Assembly: GCA_016699205.1 (NCBI GenBank)
Contig: CP064964.1
Span: forward strand, 120,001 to 152,000
Source of the DNA: Candidatus Saccharimonadota bacterium
Lineage (GTDB): Bacteria; Patescibacteriota; Patescibacteriia; 2-12-FULL-60-25
Direction: 5' to 3'
Length of the DNA stretch: 32,000 nucleotides
Shown here: piece by piece, positions 1 to 32,000 of the stretch
Layout of the letters: each line of letters starts with the position of its first letter
How positions within the stretch are numbered: the stretch's first letter is position 1
The notes under the pieces: generated by a model
Database searches by the model: none
What the model saw: the letters and a program-made list of their open reading frames with translations, nothing else
Told to the model about the DNA's origin: nothing
Position numbers and translations under genes: made by a program

Positions 1-1213
1 ATGTTGGTTCAGGAAAAACGGTTGTCGCGGCTTTTTGGCTGCGCATGTGCATCGACAGGGACATTCAGCTGTCTTGCTCGCACCAACAGATATTTTGGCG
101 AGACAGCACGCGCTTACATTCCAGCGCCTGTTTGCAACGCATAATATTCCATTTGCGTTGGTGACGAGAACGGAAAAGAGACTCTATCAAGGCAGAAATG
201 AGGAACCGATGAAGGTAGGGCAGATTGAATCGCTGGCGGAGCAGGGGAATATCGTGATGGTCGGCACACATGCCTTGCTTGAGAATGGGCGTTTGCCTAA
301 GGATTTGGCTCTGGCGATTGTGGATGAACAGCATCGATTTGGCGTAGGGCAGCGTGAAGCGTTATTACTCGGTTCGCGAGATGACGGGCATGTTCCGCAT
401 CTCTTATCGATGACAGCGACGCCGATTCCTCGGACATTGGCGCTGACTCTGTACGGGGATTTGGATATTTCACTCATCGTCGAAAAGCCAGCCGGACGTT
501 TGCCGATTACGACGAAAGTTTGTCATGGAGAGCAACGCGAGAAGGCGTATCAGGCGATTCGTGATGCGATCGGACGTAAAGAGAAAGCGTATATTGTTTG
601 TCCGCTGATTGATCCTTCGGATGCGCTTGGAGTTACATCGGTGACGGAGGCGTTGAAGAACTTATCGAAGGGACCGCTTGAAGGGATCAAGCTTGGTTTG
701 CTGCATGGTCGATTGAAACCAAAAGAAAAAGAAGAAACGATGGAGGCGTTTAAAAATGGCGATGTCGATGTTTTGATCGCGACAAGCGTGATTGAAGTCG
801 GCGTGGACGTTCCGCAGGCGACAGTGATCGCTATTGAAGGCGCTGAGCGATTTGGATTGGCACAGCTTCATCAATTACGCGGACGTGTCGGAAGATCAAG
901 CCTGCCGAGCTCCTGTTACTTGCTGACGGATACCGAAGGGCCTGGATTGGAGCGCTTGATGACGATGGAACGCGTACAGGATGGCTTCCGATTAGCAGAA
1001 GAGGATTTGAAGCTGCGTGGAAGCGGACAATTGCTCGGAACGCAGCAGAGCGGCCATGAGGCGCTTACCATCGCCAGAATTACGGATGGTGAAATTATTT
1101 CCCAAGCGAGAGATGAAGCTCGGAAAATTCTTGATACGGATCCAGATTTATCAAAACATCCGCTTTGGAAACGTGCCGTCGAGGGGATGCGGGACTCGGC
1201 TCACTTGGAATAG
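1..1213 (+). CDS. recG: ATP-dependent DNA helicase RecG, 5'-truncated by the window edge, with an apparent 1-nt frameshift at the T5 run at nt 32-36
   Basis: Frame 3 at nt 3-35 reads VGSGKTVVAAF (Walker A, preceded by a partial GAT codon, giving GDVGSGKT). Frame 2 from nt 32 continues FLAAHVHRQGHSAVLLAPTDILARQH, then VDEQHRFG (motif II), SMTATPIPRTL, GRLKPKEKE and QLHQLRGRVGRS (motif VI). TAG stop at 1211-1213. Confidence 0.9.
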   Translation, partial: CWFRKNGCRGFLAAHVHRQGHSAVLLAPTDILARQHALTFQRLFATHNIPFALVTRTEKRLYQGRNEEPMKVGQIESLAEQGNIVMVGTHALLENGRLPKDLALAIVDEQHRFGVGQREALLLGSRDDGHVPHLLSMTATPIPRTLALTLYGDLDISLIVEKPAGRLPITTKVCHGEQREKAYQAIRDAIGRKEKAYIVCPLIDPSDALGVTSVTEALKNLSKGPLEGIKLGLLHGRLKPKEKEETMEAFKNGDVDVLIATSVIEVGVDVPQATVIAIEGAERFGLAQLHQLRGRVGRSSLPSSCYLLTDTEGPGLERLMTMERVQDGFRLAEEDLKLRGSGQLLGTQQSGHEALTIARITDGEIISQARDEARKILDTDPDLSKHPLWKRAVEGMRDSAHLE

Positions 1214-2520
1214 AGCGCAATCGCATCTTTCAGATGCTTGCATTCAGCCGGAGTAATGAAACGTGTGAAGCCGAGGCGTTTTGCTTCTTTGAGGCGCATA
1301 TCCATGCGGGCTACAGGTCGGATTTCACCGGTTAAACCCACTTCTCCCCAAACAGCGAGATCGTCCGGAAGAGGTTTATCGAGTTTGGCCGAAGCAGCGG
1401 CCAGACAAATAGCGAGGTCAACCGCGGTTTCTTTTGCCTCGATACCGCCAACAGCATTAGCAAAGACATCTTGATCGCCAAAACCTACGCCTGCACGACG
1501 GCCCATGACGGCGAGGAGCAAACTAAGTCGATTGAGATCGATACCGGAGGCGCGGCGAAGGGGAGTGCCGTAGCCGGCTGGGGTTACGAGAGCCTGTAAT
1601 TCGACGAGAATCGGGCGCTGGCCTTCGAGAAGGCACGTGACGACGGTTCCTGGGGCTTGTTTTGGGCGGTCAGCGAGGAGGGCGGCGCTTGGATCCTCGA
1701 CAACGGAGAGGCCGGACTCGTTCATCGTTAGGAGGGCGGAGGCGTCCGTGGTGCCAAAGCGGTGTTTGGTGACACGCATCAAGCGAAACGCGTGGCTGCG
1801 GTCGCCTTCCATCATGATGACGGTGTCGACGAGGTGCTCGAGTAGACGCGGTCCGGCGAGATCGCCTTCTTTGTTTACTTGTCCAACGAGAATGACTGGC
1901 ACTCCGGATTTTTTAGCCGTTTCTGCAATCCAACCTGCGCTCGCGCGGACTTGGGACATGTTTCCTGGTTCACCTGGAACTTCTGGAGCACGCATCGACT
2001 GAATAGAGTCGACGATGGTGAGGCCGGGCTTTGTTTCAGAGATGGTTGAAGCGACAACGTCGGCAGAGGTCTCATCAAGAAAGAGCAGAGACGAGGGAAG
2101 TGTTTTAGAAAGACGTTTGAGACGTAATGAAACTTGCGAAGGGGATTCCTCACCTGTGACGTATAAAACCGTTTTTCCTTGCGCAGCAACGGAGAGTGCA
2201 AGCTGGGCGAGGAGTGTTGATTTACCGATGCCAGGCTCACCACCAAGAAGCGTGACTGATCCGGAGACAAGTCCGCCGGAGAGGAGCTCGTCCCAAACGG
2301 ATAAGCCGGTTTTATTACGGGGGATTTCTCCTGCGGCGGCGAGGTCGACAAAGGAGGATGTTTTACCTGGCTTTGATGAAGCGTGTTGCGTGACGCGTGA
2401 CGCGTGAACCTCCTCTTCTGCGACTGTTCCCCATTTTCCGCATTCTGAACAGCGCCCGGCCCATTTCTGGTACTGGGCGCCGCAATTTGTGCAAGTGAAC
2501 AATGTCTGTGGAGGTTTCAT
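1201..2520 (-). CDS. radA: DNA repair protein RadA (Sms)
   Basis: 439-aa ORF. N-terminal C4 zinc ribbon (CTNCGAQYQKWAGRCSECGKWGT), Walker A GGEPGIGKST, KHRFG (the KNRFG motif variant) and a Lon-protease-like C-terminal domain. ATG at 2520 lies 1 nt after the upstream TGA. The 3' end overlaps the recG 3' end by 13 nt. Confidence 0.93.
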   Translation of the reverse strand: MKPPQTLFTCTNCGAQYQKWAGRCSECGKWGTVAEEEVHASRVTQHASSKPGKTSSFVDLAAAGEIPRNKTGLSVWDELLSGGLVSGSVTLLGGEPGIGKSTLLAQLALSVAAQGKTVLYVTGEESPSQVSLRLKRLSKTLPSSLLFLDETSADVVASTISETKPGLTIVDSIQSMRAPEVPGEPGNMSQVRASAGWIAETAKKSGVPVILVGQVNKEGDLAGPRLLEHLVDTVIMMEGDRSHAFRLMRVTKHRFGTTDASALLTMNESGLSVVEDPSAALLADRPKQAPGTVVTCLLEGQRPILVELQALVTPAGYGTPLRRASGIDLNRLSLLLAVMGRRAGVGFGDQDVFANAVGGIEAKETAVDLAICLAAASAKLDKPLPDDLAVWGEVGLTGEIRPVARMDMRLKEAKRLGFTRFITPAECKHLKDAIALYSK

Positions 2521-2521
2521 G

Positions 2522-4048
2522 TCAGGTTACAGGACAGGCAGATCGTGGCACGGTCGGCGTGCTCACGCCATAGCCTACGGCTGTGTCTGCCACCCCGCGC
2601 GCAAACGACATGCGTGTGTCGTGGTTGGGCGGGAGAGATCGGCCTCGACGGGCGGAGTTTTCTTCCCAGAATGTCGTAGCCGCTTCATCGTATTGCTCAT
2701 TTGTTGCATTGCAACCTACTCGACGAACAACAGATTGCAGCGCTCCACCTCCGGAGTTATGGGCGAAATAGAGCAACGTCACGTAACGGTGCGCATCGGT
2801 GAGGCCGGGACAAAGACGATTAATGAGTGAGGCGCCTTGGCGCAACTGGCCGACGGAGGCCGCGGCCGTGTTGATTTCCGGGTTGACCAAACGATTGCAA
2901 TCTTCTGCACGACCGTGACTGCGCAGAGCGCATGTGTCCGGACGGACTTGAAACAATCCTGTGTAACCCCAGCGATTAGTGACACATTCTCGGAAACCAG
3001 ACTCCTTGTAAGCGACGGCTTTTAAGATACGCCAGTCCAAGCCGGCGCAACCGGCATACCTCTGGAAGAGGGAGTCATAGGTAGAGTCACTTCTGGAACG
3101 GCGAGGGGCATCGCACGAGGAGGATGGTGTACCTGCCGGTGCTTCACCAAATTCTTCCACTCCACCGGCTTCTTCCAACGTTACTCCCGCAACATATCCA
3201 AGTTCTAGCGTCTTTAGCTGGGTTGTTGCGGGACTGATCGTGTTTAAAATCGCAAACGCAGCCAAAGTGATAATCATGCCCATGATCGCATCGGTGATAA
3301 TGCGTTTTCCGTTTTGAATACTGCCTACGCCAGCCGAGCCTACGAGATAAAGAAAGCCTCCGTATACGACCATCACGATCGCGACCACGAGGATAATGCC
3401 GGTGAGATAACGATAGACAGCGTTGATGTAGCCGGCGAGAAACGCGACACGCACGACGCCGCCTTCACGCGTCGGGGCCTCGGGAGTAAAGCCGGGGATT
3501 GGGGTGCCAAGTTGGGGGGTGATAGGGACAAACTCCGGTTCAGGCGTCTCTTCTGCCGAGGAATCGGATGAGGAGGAGGGGAGTCCAACACCGCAGGTTC
3601 TTCCCGAAATTCTGTCGCCAACACATCTGATTCCTACATTACAGTCTGCATCGCTAGTACAGGCACCTCCCATTGGTTGGCGACACGTACCAGAGACACA
3701 TGTCGTGTCGCCGGCACAAGGGCGTGATTCGTTACACGATAAGCGTGTGTCGATTGTTGATGGATCAAACGGACCGCCTGATGCTCCGGTGGTGACGACG
3801 CATACGTTACGGCTAAAACCTTCCGGAGTTGCGCACGATTCCGAGGCGTTACATTCCGTTGCGGAACCAAAAATATCTGCGGGCGGAGTGCATGTCTTAA
3901 AGCAAAAACGAGAACCTACAGCTCCGATACAAATTTGTCCGGAGGGGCATGCATCCGCGGCGCCGCACGGGCCTACTTGAGCCGCAGCGGGCATTACGGA
4001 TGTAAAAAGTCCTACGACGCAAATAAAGAGTGTGAGAACGACGCGCAT
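2522..4048 (-). CDS. Secreted, membrane-anchored Cys-rich protein: signal peptide, 16-Cys head, Ser-rich linker, T4SS-pilin-like two-TM hairpin and a C-terminal lytic transglycosylase (SLT-like) domain
   Basis: 508 aa. Signal-like N-terminus MRVVLTLFICVVGLFTSVMPAAAQ. Sixteen Cys between aa 28 and 152. Hairpin: VRVAFLAGYINAVYRYLTGIILVVAIVMVVYGGFLYLVGSAGVGSIQNGKRIITDAIMGMIITLAAFAILNTI. SLT motifs: AYKESGF (catalytic Glu-Ser), GLFQV, YFAHNSGGGAL. Paralog of 4090..5691. Confidence 0.85.
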   Translation of the reverse strand: MRVVLTLFICVVGLFTSVMPAAAQVGPCGAADACPSGQICIGAVGSRFCFKTCTPPADIFGSATECNASESCATPEGFSRNVCVVTTGASGGPFDPSTIDTRLSCNESRPCAGDTTCVSGTCRQPMGGACTSDADCNVGIRCVGDRISGRTCGVGLPSSSSDSSAEETPEPEFVPITPQLGTPIPGFTPEAPTREGGVVRVAFLAGYINAVYRYLTGIILVVAIVMVVYGGFLYLVGSAGVGSIQNGKRIITDAIMGMIITLAAFAILNTISPATTQLKTLELGYVAGVTLEEAGGVEEFGEAPAGTPSSSCDAPRRSRSDSTYDSLFQRYAGCAGLDWRILKAVAYKESGFRECVTNRWGYTGLFQVRPDTCALRSHGRAEDCNRLVNPEINTAAASVGQLRQGASLINRLCPGLTDAHRYVTLLYFAHNSGGGALQSVVRRVGCNATNEQYDEAATTFWEENSARRGRSLPPNHDTRMSFARGVADTAVGYGVSTPTVPRSACPVT

Positions 4049-4054
4049 ATTTGT

Positions 4055-4083
4055 ATTTTACATTAAAAAACCCGATGGACCAA
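4055..4083 (-). promoter_or_regulatory. Sigma70-like promoter (TTGGTC-N17-TAAAAT) ending 6 nt before the ATG of 2522..4048; predicts a leaderless mRNA
   Basis: The minus strand reads TTGGTC (4083-4078), a 17-nt spacer, TAAAAT (4060-4055), ACAAAT, then ATG (4048). It lies inside the 41-nt gap after the upstream stop. Confidence 0.45.
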
Positions 4084-4089
4084 TTGATA

Positions 4090-5691
4090 CTAAGGGTTTC
4101 CCATTGGACGCCATGCCCAAATACAGATTTTTGGATTAGCACGATTGCGTGACGACGATACAAGATTCGACAGGTATGATCTGGCGCTGCTGTATGCCTG
4201 CATTCCACTCAATGTAACCTCCAGGCCTGCATTTTCAGAGGCTCTCCGGCCTCCACCGGAAGAAATATCCCCGCGTCCACCTGAACCCATCTCCATCATC
4301 TCATACCCAAGTCCTGCGCCGCCCGTGTACATGAAAACGTGTCCAGCATTTTCACCGATATACGAAATAACATCTCCAAAACGCAGACGCGAAATAACAC
4401 CATCGATATGACCTTCTGTAATTGTTCCGCCTAAGTCATCACGCTCCAGTCGAAAAACGTAGAGTGACTCGTCTGAGGGACCTTGAGGTCTACAATTTCC
4501 CCCAACATTTGTAGGCCGATTTCCCATAACACGAGTGCGTCCTTCAGATCCGGCAAAACACATGTACAGATCACGTACAGTCGTCGCACAGTCTCCGCAA
4601 AGGAGTCCAGCCGTGTTTGCCCTTGAGGTCACCAGTCGATCGTATTCAGCCCTCCAGGCGCTTAAACACTGAGTGTCGTTAGATGCAACGAGTTGATTAC
4701 AGGGGCTCGTCAATCGAACGTTTCCCTCAAAGCCTTCAAGGAGCCCGCGTAGGTAATTCGCCTGACCGTGATTACCACGACAGCTTGCGTCTCCACCTCT
4801 TATATAAATCGCACCTCCCTCATCTGCGCCAACCGTTTTCCAGACTCGTACAATTTCTTTTAGTTTCTCTACCTTTTGAGGGTAAGACAGCGACATGCCG
4901 TTGCGTGACCCACAGACTGCCAACATTCGCGCTCGCCAAGTCCCGGCTTCACCGCCGGCGGGAAGGTCTGAAGCAGATCTATAAGCTTCCTCATCTCCTA
5001 GCGAGCCTAAACTTTCCTGAAGTCTAAAATCGAGCTCCACACGTTTTACAAATGCTAATTCCAATACCTTTAGATTTGTTGTATCCGGATTAATAATGTT
5101 CAAGATTCCGAAAGAAGCTAAAATGAGGAGCATCCCCACGATCGCATCCGTAATAATTTTTTTCCCTCTTTTGATTTCTCCGATTCCTGCGGAACCGCCA
5201 AGATAGAGGAAGCCTCCGTAGACGCACATAACGATCGCGATGACGAGCGCGATGGTCGCAAGATATCGATACGCGGCATTAATGTACTCTGCTAAAAATG
5301 CGACTCGAACTAGACCACCCTCTTGTGACGCTGGGGTTAAGCTGCCACCAGGAATCGGCACCCCGAGTTGTGGGGTGATCGGCACAAAGGGTACCTCTGT
5401 TACAGCCTCTTCCGTAGATTCCGATGAGGAGCTTGGAGGAGCTGAGAGTTCACAGACATCTTGTCCGATTCCGGTTGGGCGTCCGCACGATTCTCCAGCA
5501 GGGCACGCATCGATTGCGCCGCTGGCGGCTGCTGGATTGCAGGTTCTATAGCAGAGACGGGAGCCTTCCGGACCTACGCAAACTTGGCCGGGCGCACAGG
5601 TATTTGTACCACTACACGGACCGACTTGCGCGTGTACGCCCAACGGCAAAACGATCGCTGTGATGCAGATCGCGATGCGAAGGAACCGCAT
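4090..5691 (-). CDS. Secreted, membrane-anchored Cys-rich protein: signal peptide, 8-Cys head, Ser-rich linker, T4SS-pilin-like two-TM hairpin and a C-terminal putative NlpC/P60- or CHAP-like cysteine peptidase domain
   Basis: 533 aa. N-terminal half is collinear with 2522..4048: AQVGPC..C.PGQ.C.G..GSR.C..TC, FVPITPQLG.PIPG, EGG.VRVAFLA.YINA.YRYL, VYGGFLYL.GSAG.G.I..GK.IITDAI.GM. C-terminal part has GLLCGDCATTVRDLY (candidate catalytic Cys) and GDVISYIGENAGHVFMYTGG (candidate His), resembling the papain-like amidase pattern. Confidence 0.8.
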   Translation of the reverse strand: MRFLRIAICITAIVLPLGVHAQVGPCSGTNTCAPGQVCVGPEGSRLCYRTCNPAAASGAIDACPAGESCGRPTGIGQDVCELSAPPSSSSESTEEAVTEVPFVPITPQLGVPIPGGSLTPASQEGGLVRVAFLAEYINAAYRYLATIALVIAIVMCVYGGFLYLGGSAGIGEIKRGKKIITDAIVGMLLILASFGILNIINPDTTNLKVLELAFVKRVELDFRLQESLGSLGDEEAYRSASDLPAGGEAGTWRARMLAVCGSRNGMSLSYPQKVEKLKEIVRVWKTVGADEGGAIYIRGGDASCRGNHGQANYLRGLLEGFEGNVRLTSPCNQLVASNDTQCLSAWRAEYDRLVTSRANTAGLLCGDCATTVRDLYMCFAGSEGRTRVMGNRPTNVGGNCRPQGPSDESLYVFRLERDDLGGTITEGHIDGVISRLRFGDVISYIGENAGHVFMYTGGAGLGYEMMEMGSGGRGDISSGGGRRASENAGLEVTLSGMQAYSSARSYLSNLVSSSRNRANPKICIWAWRPMGNP

Positions 5692-5695
5692 AGGT

Positions 5696-6367
5696 TTAAA
5701 AAATACGCGCCTTTAGGATCGCCCACTGGAATTCTCCTGCTTTGACGTAGCCGGTCAGGCTTTCATCGCCAATAAAAAATGTTGGGGCTCCGGTCATTCC
5801 GTGGTCTTTGGCGAGCTGGATATCGTTTTGAATATCGATGATGTGGCGGCCGGACTGAACGCACGTGTTAAAGGAGGAGACGTCGAGGCGCAGTTCCGTG
5901 GCCTTTGCCTGCAGAGATGGGAGATCGATCGTGCTCATCTTGAGGAGCGCGTCATGCATGTCCCAGAATCTGCCTTGGTCGTTTGCGCAACGTCCGGCGG
6001 AGGCGGCGAGGATGGCGTCGGGTCTGTCGCTTGCGACGGGCATATCGCGCCAAACGTGGCGGATACCCGTGGGATAGGCTGCAAGAATTGCGACGAGCTC
6101 CGGTTCCGACGCTCGGCAGTAGGCGCAGGTATAGTCGGCAAATTCTACAATGACGATTGCGTCTGTCGACGTGGAGCCGCGAGCGGGATCGGTAGAACGG
6201 ATCGGGGGGAGTTGCGGCGCACCGAGTTGCGAGTCGGGAGTGTAAGCGGGACGCGTACCTGCTTGGAACGTCGAGACAGCACGGAAGATCAGGCTCCACG
6301 CCAACAACAAGCTCAACACGCCAAAGATGCCGAGAAATAGCCAAAGGAGACGGTTCCGATCGTCCAT
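5696..6367 (-). CDS. Membrane-anchored DsbA-like thiol:disulfide oxidoreductase (thioredoxin fold, CAYC active site)
   Basis: 223 aa. N-terminal TM LLWLFLGIFGVLSLLLAWSLIF, then VIVEFADYTCAYCR (CxxC), and GAPTFFIG near the C-terminus (cis-Pro loop region). The stop is 4 nt from the next ATG (TAA-ACCT-ATG). Confidence 0.85.
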   Translation of the reverse strand: MDDRNRLLWLFLGIFGVLSLLLAWSLIFRAVSTFQAGTRPAYTPDSQLGAPQLPPIRSTDPARGSTSTDAIVIVEFADYTCAYCRASEPELVAILAAYPTGIRHVWRDMPVASDRPDAILAASAGRCANDQGRFWDMHDALLKMSTIDLPSLQAKATELRLDVSSFNTCVQSGRHIIDIQNDIQLAKDHGMTGAPTFFIGDESLTGYVKAGEFQWAILKARIF

Positions 6368-6370
6368 AGA

Positions 6371-7606
6371 TTACAAGTCAAAGCGAATCAGCCGTCCGCT
6401 GATTTGATCGGTGAAGATTGCGGAGCGGCCATCTGGCGTAACGCTCATGTTTTGCACGGCGGCACCGCCTTGTGGCTGACCAAGGTTGATCTTTTCTCCC
6501 GTAGCCAAATTGATTTTCCAAATTTCGTCTGGGTTGTTCTGAAATATTTCTCGCTGGAGTCCGGCACCCTGTCCCAATCGAGTTGGTACGCCACAAATAA
6601 GCGTTTGCTCGCCCTGCCACGTGCACTTGTCTGCCCACGTGTTGATCTGGAGGTTTATGCGGTTAGCATTAATAGAATCGCCGGCGGCGCCGCTGACCCA
6701 AAGTGTTGGAAGGTAGTTATTTGCGCTGGTATGCACGGAGTACAAGAGGTTTTGACCGGAAGGAGCCCAGTTGGGAATAAATCCGCGGCCTTCTACGACC
6801 AAGCCTTTGAAGTTTTCTTGATTTTGACCAAGCAAAATAATCTGCTGACGATCAAGACCGAGCGGTTCCCCTGTAAAGGAATAGGCGACAATTTGATTAT
6901 TTGGCGACCAGCTGGAATGGACTTTGTTTTGATTCTCCCCAAGGCTTTCAATTGGACGAGCATTGGTTCCATCAGGATTTGAGACAACGAGAAAGCGATT
7001 ATCCTCATTGTTGCCTACGCTTTTGGCGACGATACGGTCATCGTCTGGAGAAAATTGAAAATCTTCCCAGTGTTTTGGAAGCGTCACCTGACGATCGTTG
7101 GAGAAATCATAGAGAATGTTGGAACCGTCCGGATAGTTGATGATCGCTTTGTCCGAAGAGTTGCCCCAGGCGACGGTATCGACATTGAAAAATGTTTGAT
7201 TGCTCATGGGAACAGACTCGCCGCTTGTTGAGATGCGATAAAAACGTCCGTCTTCCGGATTGTAGCCACGGATTTGGCCGTTTTGTGAAACCGAGACAGA
7301 GCGTGTCGGGGTCGAGCGGAGGACTTGGGTGCGGGGAGCGGTGGGGATTCCTGTTGGAATAGAAGGCACGAATGGCGTGCCTGGTTGAACCGGCAAACCA
7401 CCGGGACCGGTCGGAGTCGTCGTAGCAACTTGGGGACCGCCCGTACCTGCCGAAGGCAAGGTACCGCCAGGCTGAATGGTACCCGTAGGCGGTGTCACGA
7501 CCGCTCCTGGTGGACGGAAGAATACCCAATAAATACCGAAGGCGATTCCAATAACAACCAGAAAAAAGCCTACGATCAAAAGGACACGTTGCAAGCGTTC
7601 GTTCAT
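6371..7606 (-). CDS. N-terminally anchored TolB-like / PD40 beta-propeller repeat protein
   Basis: 411 aa. TM VLLIVGFFLVVIGIAFGIYWVFF, a Pro/Thr/Gly-rich linker, then repeated PD40-type motifs: FSPDDDRIVAKS, WSPNNQIVAYSF, WAPSGQNLLYSV, VTPDGRSAIFTD. Confidence 0.8.
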   Translation of the reverse strand: MNERLQRVLLIVGFFLVVIGIAFGIYWVFFRPPGAVVTPPTGTIQPGGTLPSAGTGGPQVATTTPTGPGGLPVQPGTPFVPSIPTGIPTAPRTQVLRSTPTRSVSVSQNGQIRGYNPEDGRFYRISTSGESVPMSNQTFFNVDTVAWGNSSDKAIINYPDGSNILYDFSNDRQVTLPKHWEDFQFSPDDDRIVAKSVGNNEDNRFLVVSNPDGTNARPIESLGENQNKVHSSWSPNNQIVAYSFTGEPLGLDRQQIILLGQNQENFKGLVVEGRGFIPNWAPSGQNLLYSVHTSANNYLPTLWVSGAAGDSINANRINLQINTWADKCTWQGEQTLICGVPTRLGQGAGLQREIFQNNPDEIWKINLATGEKINLGQPQGGAAVQNMSVTPDGRSAIFTDQISGRLIRFDL

Positions 7607-7612
7607 AGAACG

Positions 7613-7621
7613 ATTATAGCA
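7613..7621 (-). promoter_or_regulatory. Extended -10 box TGCTATAAT, 6 nt upstream of the ATG of 6371..7606 (leaderless configuration)
   Basis: The minus strand reads TGCTATAAT-CGTTCT-ATG. It sits in the 30-nt gap after the stop of 7637..10045. Confidence 0.55.
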
Positions 7622-7636
7622 CGAATGGGCTTTGGA

Positions 7637-10045
7637 TCAGAACAAATCGATCAGTTCAGATAAGCCAAAGGATACACTCGAAACAGCCCCTGTAACCGAG
7701 GCAATAAATATAATCACTCCCATGATCGCCGAAAGAACGGCTAAGCAGACCAGAATATCGAAACAAAGGATAACGCCGCACTCATAGGGATATCCGGCGC
7801 GTGGCGTAAACGGTAGGTCTCTTTTAAAAACCGTGAGTATGAGTCGGATATTCAAGTGCGCGACCGTGAGCAAAATACCAACAACATCCGCCGCACCGTG
7901 AACGGTGTCGAATGCGTCAACGAGGTTAGAAAACGTCTTTTTTGCCGTTTGAATTTTTTGCTTCTGACTCTCTGCTTGGTCAGCAGCGATTTGGCCGTTT
8001 TTCTGATTCTGCTGTTGTTGACCCTGCCGTTGGATGGCCTGAGCCGTGGCTTGCTGCAAAGCTGCGGCACGGGCTATTTCCTGTTGAGAGGGGCCCACGG
8101 GCGGACGAGGCCGCTCGGCTGGTGTCGAGATTGTTGCAGACTCACTTGAAGGCCTGTTTTCGATACCGGAATCAAAGCGCTCTGTCTGACGCGGCTCAGT
8201 CGACAAACTCTGATTGATCTCCGACATTCGTGAACGACCTTCTTCTTCACGAGCGCCGTAGATGTCAGCTGGCTCGTCTTCTTCATCATCAGCACCGGCG
8301 GCGTAGGTCTGGGTTTGGGCTTGCGGCGTGTCGAGTGGTCCGGAAAAGGGCGCAAGTCCTCCTTCTGTGGCAAGCGCTTCTTCAGACGAGTCGCTGAGCG
8401 TGCTGTCTTCATAAGCCTGTTGACCAGCGCCGCGATCATAGGCTTGATCGGCGTTGAAATCAGCTGCACGACGAGCTTGGCCGCCAAGCGTCGACAAGCT
8501 TCCGCCAAGCGGGCGGAGCGGTTTTGGCGAGCGAATGGCCGGATTTGCCGCGGATGCGGTTGGACGAGTCGGGATTCCGGGAGCGTAGGCTCTCGGTCGA
8601 GCAACTCTTGGGGGAGTAGGGAGCGCGGCTGAAGCGGCAGCGGCACCGCCTTGTTGCATTCGCGGAGCAACAGATGGCAGCCTCGGCAATAAACGCTGAA
8701 CCGCAAGAACTTTTGCTTCTGGAATTTCACCGCTCTTATCAGGGACAAGTTCTTCGACGGCTTTTACAATCAATGCTGCCTTATTGTTTTCGTTAATGGC
8801 CGTGACTTGAATGTCGGTTTGCTGATCGAGCAAGGATCGGCGCTCGCTTTGCGCCTGAACCATCTGCTGCTCGTAGACTACGGCCTGACCGCCATCGCCA
8901 CCTGCCAACGATTGACGAGATCGCTGCTGTAAATCGTTAATGCGATTGGAGACGTCGGAAATCTGATTAGATAATTCCTGGATTTGGTTTTGACGATTCG
9001 CCGCAGAATTTGCGTAAGTCGCCAATACATTTTGTGCAGCCGCGATGGCAGCGTTTGCTCCGGTATTTGTCGCCGGAATTGTTGCGGCGACGGCAGCTAC
9101 AGCGGCGACGGCTCCCTGCGCGACTGCGCCCGATGCAGCACGGGACTGTTGAAGCGCCTCGCGCGTTGCACGAATTGAGGTCTGCGATGAGGAGGGGATG
9201 GTCGCTGTCGTTTCAATCGTGGCCTCGACATCCAGCGGAGCGGTAACCGCCGGAATCGCAACATCAACATCGGTTAGGGCGATGGATTGGCCACTCGATG
9301 ATAGGTACTCGATTTGCGAAGGCTGTATGGACGAAAGCGTCGTTTCCAGCTGACGCAACACTTTTCCATCCGTATCGACGGACAAAGAAACCGTACGCTG
9401 ACCAGGCGGATCCTGAATCGTAATACGACCCTGCTCAAACGCGCGCTGAATTTGAGCGGTTTTATCTTGATCGATTTCTCCGCCTTGATCCTGAATGATG
9501 CGCGGCTCTTTTGAAGCGGATCTTGATCTTGCGCGAGAGGTAGATGGGGTCGCGAGAGGATTTCTTGAAAGATTCTGCGTGCTGCGCAGCATCTCCCCGG
9601 ATTTCATCCAGCGAGGACCCTCGGCGTCGCTAACGAGAACTTCATCGCTCTGTGCATCGTAGCCGATGACTTGAGCGGATTTTCCATCGAGAGCAACACT
9701 TTTACCAAAGTAGCCGCTTACGGCTTTGGAAAGATTCTTTTTGGTTTTGCGACCGGAAGCCAAATCACTTTCACGCTGGGCATCGAGAAGCGTTTTATAT
9801 TGCTCGTAGGGGATTTGGATGTTTTCAACGGTATCGCCGGATCGACGGACAGCACGGACGGTATTTCGCAAGCTGTCGTAGCCGATAATGGTGACGTTGC
9901 GCGTGGCTTTTGGACCAACGGTTAAAAACGTCCCAAAAGAGACGTCCTTACCGGGTTGGTCTGCCTCTGATGAATCATCGCTTTGCGGCGTTTCATCGAT
10001 TGGCTCCTCATCCGGAAGCGGCTGTACTTCTGCAGCATCCGCCAT
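7637..10045 (-). CDS. Large hypothetical protein: acidic N-terminus, two IGYD-containing repeats, Ala/Gln-rich coiled-coil-like and Pro-rich disordered core, C-terminal TM segments
   Basis: 802-aa uninterrupted ORF with no signal peptide. Repeats: FGTFLTVGPKATRNVTIIGYDSLRNTVRAV and YFGKSVALDGKSAQVIGYDAQSDEVLVSD. Heptad-like stretch NRQNQIQELSNQISDVSNRINDLQQRS. C-terminal hydrophobic stretches VVGILLTVAHLNIRLILTVF and GVILCFDILVCLAVLSAIMGVIIFIASVTGAV. No family recognised. Confidence 0.75.
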   Translation of the reverse strand: MADAAEVQPLPDEEPIDETPQSDDSSEADQPGKDVSFGTFLTVGPKATRNVTIIGYDSLRNTVRAVRRSGDTVENIQIPYEQYKTLLDAQRESDLASGRKTKKNLSKAVSGYFGKSVALDGKSAQVIGYDAQSDEVLVSDAEGPRWMKSGEMLRSTQNLSRNPLATPSTSRARSRSASKEPRIIQDQGGEIDQDKTAQIQRAFEQGRITIQDPPGQRTVSLSVDTDGKVLRQLETTLSSIQPSQIEYLSSSGQSIALTDVDVAIPAVTAPLDVEATIETTATIPSSSQTSIRATREALQQSRAASGAVAQGAVAAVAAVAATIPATNTGANAAIAAAQNVLATYANSAANRQNQIQELSNQISDVSNRINDLQQRSRQSLAGGDGGQAVVYEQQMVQAQSERRSLLDQQTDIQVTAINENNKAALIVKAVEELVPDKSGEIPEAKVLAVQRLLPRLPSVAPRMQQGGAAAASAALPTPPRVARPRAYAPGIPTRPTASAANPAIRSPKPLRPLGGSLSTLGGQARRAADFNADQAYDRGAGQQAYEDSTLSDSSEEALATEGGLAPFSGPLDTPQAQTQTYAAGADDEEDEPADIYGAREEEGRSRMSEINQSLSTEPRQTERFDSGIENRPSSESATISTPAERPRPPVGPSQQEIARAAALQQATAQAIQRQGQQQQNQKNGQIAADQAESQKQKIQTAKKTFSNLVDAFDTVHGAADVVGILLTVAHLNIRLILTVFKRDLPFTPRAGYPYECGVILCFDILVCLAVLSAIMGVIIFIASVTGAVSSVSFGLSELIDLF

Positions 10046-10051
10046 GTGCGG

Positions 10052-10060
10052 ATTCTATCA
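10052..10060 (-). promoter_or_regulatory. Extended -10 box TGATAGAAT, 6 nt upstream of the ATG of 7637..10045 (leaderless configuration); likely the operon promoter
   Basis: The minus strand reads TGATAGAAT-CCGCAC-ATG (ATG at 10045-10043). Confidence 0.5.
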
Positions 10061-10125
10061 CGGGCGGGGGACATTGACATTTCGGGTTTCTCATGACAGT
10101 TTCCTTTGGCACATTTGGAGGCGAT

Positions 10126-10677
10126 ATGAAGACGCTCATACTTGTCCGACACTGTCAGAGCGACTGGAACGCAATCAAGCGTCTAAGCGGCCAGGACGAC
10201 ACGGCGCGACTAAACGAGGAGGGGAAAGGTCAGGCTATCAAGCTCGGGATGCAGTTGCTTGCAGCCACGTCGGAGTTCTCACACATTGTGTGTTCGGATC
10301 TCGAGCGTGCGCAGCAGACAGCGCATTTTCTCCGTGAAGCACTCAATGTACCGATCCTGACCGAACCCCGCTTCCGCGAGGTCCATCTCGGCAGTCTTGA
10401 CGGCAAGACTCGCGAAGAGATTCTGTCGACAGATCGAGGCAGAGAGTTGCTCGACTCGCTACATAGGGCGTATGACTTCCGCGAATTCGGCGGCGAGTGT
10501 AGCGACACGGTGCTGGATCGGCACCTGAAAGCTGTCGAGGAGGCGCTAAAAAGCTGTCCGGATGGCTGCACAATGGTTGTGGTCGGACATGGCAGCTCGC
10601 TGCGGACACTGCTCCGACACTATCACCCCGATCGCGATCTACACGCACAAGGCGGTTACGACTCCGTTCTCATCTGA
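10126..10677 (+). CDS. Histidine phosphatase family protein (phosphoglycerate mutase-like)
   Basis: LILVRHCQSDWN (RHG-type catalytic His motif) and VVGHGSSLR (second His). I prefer ATG 10126, which is preceded by GGAGG at 10117-10121. The ORF track starts at ATG 10093. Confidence 0.85.
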   Translation: MKTLILVRHCQSDWNAIKRLSGQDDTARLNEEGKGQAIKLGMQLLAATSEFSHIVCSDLERAQQTAHFLREALNVPILTEPRFREVHLGSLDGKTREEILSTDRGRELLDSLHRAYDFREFGGECSDTVLDRHLKAVEEALKSCPDGCTMVVVGHGSSLRTLLRHYHPDRDLHAQGGYDSVLI

Positions 10678-10680
10678 ATA

Positions 10681-10710
10681 AGCCCGGTCCGATATATTTC
10701 GGACCGGGCT
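10681..10710. terminator. Perfect 11-bp hairpin between convergent genes (bidirectional terminator candidate)
   Basis: AGCCCGGTCCG-atatattt-CGGACCGGGCT. It lies 3 nt after the stop at 10677 and 6 nt before the minus-strand stop at 10717. No clear U tract on either side. Confidence 0.55.
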
Positions 10711-10716
10711 TGCTCG

Positions 10717-11517
10717 TTACGATACTTTTATTGTGTTCTTGGTTACCTTCAACGTTCCTTTTTTCTTGTTTGGATGCTCGATCAGCATTTCCGACAAAAG
10801 CGACATCACTTCACGCTCGACGATGCGCCGTGCGGCTCGAGCTCCTTCATCAGTCGAGAATTCGCGCTTCATGAGCCAGTCGAGGACGTCGTTGCCAGCG
10901 GAAAGCGCGACATCCTGAGCCTCTTTCACACGGCTCAAAATAATATCCAGTTCGCGTCGGACAATATTGCGCAAGGTTTCCGACTCAAGCGGTTTGAAGA
11001 CAACGATGCGATCGAGACGATTCAAAAGCTCGGGGCGGAATCGCTCTTTGAGCTGGGTGCGGACGAGGGATTCAAATCCGTCGGTAGAATCGCCAAAGCC
11101 GAGGGAAGAACGATTTAAATACTCTGCGCCGACATTGGAAGTGAGCACGATGTAGGCATGGCGGAAGGGGATATGGCGGCCTGTTCCGTCCGTGATTTTT
11201 CCATCTTCAAGCGCCTGCAAGAGCAGATGCTGGACATCAGGATGAGCTTTTTCGAATTCATCGAACAAGAGAACCGCGTGCGGATGTTTGCGGATCGTAT
11301 CGGCGAGGCGGTTGCCTTCACGGAAGCCAACATAACCAGCCGGAGAACCGAGTAACTTGGAAACAGAGTGACCTTCTGCAAATTCCGACATGTCGAGCTT
11401 CACTAAGGGCGTCTTCACGGCCAAACAACTCATGCGCGAGCGCTTTTGCGAGTTCGGTCTTACCGGTTCCGGAAGGACCGACGAACAAGAAGCTGGCACG
11501 CGGACGTTTTGGATCAC
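10717..11517 (-). CDS. clpC: ClpC/ClpB-type AAA+ chaperone, C-terminal fragment (real coding starts near 11406 after a frameshift)
   Basis: [44 protein letters not shown] (Walker B), GRHIPFRHAYIVLTSN, RPELLNRLD (sensor 2 region). It continues the NBD2 begun in 11318..13237. Confidence 0.9.
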   Translation of the reverse strand: MIQNVRVPASCSSVLPEPVRPNSQKRSRMSCLAVKTPLVKLDMSEFAEGHSVSKLLGSPAGYVGFREGNRLADTIRKHPHAVLLFDEFEKAHPDVQHLLLQALEDGKITDGTGRHIPFRHAYIVLTSNVGAEYLNRSSLGFGDSTDGFESLVRTQLKERFRPELLNRLDRIVVFKPLESETLRNIVRRELDIILSRVKEAQDVALSAGNDVLDWLMKREFSTDEGARAARRIVEREVMSLLSEMLIEHPNKKKGTLKVTKNTIKVS

Positions 11518-13237
11518 TCAAACCGAGACGGGATTTGCGTACCGTTTCAGCCACTTCTTTTACAACATGATTCTGGCCAAAGATTTTTTTGGCGAGATTA
11601 CCTTCCATTCCGCGCAGCTGCTCGCGCTCGGCCTTGATGACTGATTCGTATGGAACGCGGGCAAGACGAGCAACGATACGCGCTACGTGCTCAACGGTTA
11701 CAGTCGGACGATCTTGTTTGCGCGTTTCTGCCATCGATTTTTCAATACGGCGCTTTTCTGCAAGCAAGCGCTCTTCATTCTCAAGCGCTTGGGAAGCATC
11801 CGGCAGAGAACCGTCGACAACGGCTGCTTCTTTGGATTCGCGAAGGACATCGAGGGCGATTTCCAATGCGCGAAGACGCTCAACGGATTCACGCGAGCGG
11901 CGGCGGGCATTTACGTAAGCGGCGGCTTCATCAAGAACATCGATAGCCTTGTCCGGGAAAAATCGATCTGTGAGATAACGCTCTGATAAACGGATGGCAG
12001 CTTCAAGGGCATCCGGCGCATAACGGACGCCATGATGCTCTTCATAACGTGTTTTCAGGCCTTGGAGCATCTTCCCTGCGAGTTCTGCTGTCGGTTCCGG
12101 GACATCGACGGGCTGGAAGCGGCGCTCAAGTGCCGCGTCTGGTTCCAAGTGCTTTTTGAATTCATTCCAGGTTGTTGCACCGATACAGCGGATCTCCCCA
12201 CGAGCCAATGCAGGCTTTAGGATATTGGCCGCATCGAGAGAACCTGACGTTGATCCGGCACCAACTAGATTGTGGATTTCATCGATAAAAAGAATCGCTG
12301 TCGGATCAAGGCGCACTTCCTCAACAAGCTGCTTTAAGCGGGCTTCAAATTCACCACGATACATCGTACCGGCAACCATGAGAGCAAGGTCGATGGCGTA
12401 GACACGCTTACCCTGCAGAACATCCGGAACATCACCAGCTGCCAGGCGCTGTGCCAAGCCTTCGACAATCGCGGTCTTACCGACACCCGGCTCGCCGAGT
12501 AATATCGGATTATTTTTGGTGCGGCGGCAGAGAATTTCAATCACGCGGTCAGTTTCTGCATCGCGGCCGATCACAGGATCGAGATTTGCGACTGTGTCCG
12601 GAGCCGTGAGTTCCCGTGCAAAGATTTCAACCGCACGCGGACGTTTGTCGCGTGCGACGCGTCCATGCTGCGGTTGATTTGGAGCAGCATTCGGTGCCGA
12701 GTGAGCCGGAGGCGCCACCTCTGGATTCTCCCCAGAAGGGGGGAGACTCCCAACTTCTTCACGAGCAAGGAGGTCGGGGAAGCGCGAGGTGTTGCGCAAA
12801 ATATGCACGAGCTGCTCTTTAGCCAAATCCAAATTCATGCCATGCGATTCTAAAAACGTATGGACATCCGGAAGTGAGCTTTCGAGAAGCGACAAGAGAA
12901 GATGCTCGGTACCGACATAGCGATGCTCGTGGACATGTGCCATCAGAACACATTTCTCCAGAATGCGGCGGACCGCAGGGGAAAGATCAGGAGCAATCGG
13001 ACTACCTGGCTCATGCGGCTTTGGAAAGCCACGGAAGGCGGACTCGGCCTTCTTGGCGTCGACATTTGATTTATTCAAAAGTTCGGCAGCAATGGAACCA
13101 TGCTGCTGGAGCAAGCCGACTAAAAGATCACCCGGGTCGACGGCGTCGCGACCGCTGCCGATCGCAAACGCGAGCGCGTGCTGTAATGCCTCGCGCAGAT
13201 GTCCCGTAAAACGGGAGAGAAATTCATTGCCGAGCAT
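11318..13237 (-). CDS. clpC: ClpC/ClpB-type AAA+ chaperone, N-terminal fragment (Clp_N repeats, NBD1, short middle domain, start of NBD2)
   Basis: Clp_N repeats ([21 protein letters not shown]). NBD1 [24 protein letters not shown] and [11 protein letters not shown]2 Walker [28 protein letters not shown]. After ~11406 the translation becomes nonsense ([11 protein letters not shown]...), while the +1 frame continues correctly. Confidence 0.9.
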
Positions 13238-13241
13238 AGGT

Positions 13242-14129
13242 TTAGCGGGCGTCCGCCATTAAACGCAGGCGGTTGATGCGGTCTTCAACAGGAGGATGGG
13301 TCGAAAATAGGGAAGCGAAGCGCTGGCGGGAACCGTAGGGATTTGCGATCCAGAGATGCGCTGTCGCATGGGAAGCGCGCTGCATTGGCTGGCTGTGAGC
13401 GGCAATTTTCTCGAGAGCGCGTGCGAGGCCTTCGGGATAGCGGGTGAGTAGGGCGCCGGAAGCGTCTGCCAAATATTCGCGCGAACGGCTGACGGCGAGT
13501 TTGATGATTTCTCCGATAATCGGCGACAAAATAAGAAAGGCGATACCAACGATAGCGAGAATTCCGCCTCCGCTATCGCGATTGCCGCGTCGACCAAGAA
13601 AACCAAAACGGAAGAATGAGTCGCCAAGAATCGTGAGCGCGCCAACGAGCACAGCAACAAGCATCATGAAACGCATGTCATAATTTTTTACATGCGAGAG
13701 TTCATGCGCTAACACGCCTTCCAGTTCTTCATTCTCGAGTAACGCGACAATACCTGTCGTCACGGCAACCGAGGCACGAGCCGGATCACGACCCGTGGCA
13801 AAGGCATTCGGCGATGGGTCATCGACGATGTAGAGCGCTGGCATTGGAACGCCGGCGGTGATTGAGAGGTTCTCCACCATGTTCCAGAGATACGTGTTTT
13901 GGTCGCGCGATTCAATGCGCTTGGCACCGGTCGATGCGAGAACGATTTTATCTCCCCAAAACCACGAGATCGCGGTCATGCCGAGGGAAACGATCAGCGC
14001 AAAACCTAGTCCGAAATATCCGGAGCCATTGAGATAGCCAAAAATGTAGCCTGCCGCCGCCAGGATTCCGATAAATACTGCGACGAGAAGGAAGCTTTTA
14101 CGGCGATTGGAAGCGATGTGGGAGTACAT
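13242..14129 (-). CDS. htpX: Zinc metalloprotease HtpX (M48 family)
   Basis: HELSHVKNYD (HExxH), four TM segments and a typical N-terminus MYSHIASNRRKSFLL. The 13 codons upstream in the ORF track (MLRRRTPRNDNHS) are read out of the palindromic repeat, so I treat them as a spurious extension. The stop is 4 nt before the clpC ATG. Confidence 0.88.
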   Translation of the reverse strand: MYSHIASNRRKSFLLVAVFIGILAAAGYIFGYLNGSGYFGLGFALIVSLGMTAISWFWGDKIVLASTGAKRIESRDQNTYLWNMVENLSITAGVPMPALYIVDDPSPNAFATGRDPARASVAVTTGIVALLENEELEGVLAHELSHVKNYDMRFMMLVAVLVGALTILGDSFFRFGFLGRRGNRDSGGGILAIVGIAFLILSPIIGEIIKLAVSRSREYLADASGALLTRYPEGLARALEKIAAHSQPMQRASHATAHLWIANPYGSRQRFASLFSTHPPVEDRINRLRLMADAR

Positions 14130-14138
14130 TGAATGATT

Positions 14139-14227
14139 GTCATTGCGAGGAGTCCGACGACGAAGCAATCTTGATCGATCGGGCTCAGGCTCAAGATCGC
14201 TTCGTCACTGCTGTTCCTCGCAATGAC
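14139..14227. repeat. Palindromic MITE/REP-like element, copy A (89 bp)
   Basis: TGTCATTGCGAGGA...TCCTCGCAATGACA are perfect 14-bp terminal inverted repeats, with an internal imperfect hairpin (GACGAAGCAATC / GATCGCTTCGTC). The left 32 nt are nearly identical to copy B at 27144. Confidence 0.85.
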
Positions 14228-14234
14228 AGAAGGG

Positions 14235-14786
14235 TTAAAACTTCACCTCAGGAACATTGCGCTCCGCTTCATTACCAATTTCGAAAAACTCACGCTTGAT
14301 AAAGCCAAGCATGCCGGCGATCATGTTGGTTGGGAAAACCTGAAGTTTGGTGTTGAAGTCGCGGACATTGCCGTTGTAGAAGCGGCGGGAAGCCTGAACT
14401 TTGTTTTCCGTGTCGGAAAGTTCGTCCTGCAATTTCAAGAAGTTGGTGTTGGCTTTCAAGTCCGGATAAGCCTCGGAGAGAGCAAAGATCGACTTAAGCG
14501 TGCTTGAGAGGGCGTTTTCTGCAACAGCTTTGTCATGCGGACCCTGGGCTGACATGGCTGAATTGCGTGCTTGAATGACTTTTTCAAGCGTTCCGGATTC
14601 GTGCGTGGCGTAGCCCTTTACCGTAGCGACGAGGTTCGGAATCAAGTCGTAGCGGCGCTTCAACTGGACATCGATATCCGACCACGCTTCATCAACCTGG
14701 TTCTTGAGCGTAATAAGACCGTTATAAGTCGCGATGAGCCAGGCAGCAACAACGGCGATAATGACCAAGAGTATCAACAGATACAT
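14235..14786 (-). CDS. lemA: LemA family membrane protein
   Basis: MYLLILLVIIAVVAAWLIATYNGLITLKNQVDEAWSDIDVQLKRRYDLIPNLVATVKGYATHE is the canonical LemA signature. I chose start ATG 14786 so that the TM is N-terminal. In-frame ATGs at 14843 and 14936 (ORF track) are alternatives. Confidence 0.85.
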   Translation of the reverse strand: MYLLILLVIIAVVAAWLIATYNGLITLKNQVDEAWSDIDVQLKRRYDLIPNLVATVKGYATHESGTLEKVIQARNSAMSAQGPHDKAVAENALSSTLKSIFALSEAYPDLKANTNFLKLQDELSDTENKVQASRRFYNGNVRDFNTKLQVFPTNMIAGMLGFIKREFFEIGNEAERNVPEVKF

Positions 14787-14916
14787 AGAAAAATGTCGAT
14801 TGTTAAGCGGAATTATTTGCCCTTTTGGGCCTAGGTAAAGCATATCAGATGCTGAGGTTCGGTCAATTTCCTTGGTTTGACCGTTCTCGACGCTCGTCGC
14901 ATGCTGTAGCTCATCT

Positions 14917-16284
14917 ATGAATGCGACGATTTTCAAAGCCTATGATATTCGCGGCCTCTCACCAGGAGAATTGGGTCCGGCAGAGGCTGGACGCATTGGG
15001 GCGGCTTTAGCACGCATCCATCGACCTAAGACCGTCGTGGTTGGACATGACATGCGCATAACCTCGCCGGAACTTGAAGAAACGCTCATACAAGGACTGA
15101 ATGCGCAGGGCGTGAATGTCGTACGTATCGGACTTTGTACAACGCCGATGTTTAATTTTGCGGTCGCAGAATCCAACGGCGAATATGATATGGGTGTCAT
15201 GGTTACTGCATCACACAATCCGGCGAAATATAATGGATTAAAAATCACAAAAGGCGATAACACGGCGATTGGGCAGGGGAGCGGCATGGAGGAATTGCGC
15301 GATCTCGCTTGTGGAGGTGAGCCGATTCCACAATCGAACATGCGCGGGACTGTCGAGAATGATGACGATCTGCTTGAGCGATACATCGAGGCGATCTGGT
15401 CGCGAAGCAAACTCGAGGGTGATTTATCGAGCTGGAAAATTGCGATCGATGCGGGGAATGGGATGGAGGGGTTGGTGCTGCCAAAGCTATCGAAGAAACT
15501 TGGCGCCGATGTTCATGAACTGTATTGGAAGCTTGATGGAAATTTTCCCAATCATGAAGCAAATCCGGTGAAGATCGAGACTCTCGCTGACTTACAGGAT
15601 GAAGTGAAGTCCAAAGGTTGCGTGTTAGGAGCGGCGTTTGATGGTGATGGCGATCGTGTTGGTTTTGTTGATGAGAAAGGCGAGGCGATTCCTGGAGATA
15701 TTCTGACCGCGCTTTTTGCGAAAGCCATTCTCTCTGAACAAAAGGGCGCAAAGGTTTTATATGACTTGCGATCGTCTAAGAGCGTCAAAGAAGTGATCGA
15801 AGAAGCGGGGGGAACGGCGGAAATGTGCAAAGTCGGTCACGCGGGCATCAAACGACAGATGCGTGAGACGGGTGCGGTGTTTGCAGGCGAACTCTCGATG
15901 CATTTTTACTTTGCGGAGTTTGCAAATTGTGAAGCTTCCGACTATGCGATGTTACTTCTCATCCGCCTGATGCTGCGCGAGGGAAAGCCGTTGTCGGAAA
16001 TCTGGAAACCGCTCGTGCGTTATGCGCATTCGGGCGAAATTAATTTCACGGTGAGCGACAGCAAAGCCGCGCTCGAAAAAGTCGCCTCACACTACACGCC
16101 TCACGCTACAAGTGTTTCCCATCTCGACGGCGTGCGCATCGACATGGGGGATTGGTGGTTTTCGTTGAGGGCGTCAAATACGGAGCCGTTGATTCGGTTG
16201 AATCTTGAGGCGAACACAAAAGAGATAATGGATAATAAACTTATTGAACTACGAACATGCTTGGCATCTTTGATTCAGGCGTAG
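14917..16284 (+). CDS. Phosphomannomutase / phosphoglucomutase (alpha-D-phosphohexomutase family)
   Basis: FKAYDIRG, VTASHNPAKYNGLK (active-site Ser loop), FDGDGDRV (Mg site), GELSMHFYF and RASNTEP. Confidence 0.92.
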   Translation: MNATIFKAYDIRGLSPGELGPAEAGRIGAALARIHRPKTVVVGHDMRITSPELEETLIQGLNAQGVNVVRIGLCTTPMFNFAVAESNGEYDMGVMVTASHNPAKYNGLKITKGDNTAIGQGSGMEELRDLACGGEPIPQSNMRGTVENDDDLLERYIEAIWSRSKLEGDLSSWKIAIDAGNGMEGLVLPKLSKKLGADVHELYWKLDGNFPNHEANPVKIETLADLQDEVKSKGCVLGAAFDGDGDRVGFVDEKGEAIPGDILTALFAKAILSEQKGAKVLYDLRSSKSVKEVIEEAGGTAEMCKVGHAGIKRQMRETGAVFAGELSMHFYFAEFANCEASDYAMLLLIRLMLREGKPLSEIWKPLVRYAHSGEINFTVSDSKAALEKVASHYTPHATSVSHLDGVRIDMGDWWFSLRASNTEPLIRLNLEANTKEIMDNKLIELRTCLASLIQA

Positions 16285-17015
16285 GAGGCCTAACGGTTGT
16301 AAAAGAGTTACTGCGCAGGCATCCGTCTGCGGGGTTTGTGTATCTTGGCGATACGGCGCGTACTCCATACGGAAACAAGTCTGCGGAGATGATTCAACGG
16401 TATGCCATTGAGGATGCGCGGTTTTTGGTAGGAAAAGGGGCGACGACGATTCTTGTCGCCTGTAACTCGGTGAGCGCGGTTGCGATGAATGAGCTTAAAA
16501 GCGAGTTTCCGAGTATCAAGTTCTTTGAGGTGATCACACCGGCGGTTTTGTCTGCTTCCGGGAAAAAGATCGGTGTGATTGGCACACGAGCAACAATTGG
16601 ATCGGGAGTTTATGAACGCCGCTTAAAGGAACGCGATTCTAACATCGAGGTTATTTCACAAGCGTGTCCGTTGTTTGTGCCGCTTGTAGAAGAGAATTGG
16701 ATCAATAAACCGGAGTCAAAACGTATTGCTCGAACGTATCTGGAGCCGATCCGACGGGAGCAAGTCGACTCGCTGATTCTTGGTTGTACGCATTATCCTT
16801 TGCTCGCCGAGGTGATCCGTGCGTCGTTGCAGAAACGCGTAAAGATCATTGACTCACCGGCGGCATTAGTCGACGTGGTTGAGAAGGAAGCGGGGAGCGA
16901 GATCGTCAATGGAGCACAGGAATATTATTTTACGGATCCGTCAAAATCTACGGACGCGATTGCTACACGGTGGCTCGGAAAAACCGTGAAGGGATTAAGC
17001 GCGAATCTTTTATAG
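16257..17015 (+). CDS. murI: Glutamate racemase
   Basis: LGIFDSGVGGLTV, ILVACNSVS (Cys 1) and LGCTHYPLL (Cys 2). Overlaps the upstream gene by 28 nt. Confidence 0.93.
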   Translation: MLGIFDSGVGGLTVVKELLRRHPSAGFVYLGDTARTPYGNKSAEMIQRYAIEDARFLVGKGATTILVACNSVSAVAMNELKSEFPSIKFFEVITPAVLSASGKKIGVIGTRATIGSGVYERRLKERDSNIEVISQACPLFVPLVEENWINKPESKRIARTYLEPIRREQVDSLILGCTHYPLLAEVIRASLQKRVKIIDSPAALVDVVEKEAGSEIVNGAQEYYFTDPSKSTDAIATRWLGKTVKGLSANLL

Positions 17016-17061
17016 AAAAAGAAAAGCGCCCCGACGAAGTCTTGAAGACTTGTCGGGGCGC
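17013..17061 (-). terminator. Strong intrinsic terminator for a minus-strand transcript; it also lies just after the murI stop
   Basis: GCGCCCCGAC(g)AAGTC-ttgaa-GACTTGTCGGGGCGC gives a 15-bp stem with one bulge. On the minus strand it is followed by TTTTCTTTTTC. There is no T run on the plus-strand side. Confidence 0.75.
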
Positions 17062-17424
17062 GAAGAGTAGCGATTCTTCGGATACGGTCATGCGGTTGGC
17101 GCTTCATGCGAGGGACTTCACGCACGTGGATCTCGCCTTTTTTCCGACGGGGGATTGCCGAATTTCGGATGATCCTTTCATCAGACCTTACTAGCATGGC
17201 TCGTGATCGCATCACTCGAGCAACCGGGGGAGGGTCGCGAGCGTCGCTGATCTTGGTCCATGCGTTCAGCCCTGAATCCAGAACGGTCCTTGATCCGGCA
17301 TGGGGGTCCCCTCGAGGGGTTATGAGCCCAATCTCGACTTTATTCCCCATTTAACCGGCCAACACAGGAGGTGATCCTGATTTGGCTTTTCCCGTCTGCT
17401 GCACAAACGTATCCGAAGAACCAA
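17062..17424 (-). ncRNA. Candidate structured non-coding RNA (~360 nt), class unidentified
   Basis: This 450-bp gap has no credible ORF. A 13-bp perfect long-range helix (17074-17086 with 17408-17420) extends to 16 bp through U-G and G-U pairs on the minus strand only. An upstream promoter and a downstream intrinsic terminator are both on the minus strand. Several internal hairpins are present (CAGGA-ucacc-UCCUG, CCCC-ucga-GGGG, AUGGGG...CCCCAU). Confidence 0.4.
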
Positions 17425-17429
17425 TATCG

Positions 17430-17457
17430 AGTTTACACAAAGCGTGAAAACCGTCAA
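17430..17457 (-). promoter_or_regulatory. Sigma70-like promoter (TTGACG-N16-TAAACT) for the candidate ncRNA
   Basis: The minus strand reads TTGACG (17457-17452), a 16-nt spacer, then TAAACT (17435-17430). The predicted TSS near 17423 coincides with the first base of the closing helix. Confidence 0.35.
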
Positions 17458-17467
17458 GATATGACCC

Positions 17468-18064
17468 ATGCTTCAAGTCCTCATCTTCTTGCTGGTTTTA
17501 TCGGTACTCGTCCTTGTCCACGAGGCCGGACATTACATCGCCGCTCGCATTTTTGGGGTAAAAGCCGAGGAATTTGGTTATGGATTCCCTCCGCGCGCCA
17601 TCGGTTTTGTCAAAACCGATAAAGGATGGAAGAAGGTAGCCGGCCGCGATCGATCTAGTTATAAAAACACGGTTTGGTCCCTTAACTGGCTGCCTTTGGG
17701 AGGTTTTGTGCGCTTGAAAGGCGAGGCTGGCGAGGGGACAGGAGACGCTGATTCATTTTTGACAAAGAAGGGCTGGCAGAAATTTATCATTCTGGCGGCT
17801 GGTGTTTGTATGAACTGGGTTTTAGCCATGTTCATTTTTACCATCGGCTTTGCTGTTGGCGTACCGGCCGAGGTTGATGCATTGCCACCTTCCGCGATTG
17901 TCAGCAATCAACATATTGAAATTGTCGAAGTTGTCTCCAAGAGTGCAGCTCAGAATGCCGGGCTTCAACAGGGCGACCAGATCGTCACGATTAATGGACA
18001 GGTTCCGAATAACGCAGAAGCTTCACGCGCGATACTGGCCGATCAAACGGAAAAAGGGTTTTGA
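17468..18064 (+). CDS. rseP: RIP zinc metalloprotease RseP (M50), N-terminal fragment ending at a frameshift-induced TGA
   Basis: VLVHEAGHYIAARIFG (HExxH), a TM segment, and the start of the PDZ domain (AAQNAGLQQGDQIVTINGQ). Confidence 0.9.
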   Translation: MLQVLIFLLVLSVLVLVHEAGHYIAARIFGVKAEEFGYGFPPRAIGFVKTDKGWKKVAGRDRSSYKNTVWSLNWLPLGGFVRLKGEAGEGTGDADSFLTKKGWQKFIILAAGVCMNWVLAMFIFTIGFAVGVPAEVDALPPSAIVSNQHIEIVEVVSKSAAQNAGLQQGDQIVTINGQVPNNAEASRAILADQTEKGF

Positions 18065-18632
18065 ATTAACATTGGAAATCAAACGCGATGGGACAATGCA
18101 GACGATTCAAGCCAAGCCTGAGTTTTTGGACGCGCTAGGAAAACCGGGTCTAGGAGTCGCGATTGCGAATATCGGGACGGTGCGTTTCCCATTACATCTT
18201 GCTGTTGTGCAAGGCGTGACTGTAACGGCGCAGTATACGTGGCTCATTATTAATGGATTCTTTAGCTTGATCGGATCTCTCTTTGGCGATCGCAAGCTTG
18301 CTGGTGAAGTTTCAGGTCCGATTGGCATTGCTGTATTAACAGGACATGTTGCGAGCCAGGGTTTTTGGGCACTGATGCAGTTTGCTGCATTGTTGTCGCT
18401 CAACTTAGCCGTCATTAACTTTTTGCCGATTCCAGCGCTGGATGGTGGACGTGCGCTTTTCGTCGTGGTGGAATCGTTACGACGGAAACGCAATAACCCG
18501 CGCTTTGAAGCAGCGATTCATCAGGCCGGATTTGTGGCGTTGATCATTCTTATCCTACTCGTCACCGCACAAGACATTGGTCGATACGGCGGCACGATCT
18601 GGAATGGCCTGAAGGGTATCATCGGTCTCTAA
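17850..18632 (+). CDS. rseP: RseP C-terminal fragment (real coding resumes near 18060 in the +1 frame)
   Basis: GFELTLEIKRDGTMQTIQAKPE (end of the PDZ domain), GPIGIA and LLSLNLAVINFLPIPALDGGRALF (M50 NxxPxxxLDG motif). Translation upstream of ~18056 in this frame is nonsense. Confidence 0.9.
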   Translation: MLLAYRPRLMHCHLPRLSAINILKLSKLSPRVQLRMPGFNRATRSSRLMDRFRITQKLHARYWPIKRKKGFELTLEIKRDGTMQTIQAKPEFLDALGKPGLGVAIANIGTVRFPLHLAVVQGVTVTAQYTWLIINGFFSLIGSLFGDRKLAGEVSGPIGIAVLTGHVASQGFWALMQFAALLSLNLAVINFLPIPALDGGRALFVVVESLRRKRNNPRFEAAIHQAGFVALIILILLVTAQDIGRYGGTIWNGLKGIIGL

Positions 18633-18642
18633 TCTCAATCAT

Positions 18643-19677
18643 ATGGATCTCGAACCAACACTCCGTGCGATCGGCAATCAGGCGCGTGAAGCGATCGAAT
18701 CGGCAAAGACACTTGAGCAGCTCGAGGAAATCGAGGTGCGTTTTCTTGGACGCAAAGGCGAGCTTGCCGGTCTCATGAAAGAGATGGCGAGCGTATCGGC
18801 CGAGGATCGTCCAAAGATCGGCGCTTTTGCTAATGAAGTGAAGATGGATATTGAAAAAGCGATGAATGAGAAACGCGCATCGCTTGGCAGCGCCGCTATC
18901 AATCAGAAACTTTCCAGCGAGCAGGAAGATGTGACGGAGCCTGGCACAAGACCGCCGGAAGGACATTTGCATATTGTCACACAAGCGATCCGTGAATTTA
19001 CGGAAATTTTTGAACGCGCTGGTTTTCAGCGCGTGCGTCCGCCAGAAGTTGATTGGGATTGGTTTGCGTTTGAATCACTCAACATGCCAAAGGAGCACCC
19101 GGCACGCGATGATTGGGAGACATTTTTCATGAATGCGCCGATGAGCGACAAGAAACATGAAGGACGCATGCTACTCACGCCGCATACGACTAATGGAACG
19201 GCGCATCTCTTAAAAGACCAGACGCCGCCGATCCGAGCCGTCAGCATCGGTAAGACGTATCGCCGACAAATCGACCTGACACATTTACCGATGTTTCATC
19301 AGTTTGATGGCGTGTATGTCGACAAGGGAGTGAACCTGACGCATTTGCTCGGTATTATCGAGTACTTTGTTAAAGAGTTTTTTGGACCAGATCGTAAGGT
19401 GCGTATTCGTCCTTATCATTTCCGTTTTACGGAACCGTCATTTGAAATCGATATCTCGACAGACTCGCGCATGGGTAAAAATGGCTGGCTTGAACTTGGC
19501 GGCGCGGGAATGCTGCATCCAAACGTGATTAAAGCCGCCGGACTTGATCCGGAAGAGTATTCGGGCTTAGCTTTTGGTTGGGGAGTGGAGCGCACCTATA
19601 TGATGAAAGAAGGCCTACAGCTGGATGATATTCGTACCTTGTATAAGAACGATTTGCGCTTTTTGCAGCAATTCTAA
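18643..19677 (+). CDS. pheS: Phenylalanine--tRNA ligase alpha subunit
   Basis: N-terminal coiled coil (LEEIEVRFLGRKGEL). Class II motifs: HPARDDWETFF, GKTYRRQ, FHQFDG, FRFTEPS, ELGGAGMLHPNV, GLAFGWGVER. Confidence 0.95.
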   Translation: MDLEPTLRAIGNQAREAIESAKTLEQLEEIEVRFLGRKGELAGLMKEMASVSAEDRPKIGAFANEVKMDIEKAMNEKRASLGSAAINQKLSSEQEDVTEPGTRPPEGHLHIVTQAIREFTEIFERAGFQRVRPPEVDWDWFAFESLNMPKEHPARDDWETFFMNAPMSDKKHEGRMLLTPHTTNGTAHLLKDQTPPIRAVSIGKTYRRQIDLTHLPMFHQFDGVYVDKGVNLTHLLGIIEYFVKEFFGPDRKVRIRPYHFRFTEPSFEIDISTDSRMGKNGWLELGGAGMLHPNVIKAAGLDPEEYSGLAFGWGVERTYMMKEGLQLDDIRTLYKNDLRFLQQF

Positions 19678-19696
19678 TTCAGGTTAACGAAATTCT

Positions 19697-20134
19697 ATGG
19701 ATCTTCTTGAAAAGCAGCTTGCAGAAAAACAGACGACAACGGTACCGGTGCAGGCCGTGAAAAATGAAACGGCTGCTCTTGAACATGAGGTCGCGATGTT
19801 GAAGCAGCGTTTTAAGTGGGTCGCTGTCTTGTGGTGGATCTTGTTTATCATGATTGTGCTTGGAGCTTTTGCTCTCGTCTCGTGGAACATGTGGGACACT
19901 TGGAAACTGCGTGAAGAGTCGATGACGTATGGAGCGCGTGTCGAGAGACGCATCGACGAGACGGCCGTGAACTCGCAGCGTAATTTGCAGGATCGATCAC
20001 TTACCGTTGAACAGCGCCTCGACAATTTGATGCGCGATTTCTCGGACTTGAAAGCGGAGATGAAGGCCCTTGAAATCAACTTTGAACGAGCGGAGCAGAT
20101 CTGTACGAATGCTTGTAACGCAGCGCAGAAATAA
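19697..20134 (+). CDS. Hypothetical single-pass membrane protein with flanking coiled coils, lying between pheS and pheT
   Basis: 145 aa, co-directional with its neighbours. TM WVAVLWWILFIMIVLGAFALVSW. Heptad-like segments on both sides. The antisense ORF 19684..20151 looks like a shadow. Confidence 0.5.
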   Translation: MDLLEKQLAEKQTTTVPVQAVKNETAALEHEVAMLKQRFKWVAVLWWILFIMIVLGAFALVSWNMWDTWKLREESMTYGARVERRIDETAVNSQRNLQDRSLTVEQRLDNLMRDFSDLKAEMKALEINFERAEQICTNACNAAQK

Positions 20135-20169
20135 TCAATACATAAATCCAACGCAGCGCATCACTTCTT

Positions 20170-22569
20170 ATGAACATCCTCGCATCGTACGACTGGCTGA
20201 AAGAATATGTCGATCTGGAAAAGATCGATCCGCAGTCTTTTGCGAGCCGTGTTTCATTGTCAGGACCCGGAGTCGAGCGACTCTATCCGCAAGGACAAGA
20301 TCTCGATGGAATCGTGGTCGGACATGTGTTGGAAGTGAAGCCGCATCCCAATGCGGATAAGCTTCGTATCGCGAACGTTGATCTTGGCGCAAAGAAAGCG
20401 ACGATTGTTTGTGGAGGATCGAATCTGGAAGTTGGACAGTGGGTTGCGGTGGCGAAGGTTGGATCCAAGGTGCGCTGGCATGGCGAGGGCGATCCGATTG
20501 AATTGAAGCCGATCGAGATCCGAGGCGAGAAGAGTGAAGGAATGATTTGTGCCGCAAATGAAATCGGTTTGTATGACGCGTTTCCGCATCAGGAGCGCGA
20601 GATTGTCGACCTTGGAAAGTCTTTACCGGAACTAAAAGTGAAAGCCGGTACCCCTCTGGCGGATGCGCTCGGACTTTCCGGCGACACGGTTTTGGATATT
20701 GAAATTACGACGAATCGTCCGGACGCAGCTGGAATGGTCGGTTTGGCGCGCGAGGCTGCATCGATTTTGAAACGTAAGCTTTTGTGGAAGGCGGCAAAGA
20801 TGCCGAAAGGGAAAACGATTTCATCGATCAAAGTGGCTGAAAAGAAATTGTGTCCGCGCTATATCGGCGTGCGTATTGATGGAGTGAATGTCGGAGCTTC
20901 ACCTTGGTGGTTGAAGCGACGTTTGCTTTCAGCAGGATTACGTCCGATTAATGCCGTCGTCGATATCACAAATTTTGTGATGCTTGAGCTTGGACAACCG
21001 ATGCATGCGTTTGATGCGGCCAAACTTTCCGCTGATACGATTGTTGTCCGATCGGCAAAGAAAGGGGAAAAGATGCAGGCACTTGATGGCAAGACCTATA
21101 ATCTTGAGGATGGAATGCTTGTGATTGCGGATGCGGATAAGCCGCAAGCTGTTGCAGGTGTGATGGGATCGGAGACATCGGCTGTCACGAGCGGGACAAC
21201 GTCGATTGTTTTGGAAGCGGCAACCTTTGATTCTGTTTCCGTGCGACGTACAGCGCGCAAACTCAATCTCTACTCGGATGCGCAGCTTCGTTTTGAGAAA
21301 GGTTTGTCGATGATGGCGCCGCCTGAGGCGATGGCACGTGCTGTTGAACTTGTGCTCGAACTTTGTGGCGGAAAGGTTATAGGCATGAATGATATTCAAG
21401 CGCATGCTTACAAAACACCGAGCTACTCGATTACGTTTGCCAAGATCGATGAGTTGATCGGCATCCCGATGAAGAAGACGGATTGTATCGATACGTTGAA
21501 GAGACTTGGATTTACGGTGAAGGCGGATGCGAAGAAGCTGACAGCAACCTCACCGTGGTGGCGCGACCATGATATTGAGAGCGGACGTGATCTCGTGGAG
21601 GAAATCGCTCGTGTTTATGGATATGCGAATCTTCCTGCGGTATTTCCGCCTGGAATTGTTCCGGAAGCACCTGTCCGGACATTGAGCTTGGAGGATCGAA
21701 CAAAGGAGCTCGCGAAACAAGCGGGCTACACGGAAACCTTTACCTACTCGTTTACATCTCGGGAGACGCAGGAAATGGCCGGATATAATTCCATCAAAAT
21801 GCTCGCGATTGCGAATCCGCTTTCGGCAGACTTTGAATTGATGCGCACCTCGCTCCTTCCGTCTCTCTTGCAGGTAGCGATGCAGAACCAAGAGCGTTTC
21901 CGAAATCAAAAATTGTTTGAGATTGCGAATGTCTACTATCCAAAAGGCAGCGGCTGGAAAACACTCCCCGATGAACAACCCGAGTTAGGCGCCCTCGTTT
22001 TGGGCGATGAGAATGCGTGGCGCGAGGCAAAAGGCTTGGCTGAACATGTGTTGAGCGGACTTGGAATTTCAGGCGTTACGTGGAAGCGTTTGGCGAGCGA
22101 CTCGTTCTGGCATCCGGGAAGAACCGTTCAGGCCATGGCTGGGAACGAGCTTGTAGCAACCGTTGGCGAATTACATCCGTCTTTGGCAGAGAAATATAAG
22201 TTTGAAGGACGCGTGGCTTTGGTTGATTTACCGCTACGCCATGTCTTTCATCGTGCAACGGATGCGAAGCGTTATCAGCCGATTCCGGTTTATCCTGTTT
22301 CCAAACGTGACTTGGCGATTATCGTTGACCAGAATATTGAAGTTCAGGATGTGATCGCTACTCTTTCCAAGATTGATCGATTAGTTCGCCAAGTCACTTG
22401 GTTTGATACGTATAAGGGGAAGGGCGTGGCAACCGGAAAGAAGTCGCTCGCATTTCATATCGAGATCGGTGCGGATGATCGAACACTCGAGACGGCCGAT
22501 GTCGATGCGGTGATGGAGCAGGTGATTGACGAAACGAAAAACCGCTTTGCCGCAGAAATCCGTTCATAA
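20170..22569 (+). CDS. pheT: Phenylalanine--tRNA ligase beta subunit
   Basis: 799 aa. tRNA-binding domain (GHVLEVKPHPNADKLRIANVDLG), B3/4 domain (TNRPDAAGMVGLAREAA), B5 domain, and a C-terminal FDX-ACB domain (KSLAFHIEI). Confidence 0.95.
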   Translation: MNILASYDWLKEYVDLEKIDPQSFASRVSLSGPGVERLYPQGQDLDGIVVGHVLEVKPHPNADKLRIANVDLGAKKATIVCGGSNLEVGQWVAVAKVGSKVRWHGEGDPIELKPIEIRGEKSEGMICAANEIGLYDAFPHQEREIVDLGKSLPELKVKAGTPLADALGLSGDTVLDIEITTNRPDAAGMVGLAREAASILKRKLLWKAAKMPKGKTISSIKVAEKKLCPRYIGVRIDGVNVGASPWWLKRRLLSAGLRPINAVVDITNFVMLELGQPMHAFDAAKLSADTIVVRSAKKGEKMQALDGKTYNLEDGMLVIADADKPQAVAGVMGSETSAVTSGTTSIVLEAATFDSVSVRRTARKLNLYSDAQLRFEKGLSMMAPPEAMARAVELVLELCGGKVIGMNDIQAHAYKTPSYSITFAKIDELIGIPMKKTDCIDTLKRLGFTVKADAKKLTATSPWWRDHDIESGRDLVEEIARVYGYANLPAVFPPGIVPEAPVRTLSLEDRTKELAKQAGYTETFTYSFTSRETQEMAGYNSIKMLAIANPLSADFELMRTSLLPSLLQVAMQNQERFRNQKLFEIANVYYPKGSGWKTLPDEQPELGALVLGDENAWREAKGLAEHVLSGLGISGVTWKRLASDSFWHPGRTVQAMAGNELVATVGELHPSLAEKYKFEGRVALVDLPLRHVFHRATDAKRYQPIPVYPVSKRDLAIIVDQNIEVQDVIATLSKIDRLVRQVTWFDTYKGKGVATGKKSLAFHIEIGADDRTLETADVDAVMEQVIDETKNRFAAEIRS

Positions 22570-22580
22570 TCATTTATCCT

Positions 22581-23132
22581 ATGAATACGCCTCCAACAAA
22601 TACCGCTGTCCCGCATAAAAATGGTGTCAAGAATTTTTCTCTTACTCCCGTGCAAGGTTGCGTTTTACTGATCGTCTTGGTTGTGGGGTTTGGTGGGATT
22701 ATTTATTGGATCTCCAACATGTATCCGCGATCGTTTACAGGTACGGTGAAAACATCCATCGGAACCTTGGCGCCCTATGGCTGCCATTCAGAAGGATCCC
22801 AACTCGTTGTCCCGTTGCGGCCGGATCCGCAGCCTGATGGATTTAACGAGGAAAATCGCGCACTGCTCTTTAAGCACAACATCACAGAACGCTCGACGAA
22901 TTCCGCGATACCCGCCAAAGTTGCCACCGTATCTTGGCGAGATCAGGATAAAAATGTGAGCCAAATCTCTTGTTCCAAGCTGGAAGATGTATTTACTGTT
23001 TTCCGCAAGCGCCGCGGCGGTCAACGTTTAACCCGCCAAGATTACTGGAGCGGTACGGTTCAAGCGACCTGTGAAGTCCCGGGAGTTGGATCCGTGGAAG
23101 TCGATCTCGATGTCGAGAACTGCGGTCGATAA
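22581..23132 (+). CDS. Hypothetical N-terminally anchored protein with four extracytoplasmic Cys
   Basis: 183 aa. TM CVLLIVLVVGFGGIIYWI. CATAAT lies 10 nt upstream of the ATG. No recognised family. Confidence 0.55.
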   Translation: MNTPPTNTAVPHKNGVKNFSLTPVQGCVLLIVLVVGFGGIIYWISNMYPRSFTGTVKTSIGTLAPYGCHSEGSQLVVPLRPDPQPDGFNEENRALLFKHNITERSTNSAIPAKVATVSWRDQDKNVSQISCSKLEDVFTVFRKRRGGQRLTRQDYWSGTVQATCEVPGVGSVEVDLDVENCGR

Positions 23133-23141
23133 GAGCCGTTC

Positions 23142-23501
23142 ATGCTATACTTGGAACATATGTTCCTCGAAACCTCATCCGATTTGTTCCTGCTTGTTGG
23201 ATCGATTTGTCTTTTGCTCGTTACCGGCTTTGTCTGCTGGCTTTTGTATGAGGCCGCGAGACTCTTACATCAGACCAACGAGCTCGTAGAAGAAACGCGC
23301 GAGAAAATCAACGCCGTCGAGCTGCTCGTAAAGACGGTGGGGGAGAAAATCATGAACTTGTCGCAGTACGCGGGAATCCTGGCAGAAGGCGGCAAGAAAA
23401 TGATGGGTTACTTTGAACACAGGGGCGATGGCAATGAAAAACCGGCAAAACGCAAAAGAGGAAAAGAGCCGACATTGGATGAGATAGAGGAAGAGGAGTA
23501 G
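23142..23501 (+). CDS. DUF948-like small membrane protein (N-terminal TM plus coiled coil)
   Basis: 119 aa. TM LLVGSICLLLVTGFVCWLLY, followed by EAARLLHQTNELVEETREKINAVELLVKTVGEKI and a Lys/Glu-rich tail. The architecture matches the DUF948 family as I remember it. Confidence 0.55.
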   Translation: MLYLEHMFLETSSDLFLLVGSICLLLVTGFVCWLLYEAARLLHQTNELVEETREKINAVELLVKTVGEKIMNLSQYAGILAEGGKKMMGYFEHRGDGNEKPAKRKRGKEPTLDEIEEEE

Positions 23502-23521
23502 GAAGGTTGACGGAATGATTG

Positions 23522-23549
23522 ACCCGCCCTCGCCGGCGGGTTAATTTTT
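23522..23549 (+). terminator. Intrinsic terminator
   Basis: ACCCGCC-ctcgcc-GGCGGGT, followed by TAATTTTT. Confidence 0.6.
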
Positions 23550-23585
23550 GTCCCATCACGATCGTACGCAGGCTTTAAGCCGACA

Positions 23586-25274
23586 GTGTCGATCTCCATT
23601 ATGTCCGATCAAGCTCCGACAATCGCCAAATCGCCGTTCGTGCATCTGCACGTACATTCGATGTACTCGCTGTATGACGCGATCGGAAGTCCGGATGATA
23701 TTGTCGAGAGAGCAAAAGAACTTGGTTATGACGCGATCGCTTTGACCGATCATGCCGCTTTATATGGCGCCATCGAATTTTATGAAGCGGCGCACAAAGC
23801 GGGCATCAAACCGATTATCGGAATCGATGCGTATCTTGCGACGAACAAGCACACCGATAAACGTGCAGGTATCGACAACAGGACTTCACGCTTAGTTTTG
23901 CTGGTTGAAAATAATGAGGGTTATCAGAATCTTCTTAAACTTGTTTCTATTTCTTTTCTAGACGGTTTTTATTATAAGCCACGTTTAGATAAAGATTTGC
24001 TTCGAGAACATCGAGCTGGATTGATTGCGCTATCAGGCGGGCTGAAGGGCGATATTCCGCAGGCGCTACAAGCGCATGATATGGAGCGGGCAGAGAAGCT
24101 CGTAGCCGAGTATAAAGATATTTTTGGACCAGATCATTTTTTTCTGGAAGCTGTATGGCATCCGGAATCGCCGACACAGAACGATGTTAATGAATTGATG
24201 TTTGAGCTAGCCAAGAAAACGGATACAAAAATTGTTGCGGCCAAGAATGTTCATTATTTACACGAAGAGGATCGTGAAGCTCAGGACGTGCTGGTTTGTA
24301 TTCATGATGGAAAAACCGTGGATGATCAGGCGCGTGCGTCGATGACGGGTATCGATCTTTCTCTGACAGCTATCGAACCGATGGTTGAGGCCTTTAAGGA
24401 TCATCCTGAGGCGATTGAGAATACGCGCATCATCGCTGATCGCTGCGAGGTGAAGTTTGAATTGGGAACAAATCATCTTCCGCGCTTTGATTTGCCGGAA
24501 GGGGAGACGGAGATGGGGTATTTGCGAACGCTATGTGAGCGCGGACTTCTTGATCGATACTCTGAACCTGAGAAGCAGAAAGAGGCAAAAGAACGGCTTG
24601 ATTTTGAATTGGCGACGATTGAGCGCATGGGATTTGCCGCTTACTTTTTAATCGTGTCCGATTATATTAATTGGGCCAAGGATCATGGCGTGATCGTGGG
24701 ACCGGGTCGCGGATCGGCGGCCGGATCGATCGTGGCTTACTCGCTCAAAATCACCAACCTTGATCCGCTGCGCTACGGTTTGCTTTTTGAGCGTTTTCTC
24801 AATCCTGACCGTATCTCGATGCCGGATATCGATACGGACTTTGATGATGTGAAACGTAAGGACGTGATCCAGTACGTCATGGATAAGTACGGGCACAATC
24901 GTGTTGCGGGAATTATTACATTTGGAACGATGGCGGCGCGTGCTGCGGTACGCGATGTGGGCCGTGCTTTGGGCATGAGTTACGCGGATGTTGATCGTAT
25001 TTCAAAAGTGATTCCGCCGCCGGTGCAGGGGAGACATATTCCGCTTGAAAAATCGAAAGAAGAATCGCCGGAGCTCAAGGCGATGTATTACAGCGACCCG
25101 CGTGTCAAACGCTTGGTTGATTTGGCGATTCGATTGGAAGGGACAACGCGCCACGCGTCGCAGCATGCATGTGGAATCGTGATTTCACCAAAAGCGCTGG
25201 TTGAGTTTGCGCCGCTGCAAAAAGCCCAAGGCGGCGATGTGGAACAAGTTGTCCAATATTCACTGCTTTTGTAG
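23586..25274 (+). CDS. dnaE: DNA polymerase III alpha subunit DnaE, N-terminal fragment (PHP and palm domains), ending at a frameshift-induced TAG
   Basis: FVHLHVHSMYSLYDAIG (PHP domain), ALTDHAALYG, GPGRGSAAGSIVAYSLKITNLDP, PDIDTDF, HACGIVIS. The start is probably ATG 23601; the ORF track uses GTG 23586. Confidence 0.93.
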   Translation: MSISIMSDQAPTIAKSPFVHLHVHSMYSLYDAIGSPDDIVERAKELGYDAIALTDHAALYGAIEFYEAAHKAGIKPIIGIDAYLATNKHTDKRAGIDNRTSRLVLLVENNEGYQNLLKLVSISFLDGFYYKPRLDKDLLREHRAGLIALSGGLKGDIPQALQAHDMERAEKLVAEYKDIFGPDHFFLEAVWHPESPTQNDVNELMFELAKKTDTKIVAAKNVHYLHEEDREAQDVLVCIHDGKTVDDQARASMTGIDLSLTAIEPMVEAFKDHPEAIENTRIIADRCEVKFELGTNHLPRFDLPEGETEMGYLRTLCERGLLDRYSEPEKQKEAKERLDFELATIERMGFAAYFLIVSDYINWAKDHGVIVGPGRGSAAGSIVAYSLKITNLDPLRYGLLFERFLNPDRISMPDIDTDFDDVKRKDVIQYVMDKYGHNRVAGIITFGTMAARAAVRDVGRALGMSYADVDRISKVIPPPVQGRHIPLEKSKEESPELKAMYYSDPRVKRLVDLAIRLEGTTRHASQHACGIVISPKALVEFAPLQKAQGGDVEQVVQYSLLL

Positions 25275-25279
25275 AAGTA

Positions 25280-27142
25280 ATGGGCTTGCTCAAGATGGAC
25301 TTCTTGGGATTGTCCAACTTGAGCGTTATTCGCGACTGCTTGGAAATCGCTAAAGCCGTTCACGGAGCTGAGGTCGACATGGAGACATTGCCGCTGGATG
25401 ACGCAAAGACGTTTGAATTGTTGGGTAAGGGTATTACGACCGGTGTATTCCAGCTTGAATCGGATGGAATGAAGAAGTATATCCGCGAGCTTAGGCCGAC
25501 GGTTATCGAAGACATTATCGCTATGGTGGCGCTGTATCGACCTGGTCCGATGCAGTTTATCGAGTCGTTTATTGACCGTAAGCATGGGCGCGAGAAAATT
25601 ACCTATATCCATCCGCTGACGGAGAATGCGCTCAAAACAACGTACGGTCTTCCGATTTATCAGGAGCAAGTGATGCAAGTCGCAAAAGACATGGCCGGCT
25701 TTACAGGCGGCCAAGCTGACACGTTGCGTAAAGCCATGGGTAAAAAAATCGCCAAGCTCATGGCAGAAATGCGCACCAAGTTTATTGATGGATCATTGGC
25801 AAATGGCGTTCCCCAAGAAAAAGCCGAGGCTATTTTTACGCAGTTTGAAGAATTTGCTGCGTACGGCTTCAACAAGTCGCATGCCGCTTGTTACGCATTG
25901 ATCGCGTATCAGACGGCGTATTTGAAAGCGCATTTTCCGGATGCCTTCATGGCAGCACTGATGAACTCAGATATTTCCAACCTTGACCGCATCACGATTG
26001 AAGTTGAGGAGTGCCGTGATATCGGACTGGAAGTCACACCGCCAGATATTAATGAATCATTCCGCGGATTTGCTGTCGTGAAGGGGACAAACAAGATTCG
26101 CTTTGGACTATTGGCTATCAAAGGCATCGGAGAAGATGTGGTTGAAACGATTTATCAGGAGAGAAAAGCGAAGGGACCTTATAAGAATCTGGAGGACTTT
26201 GTTACACGCGTAACGGGAAAGCATATTAATCGACGTTCGCTTGAATCATTGATCAAATCTGGCGCGCTGGATCGCTTTGGAGATCGCAATCAGCTTTACT
26301 TTAATATCGAGGCGATTCTTGAATATCAGAAGCGCGTGACACAGGAAGCAAACTCCGGACAGTTTAATTTGTTTGCTTTGTCGAGCGTGAATCTTTCGCA
26401 GCCAGCTTTGACGTTAAAACCTGCACCGCCTGCAGCGACACGCGACATTCTGATTTGGGAAAAAGAATTGCTCGGACTGTATATTTCCGCGCATCCCTTT
26501 AAAGATTTCTCGCATCAGCTCGCGGGCCTGGTTACCGAGATCAAAGACCTGCCGCTCAAAACAAAGGAAAAGAGCGTCAGAACAGCGGGCTTTATCACGC
26601 AGGCGAAAAAAATCCTAACCAAAAATGGCGAGCCGATGGTGTTTACCAAGCTTCAGGATATGGGTGGTGAAATTGAAGCGGTTATTTTTCCGCGCGTGTA
26701 CAAAGAAAAGCCGGAGCTCTGGGAATCGGATAAAGCCGTGGTCCTTTCTGGACGCGTACAGCTGAAGGACGGGGAGCCGAAGTTTTTGGTTGAGTCCGGA
26801 TATGAGATTACGCAGGATAATATCGAGCAGGTGCGTCAGCAGTTTATGGGGAGCGGAGCTGTACACCAGCAGGTTGAAGAGTCTGTTCAGACGGAAGCAC
26901 CTGCTAAAAAATCCGCTGATGCCGTGACCATTCACCTGCGCGCCCATCTCCCCGAAACGATCCTCTACAAACTTCGAGCGGTTCTCGACGCGCATCCGGG
27001 ACGTTTCCGTGTTTACTTTGCTGTCGACAATGCCGGCGGACAACAAAAGATTCTCTCATCGTATAAAATTACATTTGATGAACTGATCGCCAAAGAGCTA
27101 GAGATGATTCTCGGACCGGATACGGTGAAAGTCGAAGCCTAA
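25280..27142 (+). CDS. dnaE: DnaE C-terminal fragment (fingers, beta-binding, OB fold); real coding resumes near 25268 in the -1 frame
   Basis: GLLKMDFLGLSNL, LYRPGPM, YQEQVMQ, RKAMGKK, GFNKSHAACYA, and an OB-fold region (VRTAGFITQAKKILTKNGEPMVFTKLQD). Confidence 0.93.
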   Translation: MGLLKMDFLGLSNLSVIRDCLEIAKAVHGAEVDMETLPLDDAKTFELLGKGITTGVFQLESDGMKKYIRELRPTVIEDIIAMVALYRPGPMQFIESFIDRKHGREKITYIHPLTENALKTTYGLPIYQEQVMQVAKDMAGFTGGQADTLRKAMGKKIAKLMAEMRTKFIDGSLANGVPQEKAEAIFTQFEEFAAYGFNKSHAACYALIAYQTAYLKAHFPDAFMAALMNSDISNLDRITIEVEECRDIGLEVTPPDINESFRGFAVVKGTNKIRFGLLAIKGIGEDVVETIYQERKAKGPYKNLEDFVTRVTGKHINRRSLESLIKSGALDRFGDRNQLYFNIEAILEYQKRVTQEANSGQFNLFALSSVNLSQPALTLKPAPPAATRDILIWEKELLGLYISAHPFKDFSHQLAGLVTEIKDLPLKTKEKSVRTAGFITQAKKILTKNGEPMVFTKLQDMGGEIEAVIFPRVYKEKPELWESDKAVVLSGRVQLKDGEPKFLVESGYEITQDNIEQVRQQFMGSGAVHQQVEESVQTEAPAKKSADAVTIHLRAHLPETILYKLRAVLDAHPGRFRVYFAVDNAGGQQKILSSYKITFDELIAKELEMILGPDTVKVEA

Positions 27143-27143
27143 C

Positions 27144-27220
27144 TGTCATTGCGAGGAGTTCGACGACGAAGCAAACCTGATCGAGGGTTCAGGATTGCTT
27201 CGCTGCTGCTCGCAATGACA
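27144..27220. repeat. Palindromic MITE/REP-like element, copy B (77 bp)
   Basis: TGTCATTGCGAG...CTCGCAATGACA are perfect 12-bp terminal inverted repeats, with internal pairs GAAGCAA / TTGCTTC and CCTGA / TCAGG. It begins 2 nt after the dnaE stop. Same orientation as copy A. Confidence 0.85.
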
Positions 27221-27222
27221 TA

Positions 27223-27231
27223 TGGTATAAT
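27223..27231 (+). promoter_or_regulatory. Extended -10 box TGGTATAAT, 7 nt upstream of ATG 27239 (leaderless configuration)
   Basis: TGGTATAAT-ctgaaac-ATG, immediately after repeat copy B. Confidence 0.55.
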
Positions 27232-27238
27232 CTGAAAC

Positions 27239-27385
27239 ATGGTCAAAAAGGCCAAAAATAAAAACGTCCCTTTGTATCAGCACGACTCGCCGGACTTCTG
27301 GGCGTTTACGACGATTTTGGTTTTCCCTGTCGCCATGCTGGGCGCTTTATCGTTTGGCTTTTCATCGACGTCGGCGTTTTTCTAG
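27239..27385 (+). CDS. Small membrane protein, 5' fragment (48 codons), probably one gene with 27412..27684 across a frameshift
   Basis: MVKKAKNKNVPLYQHDSPDFWAFTTILVFPVAMLGALSFGF... The -1 frame is open from 27262 and reads the hydrophobic FIDVGVFLGIYASLGALVANAIV straight into the next ORF. Confidence 0.5.
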   Translation: MVKKAKNKNVPLYQHDSPDFWAFTTILVFPVAMLGALSFGFSSTSAFF

Positions 27386-27411
27386 GCATCTATGCTTCTC
27401 TTGGAGCGCTG

Positions 27412-27684
27412 GTGGCCAATGCGATCGTTGAAAAGCGCTTATGGATGTTTCATCACAAGTGGCGAGACCGATTAGAAGCACCGGATTTCTCTTTCCGTTT
27501 GGCAATCGTCACTGGTGCCATTCTGCTCATCGTTCAAACATCGCTCTTGGTTTTTATTTTCACTGAACCATCCTTTGATCGATCCATGCTGAGACTCGTT
27601 TTTGACAGGCAGTGCGCGGATGCAAAATACGGTTTTGATGAATTCTGTGCAGGGCTGGAACGAGCCTTGACCAACGCGCCGTAA
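27412..27684 (+). CDS. Small membrane protein, 3' fragment
   Basis: 90-aa ORF with TM LAIVTGAILLIVQTSLLVFIF. It has no ATG start of its own, and its frame is open upstream to 27262. Confidence 0.5.
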   Translation: MANAIVEKRLWMFHHKWRDRLEAPDFSFRLAIVTGAILLIVQTSLLVFIFTEPSFDRSMLRLVFDRQCADAKYGFDEFCAGLERALTNAP

Positions 27685-27694
27685 GGCGCGTTTT
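27673..27694 (+). terminator. Intrinsic terminator hairpin enclosing the stop codon of 27412..27684
   Basis: AACGCGCC-gtaa-GGCGCGTT, then TT. An 8-bp stem with a GNRA loop. Confidence 0.5.
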
Positions 27695-27696
27695 GG

Positions 27697-27705
27697 TGCT
27701 ATAAT
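27697..27705 (+). promoter_or_regulatory. Extended -10 box TGCTATAAT, 9 nt upstream of ATG 27715
   Basis: TGCTATAAT-ccgatcatt-ATG. Confidence 0.55.
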
Positions 27706-27714
27706 CCGATCATT

Positions 27715-28149
27715 ATGCGCATTAGTTTTCTTGGTGCCGCGCGCGAAGTCACCGGCTCGCTGTACCTGATCGAAACCAAGACAACAAACATCCTGGTTGA
27801 TTGCGGGATGCATCAGGGCTGCAATACATGCGATGTTAAAAATCTTGTTGATTTTCCATTTGACGTAAAAACCGTTCAAGCCGTTCTTTTGACGCATGCG
27901 CACCTTGATCATTGCGGAAGAATTCCCAAGTTGATTAAAGCGGGCTTCAAAGGAAAAATTTATGCAACGGCGCCTACTATGAAACTGGCGACGCTTGTTC
28001 TAGAAGATGCTCAGCACATCATGGAGGAGGATCATAAGCGCGAGGGGACTCCGATTCTCTATTCTCGCGAAGATGTTGCAATGGCCGTAGAGCAGTTTGA
28101 GATTGTCGATTATAGCCGGGAGGTGACCGTTGGCGATTTGGTTTGCTGA
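27715..28149 (+). CDS. Beta-CASP metallo-beta-lactamase family ribonuclease, N-terminal part ending at an in-frame TGA
   Basis: MRISFLGAAREVTGS and LLTHAHLDHCGRIP (HxHxDH). The same frame continues after the TGA with PRDAGHIFGSAF (motif 3 His). Confidence 0.88.
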   Translation: MRISFLGAAREVTGSLYLIETKTTNILVDCGMHQGCNTCDVKNLVDFPFDVKTVQAVLLTHAHLDHCGRIPKLIKAGFKGKIYATAPTMKLATLVLEDAQHIMEEDHKREGTPILYSREDVAMAVEQFEIVDYSREVTVGDLVC

Positions 28150-28191
28150 CCTCGCGATGCCGGACATATTTTTGGATCGGCATTTTGGGAA

Positions 28192-29064
28192 GTGCGTCAG
28201 GTCAATGGACCGAGCGCAGCCTTTTCTGGTGATTTGGGAAATAGAGGCTCCCGAATTCTCCGACCTACCGCGCAGCTCTCGGCGGTTGATGCGCTCATTA
28301 TTGAGTCGACGTACGGAAATCGTATTCATGAAGATGAGAGTACGCGCGAGTCCAAGCTACGCGAGATTCTTGATCGCGTTATCAAAACAAAAGGCGTGCT
28401 TGTGATTCCGGCATTTGCGATTGATCGGACGCAGCAGATTTTGTTTGAGATGAATCACTTGATCGAGAAGGGAATTGTGCCGCAGGTCGATATCTATCTG
28501 GATAGTCCGATGGCGATCAAGGCGACAGAGGTCATGAAGGAATATCCCCAGTACTATAATAATGAAGCGCGCGAATTAGCTGCTTCTGGAGACGACTTGT
28601 TTGATTTTCCCGGTTTGCAGCTCACCAAGACACGCGATGAATCCAAACTTATCAATGAAGCGCCGCGTCCAAAAGTGATTATCGCCGGATCAGGCATGAT
28701 GAATGGCGGACGCATCCAGCATCACTTGGTGCGCTATTTGGCCGATAAAAATGCGACCGTGCTCATCGTCGGCTATCAGGCGGATGGGACGCTTGGACGC
28801 GAGCTGCATGATGGCAAGAAGGTTGTGCGCGTCTTGCAGGAAACGGTAAATGTGAAAGCGACCGTTACGAGTATCGGCGCTTATAGTGCCCACGCCGACC
28901 AATCCAAACTCGTGAAATGGGTGGAGGAAGCAGAAGCTTTGCCAAAGCAGATTTATTGCACGCATGGCGAGGAAGGGGCCGCCGTAGCGCTTGCAACGCG
29001 TTTTAAGCAGCATCTGAATATCGAAGCGATTGCACCGCATGTCGGTGATACGATCGAGGTATGA
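28192..29064 (+). CDS. Beta-CASP ribonuclease, C-terminal part (same frame as 27715..28149; homology resumes directly at 28150)
   Basis: FSGDLGN, LIIESTYGNRIH, the beta-CASP motifs (PAFAIDRTQ; IAGSGMMNGGRI), and YSAHADQSKL (His motif C). Confidence 0.88.
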   Translation: MRQVNGPSAAFSGDLGNRGSRILRPTAQLSAVDALIIESTYGNRIHEDESTRESKLREILDRVIKTKGVLVIPAFAIDRTQQILFEMNHLIEKGIVPQVDIYLDSPMAIKATEVMKEYPQYYNNEARELAASGDDLFDFPGLQLTKTRDESKLINEAPRPKVIIAGSGMMNGGRIQHHLVRYLADKNATVLIVGYQADGTLGRELHDGKKVVRVLQETVNVKATVTSIGAYSAHADQSKLVKWVEEAEALPKQIYCTHGEEGAAVALATRFKQHLNIEAIAPHVGDTIEV

Positions 29065-29981
29065 ATGTCTGGCTCCCCATCGCCATCGTTGGACATCTTT
29101 TGAACGCTTGCGCGTTTCTTGTCGACAAGGCGCTGCTTTCAACAGCGTTTAAACGCAGCGGTACGTATGCCGCTTTGATCGGAGGGCTTTCTTGTTTGGT
29201 TTTTTTGGCGGCACCGTGGACGAATCTTCCATCGCTGCAAGCTTGGCCGGCTATTGCGTGTTTTGGCGGATTGTTTGTGCTTGCTGTTTGGACATTTTTT
29301 GAAGGATTGCGCCGTGCCGAGGCAACACGCGTCGTTCCAATCATCGGATCGCTTATTCCGATCTTTACACTTATTGATACAAGCCTGTTTTTGGGGGAGA
29401 GACTTTCGACAAATGGCTACATCGGTTTTGGCTTGCTGGTTGTTGCAACGGGCATTCTTGCGAGCGGACGCGGGAAGGATCGGTTATCGTTGGCAACGGT
29501 TGGCATTTGCGTGCTTTCAGCGTTTCTTTTTGCCGCTTCAAGCGCTTTTGGAAAATACGGATTCCAGACAACACCGTTTCTTGATGTTTTTGTTTGGTCG
29601 CGCGTGTCTGCCGGATTGGTGGCGCTCGGTATCGCTTTGTTTGCGCCTGGCGTACGCGGAGAGTTATCAAAATTGATTTTTGTGAAGAGTCGAGGCGCGG
29701 CCGTAGAGGAGAGCTTTGCGCTTGGGCTCATGTTCTTTGGACAAGCTTGCGGAGCCTTTGGCTTTCTTCTTGTTCAATTTGCGATCTCGCAGGGGAGCGC
29801 GGCTATCGTAAATGCCCTGCAGGCTGTCCAGTATGCGGCACTGGTTTTGGTCGCATGGTTTGGCGGTAAGAAGATCGCAGATTTGCTGCATGAGCGGCAT
29901 AGCACATCGATCTACCTCACAAAAGGCAGCGCGATCGTTCTGGTCGCGATTGGCCTTTATCTCGTAACCTATGGCATCTAA
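29061..29981 (+). CDS. Multi-pass membrane protein, tentatively a DMT/EamA-like permease
   Basis: 306 aa with about 10 hydrophobic segments in two similar halves. ATGA overlap with the upstream stop. The family call rests on architecture only. Confidence 0.55.
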   Translation: MNVWLPIAIVGHLLNACAFLVDKALLSTAFKRSGTYAALIGGLSCLVFLAAPWTNLPSLQAWPAIACFGGLFVLAVWTFFEGLRRAEATRVVPIIGSLIPIFTLIDTSLFLGERLSTNGYIGFGLLVVATGILASGRGKDRLSLATVGICVLSAFLFAASSAFGKYGFQTTPFLDVFVWSRVSAGLVALGIALFAPGVRGELSKLIFVKSRGAAVEESFALGLMFFGQACGAFGFLLVQFAISQGSAAIVNALQAVQYAALVLVAWFGGKKIADLLHERHSTSIYLTKGSAIVLVAIGLYLVTYGI

Positions 29982-31023
29982 AAAATCTCCCCTGGGTTTT
30001 GATTTGAATGCCGTCAAGAAATGGGCAAAGGGATTGCTTTTTGTCTCAAGCGCCATCATCGCTATTATTTTAGGTTTTTTCCTGATCGGTTGGCCAAAGG
30101 AATATCAAAAGGAATATGGCATCACCTGGAGCTCGCCCTACGCCTATGGTCTGGGGCTTAATCCGAATGATGGTTTGCGTCAGGTTTTGGATGATGTAGG
30201 CGTGAGACGTTTCCGTATTCCGGCTTATTGGACCGACATCGAACGCGAACAGGGGAAATACGATTTTACGATTTTACGCGAGCAACTCGACGCAATTGCG
30301 AGCCGCAATGGAAGCGTGATACTTGCCGTAGGTTCACGTCTTCCGCGTTGGCCGGAGTGCTGGGTTCCGGAATGGGTGACACAGGTCGATCTTGCAACGA
30401 GACGCTCCGTGCAGCTCGCTTATCTCCAGAAAACATATGCGATGTTTAAGGATCATCCCGCTGTTAAAGCTTGGCAAGTTGAGAATGAAGCGATGTTCAC
30501 GTTCTATGTTGAGTGTCCGGGACTCACGAAGGAGCTTGTGGTTGAAGAGTTGCGTTATGTAAAAGGCGAGGAGGCCAAGCGCTCAAATCCTCGACCCGTC
30601 TACACAACGGATTCTGGCGAGCTTTCGCTTTGGATCGATTGGGCGGGTGAGGTCGATGGTCTTGGGGTAAGCCTGTATCGCACCGTAACGAATCCGTGGC
30701 TTGGAGTGATCCGATATTGGTTTATTCCGCCATGGGCTTATGTGCGTAAAGCTTGGCTAGCCCACTTTTTTGTCGGACCGATTTTTGTCAGTGAATTCCA
30801 GATGGAACCGTGGTCGGATTTTCCGCTGGAGAACACGAGCTTGGAAGACCAGTATCGAACGCTCTCGATTGATCAGATGCGCAAAAACTTTCTGTATGCC
30901 AAACGGCTTGATATGCCGGCCGTCGATTTTTGGGGAGCGGAGTGGTGGCTGTGGATGCGGGATAAGAAGGGGAATGCCGAGTTTTGGAATGAAGCAAAAG
31001 CATTTTTTCAGGCGTCGCGATAA
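29971..31023 (+). CDS. Membrane-anchored glycoside hydrolase-like protein (clan GH-A TIM-barrel signature)
   Basis: 350 aa. N-terminal TM LLFVSSAIIAIILGFFLIGW. WQVENEA is a candidate acid/base Asn-Glu, and FVSEFQMEPW a candidate nucleophile Glu. Overlaps the upstream gene by 11 nt. Confidence 0.6.
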   Translation: MASKKSPLGFDLNAVKKWAKGLLFVSSAIIAIILGFFLIGWPKEYQKEYGITWSSPYAYGLGLNPNDGLRQVLDDVGVRRFRIPAYWTDIEREQGKYDFTILREQLDAIASRNGSVILAVGSRLPRWPECWVPEWVTQVDLATRRSVQLAYLQKTYAMFKDHPAVKAWQVENEAMFTFYVECPGLTKELVVEELRYVKGEEAKRSNPRPVYTTDSGELSLWIDWAGEVDGLGVSLYRTVTNPWLGVIRYWFIPPWAYVRKAWLAHFFVGPIFVSEFQMEPWSDFPLENTSLEDQYRTLSIDQMRKNFLYAKRLDMPAVDFWGAEWWLWMRDKKGNAEFWNEAKAFFQASR

Positions 31024-31098
31024 TGATCGCTAAACGAGTTATCCACAAGCGTCGTGCTATCATTAAAATACGAATAATTATTTCCTTTCATCGTTTCT

Positions 31099-31338
31099 AT
31101 GATGAGTGCTTCTAAGGGCTGTACAGTACACATGGCCGCGTTCTGGCTTATGTGGATCGGTGCTGTTAACTGGGGCTTGGTCGGCGTAGGCGGCTTTCTC
31201 GGAAAGAACTGGAACGTCGTTGGTCTCTTGCTTGGCCGCTGGCCGCAGGTTGAATGGATCGTTTACATCCTTGTCGGTGTATCCGCTCTCGCGATGCTCA
31301 TGAAGGACAGCTGTGCCATGTGTAAGACGGCTAAATAA
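31099..31338 (+). CDS. DUF378 family small membrane protein
   Basis: WIGAVNWGLVGVGGF...VYILVGVSALAML matches the DUF378 (YuzA-like) signature as I remember it. Confidence 0.8.
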   Translation: MMSASKGCTVHMAAFWLMWIGAVNWGLVGVGGFLGKNWNVVGLLLGRWPQVEWIVYILVGVSALAMLMKDSCAMCKTAK

Positions 31339-31352
31339 GCCGCCCTCACGTC

Positions 31353-31400
31353 AAACACAAAACCCTCCATAGCGGAGGGTTTTGTGTTTACTTTTTCTTT
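31353..31400 (+). terminator. Strong intrinsic terminator
   Basis: AAACACAAAACCCTCC-atagc-GGAGGGTTTTGTGTTT gives a 16-bp perfect stem, followed by ACTTTTTCTTTT. Confidence 0.85.
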
Positions 31401-31450
31401 TCCCTTCTTTGCACTTTCACCGACAAGTCCTGGCTTTTGAGAATGTATTG

Positions 31451-31951
31451 ATGGAACTATTGACGAGATCGAGTAGATACGTCGTGATGTGCGCGGAGGA
31501 TGCCATGGCGCGTGCAATCGTTCATTCACTCTTGTACGTCCTTTTCTTGGGCTGCGGGCATGCCGATGGTTTGCGTGTCGAGTGGAATGAGGTGCCGTCG
31601 ACGAGTGCGTCACGCGCTTCATCAGAGCCGCTGGTCGAGGAAGAGTCGCTTGAGACGGAGGAGGATGTGTACGCGCTCATGATCGGGCCGCTGCGCGATC
31701 CGGTCATCGACGTAACCTTCTACGATCCATCCGACGGCCGCTTCACACTCACATCGTTCGAGTGCATGTGGCAGGGGAGACGCTGCGTCGGCCATATGCC
31801 GTATGAAGCGCGCCGCAGCCACTACTTTACGGTCGATACCGTCCGGCACTTGTGTCCGGATGTGAGGCTCTACCGTAATGGCCTCGAGATCGATTTGGAG
31901 CGCTATCGGCTCCGATCCTGCGCCTTTCTCATGGAGGCTGACCCGGATTGA
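31451..31951 (+). CDS. Hypothetical protein, possibly secreted or a lipoprotein
   Basis: The ORF track begins at 31382, inside the terminator. I prefer ATG 31451, where GAGAAT lies 6 nt upstream. The alternative is ATG 31505, giving MARAIVHSLLYVLFLGC (a weak lipobox). The segment is visibly GC-richer than the rest of the window. No family recognised. Confidence 0.5.
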   Translation: MELLTRSSRYVVMCAEDAMARAIVHSLLYVLFLGCGHADGLRVEWNEVPSTSASRASSEPLVEEESLETEEDVYALMIGPLRDPVIDVTFYDPSDGRFTLTSFECMWQGRRCVGHMPYEARRSHYFTVDTVRHLCPDVRLYRNGLEIDLERYRLRSCAFLMEADPD

Positions 31952-32000
31952 CAGGGTAGCCGGTCTGTGATATCAAAGAGCTCGCCAAGCCGGAGCTGTT

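Follow-up and report, generated by a model that had tools for sequence, protein, structure and literature searches.

Patescibacteria are commonly epibionts, and their cells have been described as monoderm, i.e., without an outer membrane (published work). Pilins of the PF18895 family have already been noted in this group (PMC12102498). In Southlakia, the only species tested, a type IV secretion system (T4SS) with multiple pilins is essential while competence is dispensable (published work), and the import of nucleotides or DNA has been suggested as a possible task of the T4SS in Patescibacteria (PMC11665869). In the T4SSs of single-membrane bacteria, the hydrolases PrgK, TraG and CwlT combine an SLT or muramidase glycan cutter with a CHAP or NlpC/P60 Cys-His peptidase and open the wall locally (PMC12102498). 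In the same survey, wall hydrolases of the VirB1 type were scarce near virB4, from which it was concluded that the pilus may not need one, and radA, recG and comF were reported as common in ABY1 T4SS loci, near virB4 (PMC12102498). The main text of that survey does not mention a fusion of a pilin hairpin to an enzyme, and a fusion of a pilin hairpin to a wall hydrolase is not described in the literature that we searched.

Gene content and order of the locus

The DNA analyzed is a 32-kb stretch (hereafter the window) of a Candidatus Uhrbacteria (Patescibacteria/CPR) genome. ORF calling on the window returned six minus-strand genes separated by 30, 3, 4, 41 and 1 nt, reproducing exactly the genes, coordinates and gaps of a preliminary description of this DNA. 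The co-directional run is closed by radA, which begins 1 nt past the second of two hairpin proteins. The features discussed below are the following.

10052..10080, minus strand: possible promoter, ATGTCA-17-TAGAAT with TG, from a consensus scan
7637..10045, minus strand: 802-aa X-slot protein, low-complexity N-terminal part and C-terminal TM module
7640-7978, minus strand: C-terminal membrane module of the X-slot protein (about residues 690-802), its conserved part of about 100 aa
6371..7606, minus strand: 411-aa membrane-anchored PD40/tricorn-type propeller with seven blades, from AlphaFold2 and Foldseek
5696..6367, minus strand: 223-aa membrane-anchored DsbA-type thiol:disulfide oxidoreductase (Thioredoxin_4, DSBA)
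6116-6127, minus strand: CAYC motif of DsbA (residues 81-84)
4090..5691, minus strand: hairpin protein 1, 533 aa, signal peptide 1-21, 8-Cys head 22-~95
5047-5406, minus strand: T4SS_pilin-type module of hairpin protein 1 (residues 96-215)
4093-5046, minus strand: predicted divergent NlpC/P60-like domain of hairpin protein 1 (residues 216-533), from profile homology and model
4588-4590, minus strand: conserved Cys368 of hairpin protein 1, from alignment
4339-4341, minus strand: conserved His451 of hairpin protein 1, from alignment
2522..4048, minus strand: hairpin protein 2, 508 aa, signal peptide 1-23, double Cys-rich head 24-~165
3194-3553, minus strand: hairpin module of hairpin protein 2 (residues 166-285)
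2702-3070, minus strand: SLT (PF01464) lytic-transglycosylase domain of hairpin protein 2 (residues 327-449)
3002-3004, minus strand: codon of the predicted catalytic Glu349 of hairpin protein 2, from motif
1201..2520, minus strand: radA, DNA repair/recombination helicase (TIGR00416, 1e-137, above cut-off)
35..1213, plus strand: 3' part of recG, convergent with radA; the ORF continues beyond the window start

Upstream of the cassette, glmM and murI are divergent and lemA-htpX-clpC are co-directional. On the other side, recG, whose counterpart in relatives carries RecG_wedge, DEAD and Helicase_C domains, is flanking context that is conserved along with the cassette. The -10 element of the possible promoter ends 6 nt ahead of the ATG of the 802-aa gene, and the transcript could therefore be leaderless. 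This promoter is a lead only, since promoter-like matches in the region are at chance level (8 seen versus 8.8 expected). The terminator scan of the region was likewise at chance level (15 found versus 16.3 expected), and with both counts at chance, operon boundaries cannot be claimed.

Tight spacing was rejected as evidence on its own, since a compact CPR genome packs genes anyway. The cassette is placed beyond chance by its gene order instead: a variable protein, a seven-bladed propeller, DsbA, one to four hairpin proteins and radA recur in this order in 47 of the 54 species-level loci on which the synteny counts are based, including one (L007) in which both flanks differ. The synteny check proposed in the preliminary description thus identifies a conserved unit and not a chance neighborhood. 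By homology and gene order, four protein families make up the cassette, and they are conserved in one class, roughly ABY1 of GTDB, that includes Uhrbacteria, Magasanikbacteria, Falkowbacteria and their relatives. Across all loci the hairpin proteins vary from 0 to 4 copies, some of them inverted.

A pilin-type hairpin carrying exchangeable enzymes

Both paralogs in the window consist of a signal peptide, a Cys-rich head, a two-TM module of about 110 aa and a wall hydrolase domain, the head (60-140 aa) and the enzyme (220-320 aa) flanking the hairpin. The order of signal peptide, then two hydrophobic helices with a short basic loop, is the VirB2-like layout, and at 533 and 508 aa the proteins are too large for small stand-alone pilins. 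Hydropathy and sequence place the TMs at residues 144-162 and 179-197 of the 533-aa protein, with the loop GSAGIGEIKRGKK between them, and at residues 218-236 and 250-268 of the 508-aa protein; the loop of the hairpin is short, basic and rich in G, K and R. The T4SS_pilin profile (PF18895) aligns with both copies almost end to end (profile positions 7-71 of 71), at 17.7 bits in the 533-aa protein and 20.6 bits in the 508-aa protein, which is below the Pfam cut-off of 26.6, whereas orthologs exceed it (27.6, 26.8, 28.8 and 32.8 bits). Among 57 aligned modules, 48 match T4SS_pilin at E<=1e-3, with 5e-11 as the best value, and a match to TrbC/VirB2 (PF04956) was seen in one as well. Comparison of the hairpin profile with solved structures, by sequence, returned nothing meaningful. 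Through the orthologs above the cut-off, the hairpin first described as VirB2/TrbC-like in both paralogs is assigned to the T4SS_pilin family, of which the two window copies are borderline members.

The domain following the hairpin differs among relatives. C-terminal domains recognized in 88 hairpin proteins include VanY (8), M15 (7), SLT (5), C39_2 (3), glucosaminidase (3), Amidase_2 (2), 3D (1), NLPC_P60 (1) and FGE-sulfatase (9), and in two loci (L076 and L079) GDSL/SGNH domains are found N-terminal to the hairpin. The Cys-rich heads are also variable. By domain assignment, predicted wall-cutting enzymes are swapped across species on one pilin-type hairpin platform.

The enzyme of hairpin protein 2 is readily recognized. 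SLT matches the whole protein at 5.5e-9 and the C-terminal part alone at 9.2e-10 (36.1 and 38.6 bits versus a cut-off of 21.3), and the motifs KESGF at 348, GLFQV at 364 and HNSGG at 430 are present; the score above cut-off and the Glu-Ser motif bear out the glycan-cutting, SLT-like domain predicted for this protein. Residues 173-507, spanning hairpin and SLT, are 81% identical to the L003 protein that occupies this slot. Only two PHROG matches were obtained, both weak, endolysin-type and on the SLT region. A phage or mobile-element origin of the cassette was considered and rejected: phage families are lacking, and the cassette keeps its place between clpC and radA from species to species.

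The enzyme domain of hairpin protein 1 is divergent. A direct HMM scan of the 533-aa protein gave no match of its enzyme domain to PF00877 or any other Pfam family, and the protein and its C-terminal domain profile returned nothing meaningful when compared by sequence with solved structures. The domain profile searched against 1.84 billion representatives yielded only 113 matches, and NLPC_P60 was found in 5 of 77 remote matches scanned. One protein (P0262) was reached at 2.2e-6 over its residues 16-182, a region that encloses an NLPC_P60 match (7.3e-12, residues 36-136). In hhalign the two domains align with 95.6% probability (E 1.1e-8), CGDC being paired with DCSSF and GHVFMYTG with GHVMLYVG, so that the predicted catalytic Cys and His coincide. 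All 12 sequences in an alignment of the C-terminal domain share Cys164, His247 and Glu263, and in the AlphaFold2 model of this domain (pLDDT 85, pTM 0.86) the Cys opens helix 164-185 and the His lies in strand 246-251. Foldseek of the model detected no match in PDB or BFVD at E<=1e-3; among the weak top PDB matches, papain-like folds predominate, with MepS, PLAAT3 and a CHAP lysin among them. Transitive profile homology supports the prediction of a divergent NlpC/P60 cysteine peptidase domain, and the hhalign result and the Cys-helix/His-strand topology agree with an earlier "papain-like" label for this second hydrolase. As initially proposed, the two paralogs are predicted to be extracytoplasmic, disulfide-rich murein hydrolases of complementary specificity, with an SLT domain for glycan and an NlpC/P60 domain for peptide.

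DsbA and cysteine content

The third gene encodes a membrane-anchored DsbA-like protein with a CAYC motif, as previously read: both profiles score above their cut-offs (Thioredoxin_4, 8.8e-16, 59 bits versus 23.2; DSBA, 1.2e-13, 51.7 bits versus 25.6), and a TM is found at residues 10-28. A DsbB/VKOR partner for its reoxidation was not found among the annotated window ORFs. DsbA directly follows the propeller in 41 of the 54 loci. Furthermore, the pair of DsbA followed by a hairpin protein also occurs outside the cassette in unrelated contexts (L076, L077 and L082). The median Cys content of hairpin proteins is 3.24%, versus 0.72% in 648 other locus ORFs (about 4.5-fold, p=2.8e-43), and the two window copies contain 19 and 25 Cys. 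This enrichment and the persistence of the pair elsewhere uphold the earlier suggestion of an oxidoreductase beside its probable multi-Cys substrates, and make DsbA a credible partner of the hairpin proteins.

The propeller and the X-slot protein

The AlphaFold2 model of the propeller protein (pLDDT 84.9) consists of a TM helix at 3-29, a disordered linker at 39-88 and a propeller at 90-411, for which the top Foldseek match is the tricorn protease (6.7e-11), followed by WD40 proteins. The initial reading of an N-terminally anchored PD40/TolB-type propeller stands with respect to the anchor and the PD40 type. TolB identity was rejected, as NCBIfam TolB (TIGR02800) matches just 100 residues, at 8e-6 and with 25 bits where the cut-off is 343, and the model contains no N-terminal TolB domain; the propeller is a generic PD40/tricorn one. 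No tol or pal genes were recognized among the window ORFs. Homologs number 699, the best 120 of which are 47-100% identical and nearly all about 410 aa long, and by these comparisons the propeller is the most conserved gene in the cassette. Five loci contain the propeller and radA without a hairpin protein, adjoining type IV pilus genes, and the propeller may therefore have a role that does not depend on the hydrolases.

The X-slot protein, by sequence comparison, is the least conserved member, with only the predicted C-terminal TM module retained. It has no match in Pfam, NCBIfam or PHROG. Its N-terminal ~700 aa are low-complexity and rich in Ala, Ser and Gln, and TM-like segments lie at 721-739 and 764-782 (hydropathy). 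An HMM built on the final 130 residues and iterated picks up 36 of 45 same-slot proteins in other loci, whose lengths range from 190 to 1137 aa; against all locus ORFs, it matches only proteins adjoining the propeller or a propeller-flanking hairpin gene. The protein has no signal peptide, and thus the low-complexity part is most likely cytoplasmic. Of the giant envelope protein first proposed, the C-terminal TM module is retained and the placement of its bulk in the envelope is not. A VirB6- or VirB3-like identity was rejected, as it found no HMM support.

Association with type IV secretion and type IV pilus genes

In agreement with the preliminary description, which noted no VirB4/VirD4-type ATPase, none of VirB4, VirB6, PrgI and VirD4 was found among the ORFs of the 32-kb window, and VirB4 was not found within 10 kb in most Uhrbacteria-like loci. 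In three deep-branching loci (L053, L057 and L059), genes for a PrgI-like protein, VirB4, two small proteins, a hairpin protein, the propeller, in some cases DsbA, and radA are co-directional. The VirB4 of these loci is 64-69% identical to a DUF87/AAA_10/TraG-P-loop protein, and PrgI is matched at 2.2e-5. The order in L047 is VirB4, one gene, DsbA and radA. In the K8R04 relative (L063), a TraC-like gene and VirB4 lie 6.3 kb past radA; this VirB4 may belong to a mobile element, since the region beyond recG is variable in close relatives and contains an integrase in L064. Gene order places the cassette in the orbit of the Patescibacterial MPF-FATA-like T4SS. The gene set had been called no named system, and it is indeed unnamed, but it is not an orphan, as the hairpin protein and propeller follow VirB4 in the three deep-branching loci.

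Other neighbors include genes of type IV pili and of recombination. The propeller faces a PilM/PilB/PilC operon in five loci (L041, L047, L051, L054 and L056), and a ComFC-like gene follows it in L047. Downstream of the propeller, radA is present in 48 of the 54 loci, hairpin-less ones included, and recG is convergent in most loci whose sequence extends far enough. The adjacency of clpC and radA is old, being found also in Firmicutes (ctsR-mcsAB-clpC-radA-disA in Bacillus subtilis), and radA may thus be a passive neighbor.

Proposed mechanism and alternative explanations

On balance, we consider it probable, though by no means strongly so, that the cassette encodes a wall-opening module which is anchored by a pilin-type hairpin, matured by DsbA and tied to the Patescibacterial T4SS. 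Each hairpin protein would be exported by Sec via its cleavable signal peptide, and the VirB2/T4SS_pilin-type hairpin would insert in the membrane as TM1, a short positive cytoplasmic loop and TM2, so that the C-terminal enzyme and the Cys-rich head would both lie outside the membrane. The adjacent membrane-anchored DsbA (CAYC) would oxidize the many cysteines. SLT is predicted to cut the glycan strand and the divergent NlpC/P60 domain (Cys368/His451) the stem peptide, and together they may open a local hole in the wall, by analogy with the two-domain VirB1-type PrgK, TraG of pIP501 and CwlT. The hairpin would be a reusable platform, carrying other wall enzymes in relatives, and the propeller and the variable X-slot protein, as obligate neighbors, may position or restrain the hydrolases. 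What was observed are the identities of the domains, the topology signals, the enrichment in Cys, the synteny and the swapping of domains; what we infer is enzymatic activity, DsbA dependence, a physical complex, cooperation with the T4SS, and the wall that is opened, which in our preferred reading is the cell's own rather than the host's. The conserved unit and its disulfide-rich hydrolases are kept from the preliminary interpretation; TolB and the giant envelope protein are dropped, and its surface apparatus and target wall stay hypothetical.

A housekeeping autolysin module, in which the hairpin is a mere anchor and the enzymes serve growth of the cell's own sacculus, septum splitting or turnover with no tie to a T4SS, is in our estimate rather unlikely. 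The flanking genes (glmM, murI, lemA, htpX and clpC) fit ordinary wall maintenance equally well, and most loci are without VirB4 inside 10 kb. Domain swapping is also compatible with it, as non-orthologous replacement of catalytic domains is usual among Firmicutes autolysins, and a membrane-tied cytoplasmic protein beside external hydrolases would recall the divisome-controlled FtsEX-PcsB. However, the anchor is specifically of the T4SS_pilin family (48 of 57 modules) and, in the deep-branching relatives, comes directly after VirB4 (past the two small genes). A copy number of 0-4, inverted copies and fast domain exchange would be unusual for an essential division enzyme, and some lineages possess the propeller without a hairpin hydrolase.

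More doubtful is a host-directed display, in which hairpin proteins join a VirB2-like T4SS pilus, or leave it, so that interchangeable hydrolases and Cys-rich binding heads face the wall of a host or partner and serve to open it for attachment, feeding or transfer. In its most specific form, which we also regard as improbable, they would be minor subunits, inserted through the shared hairpin among small VirB2-like pilins, that decorate the filament with DsbA-stabilized, interchangeable hydrolases and binding heads, the propeller being the assembly platform at the membrane; such a pilus would drill the wall of a host or partner in order to feed or to exchange DNA. Polymorphic effectors likewise combine a conserved N-terminal module with swapped enzymes, the Cys-rich heads vary, and both an epibiotic habit and the essential multi-pilin T4SS of Southlakia would suit it. 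Both termini of VirB2/TraA-type pilins face the filament exterior and tolerate fusions (F-pilus structure, epitope-display work). Nevertheless, a 25-35 kDa enzyme domain on one end of each subunit, or on both, would hinder helical packing, a free small pilin was not found in the 32-kb window, an immunity-like gene is not consistently adjacent, and Uhrbacteria have no known host.

A part in DNA uptake or transfer, with the propeller, DsbA and hydrolases working with type IV pili or a T4SS outside and RadA, RecG and ComF inside, would account for the radA, recG, pilus and ComFC-like neighbors and match both the ABY1 T4SS loci (PMC12102498) and the proposed DNA import (PMC11665869), but is very improbable, given a possibly passive radA, the absence of comEC and comEA from the locus, and a T4SS that is essential in Southlakia where competence is dispensable.

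A wall-opening module tied to the T4SS would be of broader relevance, as Patescibacteria constitute a large share of bacterial diversity and their T4SS carries unexpected pilins. In one large class, the wall-opening activity that had seemed to be missing may reside in this cassette, fused to pilin-type hairpins and retained together with a dedicated DsbA and a strongly conserved propeller, and the cassette gives testable ties among T4SS, type IV pili and radA/recG/comF. It also contributes two small families without a Pfam, NCBIfam or PHROG match, the X-slot C-terminal TM module and the divergent NlpC/P60 domain (113 clusters in 1.84 billion proteins), and the hairpin may serve in nature as a platform that displays enzymes outside the cytoplasm. 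Should the enzymes act on the walls of hosts, they would become candidates for determining host range.

Comparison with known systems

As in TolB of the Tol-Pal system, a PD40-type propeller is sited outside the cytoplasmic membrane; unlike TolB, the cassette propeller has seven blades and a TM anchor, and neither the TolB alpha/beta domain nor Tol/Pal partners. With polymorphic toxins and effectors, including the wall-degrading effectors of the antibacterial Xanthomonas T4SS, the hairpin proteins share a conserved N-terminal part and fast-exchanged C-terminal wall-degrading domains. In contrast to those effectors, they are predicted to be Sec-dependent and membrane-anchored, carry no XVIPCD-type signal, and are encoded without VirD4 or adjacent immunity genes.

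The VirB2-like pilins described in Patescibacteria (the arrays of Southlakia epibionticum and Nanosynbacter lyticus) are closer. They too are Sec-exported PF18895 hairpins, encoded on the chromosome as tandem paralogs of low mutual identity. However, the described pilins are small and stand-alone, whereas the hairpin proteins of the cassette reach 400-900 aa, have an enzyme or lectin-like domain after, and sometimes before, the hairpin, and are accompanied by a dedicated DsbA and a propeller.

The VirB1-type hydrolases (PrgK of pCF10, TraG of pIP501 and CwlT of ICEBs1) are likewise membrane-tethered and extracytoplasmic. Unlike in these systems, the cassette genes do not adjoin virB4 in the window, and the anchor consists of a signal peptide and a VirB2-like two-TM hairpin instead of a single N-terminal TM. 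Furthermore, the two predicted activities are split over two paralogous proteins, each of which has a Cys-rich head in addition, and the catalytic domains are freely exchanged between species.

Gene layout of the window

The six closely packed minus-strand genes of the preliminary description were all confirmed by ORF calling, with gaps of 30, 3, 4, 41 and 1 nt between them:

7637-10045, minus strand: X-slot gene (the variable-length gene before the propeller gene), 802 aa
6371-7606, minus strand: propeller gene, 411 aa
5696-6367, minus strand: DsbA gene, 223 aa
4090-5691, minus strand: hairpin protein gene, 533 aa
2522-4048, minus strand: hairpin protein gene, 508 aa
1201-2520, minus strand: radA

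The 533-aa product has the same sequence as IPH19_00695, a "hypothetical protein" of a Candidatus Uhrbacteria bacterium. The window is chromosomal DNA of a Patescibacterium (CPR), and housekeeping genes are found elsewhere in it (glmM-like, murI, rseP, pheS, pheT, dnaE, an RNase-J-like beta-CASP gene and an EamA transporter).

Several features of the surrounding sequence were observed. The wall-precursor genes, glmM-like and murI (14917-17015, plus strand), are divergent from the run formed by lemA, htpX, clpC and the cassette, an arrangement preserved in many related loci, where the glmM-like product carries PGM_PMM domains. A histidine-phosphatase gene (10126-10677, plus strand; His_Phos_1, 2e-36) lies between the 802-aa gene and clpC on the opposite strand; in relatives, 12 nt separate the end of clpC from this gene. 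It is followed by a perfect GC-rich hairpin, AAGCCCGGTCCG...CGGACCGGGCTT (10680-10711), which could be a transcription terminator for both directions. The 350-aa product of 29971-31023 (plus strand), possibly another surface glycosidase, has a TM segment at its N-terminal end and matches Glyco_hydro_42 (beta-galactosidase-like) weakly (1.1e-7). Furthermore, four housekeeping genes are each divided into two overlapping or closely adjacent ORFs:

10717-13237, minus strand: clpC, 639 + 266 aa, each with part of the AAA_2 domain
23586-27142, plus strand: dnaE, 562 + 620 aa
17468-18632, plus strand: rseP, 198 + 260 aa
27715-29064, plus strand: RNase-J-like MBL/beta-CASP gene, 144 + 290 aa

ClpC (838 aa) and RseP (385 aa) are single ORFs in relatives. 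The four splits are most likely assembly indel errors rather than pseudogenes.

Conservation of gene order

The close relatives L001 and L003 have an identical gene order and the same housekeeping block, which proves little alone. In distant relatives, with propellers 48-59% identical, the order of variable protein, propeller, DsbA, hairpin protein and radA is kept, and it is also kept in locus L007 though both flanks differ. A scan of species-representative genomes yielded 55 loci, which were mapped by our own ORF calls and BLAST; counts were made on the 54 with an intact propeller ORF. Downstream of the propeller, radA is found in 48/54 loci, DsbA comes next in 41/54, and hairpin proteins lie in between in 47/54 (one in 21, two in 18, three in 7 and four in 1); the cassette genes stay syntenic in relatives. 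The clpC gene is within three genes upstream in 33 of the 54.

The hairpin module and its replaceable C-terminal domains

Both paralogues possess a signal peptide, a Cys-rich head and two TM helices, with 19 and 25 cysteines in total. Their TM helices align with nearly the whole T4SS_pilin model (PF18895) at a score under its cut-off, which is exceeded by orthologues of the window proteins. Of 57 aligned modules, 48 match PF18895 at E<=1e-3, with 5e-11 as the best value, and one matches TrbC/VirB2 as well. The VirB2/TrbC-like hairpin noticed initially is borne out at the level of the family, for which the predicted T4SS_pilin assignment is solid, with the window copies below the cut-off. The module spans ~110 aa (consensus P.L.V.IPGL...PFLAQYI.A.Y.YL.GI...AAA.M.VYGGFLYI.GS....V..GK.II.DAI.GL.L.LGAY.IL...NP), and because the loop between the TM helices is basic, both flanking domains are predicted to lie outside the membrane. 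TrbC/VirB2 pilins undergo C-terminal processing.

Paralogues and orthologues keep the head and hairpin but differ in the C-terminal domain, which is exchanged. In a set of 88 hairpin proteins, matches in the C-terminal part are to VanY (8), Peptidase_M15 (7), SLT (5), Peptidase_C39_2 (3), glucosaminidase (3), Amidase_2 (2), M15_4 (1), 3D (1) and NLPC_P60 (1), and about half of these parts match no Pfam family. In a further 9/88 (A2 members, e.g., L020-L036), an FGE-sulfatase (formylglycine-generating-enzyme-like) domain replaces a recognizable wall hydrolase. In the 508-aa protein, the SLT domain scores above the Pfam cut-off and carries the ES, GLFQV and HNSG motifs, in agreement with its earlier description as SLT-like.

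The C-terminal domain of the 533-aa protein was examined separately. An invariant Cys (CGDC), His (GHVFMYTG) and Glu (EMG) are common to 12 homologues. In an AlphaFold2 model (pLDDT 85, pTM 0.86), the Cys starts a long helix at its N-terminus and the His and Glu are on consecutive strands, a placement that, as modeled, is a papain-like arrangement. Foldseek with this model returned no significant match; the weak top PDB matches are nearly all papain-like (phytochelatin synthase, tegument deubiquitinases, MepS, IdeS, PLAAT3 and a CHAP lysin). When the profile of the domain was run against 1.84 billion representative proteins, it gave 113 hits only, nearly all in the C-terminal part of 400-900-aa proteins, and among 77 remote hits T4SS_pilin was found in 44 and NLPC_P60 in 5. 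One remote homologue, P0262, has a bona fide NLPC_P60 domain (7.3e-12) inside the stretch matched by the profile, and hhalign, which places the catalytic Cys and His in register, gave 95.6% probability against it (E 1.1e-8). From this overlap and alignment, together with the other homology evidence, we read the domain as an NlpC/P60 peptidase of a rare and divergent kind; the initial papain-like guess is thus supported by homology, without a direct family hit.

DsbA and the cysteine-rich proteins

The 223-aa protein is, as proposed, a membrane-anchored DsbA (Thioredoxin_4 8.8e-16, DSBA 1.2e-13; CAYC at 81-84, TM at 10-28). The median Cys content is 3.24% in hairpin proteins vs. 0.72% in 648 other ORFs of the same loci (P = 2.8e-43). 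In the metagenome contigs L076-L082, DsbA precedes the hairpin protein in another context; in this protein the hairpin comes after a GDSL/SGNH (DUF459) domain, and the C-terminal part is long and contains Cys. The GDSL/SGNH domain is N-terminal to the hairpin in L076 and L079. The DsbA gene is directly before the hairpin protein gene in L076, L077 and L082, in a context without propeller or radA. This is the strongest evidence for a joint function of DsbA and the hairpin proteins.

The propeller and the X-slot protein

The confident model of the 411-aa protein (pLDDT 85) has a TM helix that a disordered linker joins to a seven-bladed propeller, and its closest fold match is a tricorn propeller. 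Of the earlier label "N-anchored PD40/TolB-type propeller," the anchor and the propeller stand; a TolB identity is rejected (25 bits vs. a cut-off of 343). No other cassette member comes near the propeller in conservation: the best 120 of 699 homologues are 47-100% identical and nearly all ~410 aa; identity falls to 34-38% in the most distant loci.

The 802-aa protein has no match in the libraries searched, and the gene before the propeller encodes 190 to 1137 aa across loci. When an HMM of its last 130 residues was iterated, 36/45 slot proteins were recruited, and matches among all locus ORFs are restricted to neighbors of the propeller or its flanking hairpin gene. Based on this recruitment, the 802-aa protein belongs to a genuine family, whose defining feature is a C-terminal membrane module of ~100 aa. 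It lacks a signal peptide, and its long N-terminal stretch is therefore expected to be in the cytoplasm.

Relation to type IV secretion and pili

A 2025 survey (PMC12102498) showed that most Patescibacteria have a T4SS of MPF-FATA-like type, whose VirB2-like pilins are picked up by PF18895; that VirB1 homologues seldom lie near virB4; and that comF, recG and radA are often within T4SS loci of class ABY1. Pilin-hydrolase fusions are not mentioned in the main text of that survey. No VirB4-type ATPase is among the genes of the 32-kb window, as was initially noticed, and VirB4 is absent within 10 kb in most Uhrbacteria-like genomes among the loci mapped. In one close relative, L063, a TraC-like gene and VirB4 are 6.3 kb beyond radA.

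The region beyond recG (after a 169-175-aa ORF, AhpC and an HTH gene) differs between the close relatives L063 and L064. A few genes past recG, L063 has the TraC-like gene, VirB4 and two small genes (17041-21761), and L064 has a sortase, a SET-domain gene and a phage-type integrase at the same region (18454-21449), which suggests an integration hot spot.

By gene content and order, the cases we consider decisive for the T4SS relation are the deepest-branching loci, L053, L057 and L059 (propeller 35-38% identical). Each has a co-directional run of PrgI-like, ~220 aa, VirB4, ~190 aa, ~210-234 aa (no call in L057), hairpin protein (276-414 aa, PF18895) and propeller genes. The propeller is followed by radA then recG in L053 and by DsbA then recG in L059; the L057 contig ends there. 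In L047, VirB4, one gene, DsbA and radA occur in order and, at a separate spot, a ComFC-like gene (DZR_2 + Pribosyltran domains) follows the propeller. In L041, L047, L051, L054 and L056, the propeller gene and a type IV pilus operon (PilM 1e-44, PilB 5e-124, PilC 1e-54) point away from each other, and the propeller gene is followed by radA (DsbA too in L041, ComFC in L047); no hairpin proteins are present at the propeller locus of these five. Across these loci, the hairpin protein, propeller and DsbA genes are repeatedly contiguous with predicted envelope-spanning appendage genes and recombination genes.

Interpretation

The components (PF18895 pilins, SLT, NlpC/P60, DsbA and propellers) are already known, as is the Patescibacterial T4SS, which is essential in the one species tested. 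The searchable literature yielded no description of the fusion architecture, of the swapping of its domains, of the fixed association with DsbA, propeller and X-slot family, or of synteny across the class. We regard as established, at the level of sequence prediction, a conserved four-family cassette, two putative extracytoplasmic, disulfide-rich hydrolases that sit on a pilin-type hairpin and differ in specificity in a complementary way, and a probable dedicated DsbA.

The most likely function would be local opening of peptidoglycan. That the hydrolases act on the cell's own wall in ordinary growth is a further, less likely reading; an attack on a host wall through a decorated pilus is improbable, and a DNA-uptake route is very improbable. 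If local peptidoglycan opening is the function, the propeller and X-slot protein may be positioning or control partners, and the anchor would be a co-opted VirB2 hairpin. The cassette would then act as the VirB1-type T4SS hydrolases of single-membrane bacteria do; however, those combine two domains in one protein, whereas here the activity would be split over two proteins.

Follow-up and report, generated by a model that had tools for sequence, protein, structure and literature searches.

It has been reported that the T4SS loci of Patescibacteria bear arrays of VirB2-like pilins, and that a recognisable VirB1 is missing from most genomes with such pilins (PMC12102498). Epibiotic growth of a cultured Patescibacterium requires both the T4SS and its pilin array (PMC10633639; PMC12857230). 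These T4SS_pilin proteins (PF18895; Quinonero-Coronel et al. 2025, PMC12102498; Wang et al. 2023, PMC10633639) are restricted to Patescibacteria and occur as tandem arrays of divergent paralogues, each with a signal peptide, a YVPLTP..IPG motif, two hydrophobic helices, a basic loop and a TINPD end. The Gram-positive VirB1-like hydrolases (PrgK, TraG of pIP501, CwlT, TcpG) have a single N-terminal anchor and several catalytic domains per protein, drawn from a repertoire of SLT, CHAP or NlpC/P60-like, M23 and glucosaminidase domains (PMC12102498), and are encoded inside the conjugation locus. Swappable enzymes are also characteristic of polymorphic toxins and effectors (CdiA-CT, Rhs, LXG; T6SS Tae/Tge), in which the C-terminal enzyme follows a conserved N-terminal part, and of modular phage endolysins and bacterial autolysins, in which amidase, M23, CHAP/NlpC, SLT and glucosaminidase domains are shuffled onto a constant non-catalytic part.

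In the window (the whole stretch of 32,000 nucleotides that was analysed), which comes from a Patescibacteria (Uhrbacteria-like) bacterium, two adjacent genes, A and B (Table 1), encode what are probably peptidoglycan hydrolases on a pilin scaffold, as judged from sequence comparison. Their products share the features of the PF18895 pilins listed above, including the arrangement as tandem, divergent paralogues restricted to Patescibacteria. Unlike these pilins, whose mature size is about 70-150 aa, A and B are 4-5 times longer (about 485 and 512 aa when mature), have a Cys-rich head after the leader and an enzyme after the pilin C-terminus, adjoin DsbA and RadA rather than virB4, and have PF18895 scores below the cut-off. 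Like the VirB1-like hydrolases, they are predicted to be membrane-anchored, outward-facing and modular, and the cargo repertoire is the same; unlike those enzymes, the scaffold proteins have one catalytic domain each (rarely two), a pilin-hairpin anchor and no T4SS genes nearby. Polymorphic toxins and effectors are resembled in the conserved N-terminal part with a swappable enzyme behind a conserved junction motif (LKxLEL in A and B) and in the replacement of cargo at one locus between related genomes. On the other hand, unlike polymorphic toxins, the scaffold genes are found without immunity genes, the product is predicted to be retained in the membrane, the cargo consists nearly always of wall hydrolases and not of nucleases or pore formers, and the head varies too. 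Unlike endolysins and autolysins, the constant part is a pilin hairpin with a disulfide-rich head and not a LysM, SH3b or choline-binding domain; unlike endolysin genes, the scaffold genes are chromosomal and syntenic.

Table 1. Features of the two scaffold genes and their upstream neighbours (positions in the window)
Feature	Position	Strand	Description
Gene A	2522..4048	minus	508 aa; signal peptide, 16-Cys head, pilin module and SLT cargo
A cargo	2525..3193	minus	aa 286-508; SLT domain aa 327-449 (window 2702-3070), Glu349
A pilin module	3194..3568	minus	aa 161-285; PF18895 at aa 207-271, E 4.8e-4
A head	3569..3979	minus	aa 24-160; four 4-Cys beta-hairpin units (16 Cys) and linker
A signal peptide	3980..4048	minus	aa 1-23; hydrophobic N-terminus, AxA-type site; predicted cleavage AAA|Q
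Gene B	4090..5691	minus	533 aa; signal peptide, 8-Cys head, pilin module and Cys/His cargo
B cargo	4093..5049	minus	aa 215-533; CGDC (C365/C368), H451, E467 invariant; 9 Cys
B pilin module	5050..5424	minus	aa 90-214; PF18895 at aa 135-200, below cut-off
B head	5425..5628	minus	aa 22-89; 8 Cys, S/E-rich linker at its end
B signal peptide	5629..5691	minus	aa 1-21; hydrophobic N-terminus, AxA-type site; predicted cleavage VHA|Q
DsbA-like thiol:disulfide oxidoreductase	5696..6367	minus	4 nt upstream of B; PF13462 and PF01323 matches
Membrane-anchored beta-propeller protein, 411 aa	6371..7606	minus	conserved upstream neighbour; weak TolB-propeller match
802-aa protein	7637..10045	minus	low-complexity, Gln-rich, hydrophobic C-terminus; first gene of apparent operon

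The initial annotation had described the two adjacent products as alike in their N-terminal halves and unrelated after LK.LEL, and both statements are borne out by BLASTP of A against B: A110-292 and B25-221 are 53% identical (E 3e-48), the heads (A5-83 and B4-80) form a second match of 42% identity (E 1e-15), and past A292 and B221 no significant match was found. All of the motifs that it quoted are present, with AQVGPC at residue 23 of A and 21 of B, FVPITPQLG(T/V)PIPG at 173 and 102, and LK(T/V)LEL at 278 and 207, after which the two sequences are wholly different. The pairwise and profile alignments that had been suggested were carried out; a profile of the module matches A (E 2e-53) and B (E 6.5e-54), and on these alignments the two proteins are paralogues. 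The product of gene B is a 100% match to P0001. Between the modules of A and B, identity amounts to 68% for the protein and 64% for the DNA but falls to 35% when third codon positions alone are compared, and a search for exact DNA repeats between the two genes found none. Since third-position identity is low and exact repeats are absent, the likeness is, on the sequence comparison, old and maintained by selection rather than a product of chance or recent gene conversion.

The hairpin had been proposed to be pilin-type, and this was confirmed by nearly full-length profile matches and by the retrieval of short pilins with all of the signature motifs. In A, B and about 40 relatives, PF18895 matches span positions ~6-71 of 71. 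Those of A and B (both positions 7-71 of 71) miss the gathering score of 26.6 bits, at 20.6 and 17.7 bits, respectively, and relatives above the cut-off include P0130 (37.5 bits), P0139 (32.8), P0163 (31.1), L045 (29.7), P0011 (27.6) and P0034 (27.2). The module of B also has an NF045849 pilin-like match, and one relative has a TrbC/VirB2 (PF04956) match below the cut-off (23.8 vs 27.9 bits). Among the ~59,800 matches of the module profile, which include short pilins, PF18895 pilins of 113-207 aa were retrieved at E 1e-12 to 1e-15, and the alignment revealed that YVPLTP..IPG, GG in TM1, the loop Lys and TINPD are common to the module and the short pilins. The module of B extends from FVPITPQLGVPIPG to INPDTTNLKVLEL and comprises, in this order, a short strand, TM1, the GKKIITDA loop and TM2; in that of A, helices were predicted by AlphaFold2 for residues 180-213 and 218-248 of the model. 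By profile and motif content, the shared module of A and B is a whole PF18895 (T4SS_pilin, VirB2-like) pilin. This pilin is extended at both ends, by a head inserted after the leader on its N-terminal side and by a cargo joined to its C-terminus (INPDxxxLKxLEL), and the junctions on both sides of the module are flexible low-complexity linkers. Most short pilins stop 10-15 residues past INPDxVxL, where the cargo begins in A and B.

The cargo of A had been recognised as a lytic transglycosylase, in agreement with a PF01464 match above the Pfam cut-off (E 5.5e-9; 36.1 bits, cut-off 21.3; profile positions 2-113 of 117) and with the ES, GLxQ and AHNxG motifs, found as AYKESGF at 346 (E349-S350), GLFQV at 364 and YFAHNSGGG at 427 (AHNSGGG at 429). 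Weak PDB matches to T7 gp16 and MltF were also obtained. By domain family and motifs, the cargo of A is a family-1 lytic transglycosylase.

The cargo of B, with CGDCATTV at 365 and GHVFMYTGG at 450, had been described as Cys/His peptidase-like, and a papain-like Cys peptidase with Cys368 (or Cys365), His451 and Glu467 as catalytic residues is plausible from the modelled structure. In the numbering of the cargo domain, C151/C154, H237 and E253 are invariant in 15 sequences, and DSSP analysis of an AlphaFold2 model (pLDDT 87.9, pTM 0.89) showed a helix (154-175) that begins with Cys154 and two strands, 236-241 and 251-254, that contain His237 and Glu253, respectively. The earlier description gained no significant match: the domain has no Pfam or NCBIfam match, phmmer and profile searches of PDB sequences found nothing, hhalign of its profile against C39_2 cargos gave a probability of 0.2%, and the best Foldseek matches are non-significant (E 0.27 in PDB, 0.26 in BFVD). 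The top Foldseek matches in the two libraries (MepS, CHAP, NlpC/P60, Tse1, LRAT and tegument deubiquitinases) were repeatedly papain-fold enzymes, all non-significant. It is rather improbable that the domain is not a peptidase and serves in binding or regulation, or as another class of enzyme, with structural Cys and His residues. Such a role would fit the failure of the Pfam, NCBIfam, PDB-sequence and Foldseek searches to give a significant match, the confinement of homologues to the pilin-scaffold family, and the Cys-richness of the domain, in which disulfides probably take up most of the Cys residues. It would leave unexplained the invariance of C365/C368, H451 and E467, the predicted position of the Cys at a helix N-terminus with His and Glu on adjacent strands, as in papain-fold enzymes, and the odd number of Cys (9); the recurrence of papain-fold hydrolases as best Foldseek matches and the fact that every assignable sister cargo is a wall hydrolase also argue against it.

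Hydropathy and charge indicate the same layout in both proteins, a signal peptide followed by two hydrophobic helices with a short basic loop; apart from the N-terminal segment, the hydrophobic segments lie at about 213-235 and 249-271 in A and at about 142-164 and 178-200 in B. A map of Cys residues agrees with the even counts reported earlier for the mature heads (16 at residues 28-152 of A and 8 at residues 26-80 of B), and the extra insertion noted in the larger head corresponds to a unit with Cys 105, 111, 117, 122, 130, 136, 142 and 152 and C-x5-C spacing. Structure prediction of the heads had also been suggested at the outset; AlphaFold2 modelled four beta-hairpins in the head of A, and Foldseek returned no significant fold match, the top matches being knottin-type toxins; a sub-threshold DUF7107 match covers aa 104-144 of A. 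In the few proteins checked, Cys counts of the tails are even for SLT (8), M15-like (10) and LAS-like (12) domains and odd in putative Cys-peptidase tails (9 and 7). The proposal that head and C-terminal enzyme both face outward, with the basic inter-helix loop inside, is consistent with the signal peptide, the basic loop, the Cys of heads and tails together with the adjacent DsbA gene, and the enzymology.

A kept gene order was found in Uhrbacteria-like genomes, consisting of propeller, DsbA, 1-4 scaffold genes, RadA and RecG, and the order of the slot is conserved down to 42-46% RadA identity, with at least one scaffold gene copy in nearly every locus. DsbA and RadA flank the slot in most loci, the propeller gene is syntenic in most, and of the 71 loci with a DsbA gene, 69 have it next to a module gene. 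The 802-aa protein, for which no Pfam match was found, evolves fast, with identities of 88% (L003), 52% (L001) and 35% (L007) to the products of syntenic genes. The gaps between B and A (41 nt) and between A and radA (1 nt) hold no ORF of at least 60 aa, and no immunity gene of the polymorphic-toxin kind is present in them.

At least eight cargo types, carried at the same syntenic slot in related genomes, lend strong support to the suggestion that domains are shuffled on a common scaffold. A search of these genomes for other cargo revealed many wall-hydrolase types on the same scaffold, and SLT, Amidase_2, M23, M15-like, C39-like (C39_2), 3D and glucosaminidase domains are among the best module-profile matches; as far as sequence assignment goes, the cargo of relatives consists almost without exception of wall hydrolases. 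Other genomes have M15-like with LAS-like, P0011-type with SLT, or Amidase_2 with 3D cargo, or a single M23, and the pairing of SLT with the Cys/His cargo is peculiar to this genome. The flanking proteins have identities of 88-95% to those of the relative L003, in which the slot is occupied by a different cargo and the tail of B has no match. The head of B shares 75% identity with the slot-1 head of L003 and 56% with its counterpart in L001, against 91-95% for flanking genes. DNA colinearity with a relative ends at window position 5099 (TM2 of B) and restarts at 3532 (FVPITP of A); the swapped block extends from the module end of the first gene to the module start of the second and comprises cargo 1 and head 2. 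The edges of exchanged segments are marked by conserved modules, and heads and cargo assort independently.

For the pilin-scaffolded hydrolases, a course of action may be outlined in which A and B would be exported via Sec with cleavage of the leader at AxA|Q, and the PF18895 module would insert as a helical hairpin, leaving the GK(R/K)II loop inside and the head and enzyme outside. Gene adjacency and Cys content suggest that the DsbA-like enzyme may oxidise both head and cargo. The SLT domain of A, given its family, would cleave glycan strands via Glu349, and the cargo of B would most likely be a papain-like Cys peptidase that acts on peptide stems or cross-links.

The wall that is cut might be that of a host or neighbour, if the scaffold proteins joined a short-pilin T4SS-type filament or sat at the contact zone, where the knottin-like heads would serve for adhesion and the hydrolase cargo would be the warheads that breach this wall. 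This joint reading is unlikely in our estimation; it would account for cargo swapped between relatives with 88-95% identical flanks and heads of just 56-75% identity, for 1-4 paralogues per slot with cargos spanning every class of peptidoglycan bond, and for the retention of the full pilin signature, and it would accord with the essential role of the T4SS and pilin array in the epibiotic growth of a cultured Patescibacterium (PMC10633639; PMC12857230). It is difficult to reconcile with a core-genomic slot amid repair and chaperone genes, where T4SS genes are absent nearby and neither A nor B has an immunity-like gene alongside, and with a linker of ~55 residues, which may not span past the cell's own wall unless in a filament. 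Moreover, subunits of about 480-510 residues are, to our knowledge, far above any known polymerising VirB2 pilin, and subunits of such size are not known to polymerise.

It is likewise doubtful that A and B are ordinary autolysins, in which the hairpin would be just a pilin-derived membrane anchor or oligomerisation device and the cell's own wall would be remodelled for growth and daughter separation, perhaps under the control of the conserved propeller and the 802-aa coiled-coil membrane protein. The deep conservation of the operon-like order (802-aa protein, propeller, DsbA, hydrolases, RadA), the copy kept in nearly every locus and the absence of an immunity gene would suit such a function; membrane tethering is a known restraint on autolysins, and wall hydrolases of differing bond specificity often substitute for each other. 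However, conservation of the module exceeds hydrophobicity, extending to the extramembrane YVPLTP..IPG and INPD common to short pilins, and catalytic domains and heads turn over fast relative to neighbour genes, as is more typical of endolysins and effectors. A further alternative, which seems very unlikely, takes the pilin module as an export carrier, with cleavage at the S/E linker and after LKxLEL that removes the head, the cargo or both and frees a soluble hydrolase and a mature short pilin. The termination of short pilins where the cargo starts and the flexible low-complexity linkers at both junctions would be compatible with this, and C-terminal processing does occur in VirB2/TrbC pilins, but neither a processing protease gene nor a conserved cleavage motif was identified.

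Slightly favoured over the host-directed and autolysin roles, though tentatively, is a VirB1-like role of the pilin-scaffolded hydrolases, the pilin module bringing the hydrolase to pilin-type assembly sites and opening the cell's own wall. Since T4SS genes are absent near the slot, the one link to pilus or T4SS assembly is the homology of the module. For the same reason, the view of the initial annotation that a conjugative VirB1 is split here, with SLT and CHAP activities over two genes, is not supported: the genes of the window are housekeeping genes, no relaxase, VirB4, VirD4, VirB6 or other T4SS genes were found in it, and the SLT and Cys/His pair occurs only here. Up to ~7 kb from the slot, 83 of the 84 loci are free of T4SS genes; a TraG/VirB4-type ATPase fragment is located ~7.6 kb from the slot in L001 only, with no match in the other 83. 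In a second type of locus, scaffold genes were likewise observed among housekeeping genes.

The two adjacent scaffold genes A and B encode proteins with a common layout, consisting of a leader, a Cys-rich head, a Ser/Glu-rich linker, a pilin-type hairpin module and, after an LKxLEL motif, a cargo or tail. By using BLASTP, residues 110-292 of A and 25-221 of B could be aligned with 53% identity (E 3e-48) and the heads with 42% identity (E 1e-15), and no significant alignment was found beyond LK(T/V)LEL. A forced global alignment of the two tails gave 30% identity, which was discarded as meaningless because BLASTP detected no local similarity. Each protein has a hydrophobic leader at the N-terminus (ending at AAA/Q in A and VHA/Q in B) and two more hydrophobic helices with a basic loop between them (GKRIITDA or GKKIITDA). 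Counted in the mature proteins, the head of A has 16 Cys and that of B has 8, and the extra head unit of A comprises Cys 105-152 with C-x5-C spacing. Thus, the two adjacent paralogues with shared head and hairpin and diverged C-termini described in the initial annotation, as well as its Cys counts and the insertion in the larger head, were confirmed, and all motifs quoted there are present at the expected positions. The modules of A and B share 68% protein identity, whereas third codon positions agree in only 35%, and no exact DNA repeats common to the two genes were found; the duplication is thus old, and the likeness has been kept by selection. Both reading frames are intact, unlike several split housekeeping genes of the window, and promoter-like and terminator-like sites around them were found at chance frequency only.

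Features in the window and in related loci (window coordinates unless a locus is named)
Feature	Position	Strand	Remarks
Scaffold gene A	2522-4048	minus	508 aa ORF
Scaffold gene B	4090-5691	minus	533 aa ORF, adjoins A
Three conserved upstream partners	5696-10045	minus	DsbA-like, TolB-like beta-propeller and 802-aa proteins
Histidine-phosphatase gene	10093-10677	plus	His_Phos_1, E 2.6e-36; opposite strand, between 802-aa gene and ClpB
ClpB, split	10717-13237	minus	639 + 266 aa, overlapping
RseP, split	17468-18632	plus	198 + 260 aa
DnaE, split	23586-27142	plus	562 + 620 aa
Beta-CASP RNase	27715-29064	plus	N-terminal domain missing
Second locus type, L027	6209-8500		
Second locus type, L037	6128-8131		
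TraG/VirB4-type P-loop ATPase, L001	20904-21461	minus	PF19044, E 3.4e-15; Uhrbacteria MAG GCA_021413945.1

The modules of A and B match PF18895 (T4SS_pilin) over nearly the whole Pfam profile, with scores of 20.6 and 17.7 bits, respectively, both below the cut-off of 26.6, and B also touches the NCBIfam family Mbov_0395 (pilin-like conjugal transfer protein). The same full-length match was detected in approximately 40 relatives, several of which are above the cut-off, and one of the relatives touches TrbC/VirB2 (PF04956) as well, below the cut-off of that profile. Moreover, when the module was used as a search profile (alignment A2), canonical short pilins of the PF18895 family (113-207 aa) were recovered with E-values from 1e-12 to 1e-15. 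Short pilins and module have a common signature (leader, YVPLTP..IPG, TM1 with GG, loop Lys, TM2 and TINPD), and most short pilins stop 10-15 residues past INPDxVxL, which is where the cargo starts in A and B. Since both the whole signature and the end point are shared, the module corresponds to a complete pilin, in agreement with the pilin-type hairpin proposed initially. FVPITPQLGxPIPG is accordingly the N-terminal motif of the pilin itself, and A and B are pilins that have gained a head behind the leader and a C-terminal enzyme. The best matches of the module profile also include poly-pilins, such as P0041 (1147 aa), P0048 (1775 aa), P0036, P0037, P0061, P0072, P0142 and others, in which a single chain contains pilin-like hairpins in tandem, from 3 to 10 or more; these may be polyproteins, VirB6-like channels or gene-call fusions.

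In the AlphaFold2 model of A24-292 (pLDDT 78.6), the head forms four small beta-hairpin units with four Cys in each. The linker behind it is disordered and leads into a short pair of strands, two long helices and, at LKTLEL, one more strand. A Foldseek search with the head gave no significant E-value, the top matches, which fit well locally, being spider toxins of the knottin type and Dkk1, and the second head unit of A matches DUF7107 below threshold. With head and hairpin together, only non-significant knottin and helical-hairpin matches were obtained, an archaeal conjugative pilin (E 2.8) among the latter; Foldseek cannot discriminate on so simple a predicted hairpin. The head is regarded as a new disulfide-rich head domain.

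With regard to the cargo, that of A matches the Pfam SLT profile above its cut-off and over its whole length (E 5.5e-9) and contains Glu349-Ser350, GLFQV and AHNSGGG, which identifies it as a family-1 lytic transglycosylase, in line with the lytic transglycosylase that had been proposed. The initial annotation had also described the tail of B as Cys/His peptidase-like. No match to this tail was found in Pfam, NCBIfam or, by phmmer and with a profile, in PDB sequences, and when homologues were sought a third time, using a profile of the tail only, no relatives outside the scaffold family appeared. CGDC, FGD..H..TG and EMG.GG are invariant in 15 homologues, and a confident AlphaFold2 model (pLDDT 87.9, pTM 0.89) places the invariant Cys368 at the N-terminus of a long helix and His451 and Glu467 on consecutive beta-strands, the same Cys/His/Glu arrangement as in papain-fold hydrolases. 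Nothing significant was found by Foldseek against PDB and BFVD; the top non-significant matches in both libraries are mostly papain-fold enzymes (MepS, CHAP, NlpC/P60, Tse1, LRAT, IdeS and tegument deubiquitinases). The invariant residues and the papain-like layout of the model make a Cys peptidase plausible, and with this domain the family yields at least one putative new hydrolase fold. A kinship of B-type, M15-like and C39-like tails indicated by a first hhalign comparison (90.9-99.9%) was rejected, as clean alignments gave a probability of 0.2%; the false signal arose because two-domain tails have a common C-terminal domain Z. Domain Z comprises approximately 280 aa, has no Pfam match and, in such tails (P0133, 962 aa; P0150, 807 aa; P0067, 832 aa; P0164), stands behind a domain of the B-type, M15-like or C39_2 class.

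Head and cargo are both predicted to lie outside the cell, based on the cleaved leader, the two helices and the basic loop. Several observations agree with this location, including the nature of both cargos as enzymes or likely enzymes acting on peptidoglycan, and a DsbA-like oxidoreductase gene 4 nt upstream of B. The Cys counts of the tails, in the few proteins checked, agree as well, being even in SLT (8), M15-like (10) and LAS-like (12) tails and odd in both putative Cys-peptidase types (9, the B tail, and 7). The proteins would be exported through Sec, followed by leader cleavage, N-out/C-out insertion of the hairpin and oxidative folding by DsbA, after which A would cleave glycan and B peptide.

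The closest named relatives are Candidatus Uhrbacteria and Patescibacteria MAGs. The module profile matched approximately 59,800 cluster representatives at E <= 1e-3, 15,304 at <= 1e-10 and 304 at <= 1e-30, totals that take in the short pilins. Among the best 150 matches, single-module proteins with long tails, 350-1100 aa in length, are in the majority, and the tails belong to many unrelated types. Assignable tails include SLT, Peptidase_C39_2, Amidase_2, 3D, Peptidase_M23, an FGE-sulfatase-like domain, an M15-like type (SxHxxGxAxD and EWWH) and, by a weak match, glucosaminidase; several types have no assignment, and some tails have two domains. Proteins with head and module but no cargo (e.g., P0040) were not counted as evidence because they look like fragments ending at contig ends. 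A recurring gene order was observed, namely ClpB, a protein of approximately 800 aa, a propeller of approximately 411 aa, DsbA, the scaffold gene(s), RadA and RecG. Of 84 non-redundant loci, 71 contain DsbA, 56 contain RadA and 51 contain both; contig ends truncate many of the others. In 69 of the 71 related loci with DsbA, this gene adjoins a scaffold gene, indicating a conserved partnership. The slot holds one scaffold gene in 22 loci, two in 13, three in 10 and four in 4. Pairs of cargos occupy the slot in the window (B-type and SLT), in L003 (P0011-type, another cargo class, and SLT) and in L001 (M15-like and LAS-like); L007 has a lone P0011-type cargo and L009 a lone M23, and in L008 Amidase_2 precedes a 3D protein. 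Hence, other cargo on the same module, as sought in related genomes, is found in many types and in the same slot.

As for the upstream partners, the propeller (411 aa) is membrane-anchored, and the 802-aa protein is fast-evolving and Gln-rich, with hydrophobic helices at its C-terminus; identities are 77-83% for DsbA and 52-88% for the 802-aa protein versus 93-95% for RadA/RecG. A second locus type occurs in the same genomes (L027 and L037, also L024, L049 and L050), where the gene behind a DsbA paralogue encodes an SGNH/GDSL hydrolase (DUF459) as head, then a pilin hairpin and a further tail, which implies that the scaffold can bear enzymes at both ends. UvrA comes next in L027, where no T4SS genes lie close by.

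Comparison with L003 revealed exchange within the slot. Protein identity is 95% for RadA and RecG, 91% for the propeller, 88% for the 802-aa protein and 77% for DsbA; in B, it is 75% for the head and 72% for the module, with no match for the tail, and in A, it is 90% for the module and 76% for the SLT tail. The second head unit of A is absent in L003, and neither tail finds a match in L001. At the DNA level, the flanks are approximately 79% identical to L003, and colinearity ends at 5099 (inside TM2 of B) and restarts at 3532 (FVPITP of A), indicating that the replaced block consists of the first cargo and the second head, with paralogous modules at its edges. SLT cargo was found with either 8-Cys or 16-Cys heads, as was B-type cargo, and heads and cargos assort independently. 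B-type cargo is old, as the copy in L006 shows 39% identity at a RadA identity of only 46%. Shuffling of domains on a shared pilin scaffold that faces outward, as suggested by the initial annotation, is thus supported and extended to exchange of cargos and heads in a conserved slot.

The window is a housekeeping chromosome region (RecG, RadA, ClpB, HtpX, LemA, PGM, MurI, RseP, PheST and DnaE) in which no T4SS or tRNA genes were found. Among the 84 loci, L001 is the sole case of a VirB4-like gene near the slot, with none within the flank in the other 83. The L001 gene lies on the far side of RadA and RecG, approximately 7.6 kb from the scaffold pair, in a region whose equivalent is outside the window, and no gene from the slot to this ATPase matched T4SS components. 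A conjugative VirB1 split over two genes, as previously suggested, is not supported by this context. The lack of nearby T4SS genes also weighs against the explanation that is tentatively preferred, with low confidence, namely a VirB1-like role in which the module takes the hydrolase to the pilin-assembly site and the cell's own wall is opened there. Such a role would explain the hydrolase-only cargo, the pilin signature kept outside the membrane and the absence of immunity genes; the cargo spectrum is the same as that of Gram-positive VirB1-like enzymes, and the role fits a recent survey in which most Patescibacteria genomes with VirB2-like pilins had no VirB1 hydrolase (PMC12102498). Two other readings, equally likely to each other, are rated only slightly lower: the fast turnover of heads and cargos favors host-directed "armed pilins", and the core-genome operon with the propeller and a coiled-coil membrane protein favors plain autolysins. 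A broader proposal, considered rather unlikely, is that Patescibacteria have made the T4SS pilin into a chassis for display and delivery in general: placed in pilin filaments or the contact zone, proteins with a knottin-like head as adhesin and an exchangeable wall-degrading warhead would cut the host wall, the DsbA-RadA slot with its 1-4 genes would be a cassette-exchange site retuning the weapon to new hosts, and the same proteins would supply the missing VirB1 function.

A large part of bacterial diversity falls within the Patescibacteria, which live attached to other cells. In proteins of the A/B type, pilin and wall hydrolase are joined physically, a complete pilin module bearing the hydrolase. 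Because the family is large, syntenic and modular, it supplies specific candidate proteins for wall breaching that can be put to the test, as well as a natural experiment on how domains are exchanged; if its members are plain autolysins, it still shows how reduced-genome monoderm bacteria anchor and diversify wall hydrolases. The T4SS of Patescibacteria, with its pilin arrays, is the only such system shown to be essential for epibiotic life (PMC10633639, PMC12857230). The closest known counterparts are the PF18895 pilins and arrays of Patescibacteria (PMC12102498, PMC10633639, PMC12857230) and, in other systems, Gram-positive VirB1-like hydrolases, polymorphic effectors and modular endolysins. 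The T4SS survey counted VirB2 matches and arrays and does not mention long fusion proteins (PMC12102498). No description of pilin-hydrolase fusions, the DsbA-RadA slot or cargo exchange was found in open-access full text, and domain-architecture databases may already list PF18895 and SLT combinations.

Several housekeeping genes of the window (ClpB, RseP and DnaE) are each split into two ORFs in different frames, and the beta-CASP RNase is truncated. In L001 and L003, both syntenic with the window, ClpB is whole (837-838 aa), and the splits are probably indel errors of assembly, or else pseudogenes. The histidine-phosphatase gene looks like a local insertion, since its two neighbors are directly adjacent in L001 and L003. 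In addition, the Patescibacteria-type locus was detected in many third-party MAGs titled "uncultured Gammaproteobacteria bacterium" (L010, L013, L015, L019, L020 and many others); their RadA and RecG are 55-89% identical to those of the window, and these taxonomic labels are probably wrong.

Follow-up and report, generated by a model that had tools for sequence, protein, structure and literature searches.

Our results show that a stretch of minus-strand DNA between murI and rseP, in the 32,000-nucleotide window analyzed here, very likely holds a real and new gene for a structured RNA. Judged from its sequence, this RNA represents a new family, restricted to a single genus-level clade of Candidatus Uhrbacteria. 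We found 14 alleles, all at the murI-rseP site, in four of the six species genomes of the genus and in 10 metagenome or Logan contigs. Sources of these contigs include ENA ERZ27297427 and ERZ27247837, JGI 3300037810 and 3300049437, and runs ERR14790673 and SRR23086384. The promoter, the closing helix (P1) and the terminator are kept in every one of them. An earlier note on this window had proposed the RNA and expected conservation in related genomes, and the unit indeed recurs between murI and rseP in 13 further alleles. The transcription unit and its neighbors are arranged as follows.

16257 to 17015, plus strand: murI (glutamate racemase; PF01177 Asp_Glu_race), convergent with the RNA gene.
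17468 to 18632, plus strand: rseP-like gene for an M50 site-2 protease (PF02163 Peptidase_M50 plus PDZ), divergent from the RNA gene.
17452 to 17457, minus strand: -35 box TTGACG, found by promoter scan and identical in 14 of 14 alleles.
17430 to 17435, minus strand: -10 box TAAACT, found by promoter scan, with a predicted start at about 17424-17422.
17015 to 17061, minus strand: intrinsic terminator, in which a U tract comes after a G+C-rich hairpin of 17 bp, read from the sequence and covarying in relatives.

The identity given earlier to the two flanking genes is borne out by these Pfam matches, which were obtained on orthologues; the rseP-like ORF is split here over two frames and has no Shine-Dalgarno sequence. 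The TTGACG-N16-TAAACT promoter is present as described, at 17457-17430 on the minus strand, and is the sole sigma-70-like site in 16700-17800. GTAAACT is found in 13 of the 14 alleles and GTAAATG in the remaining one (L099). The Rho-independent terminator was likewise correctly recognized: its hairpin spans 17061-17026, and a U tract follows it on the minus strand only, abutting the murI stop codon. The stem covaries in G001, G002 and L090 (ACGCCCGGAC.../...GUCCGGGCGU). The core measures 353 nt from P1 to P1 and the whole predicted transcript, from start to U tract, about 405 nt. The locus carries, as read from the sequence, what is generally looked for in a terminated sRNA gene: its own promoter and, on that strand too, a Rho-independent terminator, both of which recur in relatives. 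A small plus-strand protein behind an AGGAGG was rejected, its frame being destroyed by an indel between G000 and G004.

The following elements make up the predicted fold, all on the minus strand.

17408 to 17423: P1, 5' strand of the closing helix, UGGUUCUUCGGAUACG, present in 14 of 14 alleles.
17071 to 17086: P1, 3' strand, CGUAUCCGAAGAAUCG, pairing with UGGUUCUUCGGAUACG.
17401 to 17406: P2, 5' strand UUGUGC (weakly supported).
17088 to 17093: P2, 3' strand GCAUGA (weakly supported).
17391 to 17396: P3, 5' strand GACGGG, covarying.
17146 to 17151: P3, 3' strand CCCGUC, preceded by a conserved GCAAUCC junction.
17358 to 17386: P4 hairpin, with loop AUCACCUCCU in this genome and double changes in 7 of 9 pairs (helices 1 and 2).
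17300 to 17350: anticodon-like arm, formed by P5, an A-rich internal loop (AAUAAAG), P6, a 3-nt bulge and P7.
17317 to 17329: P7 hairpin, GGG-CUCAUAA-CCC.
17306 to 17311: proposed pseudoknot, 5' half GGGGAC, lying within the arm's 3' internal loop.
17157 to 17299: variable multi-hairpin domain, closed by GCCGGAU/AUUCGGC.
17105 to 17126: P8 hairpin, loop UGAAGUCCCU.
17116 to 17111: proposed pseudoknot, 3' half GUCCCU, in the P8 loop.

The closing helix described earlier stands at 16 bp, in which UGGUUCUUCGGAUACG and CGUAUCCGAAGAAUCG form 13 Watson-Crick pairs plus U·G, G-C and G·U; L095 carries a compensated variant (GGUACCUCGAUAGC/GCUAUCGAUGUACC). Two internal pairings suggested at the time, GACGGG/CCCGUC (P3) and AUGGGG/CCCCAU (P5), are confirmed and covary in relatives, while the flanking CCGG/CCGG extension is only weakly supported because it competes with P4 and is mismatched in G004. 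At P3, relatives have GAUUGG/CCAGUU, UGGUGU/ACACCA or CAGAUCGG/CCGAUCUG. P2 is conserved in sequence, with one-sided changes and some mismatches. The P4 loop is variable and often C-rich, and its sequence is not conserved across alleles. Although this loop contains GGAUCACCUCCU here, an anti-Shine-Dalgarno role was rejected since many alleles, L093, L096 and L100 among them, have no CCUCC in their P4 loop. The variable domain differs widely between alleles and is missing altogether in the short allele G001. In 12 of 12 alleles, GGGGAC finds its complement in the P8 loop, with modest covariation evidence, and the UCCC of that loop is probably engaged within the RNA as a pseudoknot. Conserved junction motifs include AAAG, CCGGUUAG and GCAAAUCC.

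Covariation bears on the folded product. Fitting 12 alleles to the model structure (alignment A4) left 92.4% of cells paired, a value that falls to 61% or less once the partners are slid. Double, compensatory changes were seen in 16 of 20 tested pairs, a count reached by none of 500 shuffles and one that includes shared ancestry, because the alleles all come from one narrow clade. Over all comparisons, compensatory changes lie in P1, P3, P4, P5, P6 and the terminator, and they uphold the structured minus-strand RNA for which the earlier note had suggested this check. Its further argument, that the inverted repeat exceeds chance, is consistent with a minus-strand fold of -176.4 kcal/mol (z = -6.7 against shuffles); for the plus strand of the same allele z is -4.15, and seven further alleles gave z ≤ -4.8. 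Folding energy left the strand undecided, the opposite strand being slightly more stable in G001, G002 and L099. The argument from wobble pairs, by contrast, holds: the tested helices contain 18 G·U against 5 A·C cells, and a three-species table 12 against 2, which favors the minus strand.

The phylogenetic range of the RNA is narrow. It is absent from G005, a 100%-complete genome of the same genus. Two covariance models, R1 and R2, were run on 127 genomes from the family and the order and on 151 from the class; neither gave a true match, and all weak ones fell within tRNA genes or within coding sequence for FtsK, a PilM-like protein, a glycosyltransferase and GreA. By BLAST, 60 relatives yielded G004 only, plus a chance match within an RNase J gene. 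Pattern scans of genomes and metagenome contigs recovered as real matches G001, G004 and identical copies only; the others were coding sequence or tRNA. Searching the family for TAAACT-N-GTTCTTCGG gave two extra matches, a terminator and a coding region, and control patterns were similarly frequent. We compared the alleles by shared 9-mers, because global pairwise identity of the RNAs is uninformative. They differ by whole modules, and their relationships do not track the identity of the flanking genes.

The P7 loop, CUCAUAA, is the anticodon loop of both methionine tRNAs in this genome (86825-86901 and, for the initiator, 87632-87708), and it is the most conserved exposed element of the RNA. 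The arm is found in 12 of the 14 alleles. Eleven of these 12 have CUCAUAA; L093 has CUCAUUA, with U where the universal purine 37 stands. In helices 3-5, which make up the arm, double changes affect 9 of 11 pairs, and pairing is kept in 95-97% of cells. The P7 stem is GGG/CCC in eight or nine of the 12 arm-bearing alleles, as in canonical initiator tRNAs, with exceptions in L089 (GGC/GCC), L096 (AGG/UCU) and L094 (a mismatch); GUG/CCC also occurs among the variants. P7 pairs stay G-C in 10 to 11 of the 12 alleles while the underlying P5 and P6 covary freely, which points to a constraint on sequence that covers both loop and stem. We detected no partner for the loop within the RNA, and no extended complementarity to it at any gene start (beyond a few bases past the AUG) or rRNA site. 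In G002 and L099, the arm is wholly missing while promoter, P1 and terminator are kept, so the coherence of the locus does not depend on the arm.

According to the mechanism that we propose, the RNA would be made from its own sigma-70-type promoter as a minus-strand transcript of ~405 nt, ending at the intrinsic terminator of a single-copy gene. P1, with its 16 bp, would join both ends around a core of P2, P3, P4, the P5-P6-P7 arm, the variable domain and P8. The product may then work in trans as a stable scaffold presenting the CUCAUAA arm, its loop usually carried by three G-C pairs and its base probably steadied by the pseudoknot with the P8 loop. Candidate partners are factors that normally read the anticodon end of tRNA-Met. 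These would be IF3 together with the 30S P site, methionyl-tRNA synthetase (MetRS), or an enzyme that cuts or modifies anticodon loops; further candidates are the PIN-domain (VapC-like) proteins encoded by these genomes. Binding by one of them would make the RNA a decoy or a regulator of translation initiation. The explanation as a whole, new-family gene and mechanism together, we consider quite possible but short of probable; that a stable trans-acting decoy or regulator shows an initiator-like anticodon arm to the translation-initiation machinery is suggested by the loop and stem sequences and is put forward as tentative. Against it speak the two armless alleles, the variant P7 stems and the L093 loop, the different stem of the organism's own initiator tRNA, a YUNR loop that is typical of antisense RNAs too, and a gene position that does not adjoin metG, infC, fmt or any tRNA-related gene. 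A narrower version, in which the RNA is an initiator-tRNA impostor whose pseudoknot-braced arm docks in the 30S P site or is checked by IF3, an RNA-only plug or throttle of initiation in ultra-small CPR bacteria, seems to us unlikely. If it were true, the quick exchange of alleles among strains would be a hint of involvement in conflict, the RNA serving for instance to divert nucleases that cleave the tRNA-fMet anticodon loop.

No Rfam model matched the window at its gathering score, and within 16900-17600 nothing beyond terminator-like noise appeared at E ≤ 10; of the earlier wording "divergent or novel RNA", novel stands and divergent does not. A divergent housekeeping RNA (RNase P RNA, tmRNA, SRP RNA or 6S RNA) is scarcely credible. 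Its proponents could point to a length of 350-400 nt and a closing helix that recall RNase P RNA and tmRNA, and to SRP RNA and 6S RNA, neither of which was detected anywhere in the genome at E ≤ 1. However, RNase P RNA (RF00010 at C1:573861-574312, 163.5 bits, E = 2.6e-53) and a genuine tmRNA (RF00023 at C1:498602-499024, 82.6 bits) both sit at other sites, and the locus matches no model of any of the four, even at E = 10, which refutes RNase P RNA and tmRNA here and leaves the resemblance to RNase P RNA noted earlier unsupported. Moreover, the RNA is restricted to one genus, and its absence from G005 and from every genome outside that genus rules out an essential RNA. A YrlA-type Y RNA was also rejected: the genome has no TROVE/Ro protein (PF05731 unmatched, with matches in the control genomes of Deinococcus and Bacteroides). 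So was a T-box leader, given no Rfam T-box match and, past the terminator, only murI antisense and no gene on the minus strand. Very improbable, too, is a non-autonomous, MITE-like mobile element whose terminal inverted repeats imitate the closing helix. It would account for a 16-bp inverted repeat around a variable interior, for an insertion between genes that are neighbors in relatives and for alleles that are independent of flanking-gene identity, but not for a promoter and a terminator conserved outside the repeat, nor for the one and same site in 14 of 14 alleles. The compensatory and G·U-type changes in P1 suit RNA pairing rather than transposase binding sites, and P1 is unique in sequence. 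The multicopy insertion that the earlier note had named as a refutation fails as well, because the locus is single-copy (GGTTCTTCGG occurs once in 1.08 Mb).

The remaining explanations accept the transcript and differ on what it does. It is decidedly unlikely that what counts is transcription itself rather than the RNA made, the unit insulating murI from rseP and competing with an overlapping rseP promoter while the fold only stabilizes or terminates the transcript. The -35 and -10 boxes of the RNA overlap a putative plus-strand promoter (TTTACA-N17-CAAGAT) that would start rseP at its SD-less AUG, and every allele keeps promoter, P1 and terminator around a replaceable interior. Yet that interior holds compensatory changes throughout, which indicates selection on a folded product, and its loop and junction sequences are conserved. 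RNA-less relatives, for their part, cope with a short murI-rseP gap (13-150 nt, often <100 nt) and a similar -10-like motif ahead of rseP. Rather unlikely in our view is a base-pairing regulator. In one form, contact with mRNAs in trans would begin at CUCAUAA and other loops that are exposed; in another, the RNA would be cis-antisense to murI-to-rseP read-through. A 7-nt loop with a YUNR turn (U-turn) is typical of antisense-RNA recognition loops; CUCAUAA fits YUNR, and the RNA that bears it is a free-standing unit with a promoter and a terminator of its own. In addition, murI and rseP are probably co-transcribed in RNA-less relatives, and on the plus strand no U tract follows the terminator hairpin, so that any plus-strand read-through would be fully complementary to the RNA. 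Against such pairing, the complementarity of the loop beyond AUG extends over only a few bases at gene starts and finds no rRNA site, C-rich loops able to pair with Shine-Dalgarno sequences are unconserved, and the UCCC of the P8 loop is probably occupied inside the RNA; rseP also seems to have its own promoter right at the start codon, and a covarying, multi-domain fold of ~350 nt exceeds the needs of a simple antisense RNA. That the RNA belongs to another class altogether, for instance ribozymes or ribonucleoprotein scaffolds, with a coincidental likeness to an anticodon loop, is doubtful. In favor of it are the size and branching of the fold, its probable pseudoknot and conserved junction motifs, the two armless alleles and, as precedents free of tRNA mimicry, OLE, GOLLD, ROOL and raiA. 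This reading is weakened by CUCAUAA being the best-conserved exposed element, by a chance of ~0.3% per loop that a conserved 7-nt loop is identical to one of ~44 anticodon loops, and by the surroundings of the gene: no conserved partner protein gene adjoins it, and its neighbors are ordinary cell-envelope genes.

The decoy or regulator that we propose can be compared with known RNAs. The E. coli thrS operator is an anticodon-arm mimic bound by ThrRS; it acts in cis, as part of the 5' leader of the very mRNA that encodes the synthetase, where it overlaps the ribosome-binding site. In both cases, a hairpin has a 7-nt loop identical to a cellular tRNA anticodon loop, with a constrained loop sequence above covarying helices. 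The stem here has the canonical initiator signature in most arm-bearing alleles, but differs from that of the genome's own initiator tRNA, and the RNA described here is a stand-alone molecule of ~400 nt, between murI and rseP and unlinked to metG. The dicistrovirus IGR IRES mimics an anticodon stem-loop at the P site or A site with its pseudoknot I. It shares with our RNA a pseudoknot-braced look-alike of the anticodon stem-loop within a structured RNA that engages the small subunit (an engagement only proposed here), and differs in being viral, eukaryotic and in cis on its own mRNA, and in mimicking the codon-anticodon duplex and not a free loop. YrlA Y RNAs, which go with Ro/Rsr, similarly have a long stem of 5' and 3' ends, partly conserved in sequence, and a variable upper part with a tRNA-like module; they mimic, however, the acceptor, T and D arms and not the anticodon arm, and neither a Ro protein nor an Rfam match is found here. 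Type A RNase P RNA (RF00010) is of similar length and has a P1 formed by its ends, and the short strings AAAGUC and GGGCUC look alike, but our RNA has neither its P4 nor its CR-I to CR-V core. Like OLE (RF01071), GOLLD, HEARO, ROOL and raiA, it exceeds 200 nt, is multi-domain, covariation-supported and independently transcribed (here by prediction), has a function not evident from sequence and is patchy or narrow in range. Unlike them, it is far rarer and has modular alleles, and their Rfam models do not match it (E = 10).

Large, intricate bacterial RNAs beyond the housekeeping set are rare and, to our knowledge, each one characterized to date has revealed unexpected biochemistry. Genomes of the Candidate Phyla Radiation are reduced and contain little non-coding DNA; this scarcity, taken with the compensatory changes, suggests that a single-copy RNA of ~400 nt is probably useful to its host. 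Should the arm indeed be recognized by the ribosome, IF3, MetRS or an anticodon nuclease, translation initiation would be regulated or protected in a new way, of a generality limited by the narrow range, one genus-level clade. The organisms are uncultured, and the set of 14 alleles, with its natural armless variants and variants without the variable domain, offers a ready basis for structure and binding work.

The stem of the genome's own initiator tRNA is UGG/CCA, and 11 of 13 nucleotides are identical between this tRNA's hairpin and P7. Since P7 has GGG/CCC, it is not a copy of that tRNA. A link between the RNA and this unusual initiator stem was considered and rejected, UGG/CCA being present in six of six genomes of the genus, those that have the RNA and those that do not. 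The three G-C pairs of the arm are closer to the canonical initiator stem than is the stem of the host initiator tRNA.

The 452-bp gap between murI and rseP contains a conserved, independently framed and highly structured RNA gene on the minus strand, which represents a new family. All the features listed in the earlier note were found on the minus-strand reading of this gap, where the RNA gene is convergent on murI and divergent from rseP:

16257-17015, plus strand: murI (PF01177, Pfam match on orthologues)
17016-17467: intergenic gap of 452 bp between two plus-strand genes
17061-17026, minus strand: G+C-rich terminator hairpin, with a U tract on the minus strand only
17423-17408 (UGGUUCUUCGGAUACG) paired with 17086-17071 (CGUAUCCGAAGAAUCG), minus strand: closing helix P1
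minus strand: RNA promoter TTGACG-N16-TAAACT, the sole sigma-70-like site found by a promoter scan of 16700-17800
17468, plus strand: start of the rseP-like M50 protease gene (PF02163 and PDZ, Pfam matches on orthologues)

In the genome of the window (G000), the rseP-like gene appears as two overlapping frames, 17468-18064 (198 aa) and 17850-18632 (260 aa), while an intact 387-aa protein is encoded on 9 related contigs. The split at 17468-18632 reflects a frameshift or else an error in the assembly; from the sequence, a slippery site had been noted near 18050.

The promoter, P1 and the terminator are kept in all 14 versions (alleles) of the RNA at this site. P1 is compensated in the alleles L095 (GGUACCUCGAUAGC/GCUAUCGAUGUACC), L089 (GGUUCCUCGAC/GUCGAGGGACC) and L099 (GGUCCUUCGGUUG/CGACUGAAGGACC), and the GACGGG/CCCGUC pairing proposed earlier (helix P3) covaries strongly, being replaced by GAUUGG/CCAGUU, UGGUGU/ACACCA or CAGAUCGG/CCGAUCUG. 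For the 12 alleles matching the 5' domain, an alignment guided by and fitted to the model, and made of closely related sequences, gave 92.4% paired cells and both-sided changes in 16 of 20 pairs. None of 500 column shuffles reached these values, and sliding the partners by 1-3 columns lowered pairing to 29-61%. With a folding energy of -176.4 kcal/mol, the minus strand reaches z = -6.7 relative to dinucleotide shuffles; z is -4.15 for the plus strand. Minimum free energy alone leaves the strand undecided. What fixes the minus strand is the excess of G·U over A·C cells in the same helices (18 versus 5 in the 12-allele alignment, 12 versus 2 in a three-species hand table), combined with a promoter and a terminator that are one-sided. 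We also describe a probable pseudoknot, predicted from sequence complementarity, between the 3' internal loop of the P5-P6-P7 arm (GGGGA[C]) and the P8 loop ([G]UCCC). It could form in 12/12 alleles, with two compensatory patterns (GGAGA/UCUCC in L090 and L094; GGGAC/GUCCC in G000, L096 and L100), and cognate pairs are only modestly more stable than non-cognate ones (-9.3 versus -7.8 kcal/mol).

The host genome is a single contig of 1.08 Mb, 97.9% complete. An Rfam 15 search of the whole window, as the earlier note had proposed, returned no family at gathering score, and only terminator-like noise at an E of 10 or better in the RNA region. The suspected resemblance to RNase P RNA did not hold: the genuine RNase P RNA lies at C1:573861-574312 (RF00010, 163.5 bits) and tmRNA at C1:498602-499024, both away from the gap. 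No Ro/TROVE protein is encoded in this genome, and the RNA is single-copy, its P1 sequence occurring once. RNase P RNA, tmRNA, Y RNA and a repeated mobile element, the last raised earlier as a many-copy insertion, are therefore excluded. A full-text literature search found no description of the RNA, for which Rfam has no model. We rate it as a new RNA class, in line with the novel RNA that had been envisaged as one option, and are highly confident that the gene is real. In the same genome, where RNase P RNA and tmRNA were easily detected, the models for SRP RNA (RF00169 small, RF01854 large) and 6S RNA (RF00013) gave no match at an E of 1 or better; possibly, SRP RNA has diverged in this lineage beyond the reach of the models or of the initial search filter.

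BLAST revealed one full-length homologue, in G004 of the same genus (73% identity, same site), and synteny added two alleles within the genus: a short form without the central 140-170 nt in G001, and one in G002 with the usual promoter, P1 and terminator around a rod-like, unrelated interior. The murI of G002 (L082, contig C14, about 800-1215) looks fragmented, its first 69 aa matching one frame and the remainder other frames, and may be a pseudogene or reflect poor assembly. In G005 (100% complete), glmM adjoins rseP, with a different small unit. Among 27 further loci from other genera of the family, 19 have both genes, mostly spaced by 13-150 nt, and none of these 19 has the RNA; the sequence in the three larger gaps (G016, G017, G019) is unrelated. 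The gaps of G017 (579 nt, L008 2271-2850) and G016 (995 nt, L032 295-1290) seem to contain small ORFs and a terminator rather than the RNA. Close murI relatives in a large protein collection led to 12 contigs, of which 10 carry further alleles (L089-L096, L099, L100), one (L098) is cut off and one (L097, murI 67% identical) lacks the RNA, its gap being 49 nt. Pattern scans of genome and metagenome collections yielded nothing additional, and searches with covariance models built on the 5' domain gave no real hit in 127 family/order or 151 class genomes. The family is therefore real and confined to one genus-level clade, in which murI is at least about 71% identical.

Within this clade, relatedness among the RNA alleles disagrees with that among the flanking genes (L089, L005 and L095 compared), which suggests allele exchange or replacement at the site. 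The murI of L089 is closest to that of G000 (87% identity), yet their RNAs have no interior 9-mer in common; the L089 interior has eight in common with L095, whose murI is only ~71% identical to that of L089, and none with any other.

The -10 and -35 boxes of the RNA promoter are exactly overlain on the plus strand by TTTACA-N17-CAAGAT, from which the rseP transcript would begin at the AUG or right beside it. A Shine-Dalgarno for rseP is absent from every allele and from the ~25 family genomes examined (L012-L029, L089-L100), and in relatives lacking the RNA a TAnACT-like motif precedes the AUG by 6-8 nt. This arrangement suggests leaderless rseP mRNA across the family and, by inference only, competition between the leaderless rseP promoter and that of the RNA. 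The -10-like motif reads TAGACT, GATACT or CAAGAT across the ~25 genomes.

The arm is tipped by the loop CUCAUAA, which matches base for base the anticodon loop of each of the two Met tRNAs in the genome and is present in 11 of 12 arm-bearing alleles (CUCAUUA in L093). Loop and P7 stem look constrained in sequence, since P5 and P6 below them covary freely while each P7 position is G-C in 10-11 of the 12 alleles. P7 variants are GGC/GCC (L089), AGG/UCU (L096) and a mismatched stem (L094), and two alleles, G002 and L099, lack the arm entirely. The hairpin is not a copy of the resident initiator tRNA gene, because the latter has UGG/CCA where the hairpin has GGG/CCC. G000, G001, G002 and G004 share an identical initiator tRNA, and G003 and G005, where no RNA copy was seen, have a stem of this type. 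In all six genomes of the genus (G000 C1:87632-87708), U29-A41 stands where the anticodon stem would have its third G-C pair; the stem reads CAUGG or CCUGG / CCAUG or CCAGG; elsewhere in the family, UGG, CGG or GGG stands at the equivalent place. An anti-Shine-Dalgarno string in the P4 loop of the G000 allele is not conserved among alleles.

Tentatively, we propose that the RNA may be a stable scaffold acting in trans, which would offer a Met anticodon arm of initiator type to a reader of such arms (the 30S P site with IF3, MetRS, or an anticodon nuclease or modifying enzyme) and so would be a decoy or regulator. An unrelated ribozyme or RNP scaffold, a reading in which the likeness to an anticodon loop would be coincidental, is only slightly less likely. 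A base-pairing or cis-antisense regulator is less likely still: extended complementarity to CUCAUAA was found at no gene start or rRNA site. A search for an internal partner of the loop also found none. The overlapping promoters bear on an insulator or promoter-competition unit, which we regard as improbable. A mobile element, in spite of the exchange suggested at the site, is very improbable for a single-copy sequence, and a housekeeping RNA, given the narrow clade, is barely conceivable. Size, covariation support and the tRNA-like arm raise the significance of the RNA; its very narrow distribution and the two armless alleles lower it.

A second unit of ~150 nt, with its own promoter-like site and a terminator (…GGUCACC(N)CC(N)GGUGGC-U tract), lies in L092 (about 2260-2440) between the terminator of the RNA and murI, on the strand opposite murI. 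A similar unit occurs in G005 (L081 1288-1494), where the main RNA is absent, upstream of rseP and on the opposite strand to it; these units may form another small-RNA family of the genus.
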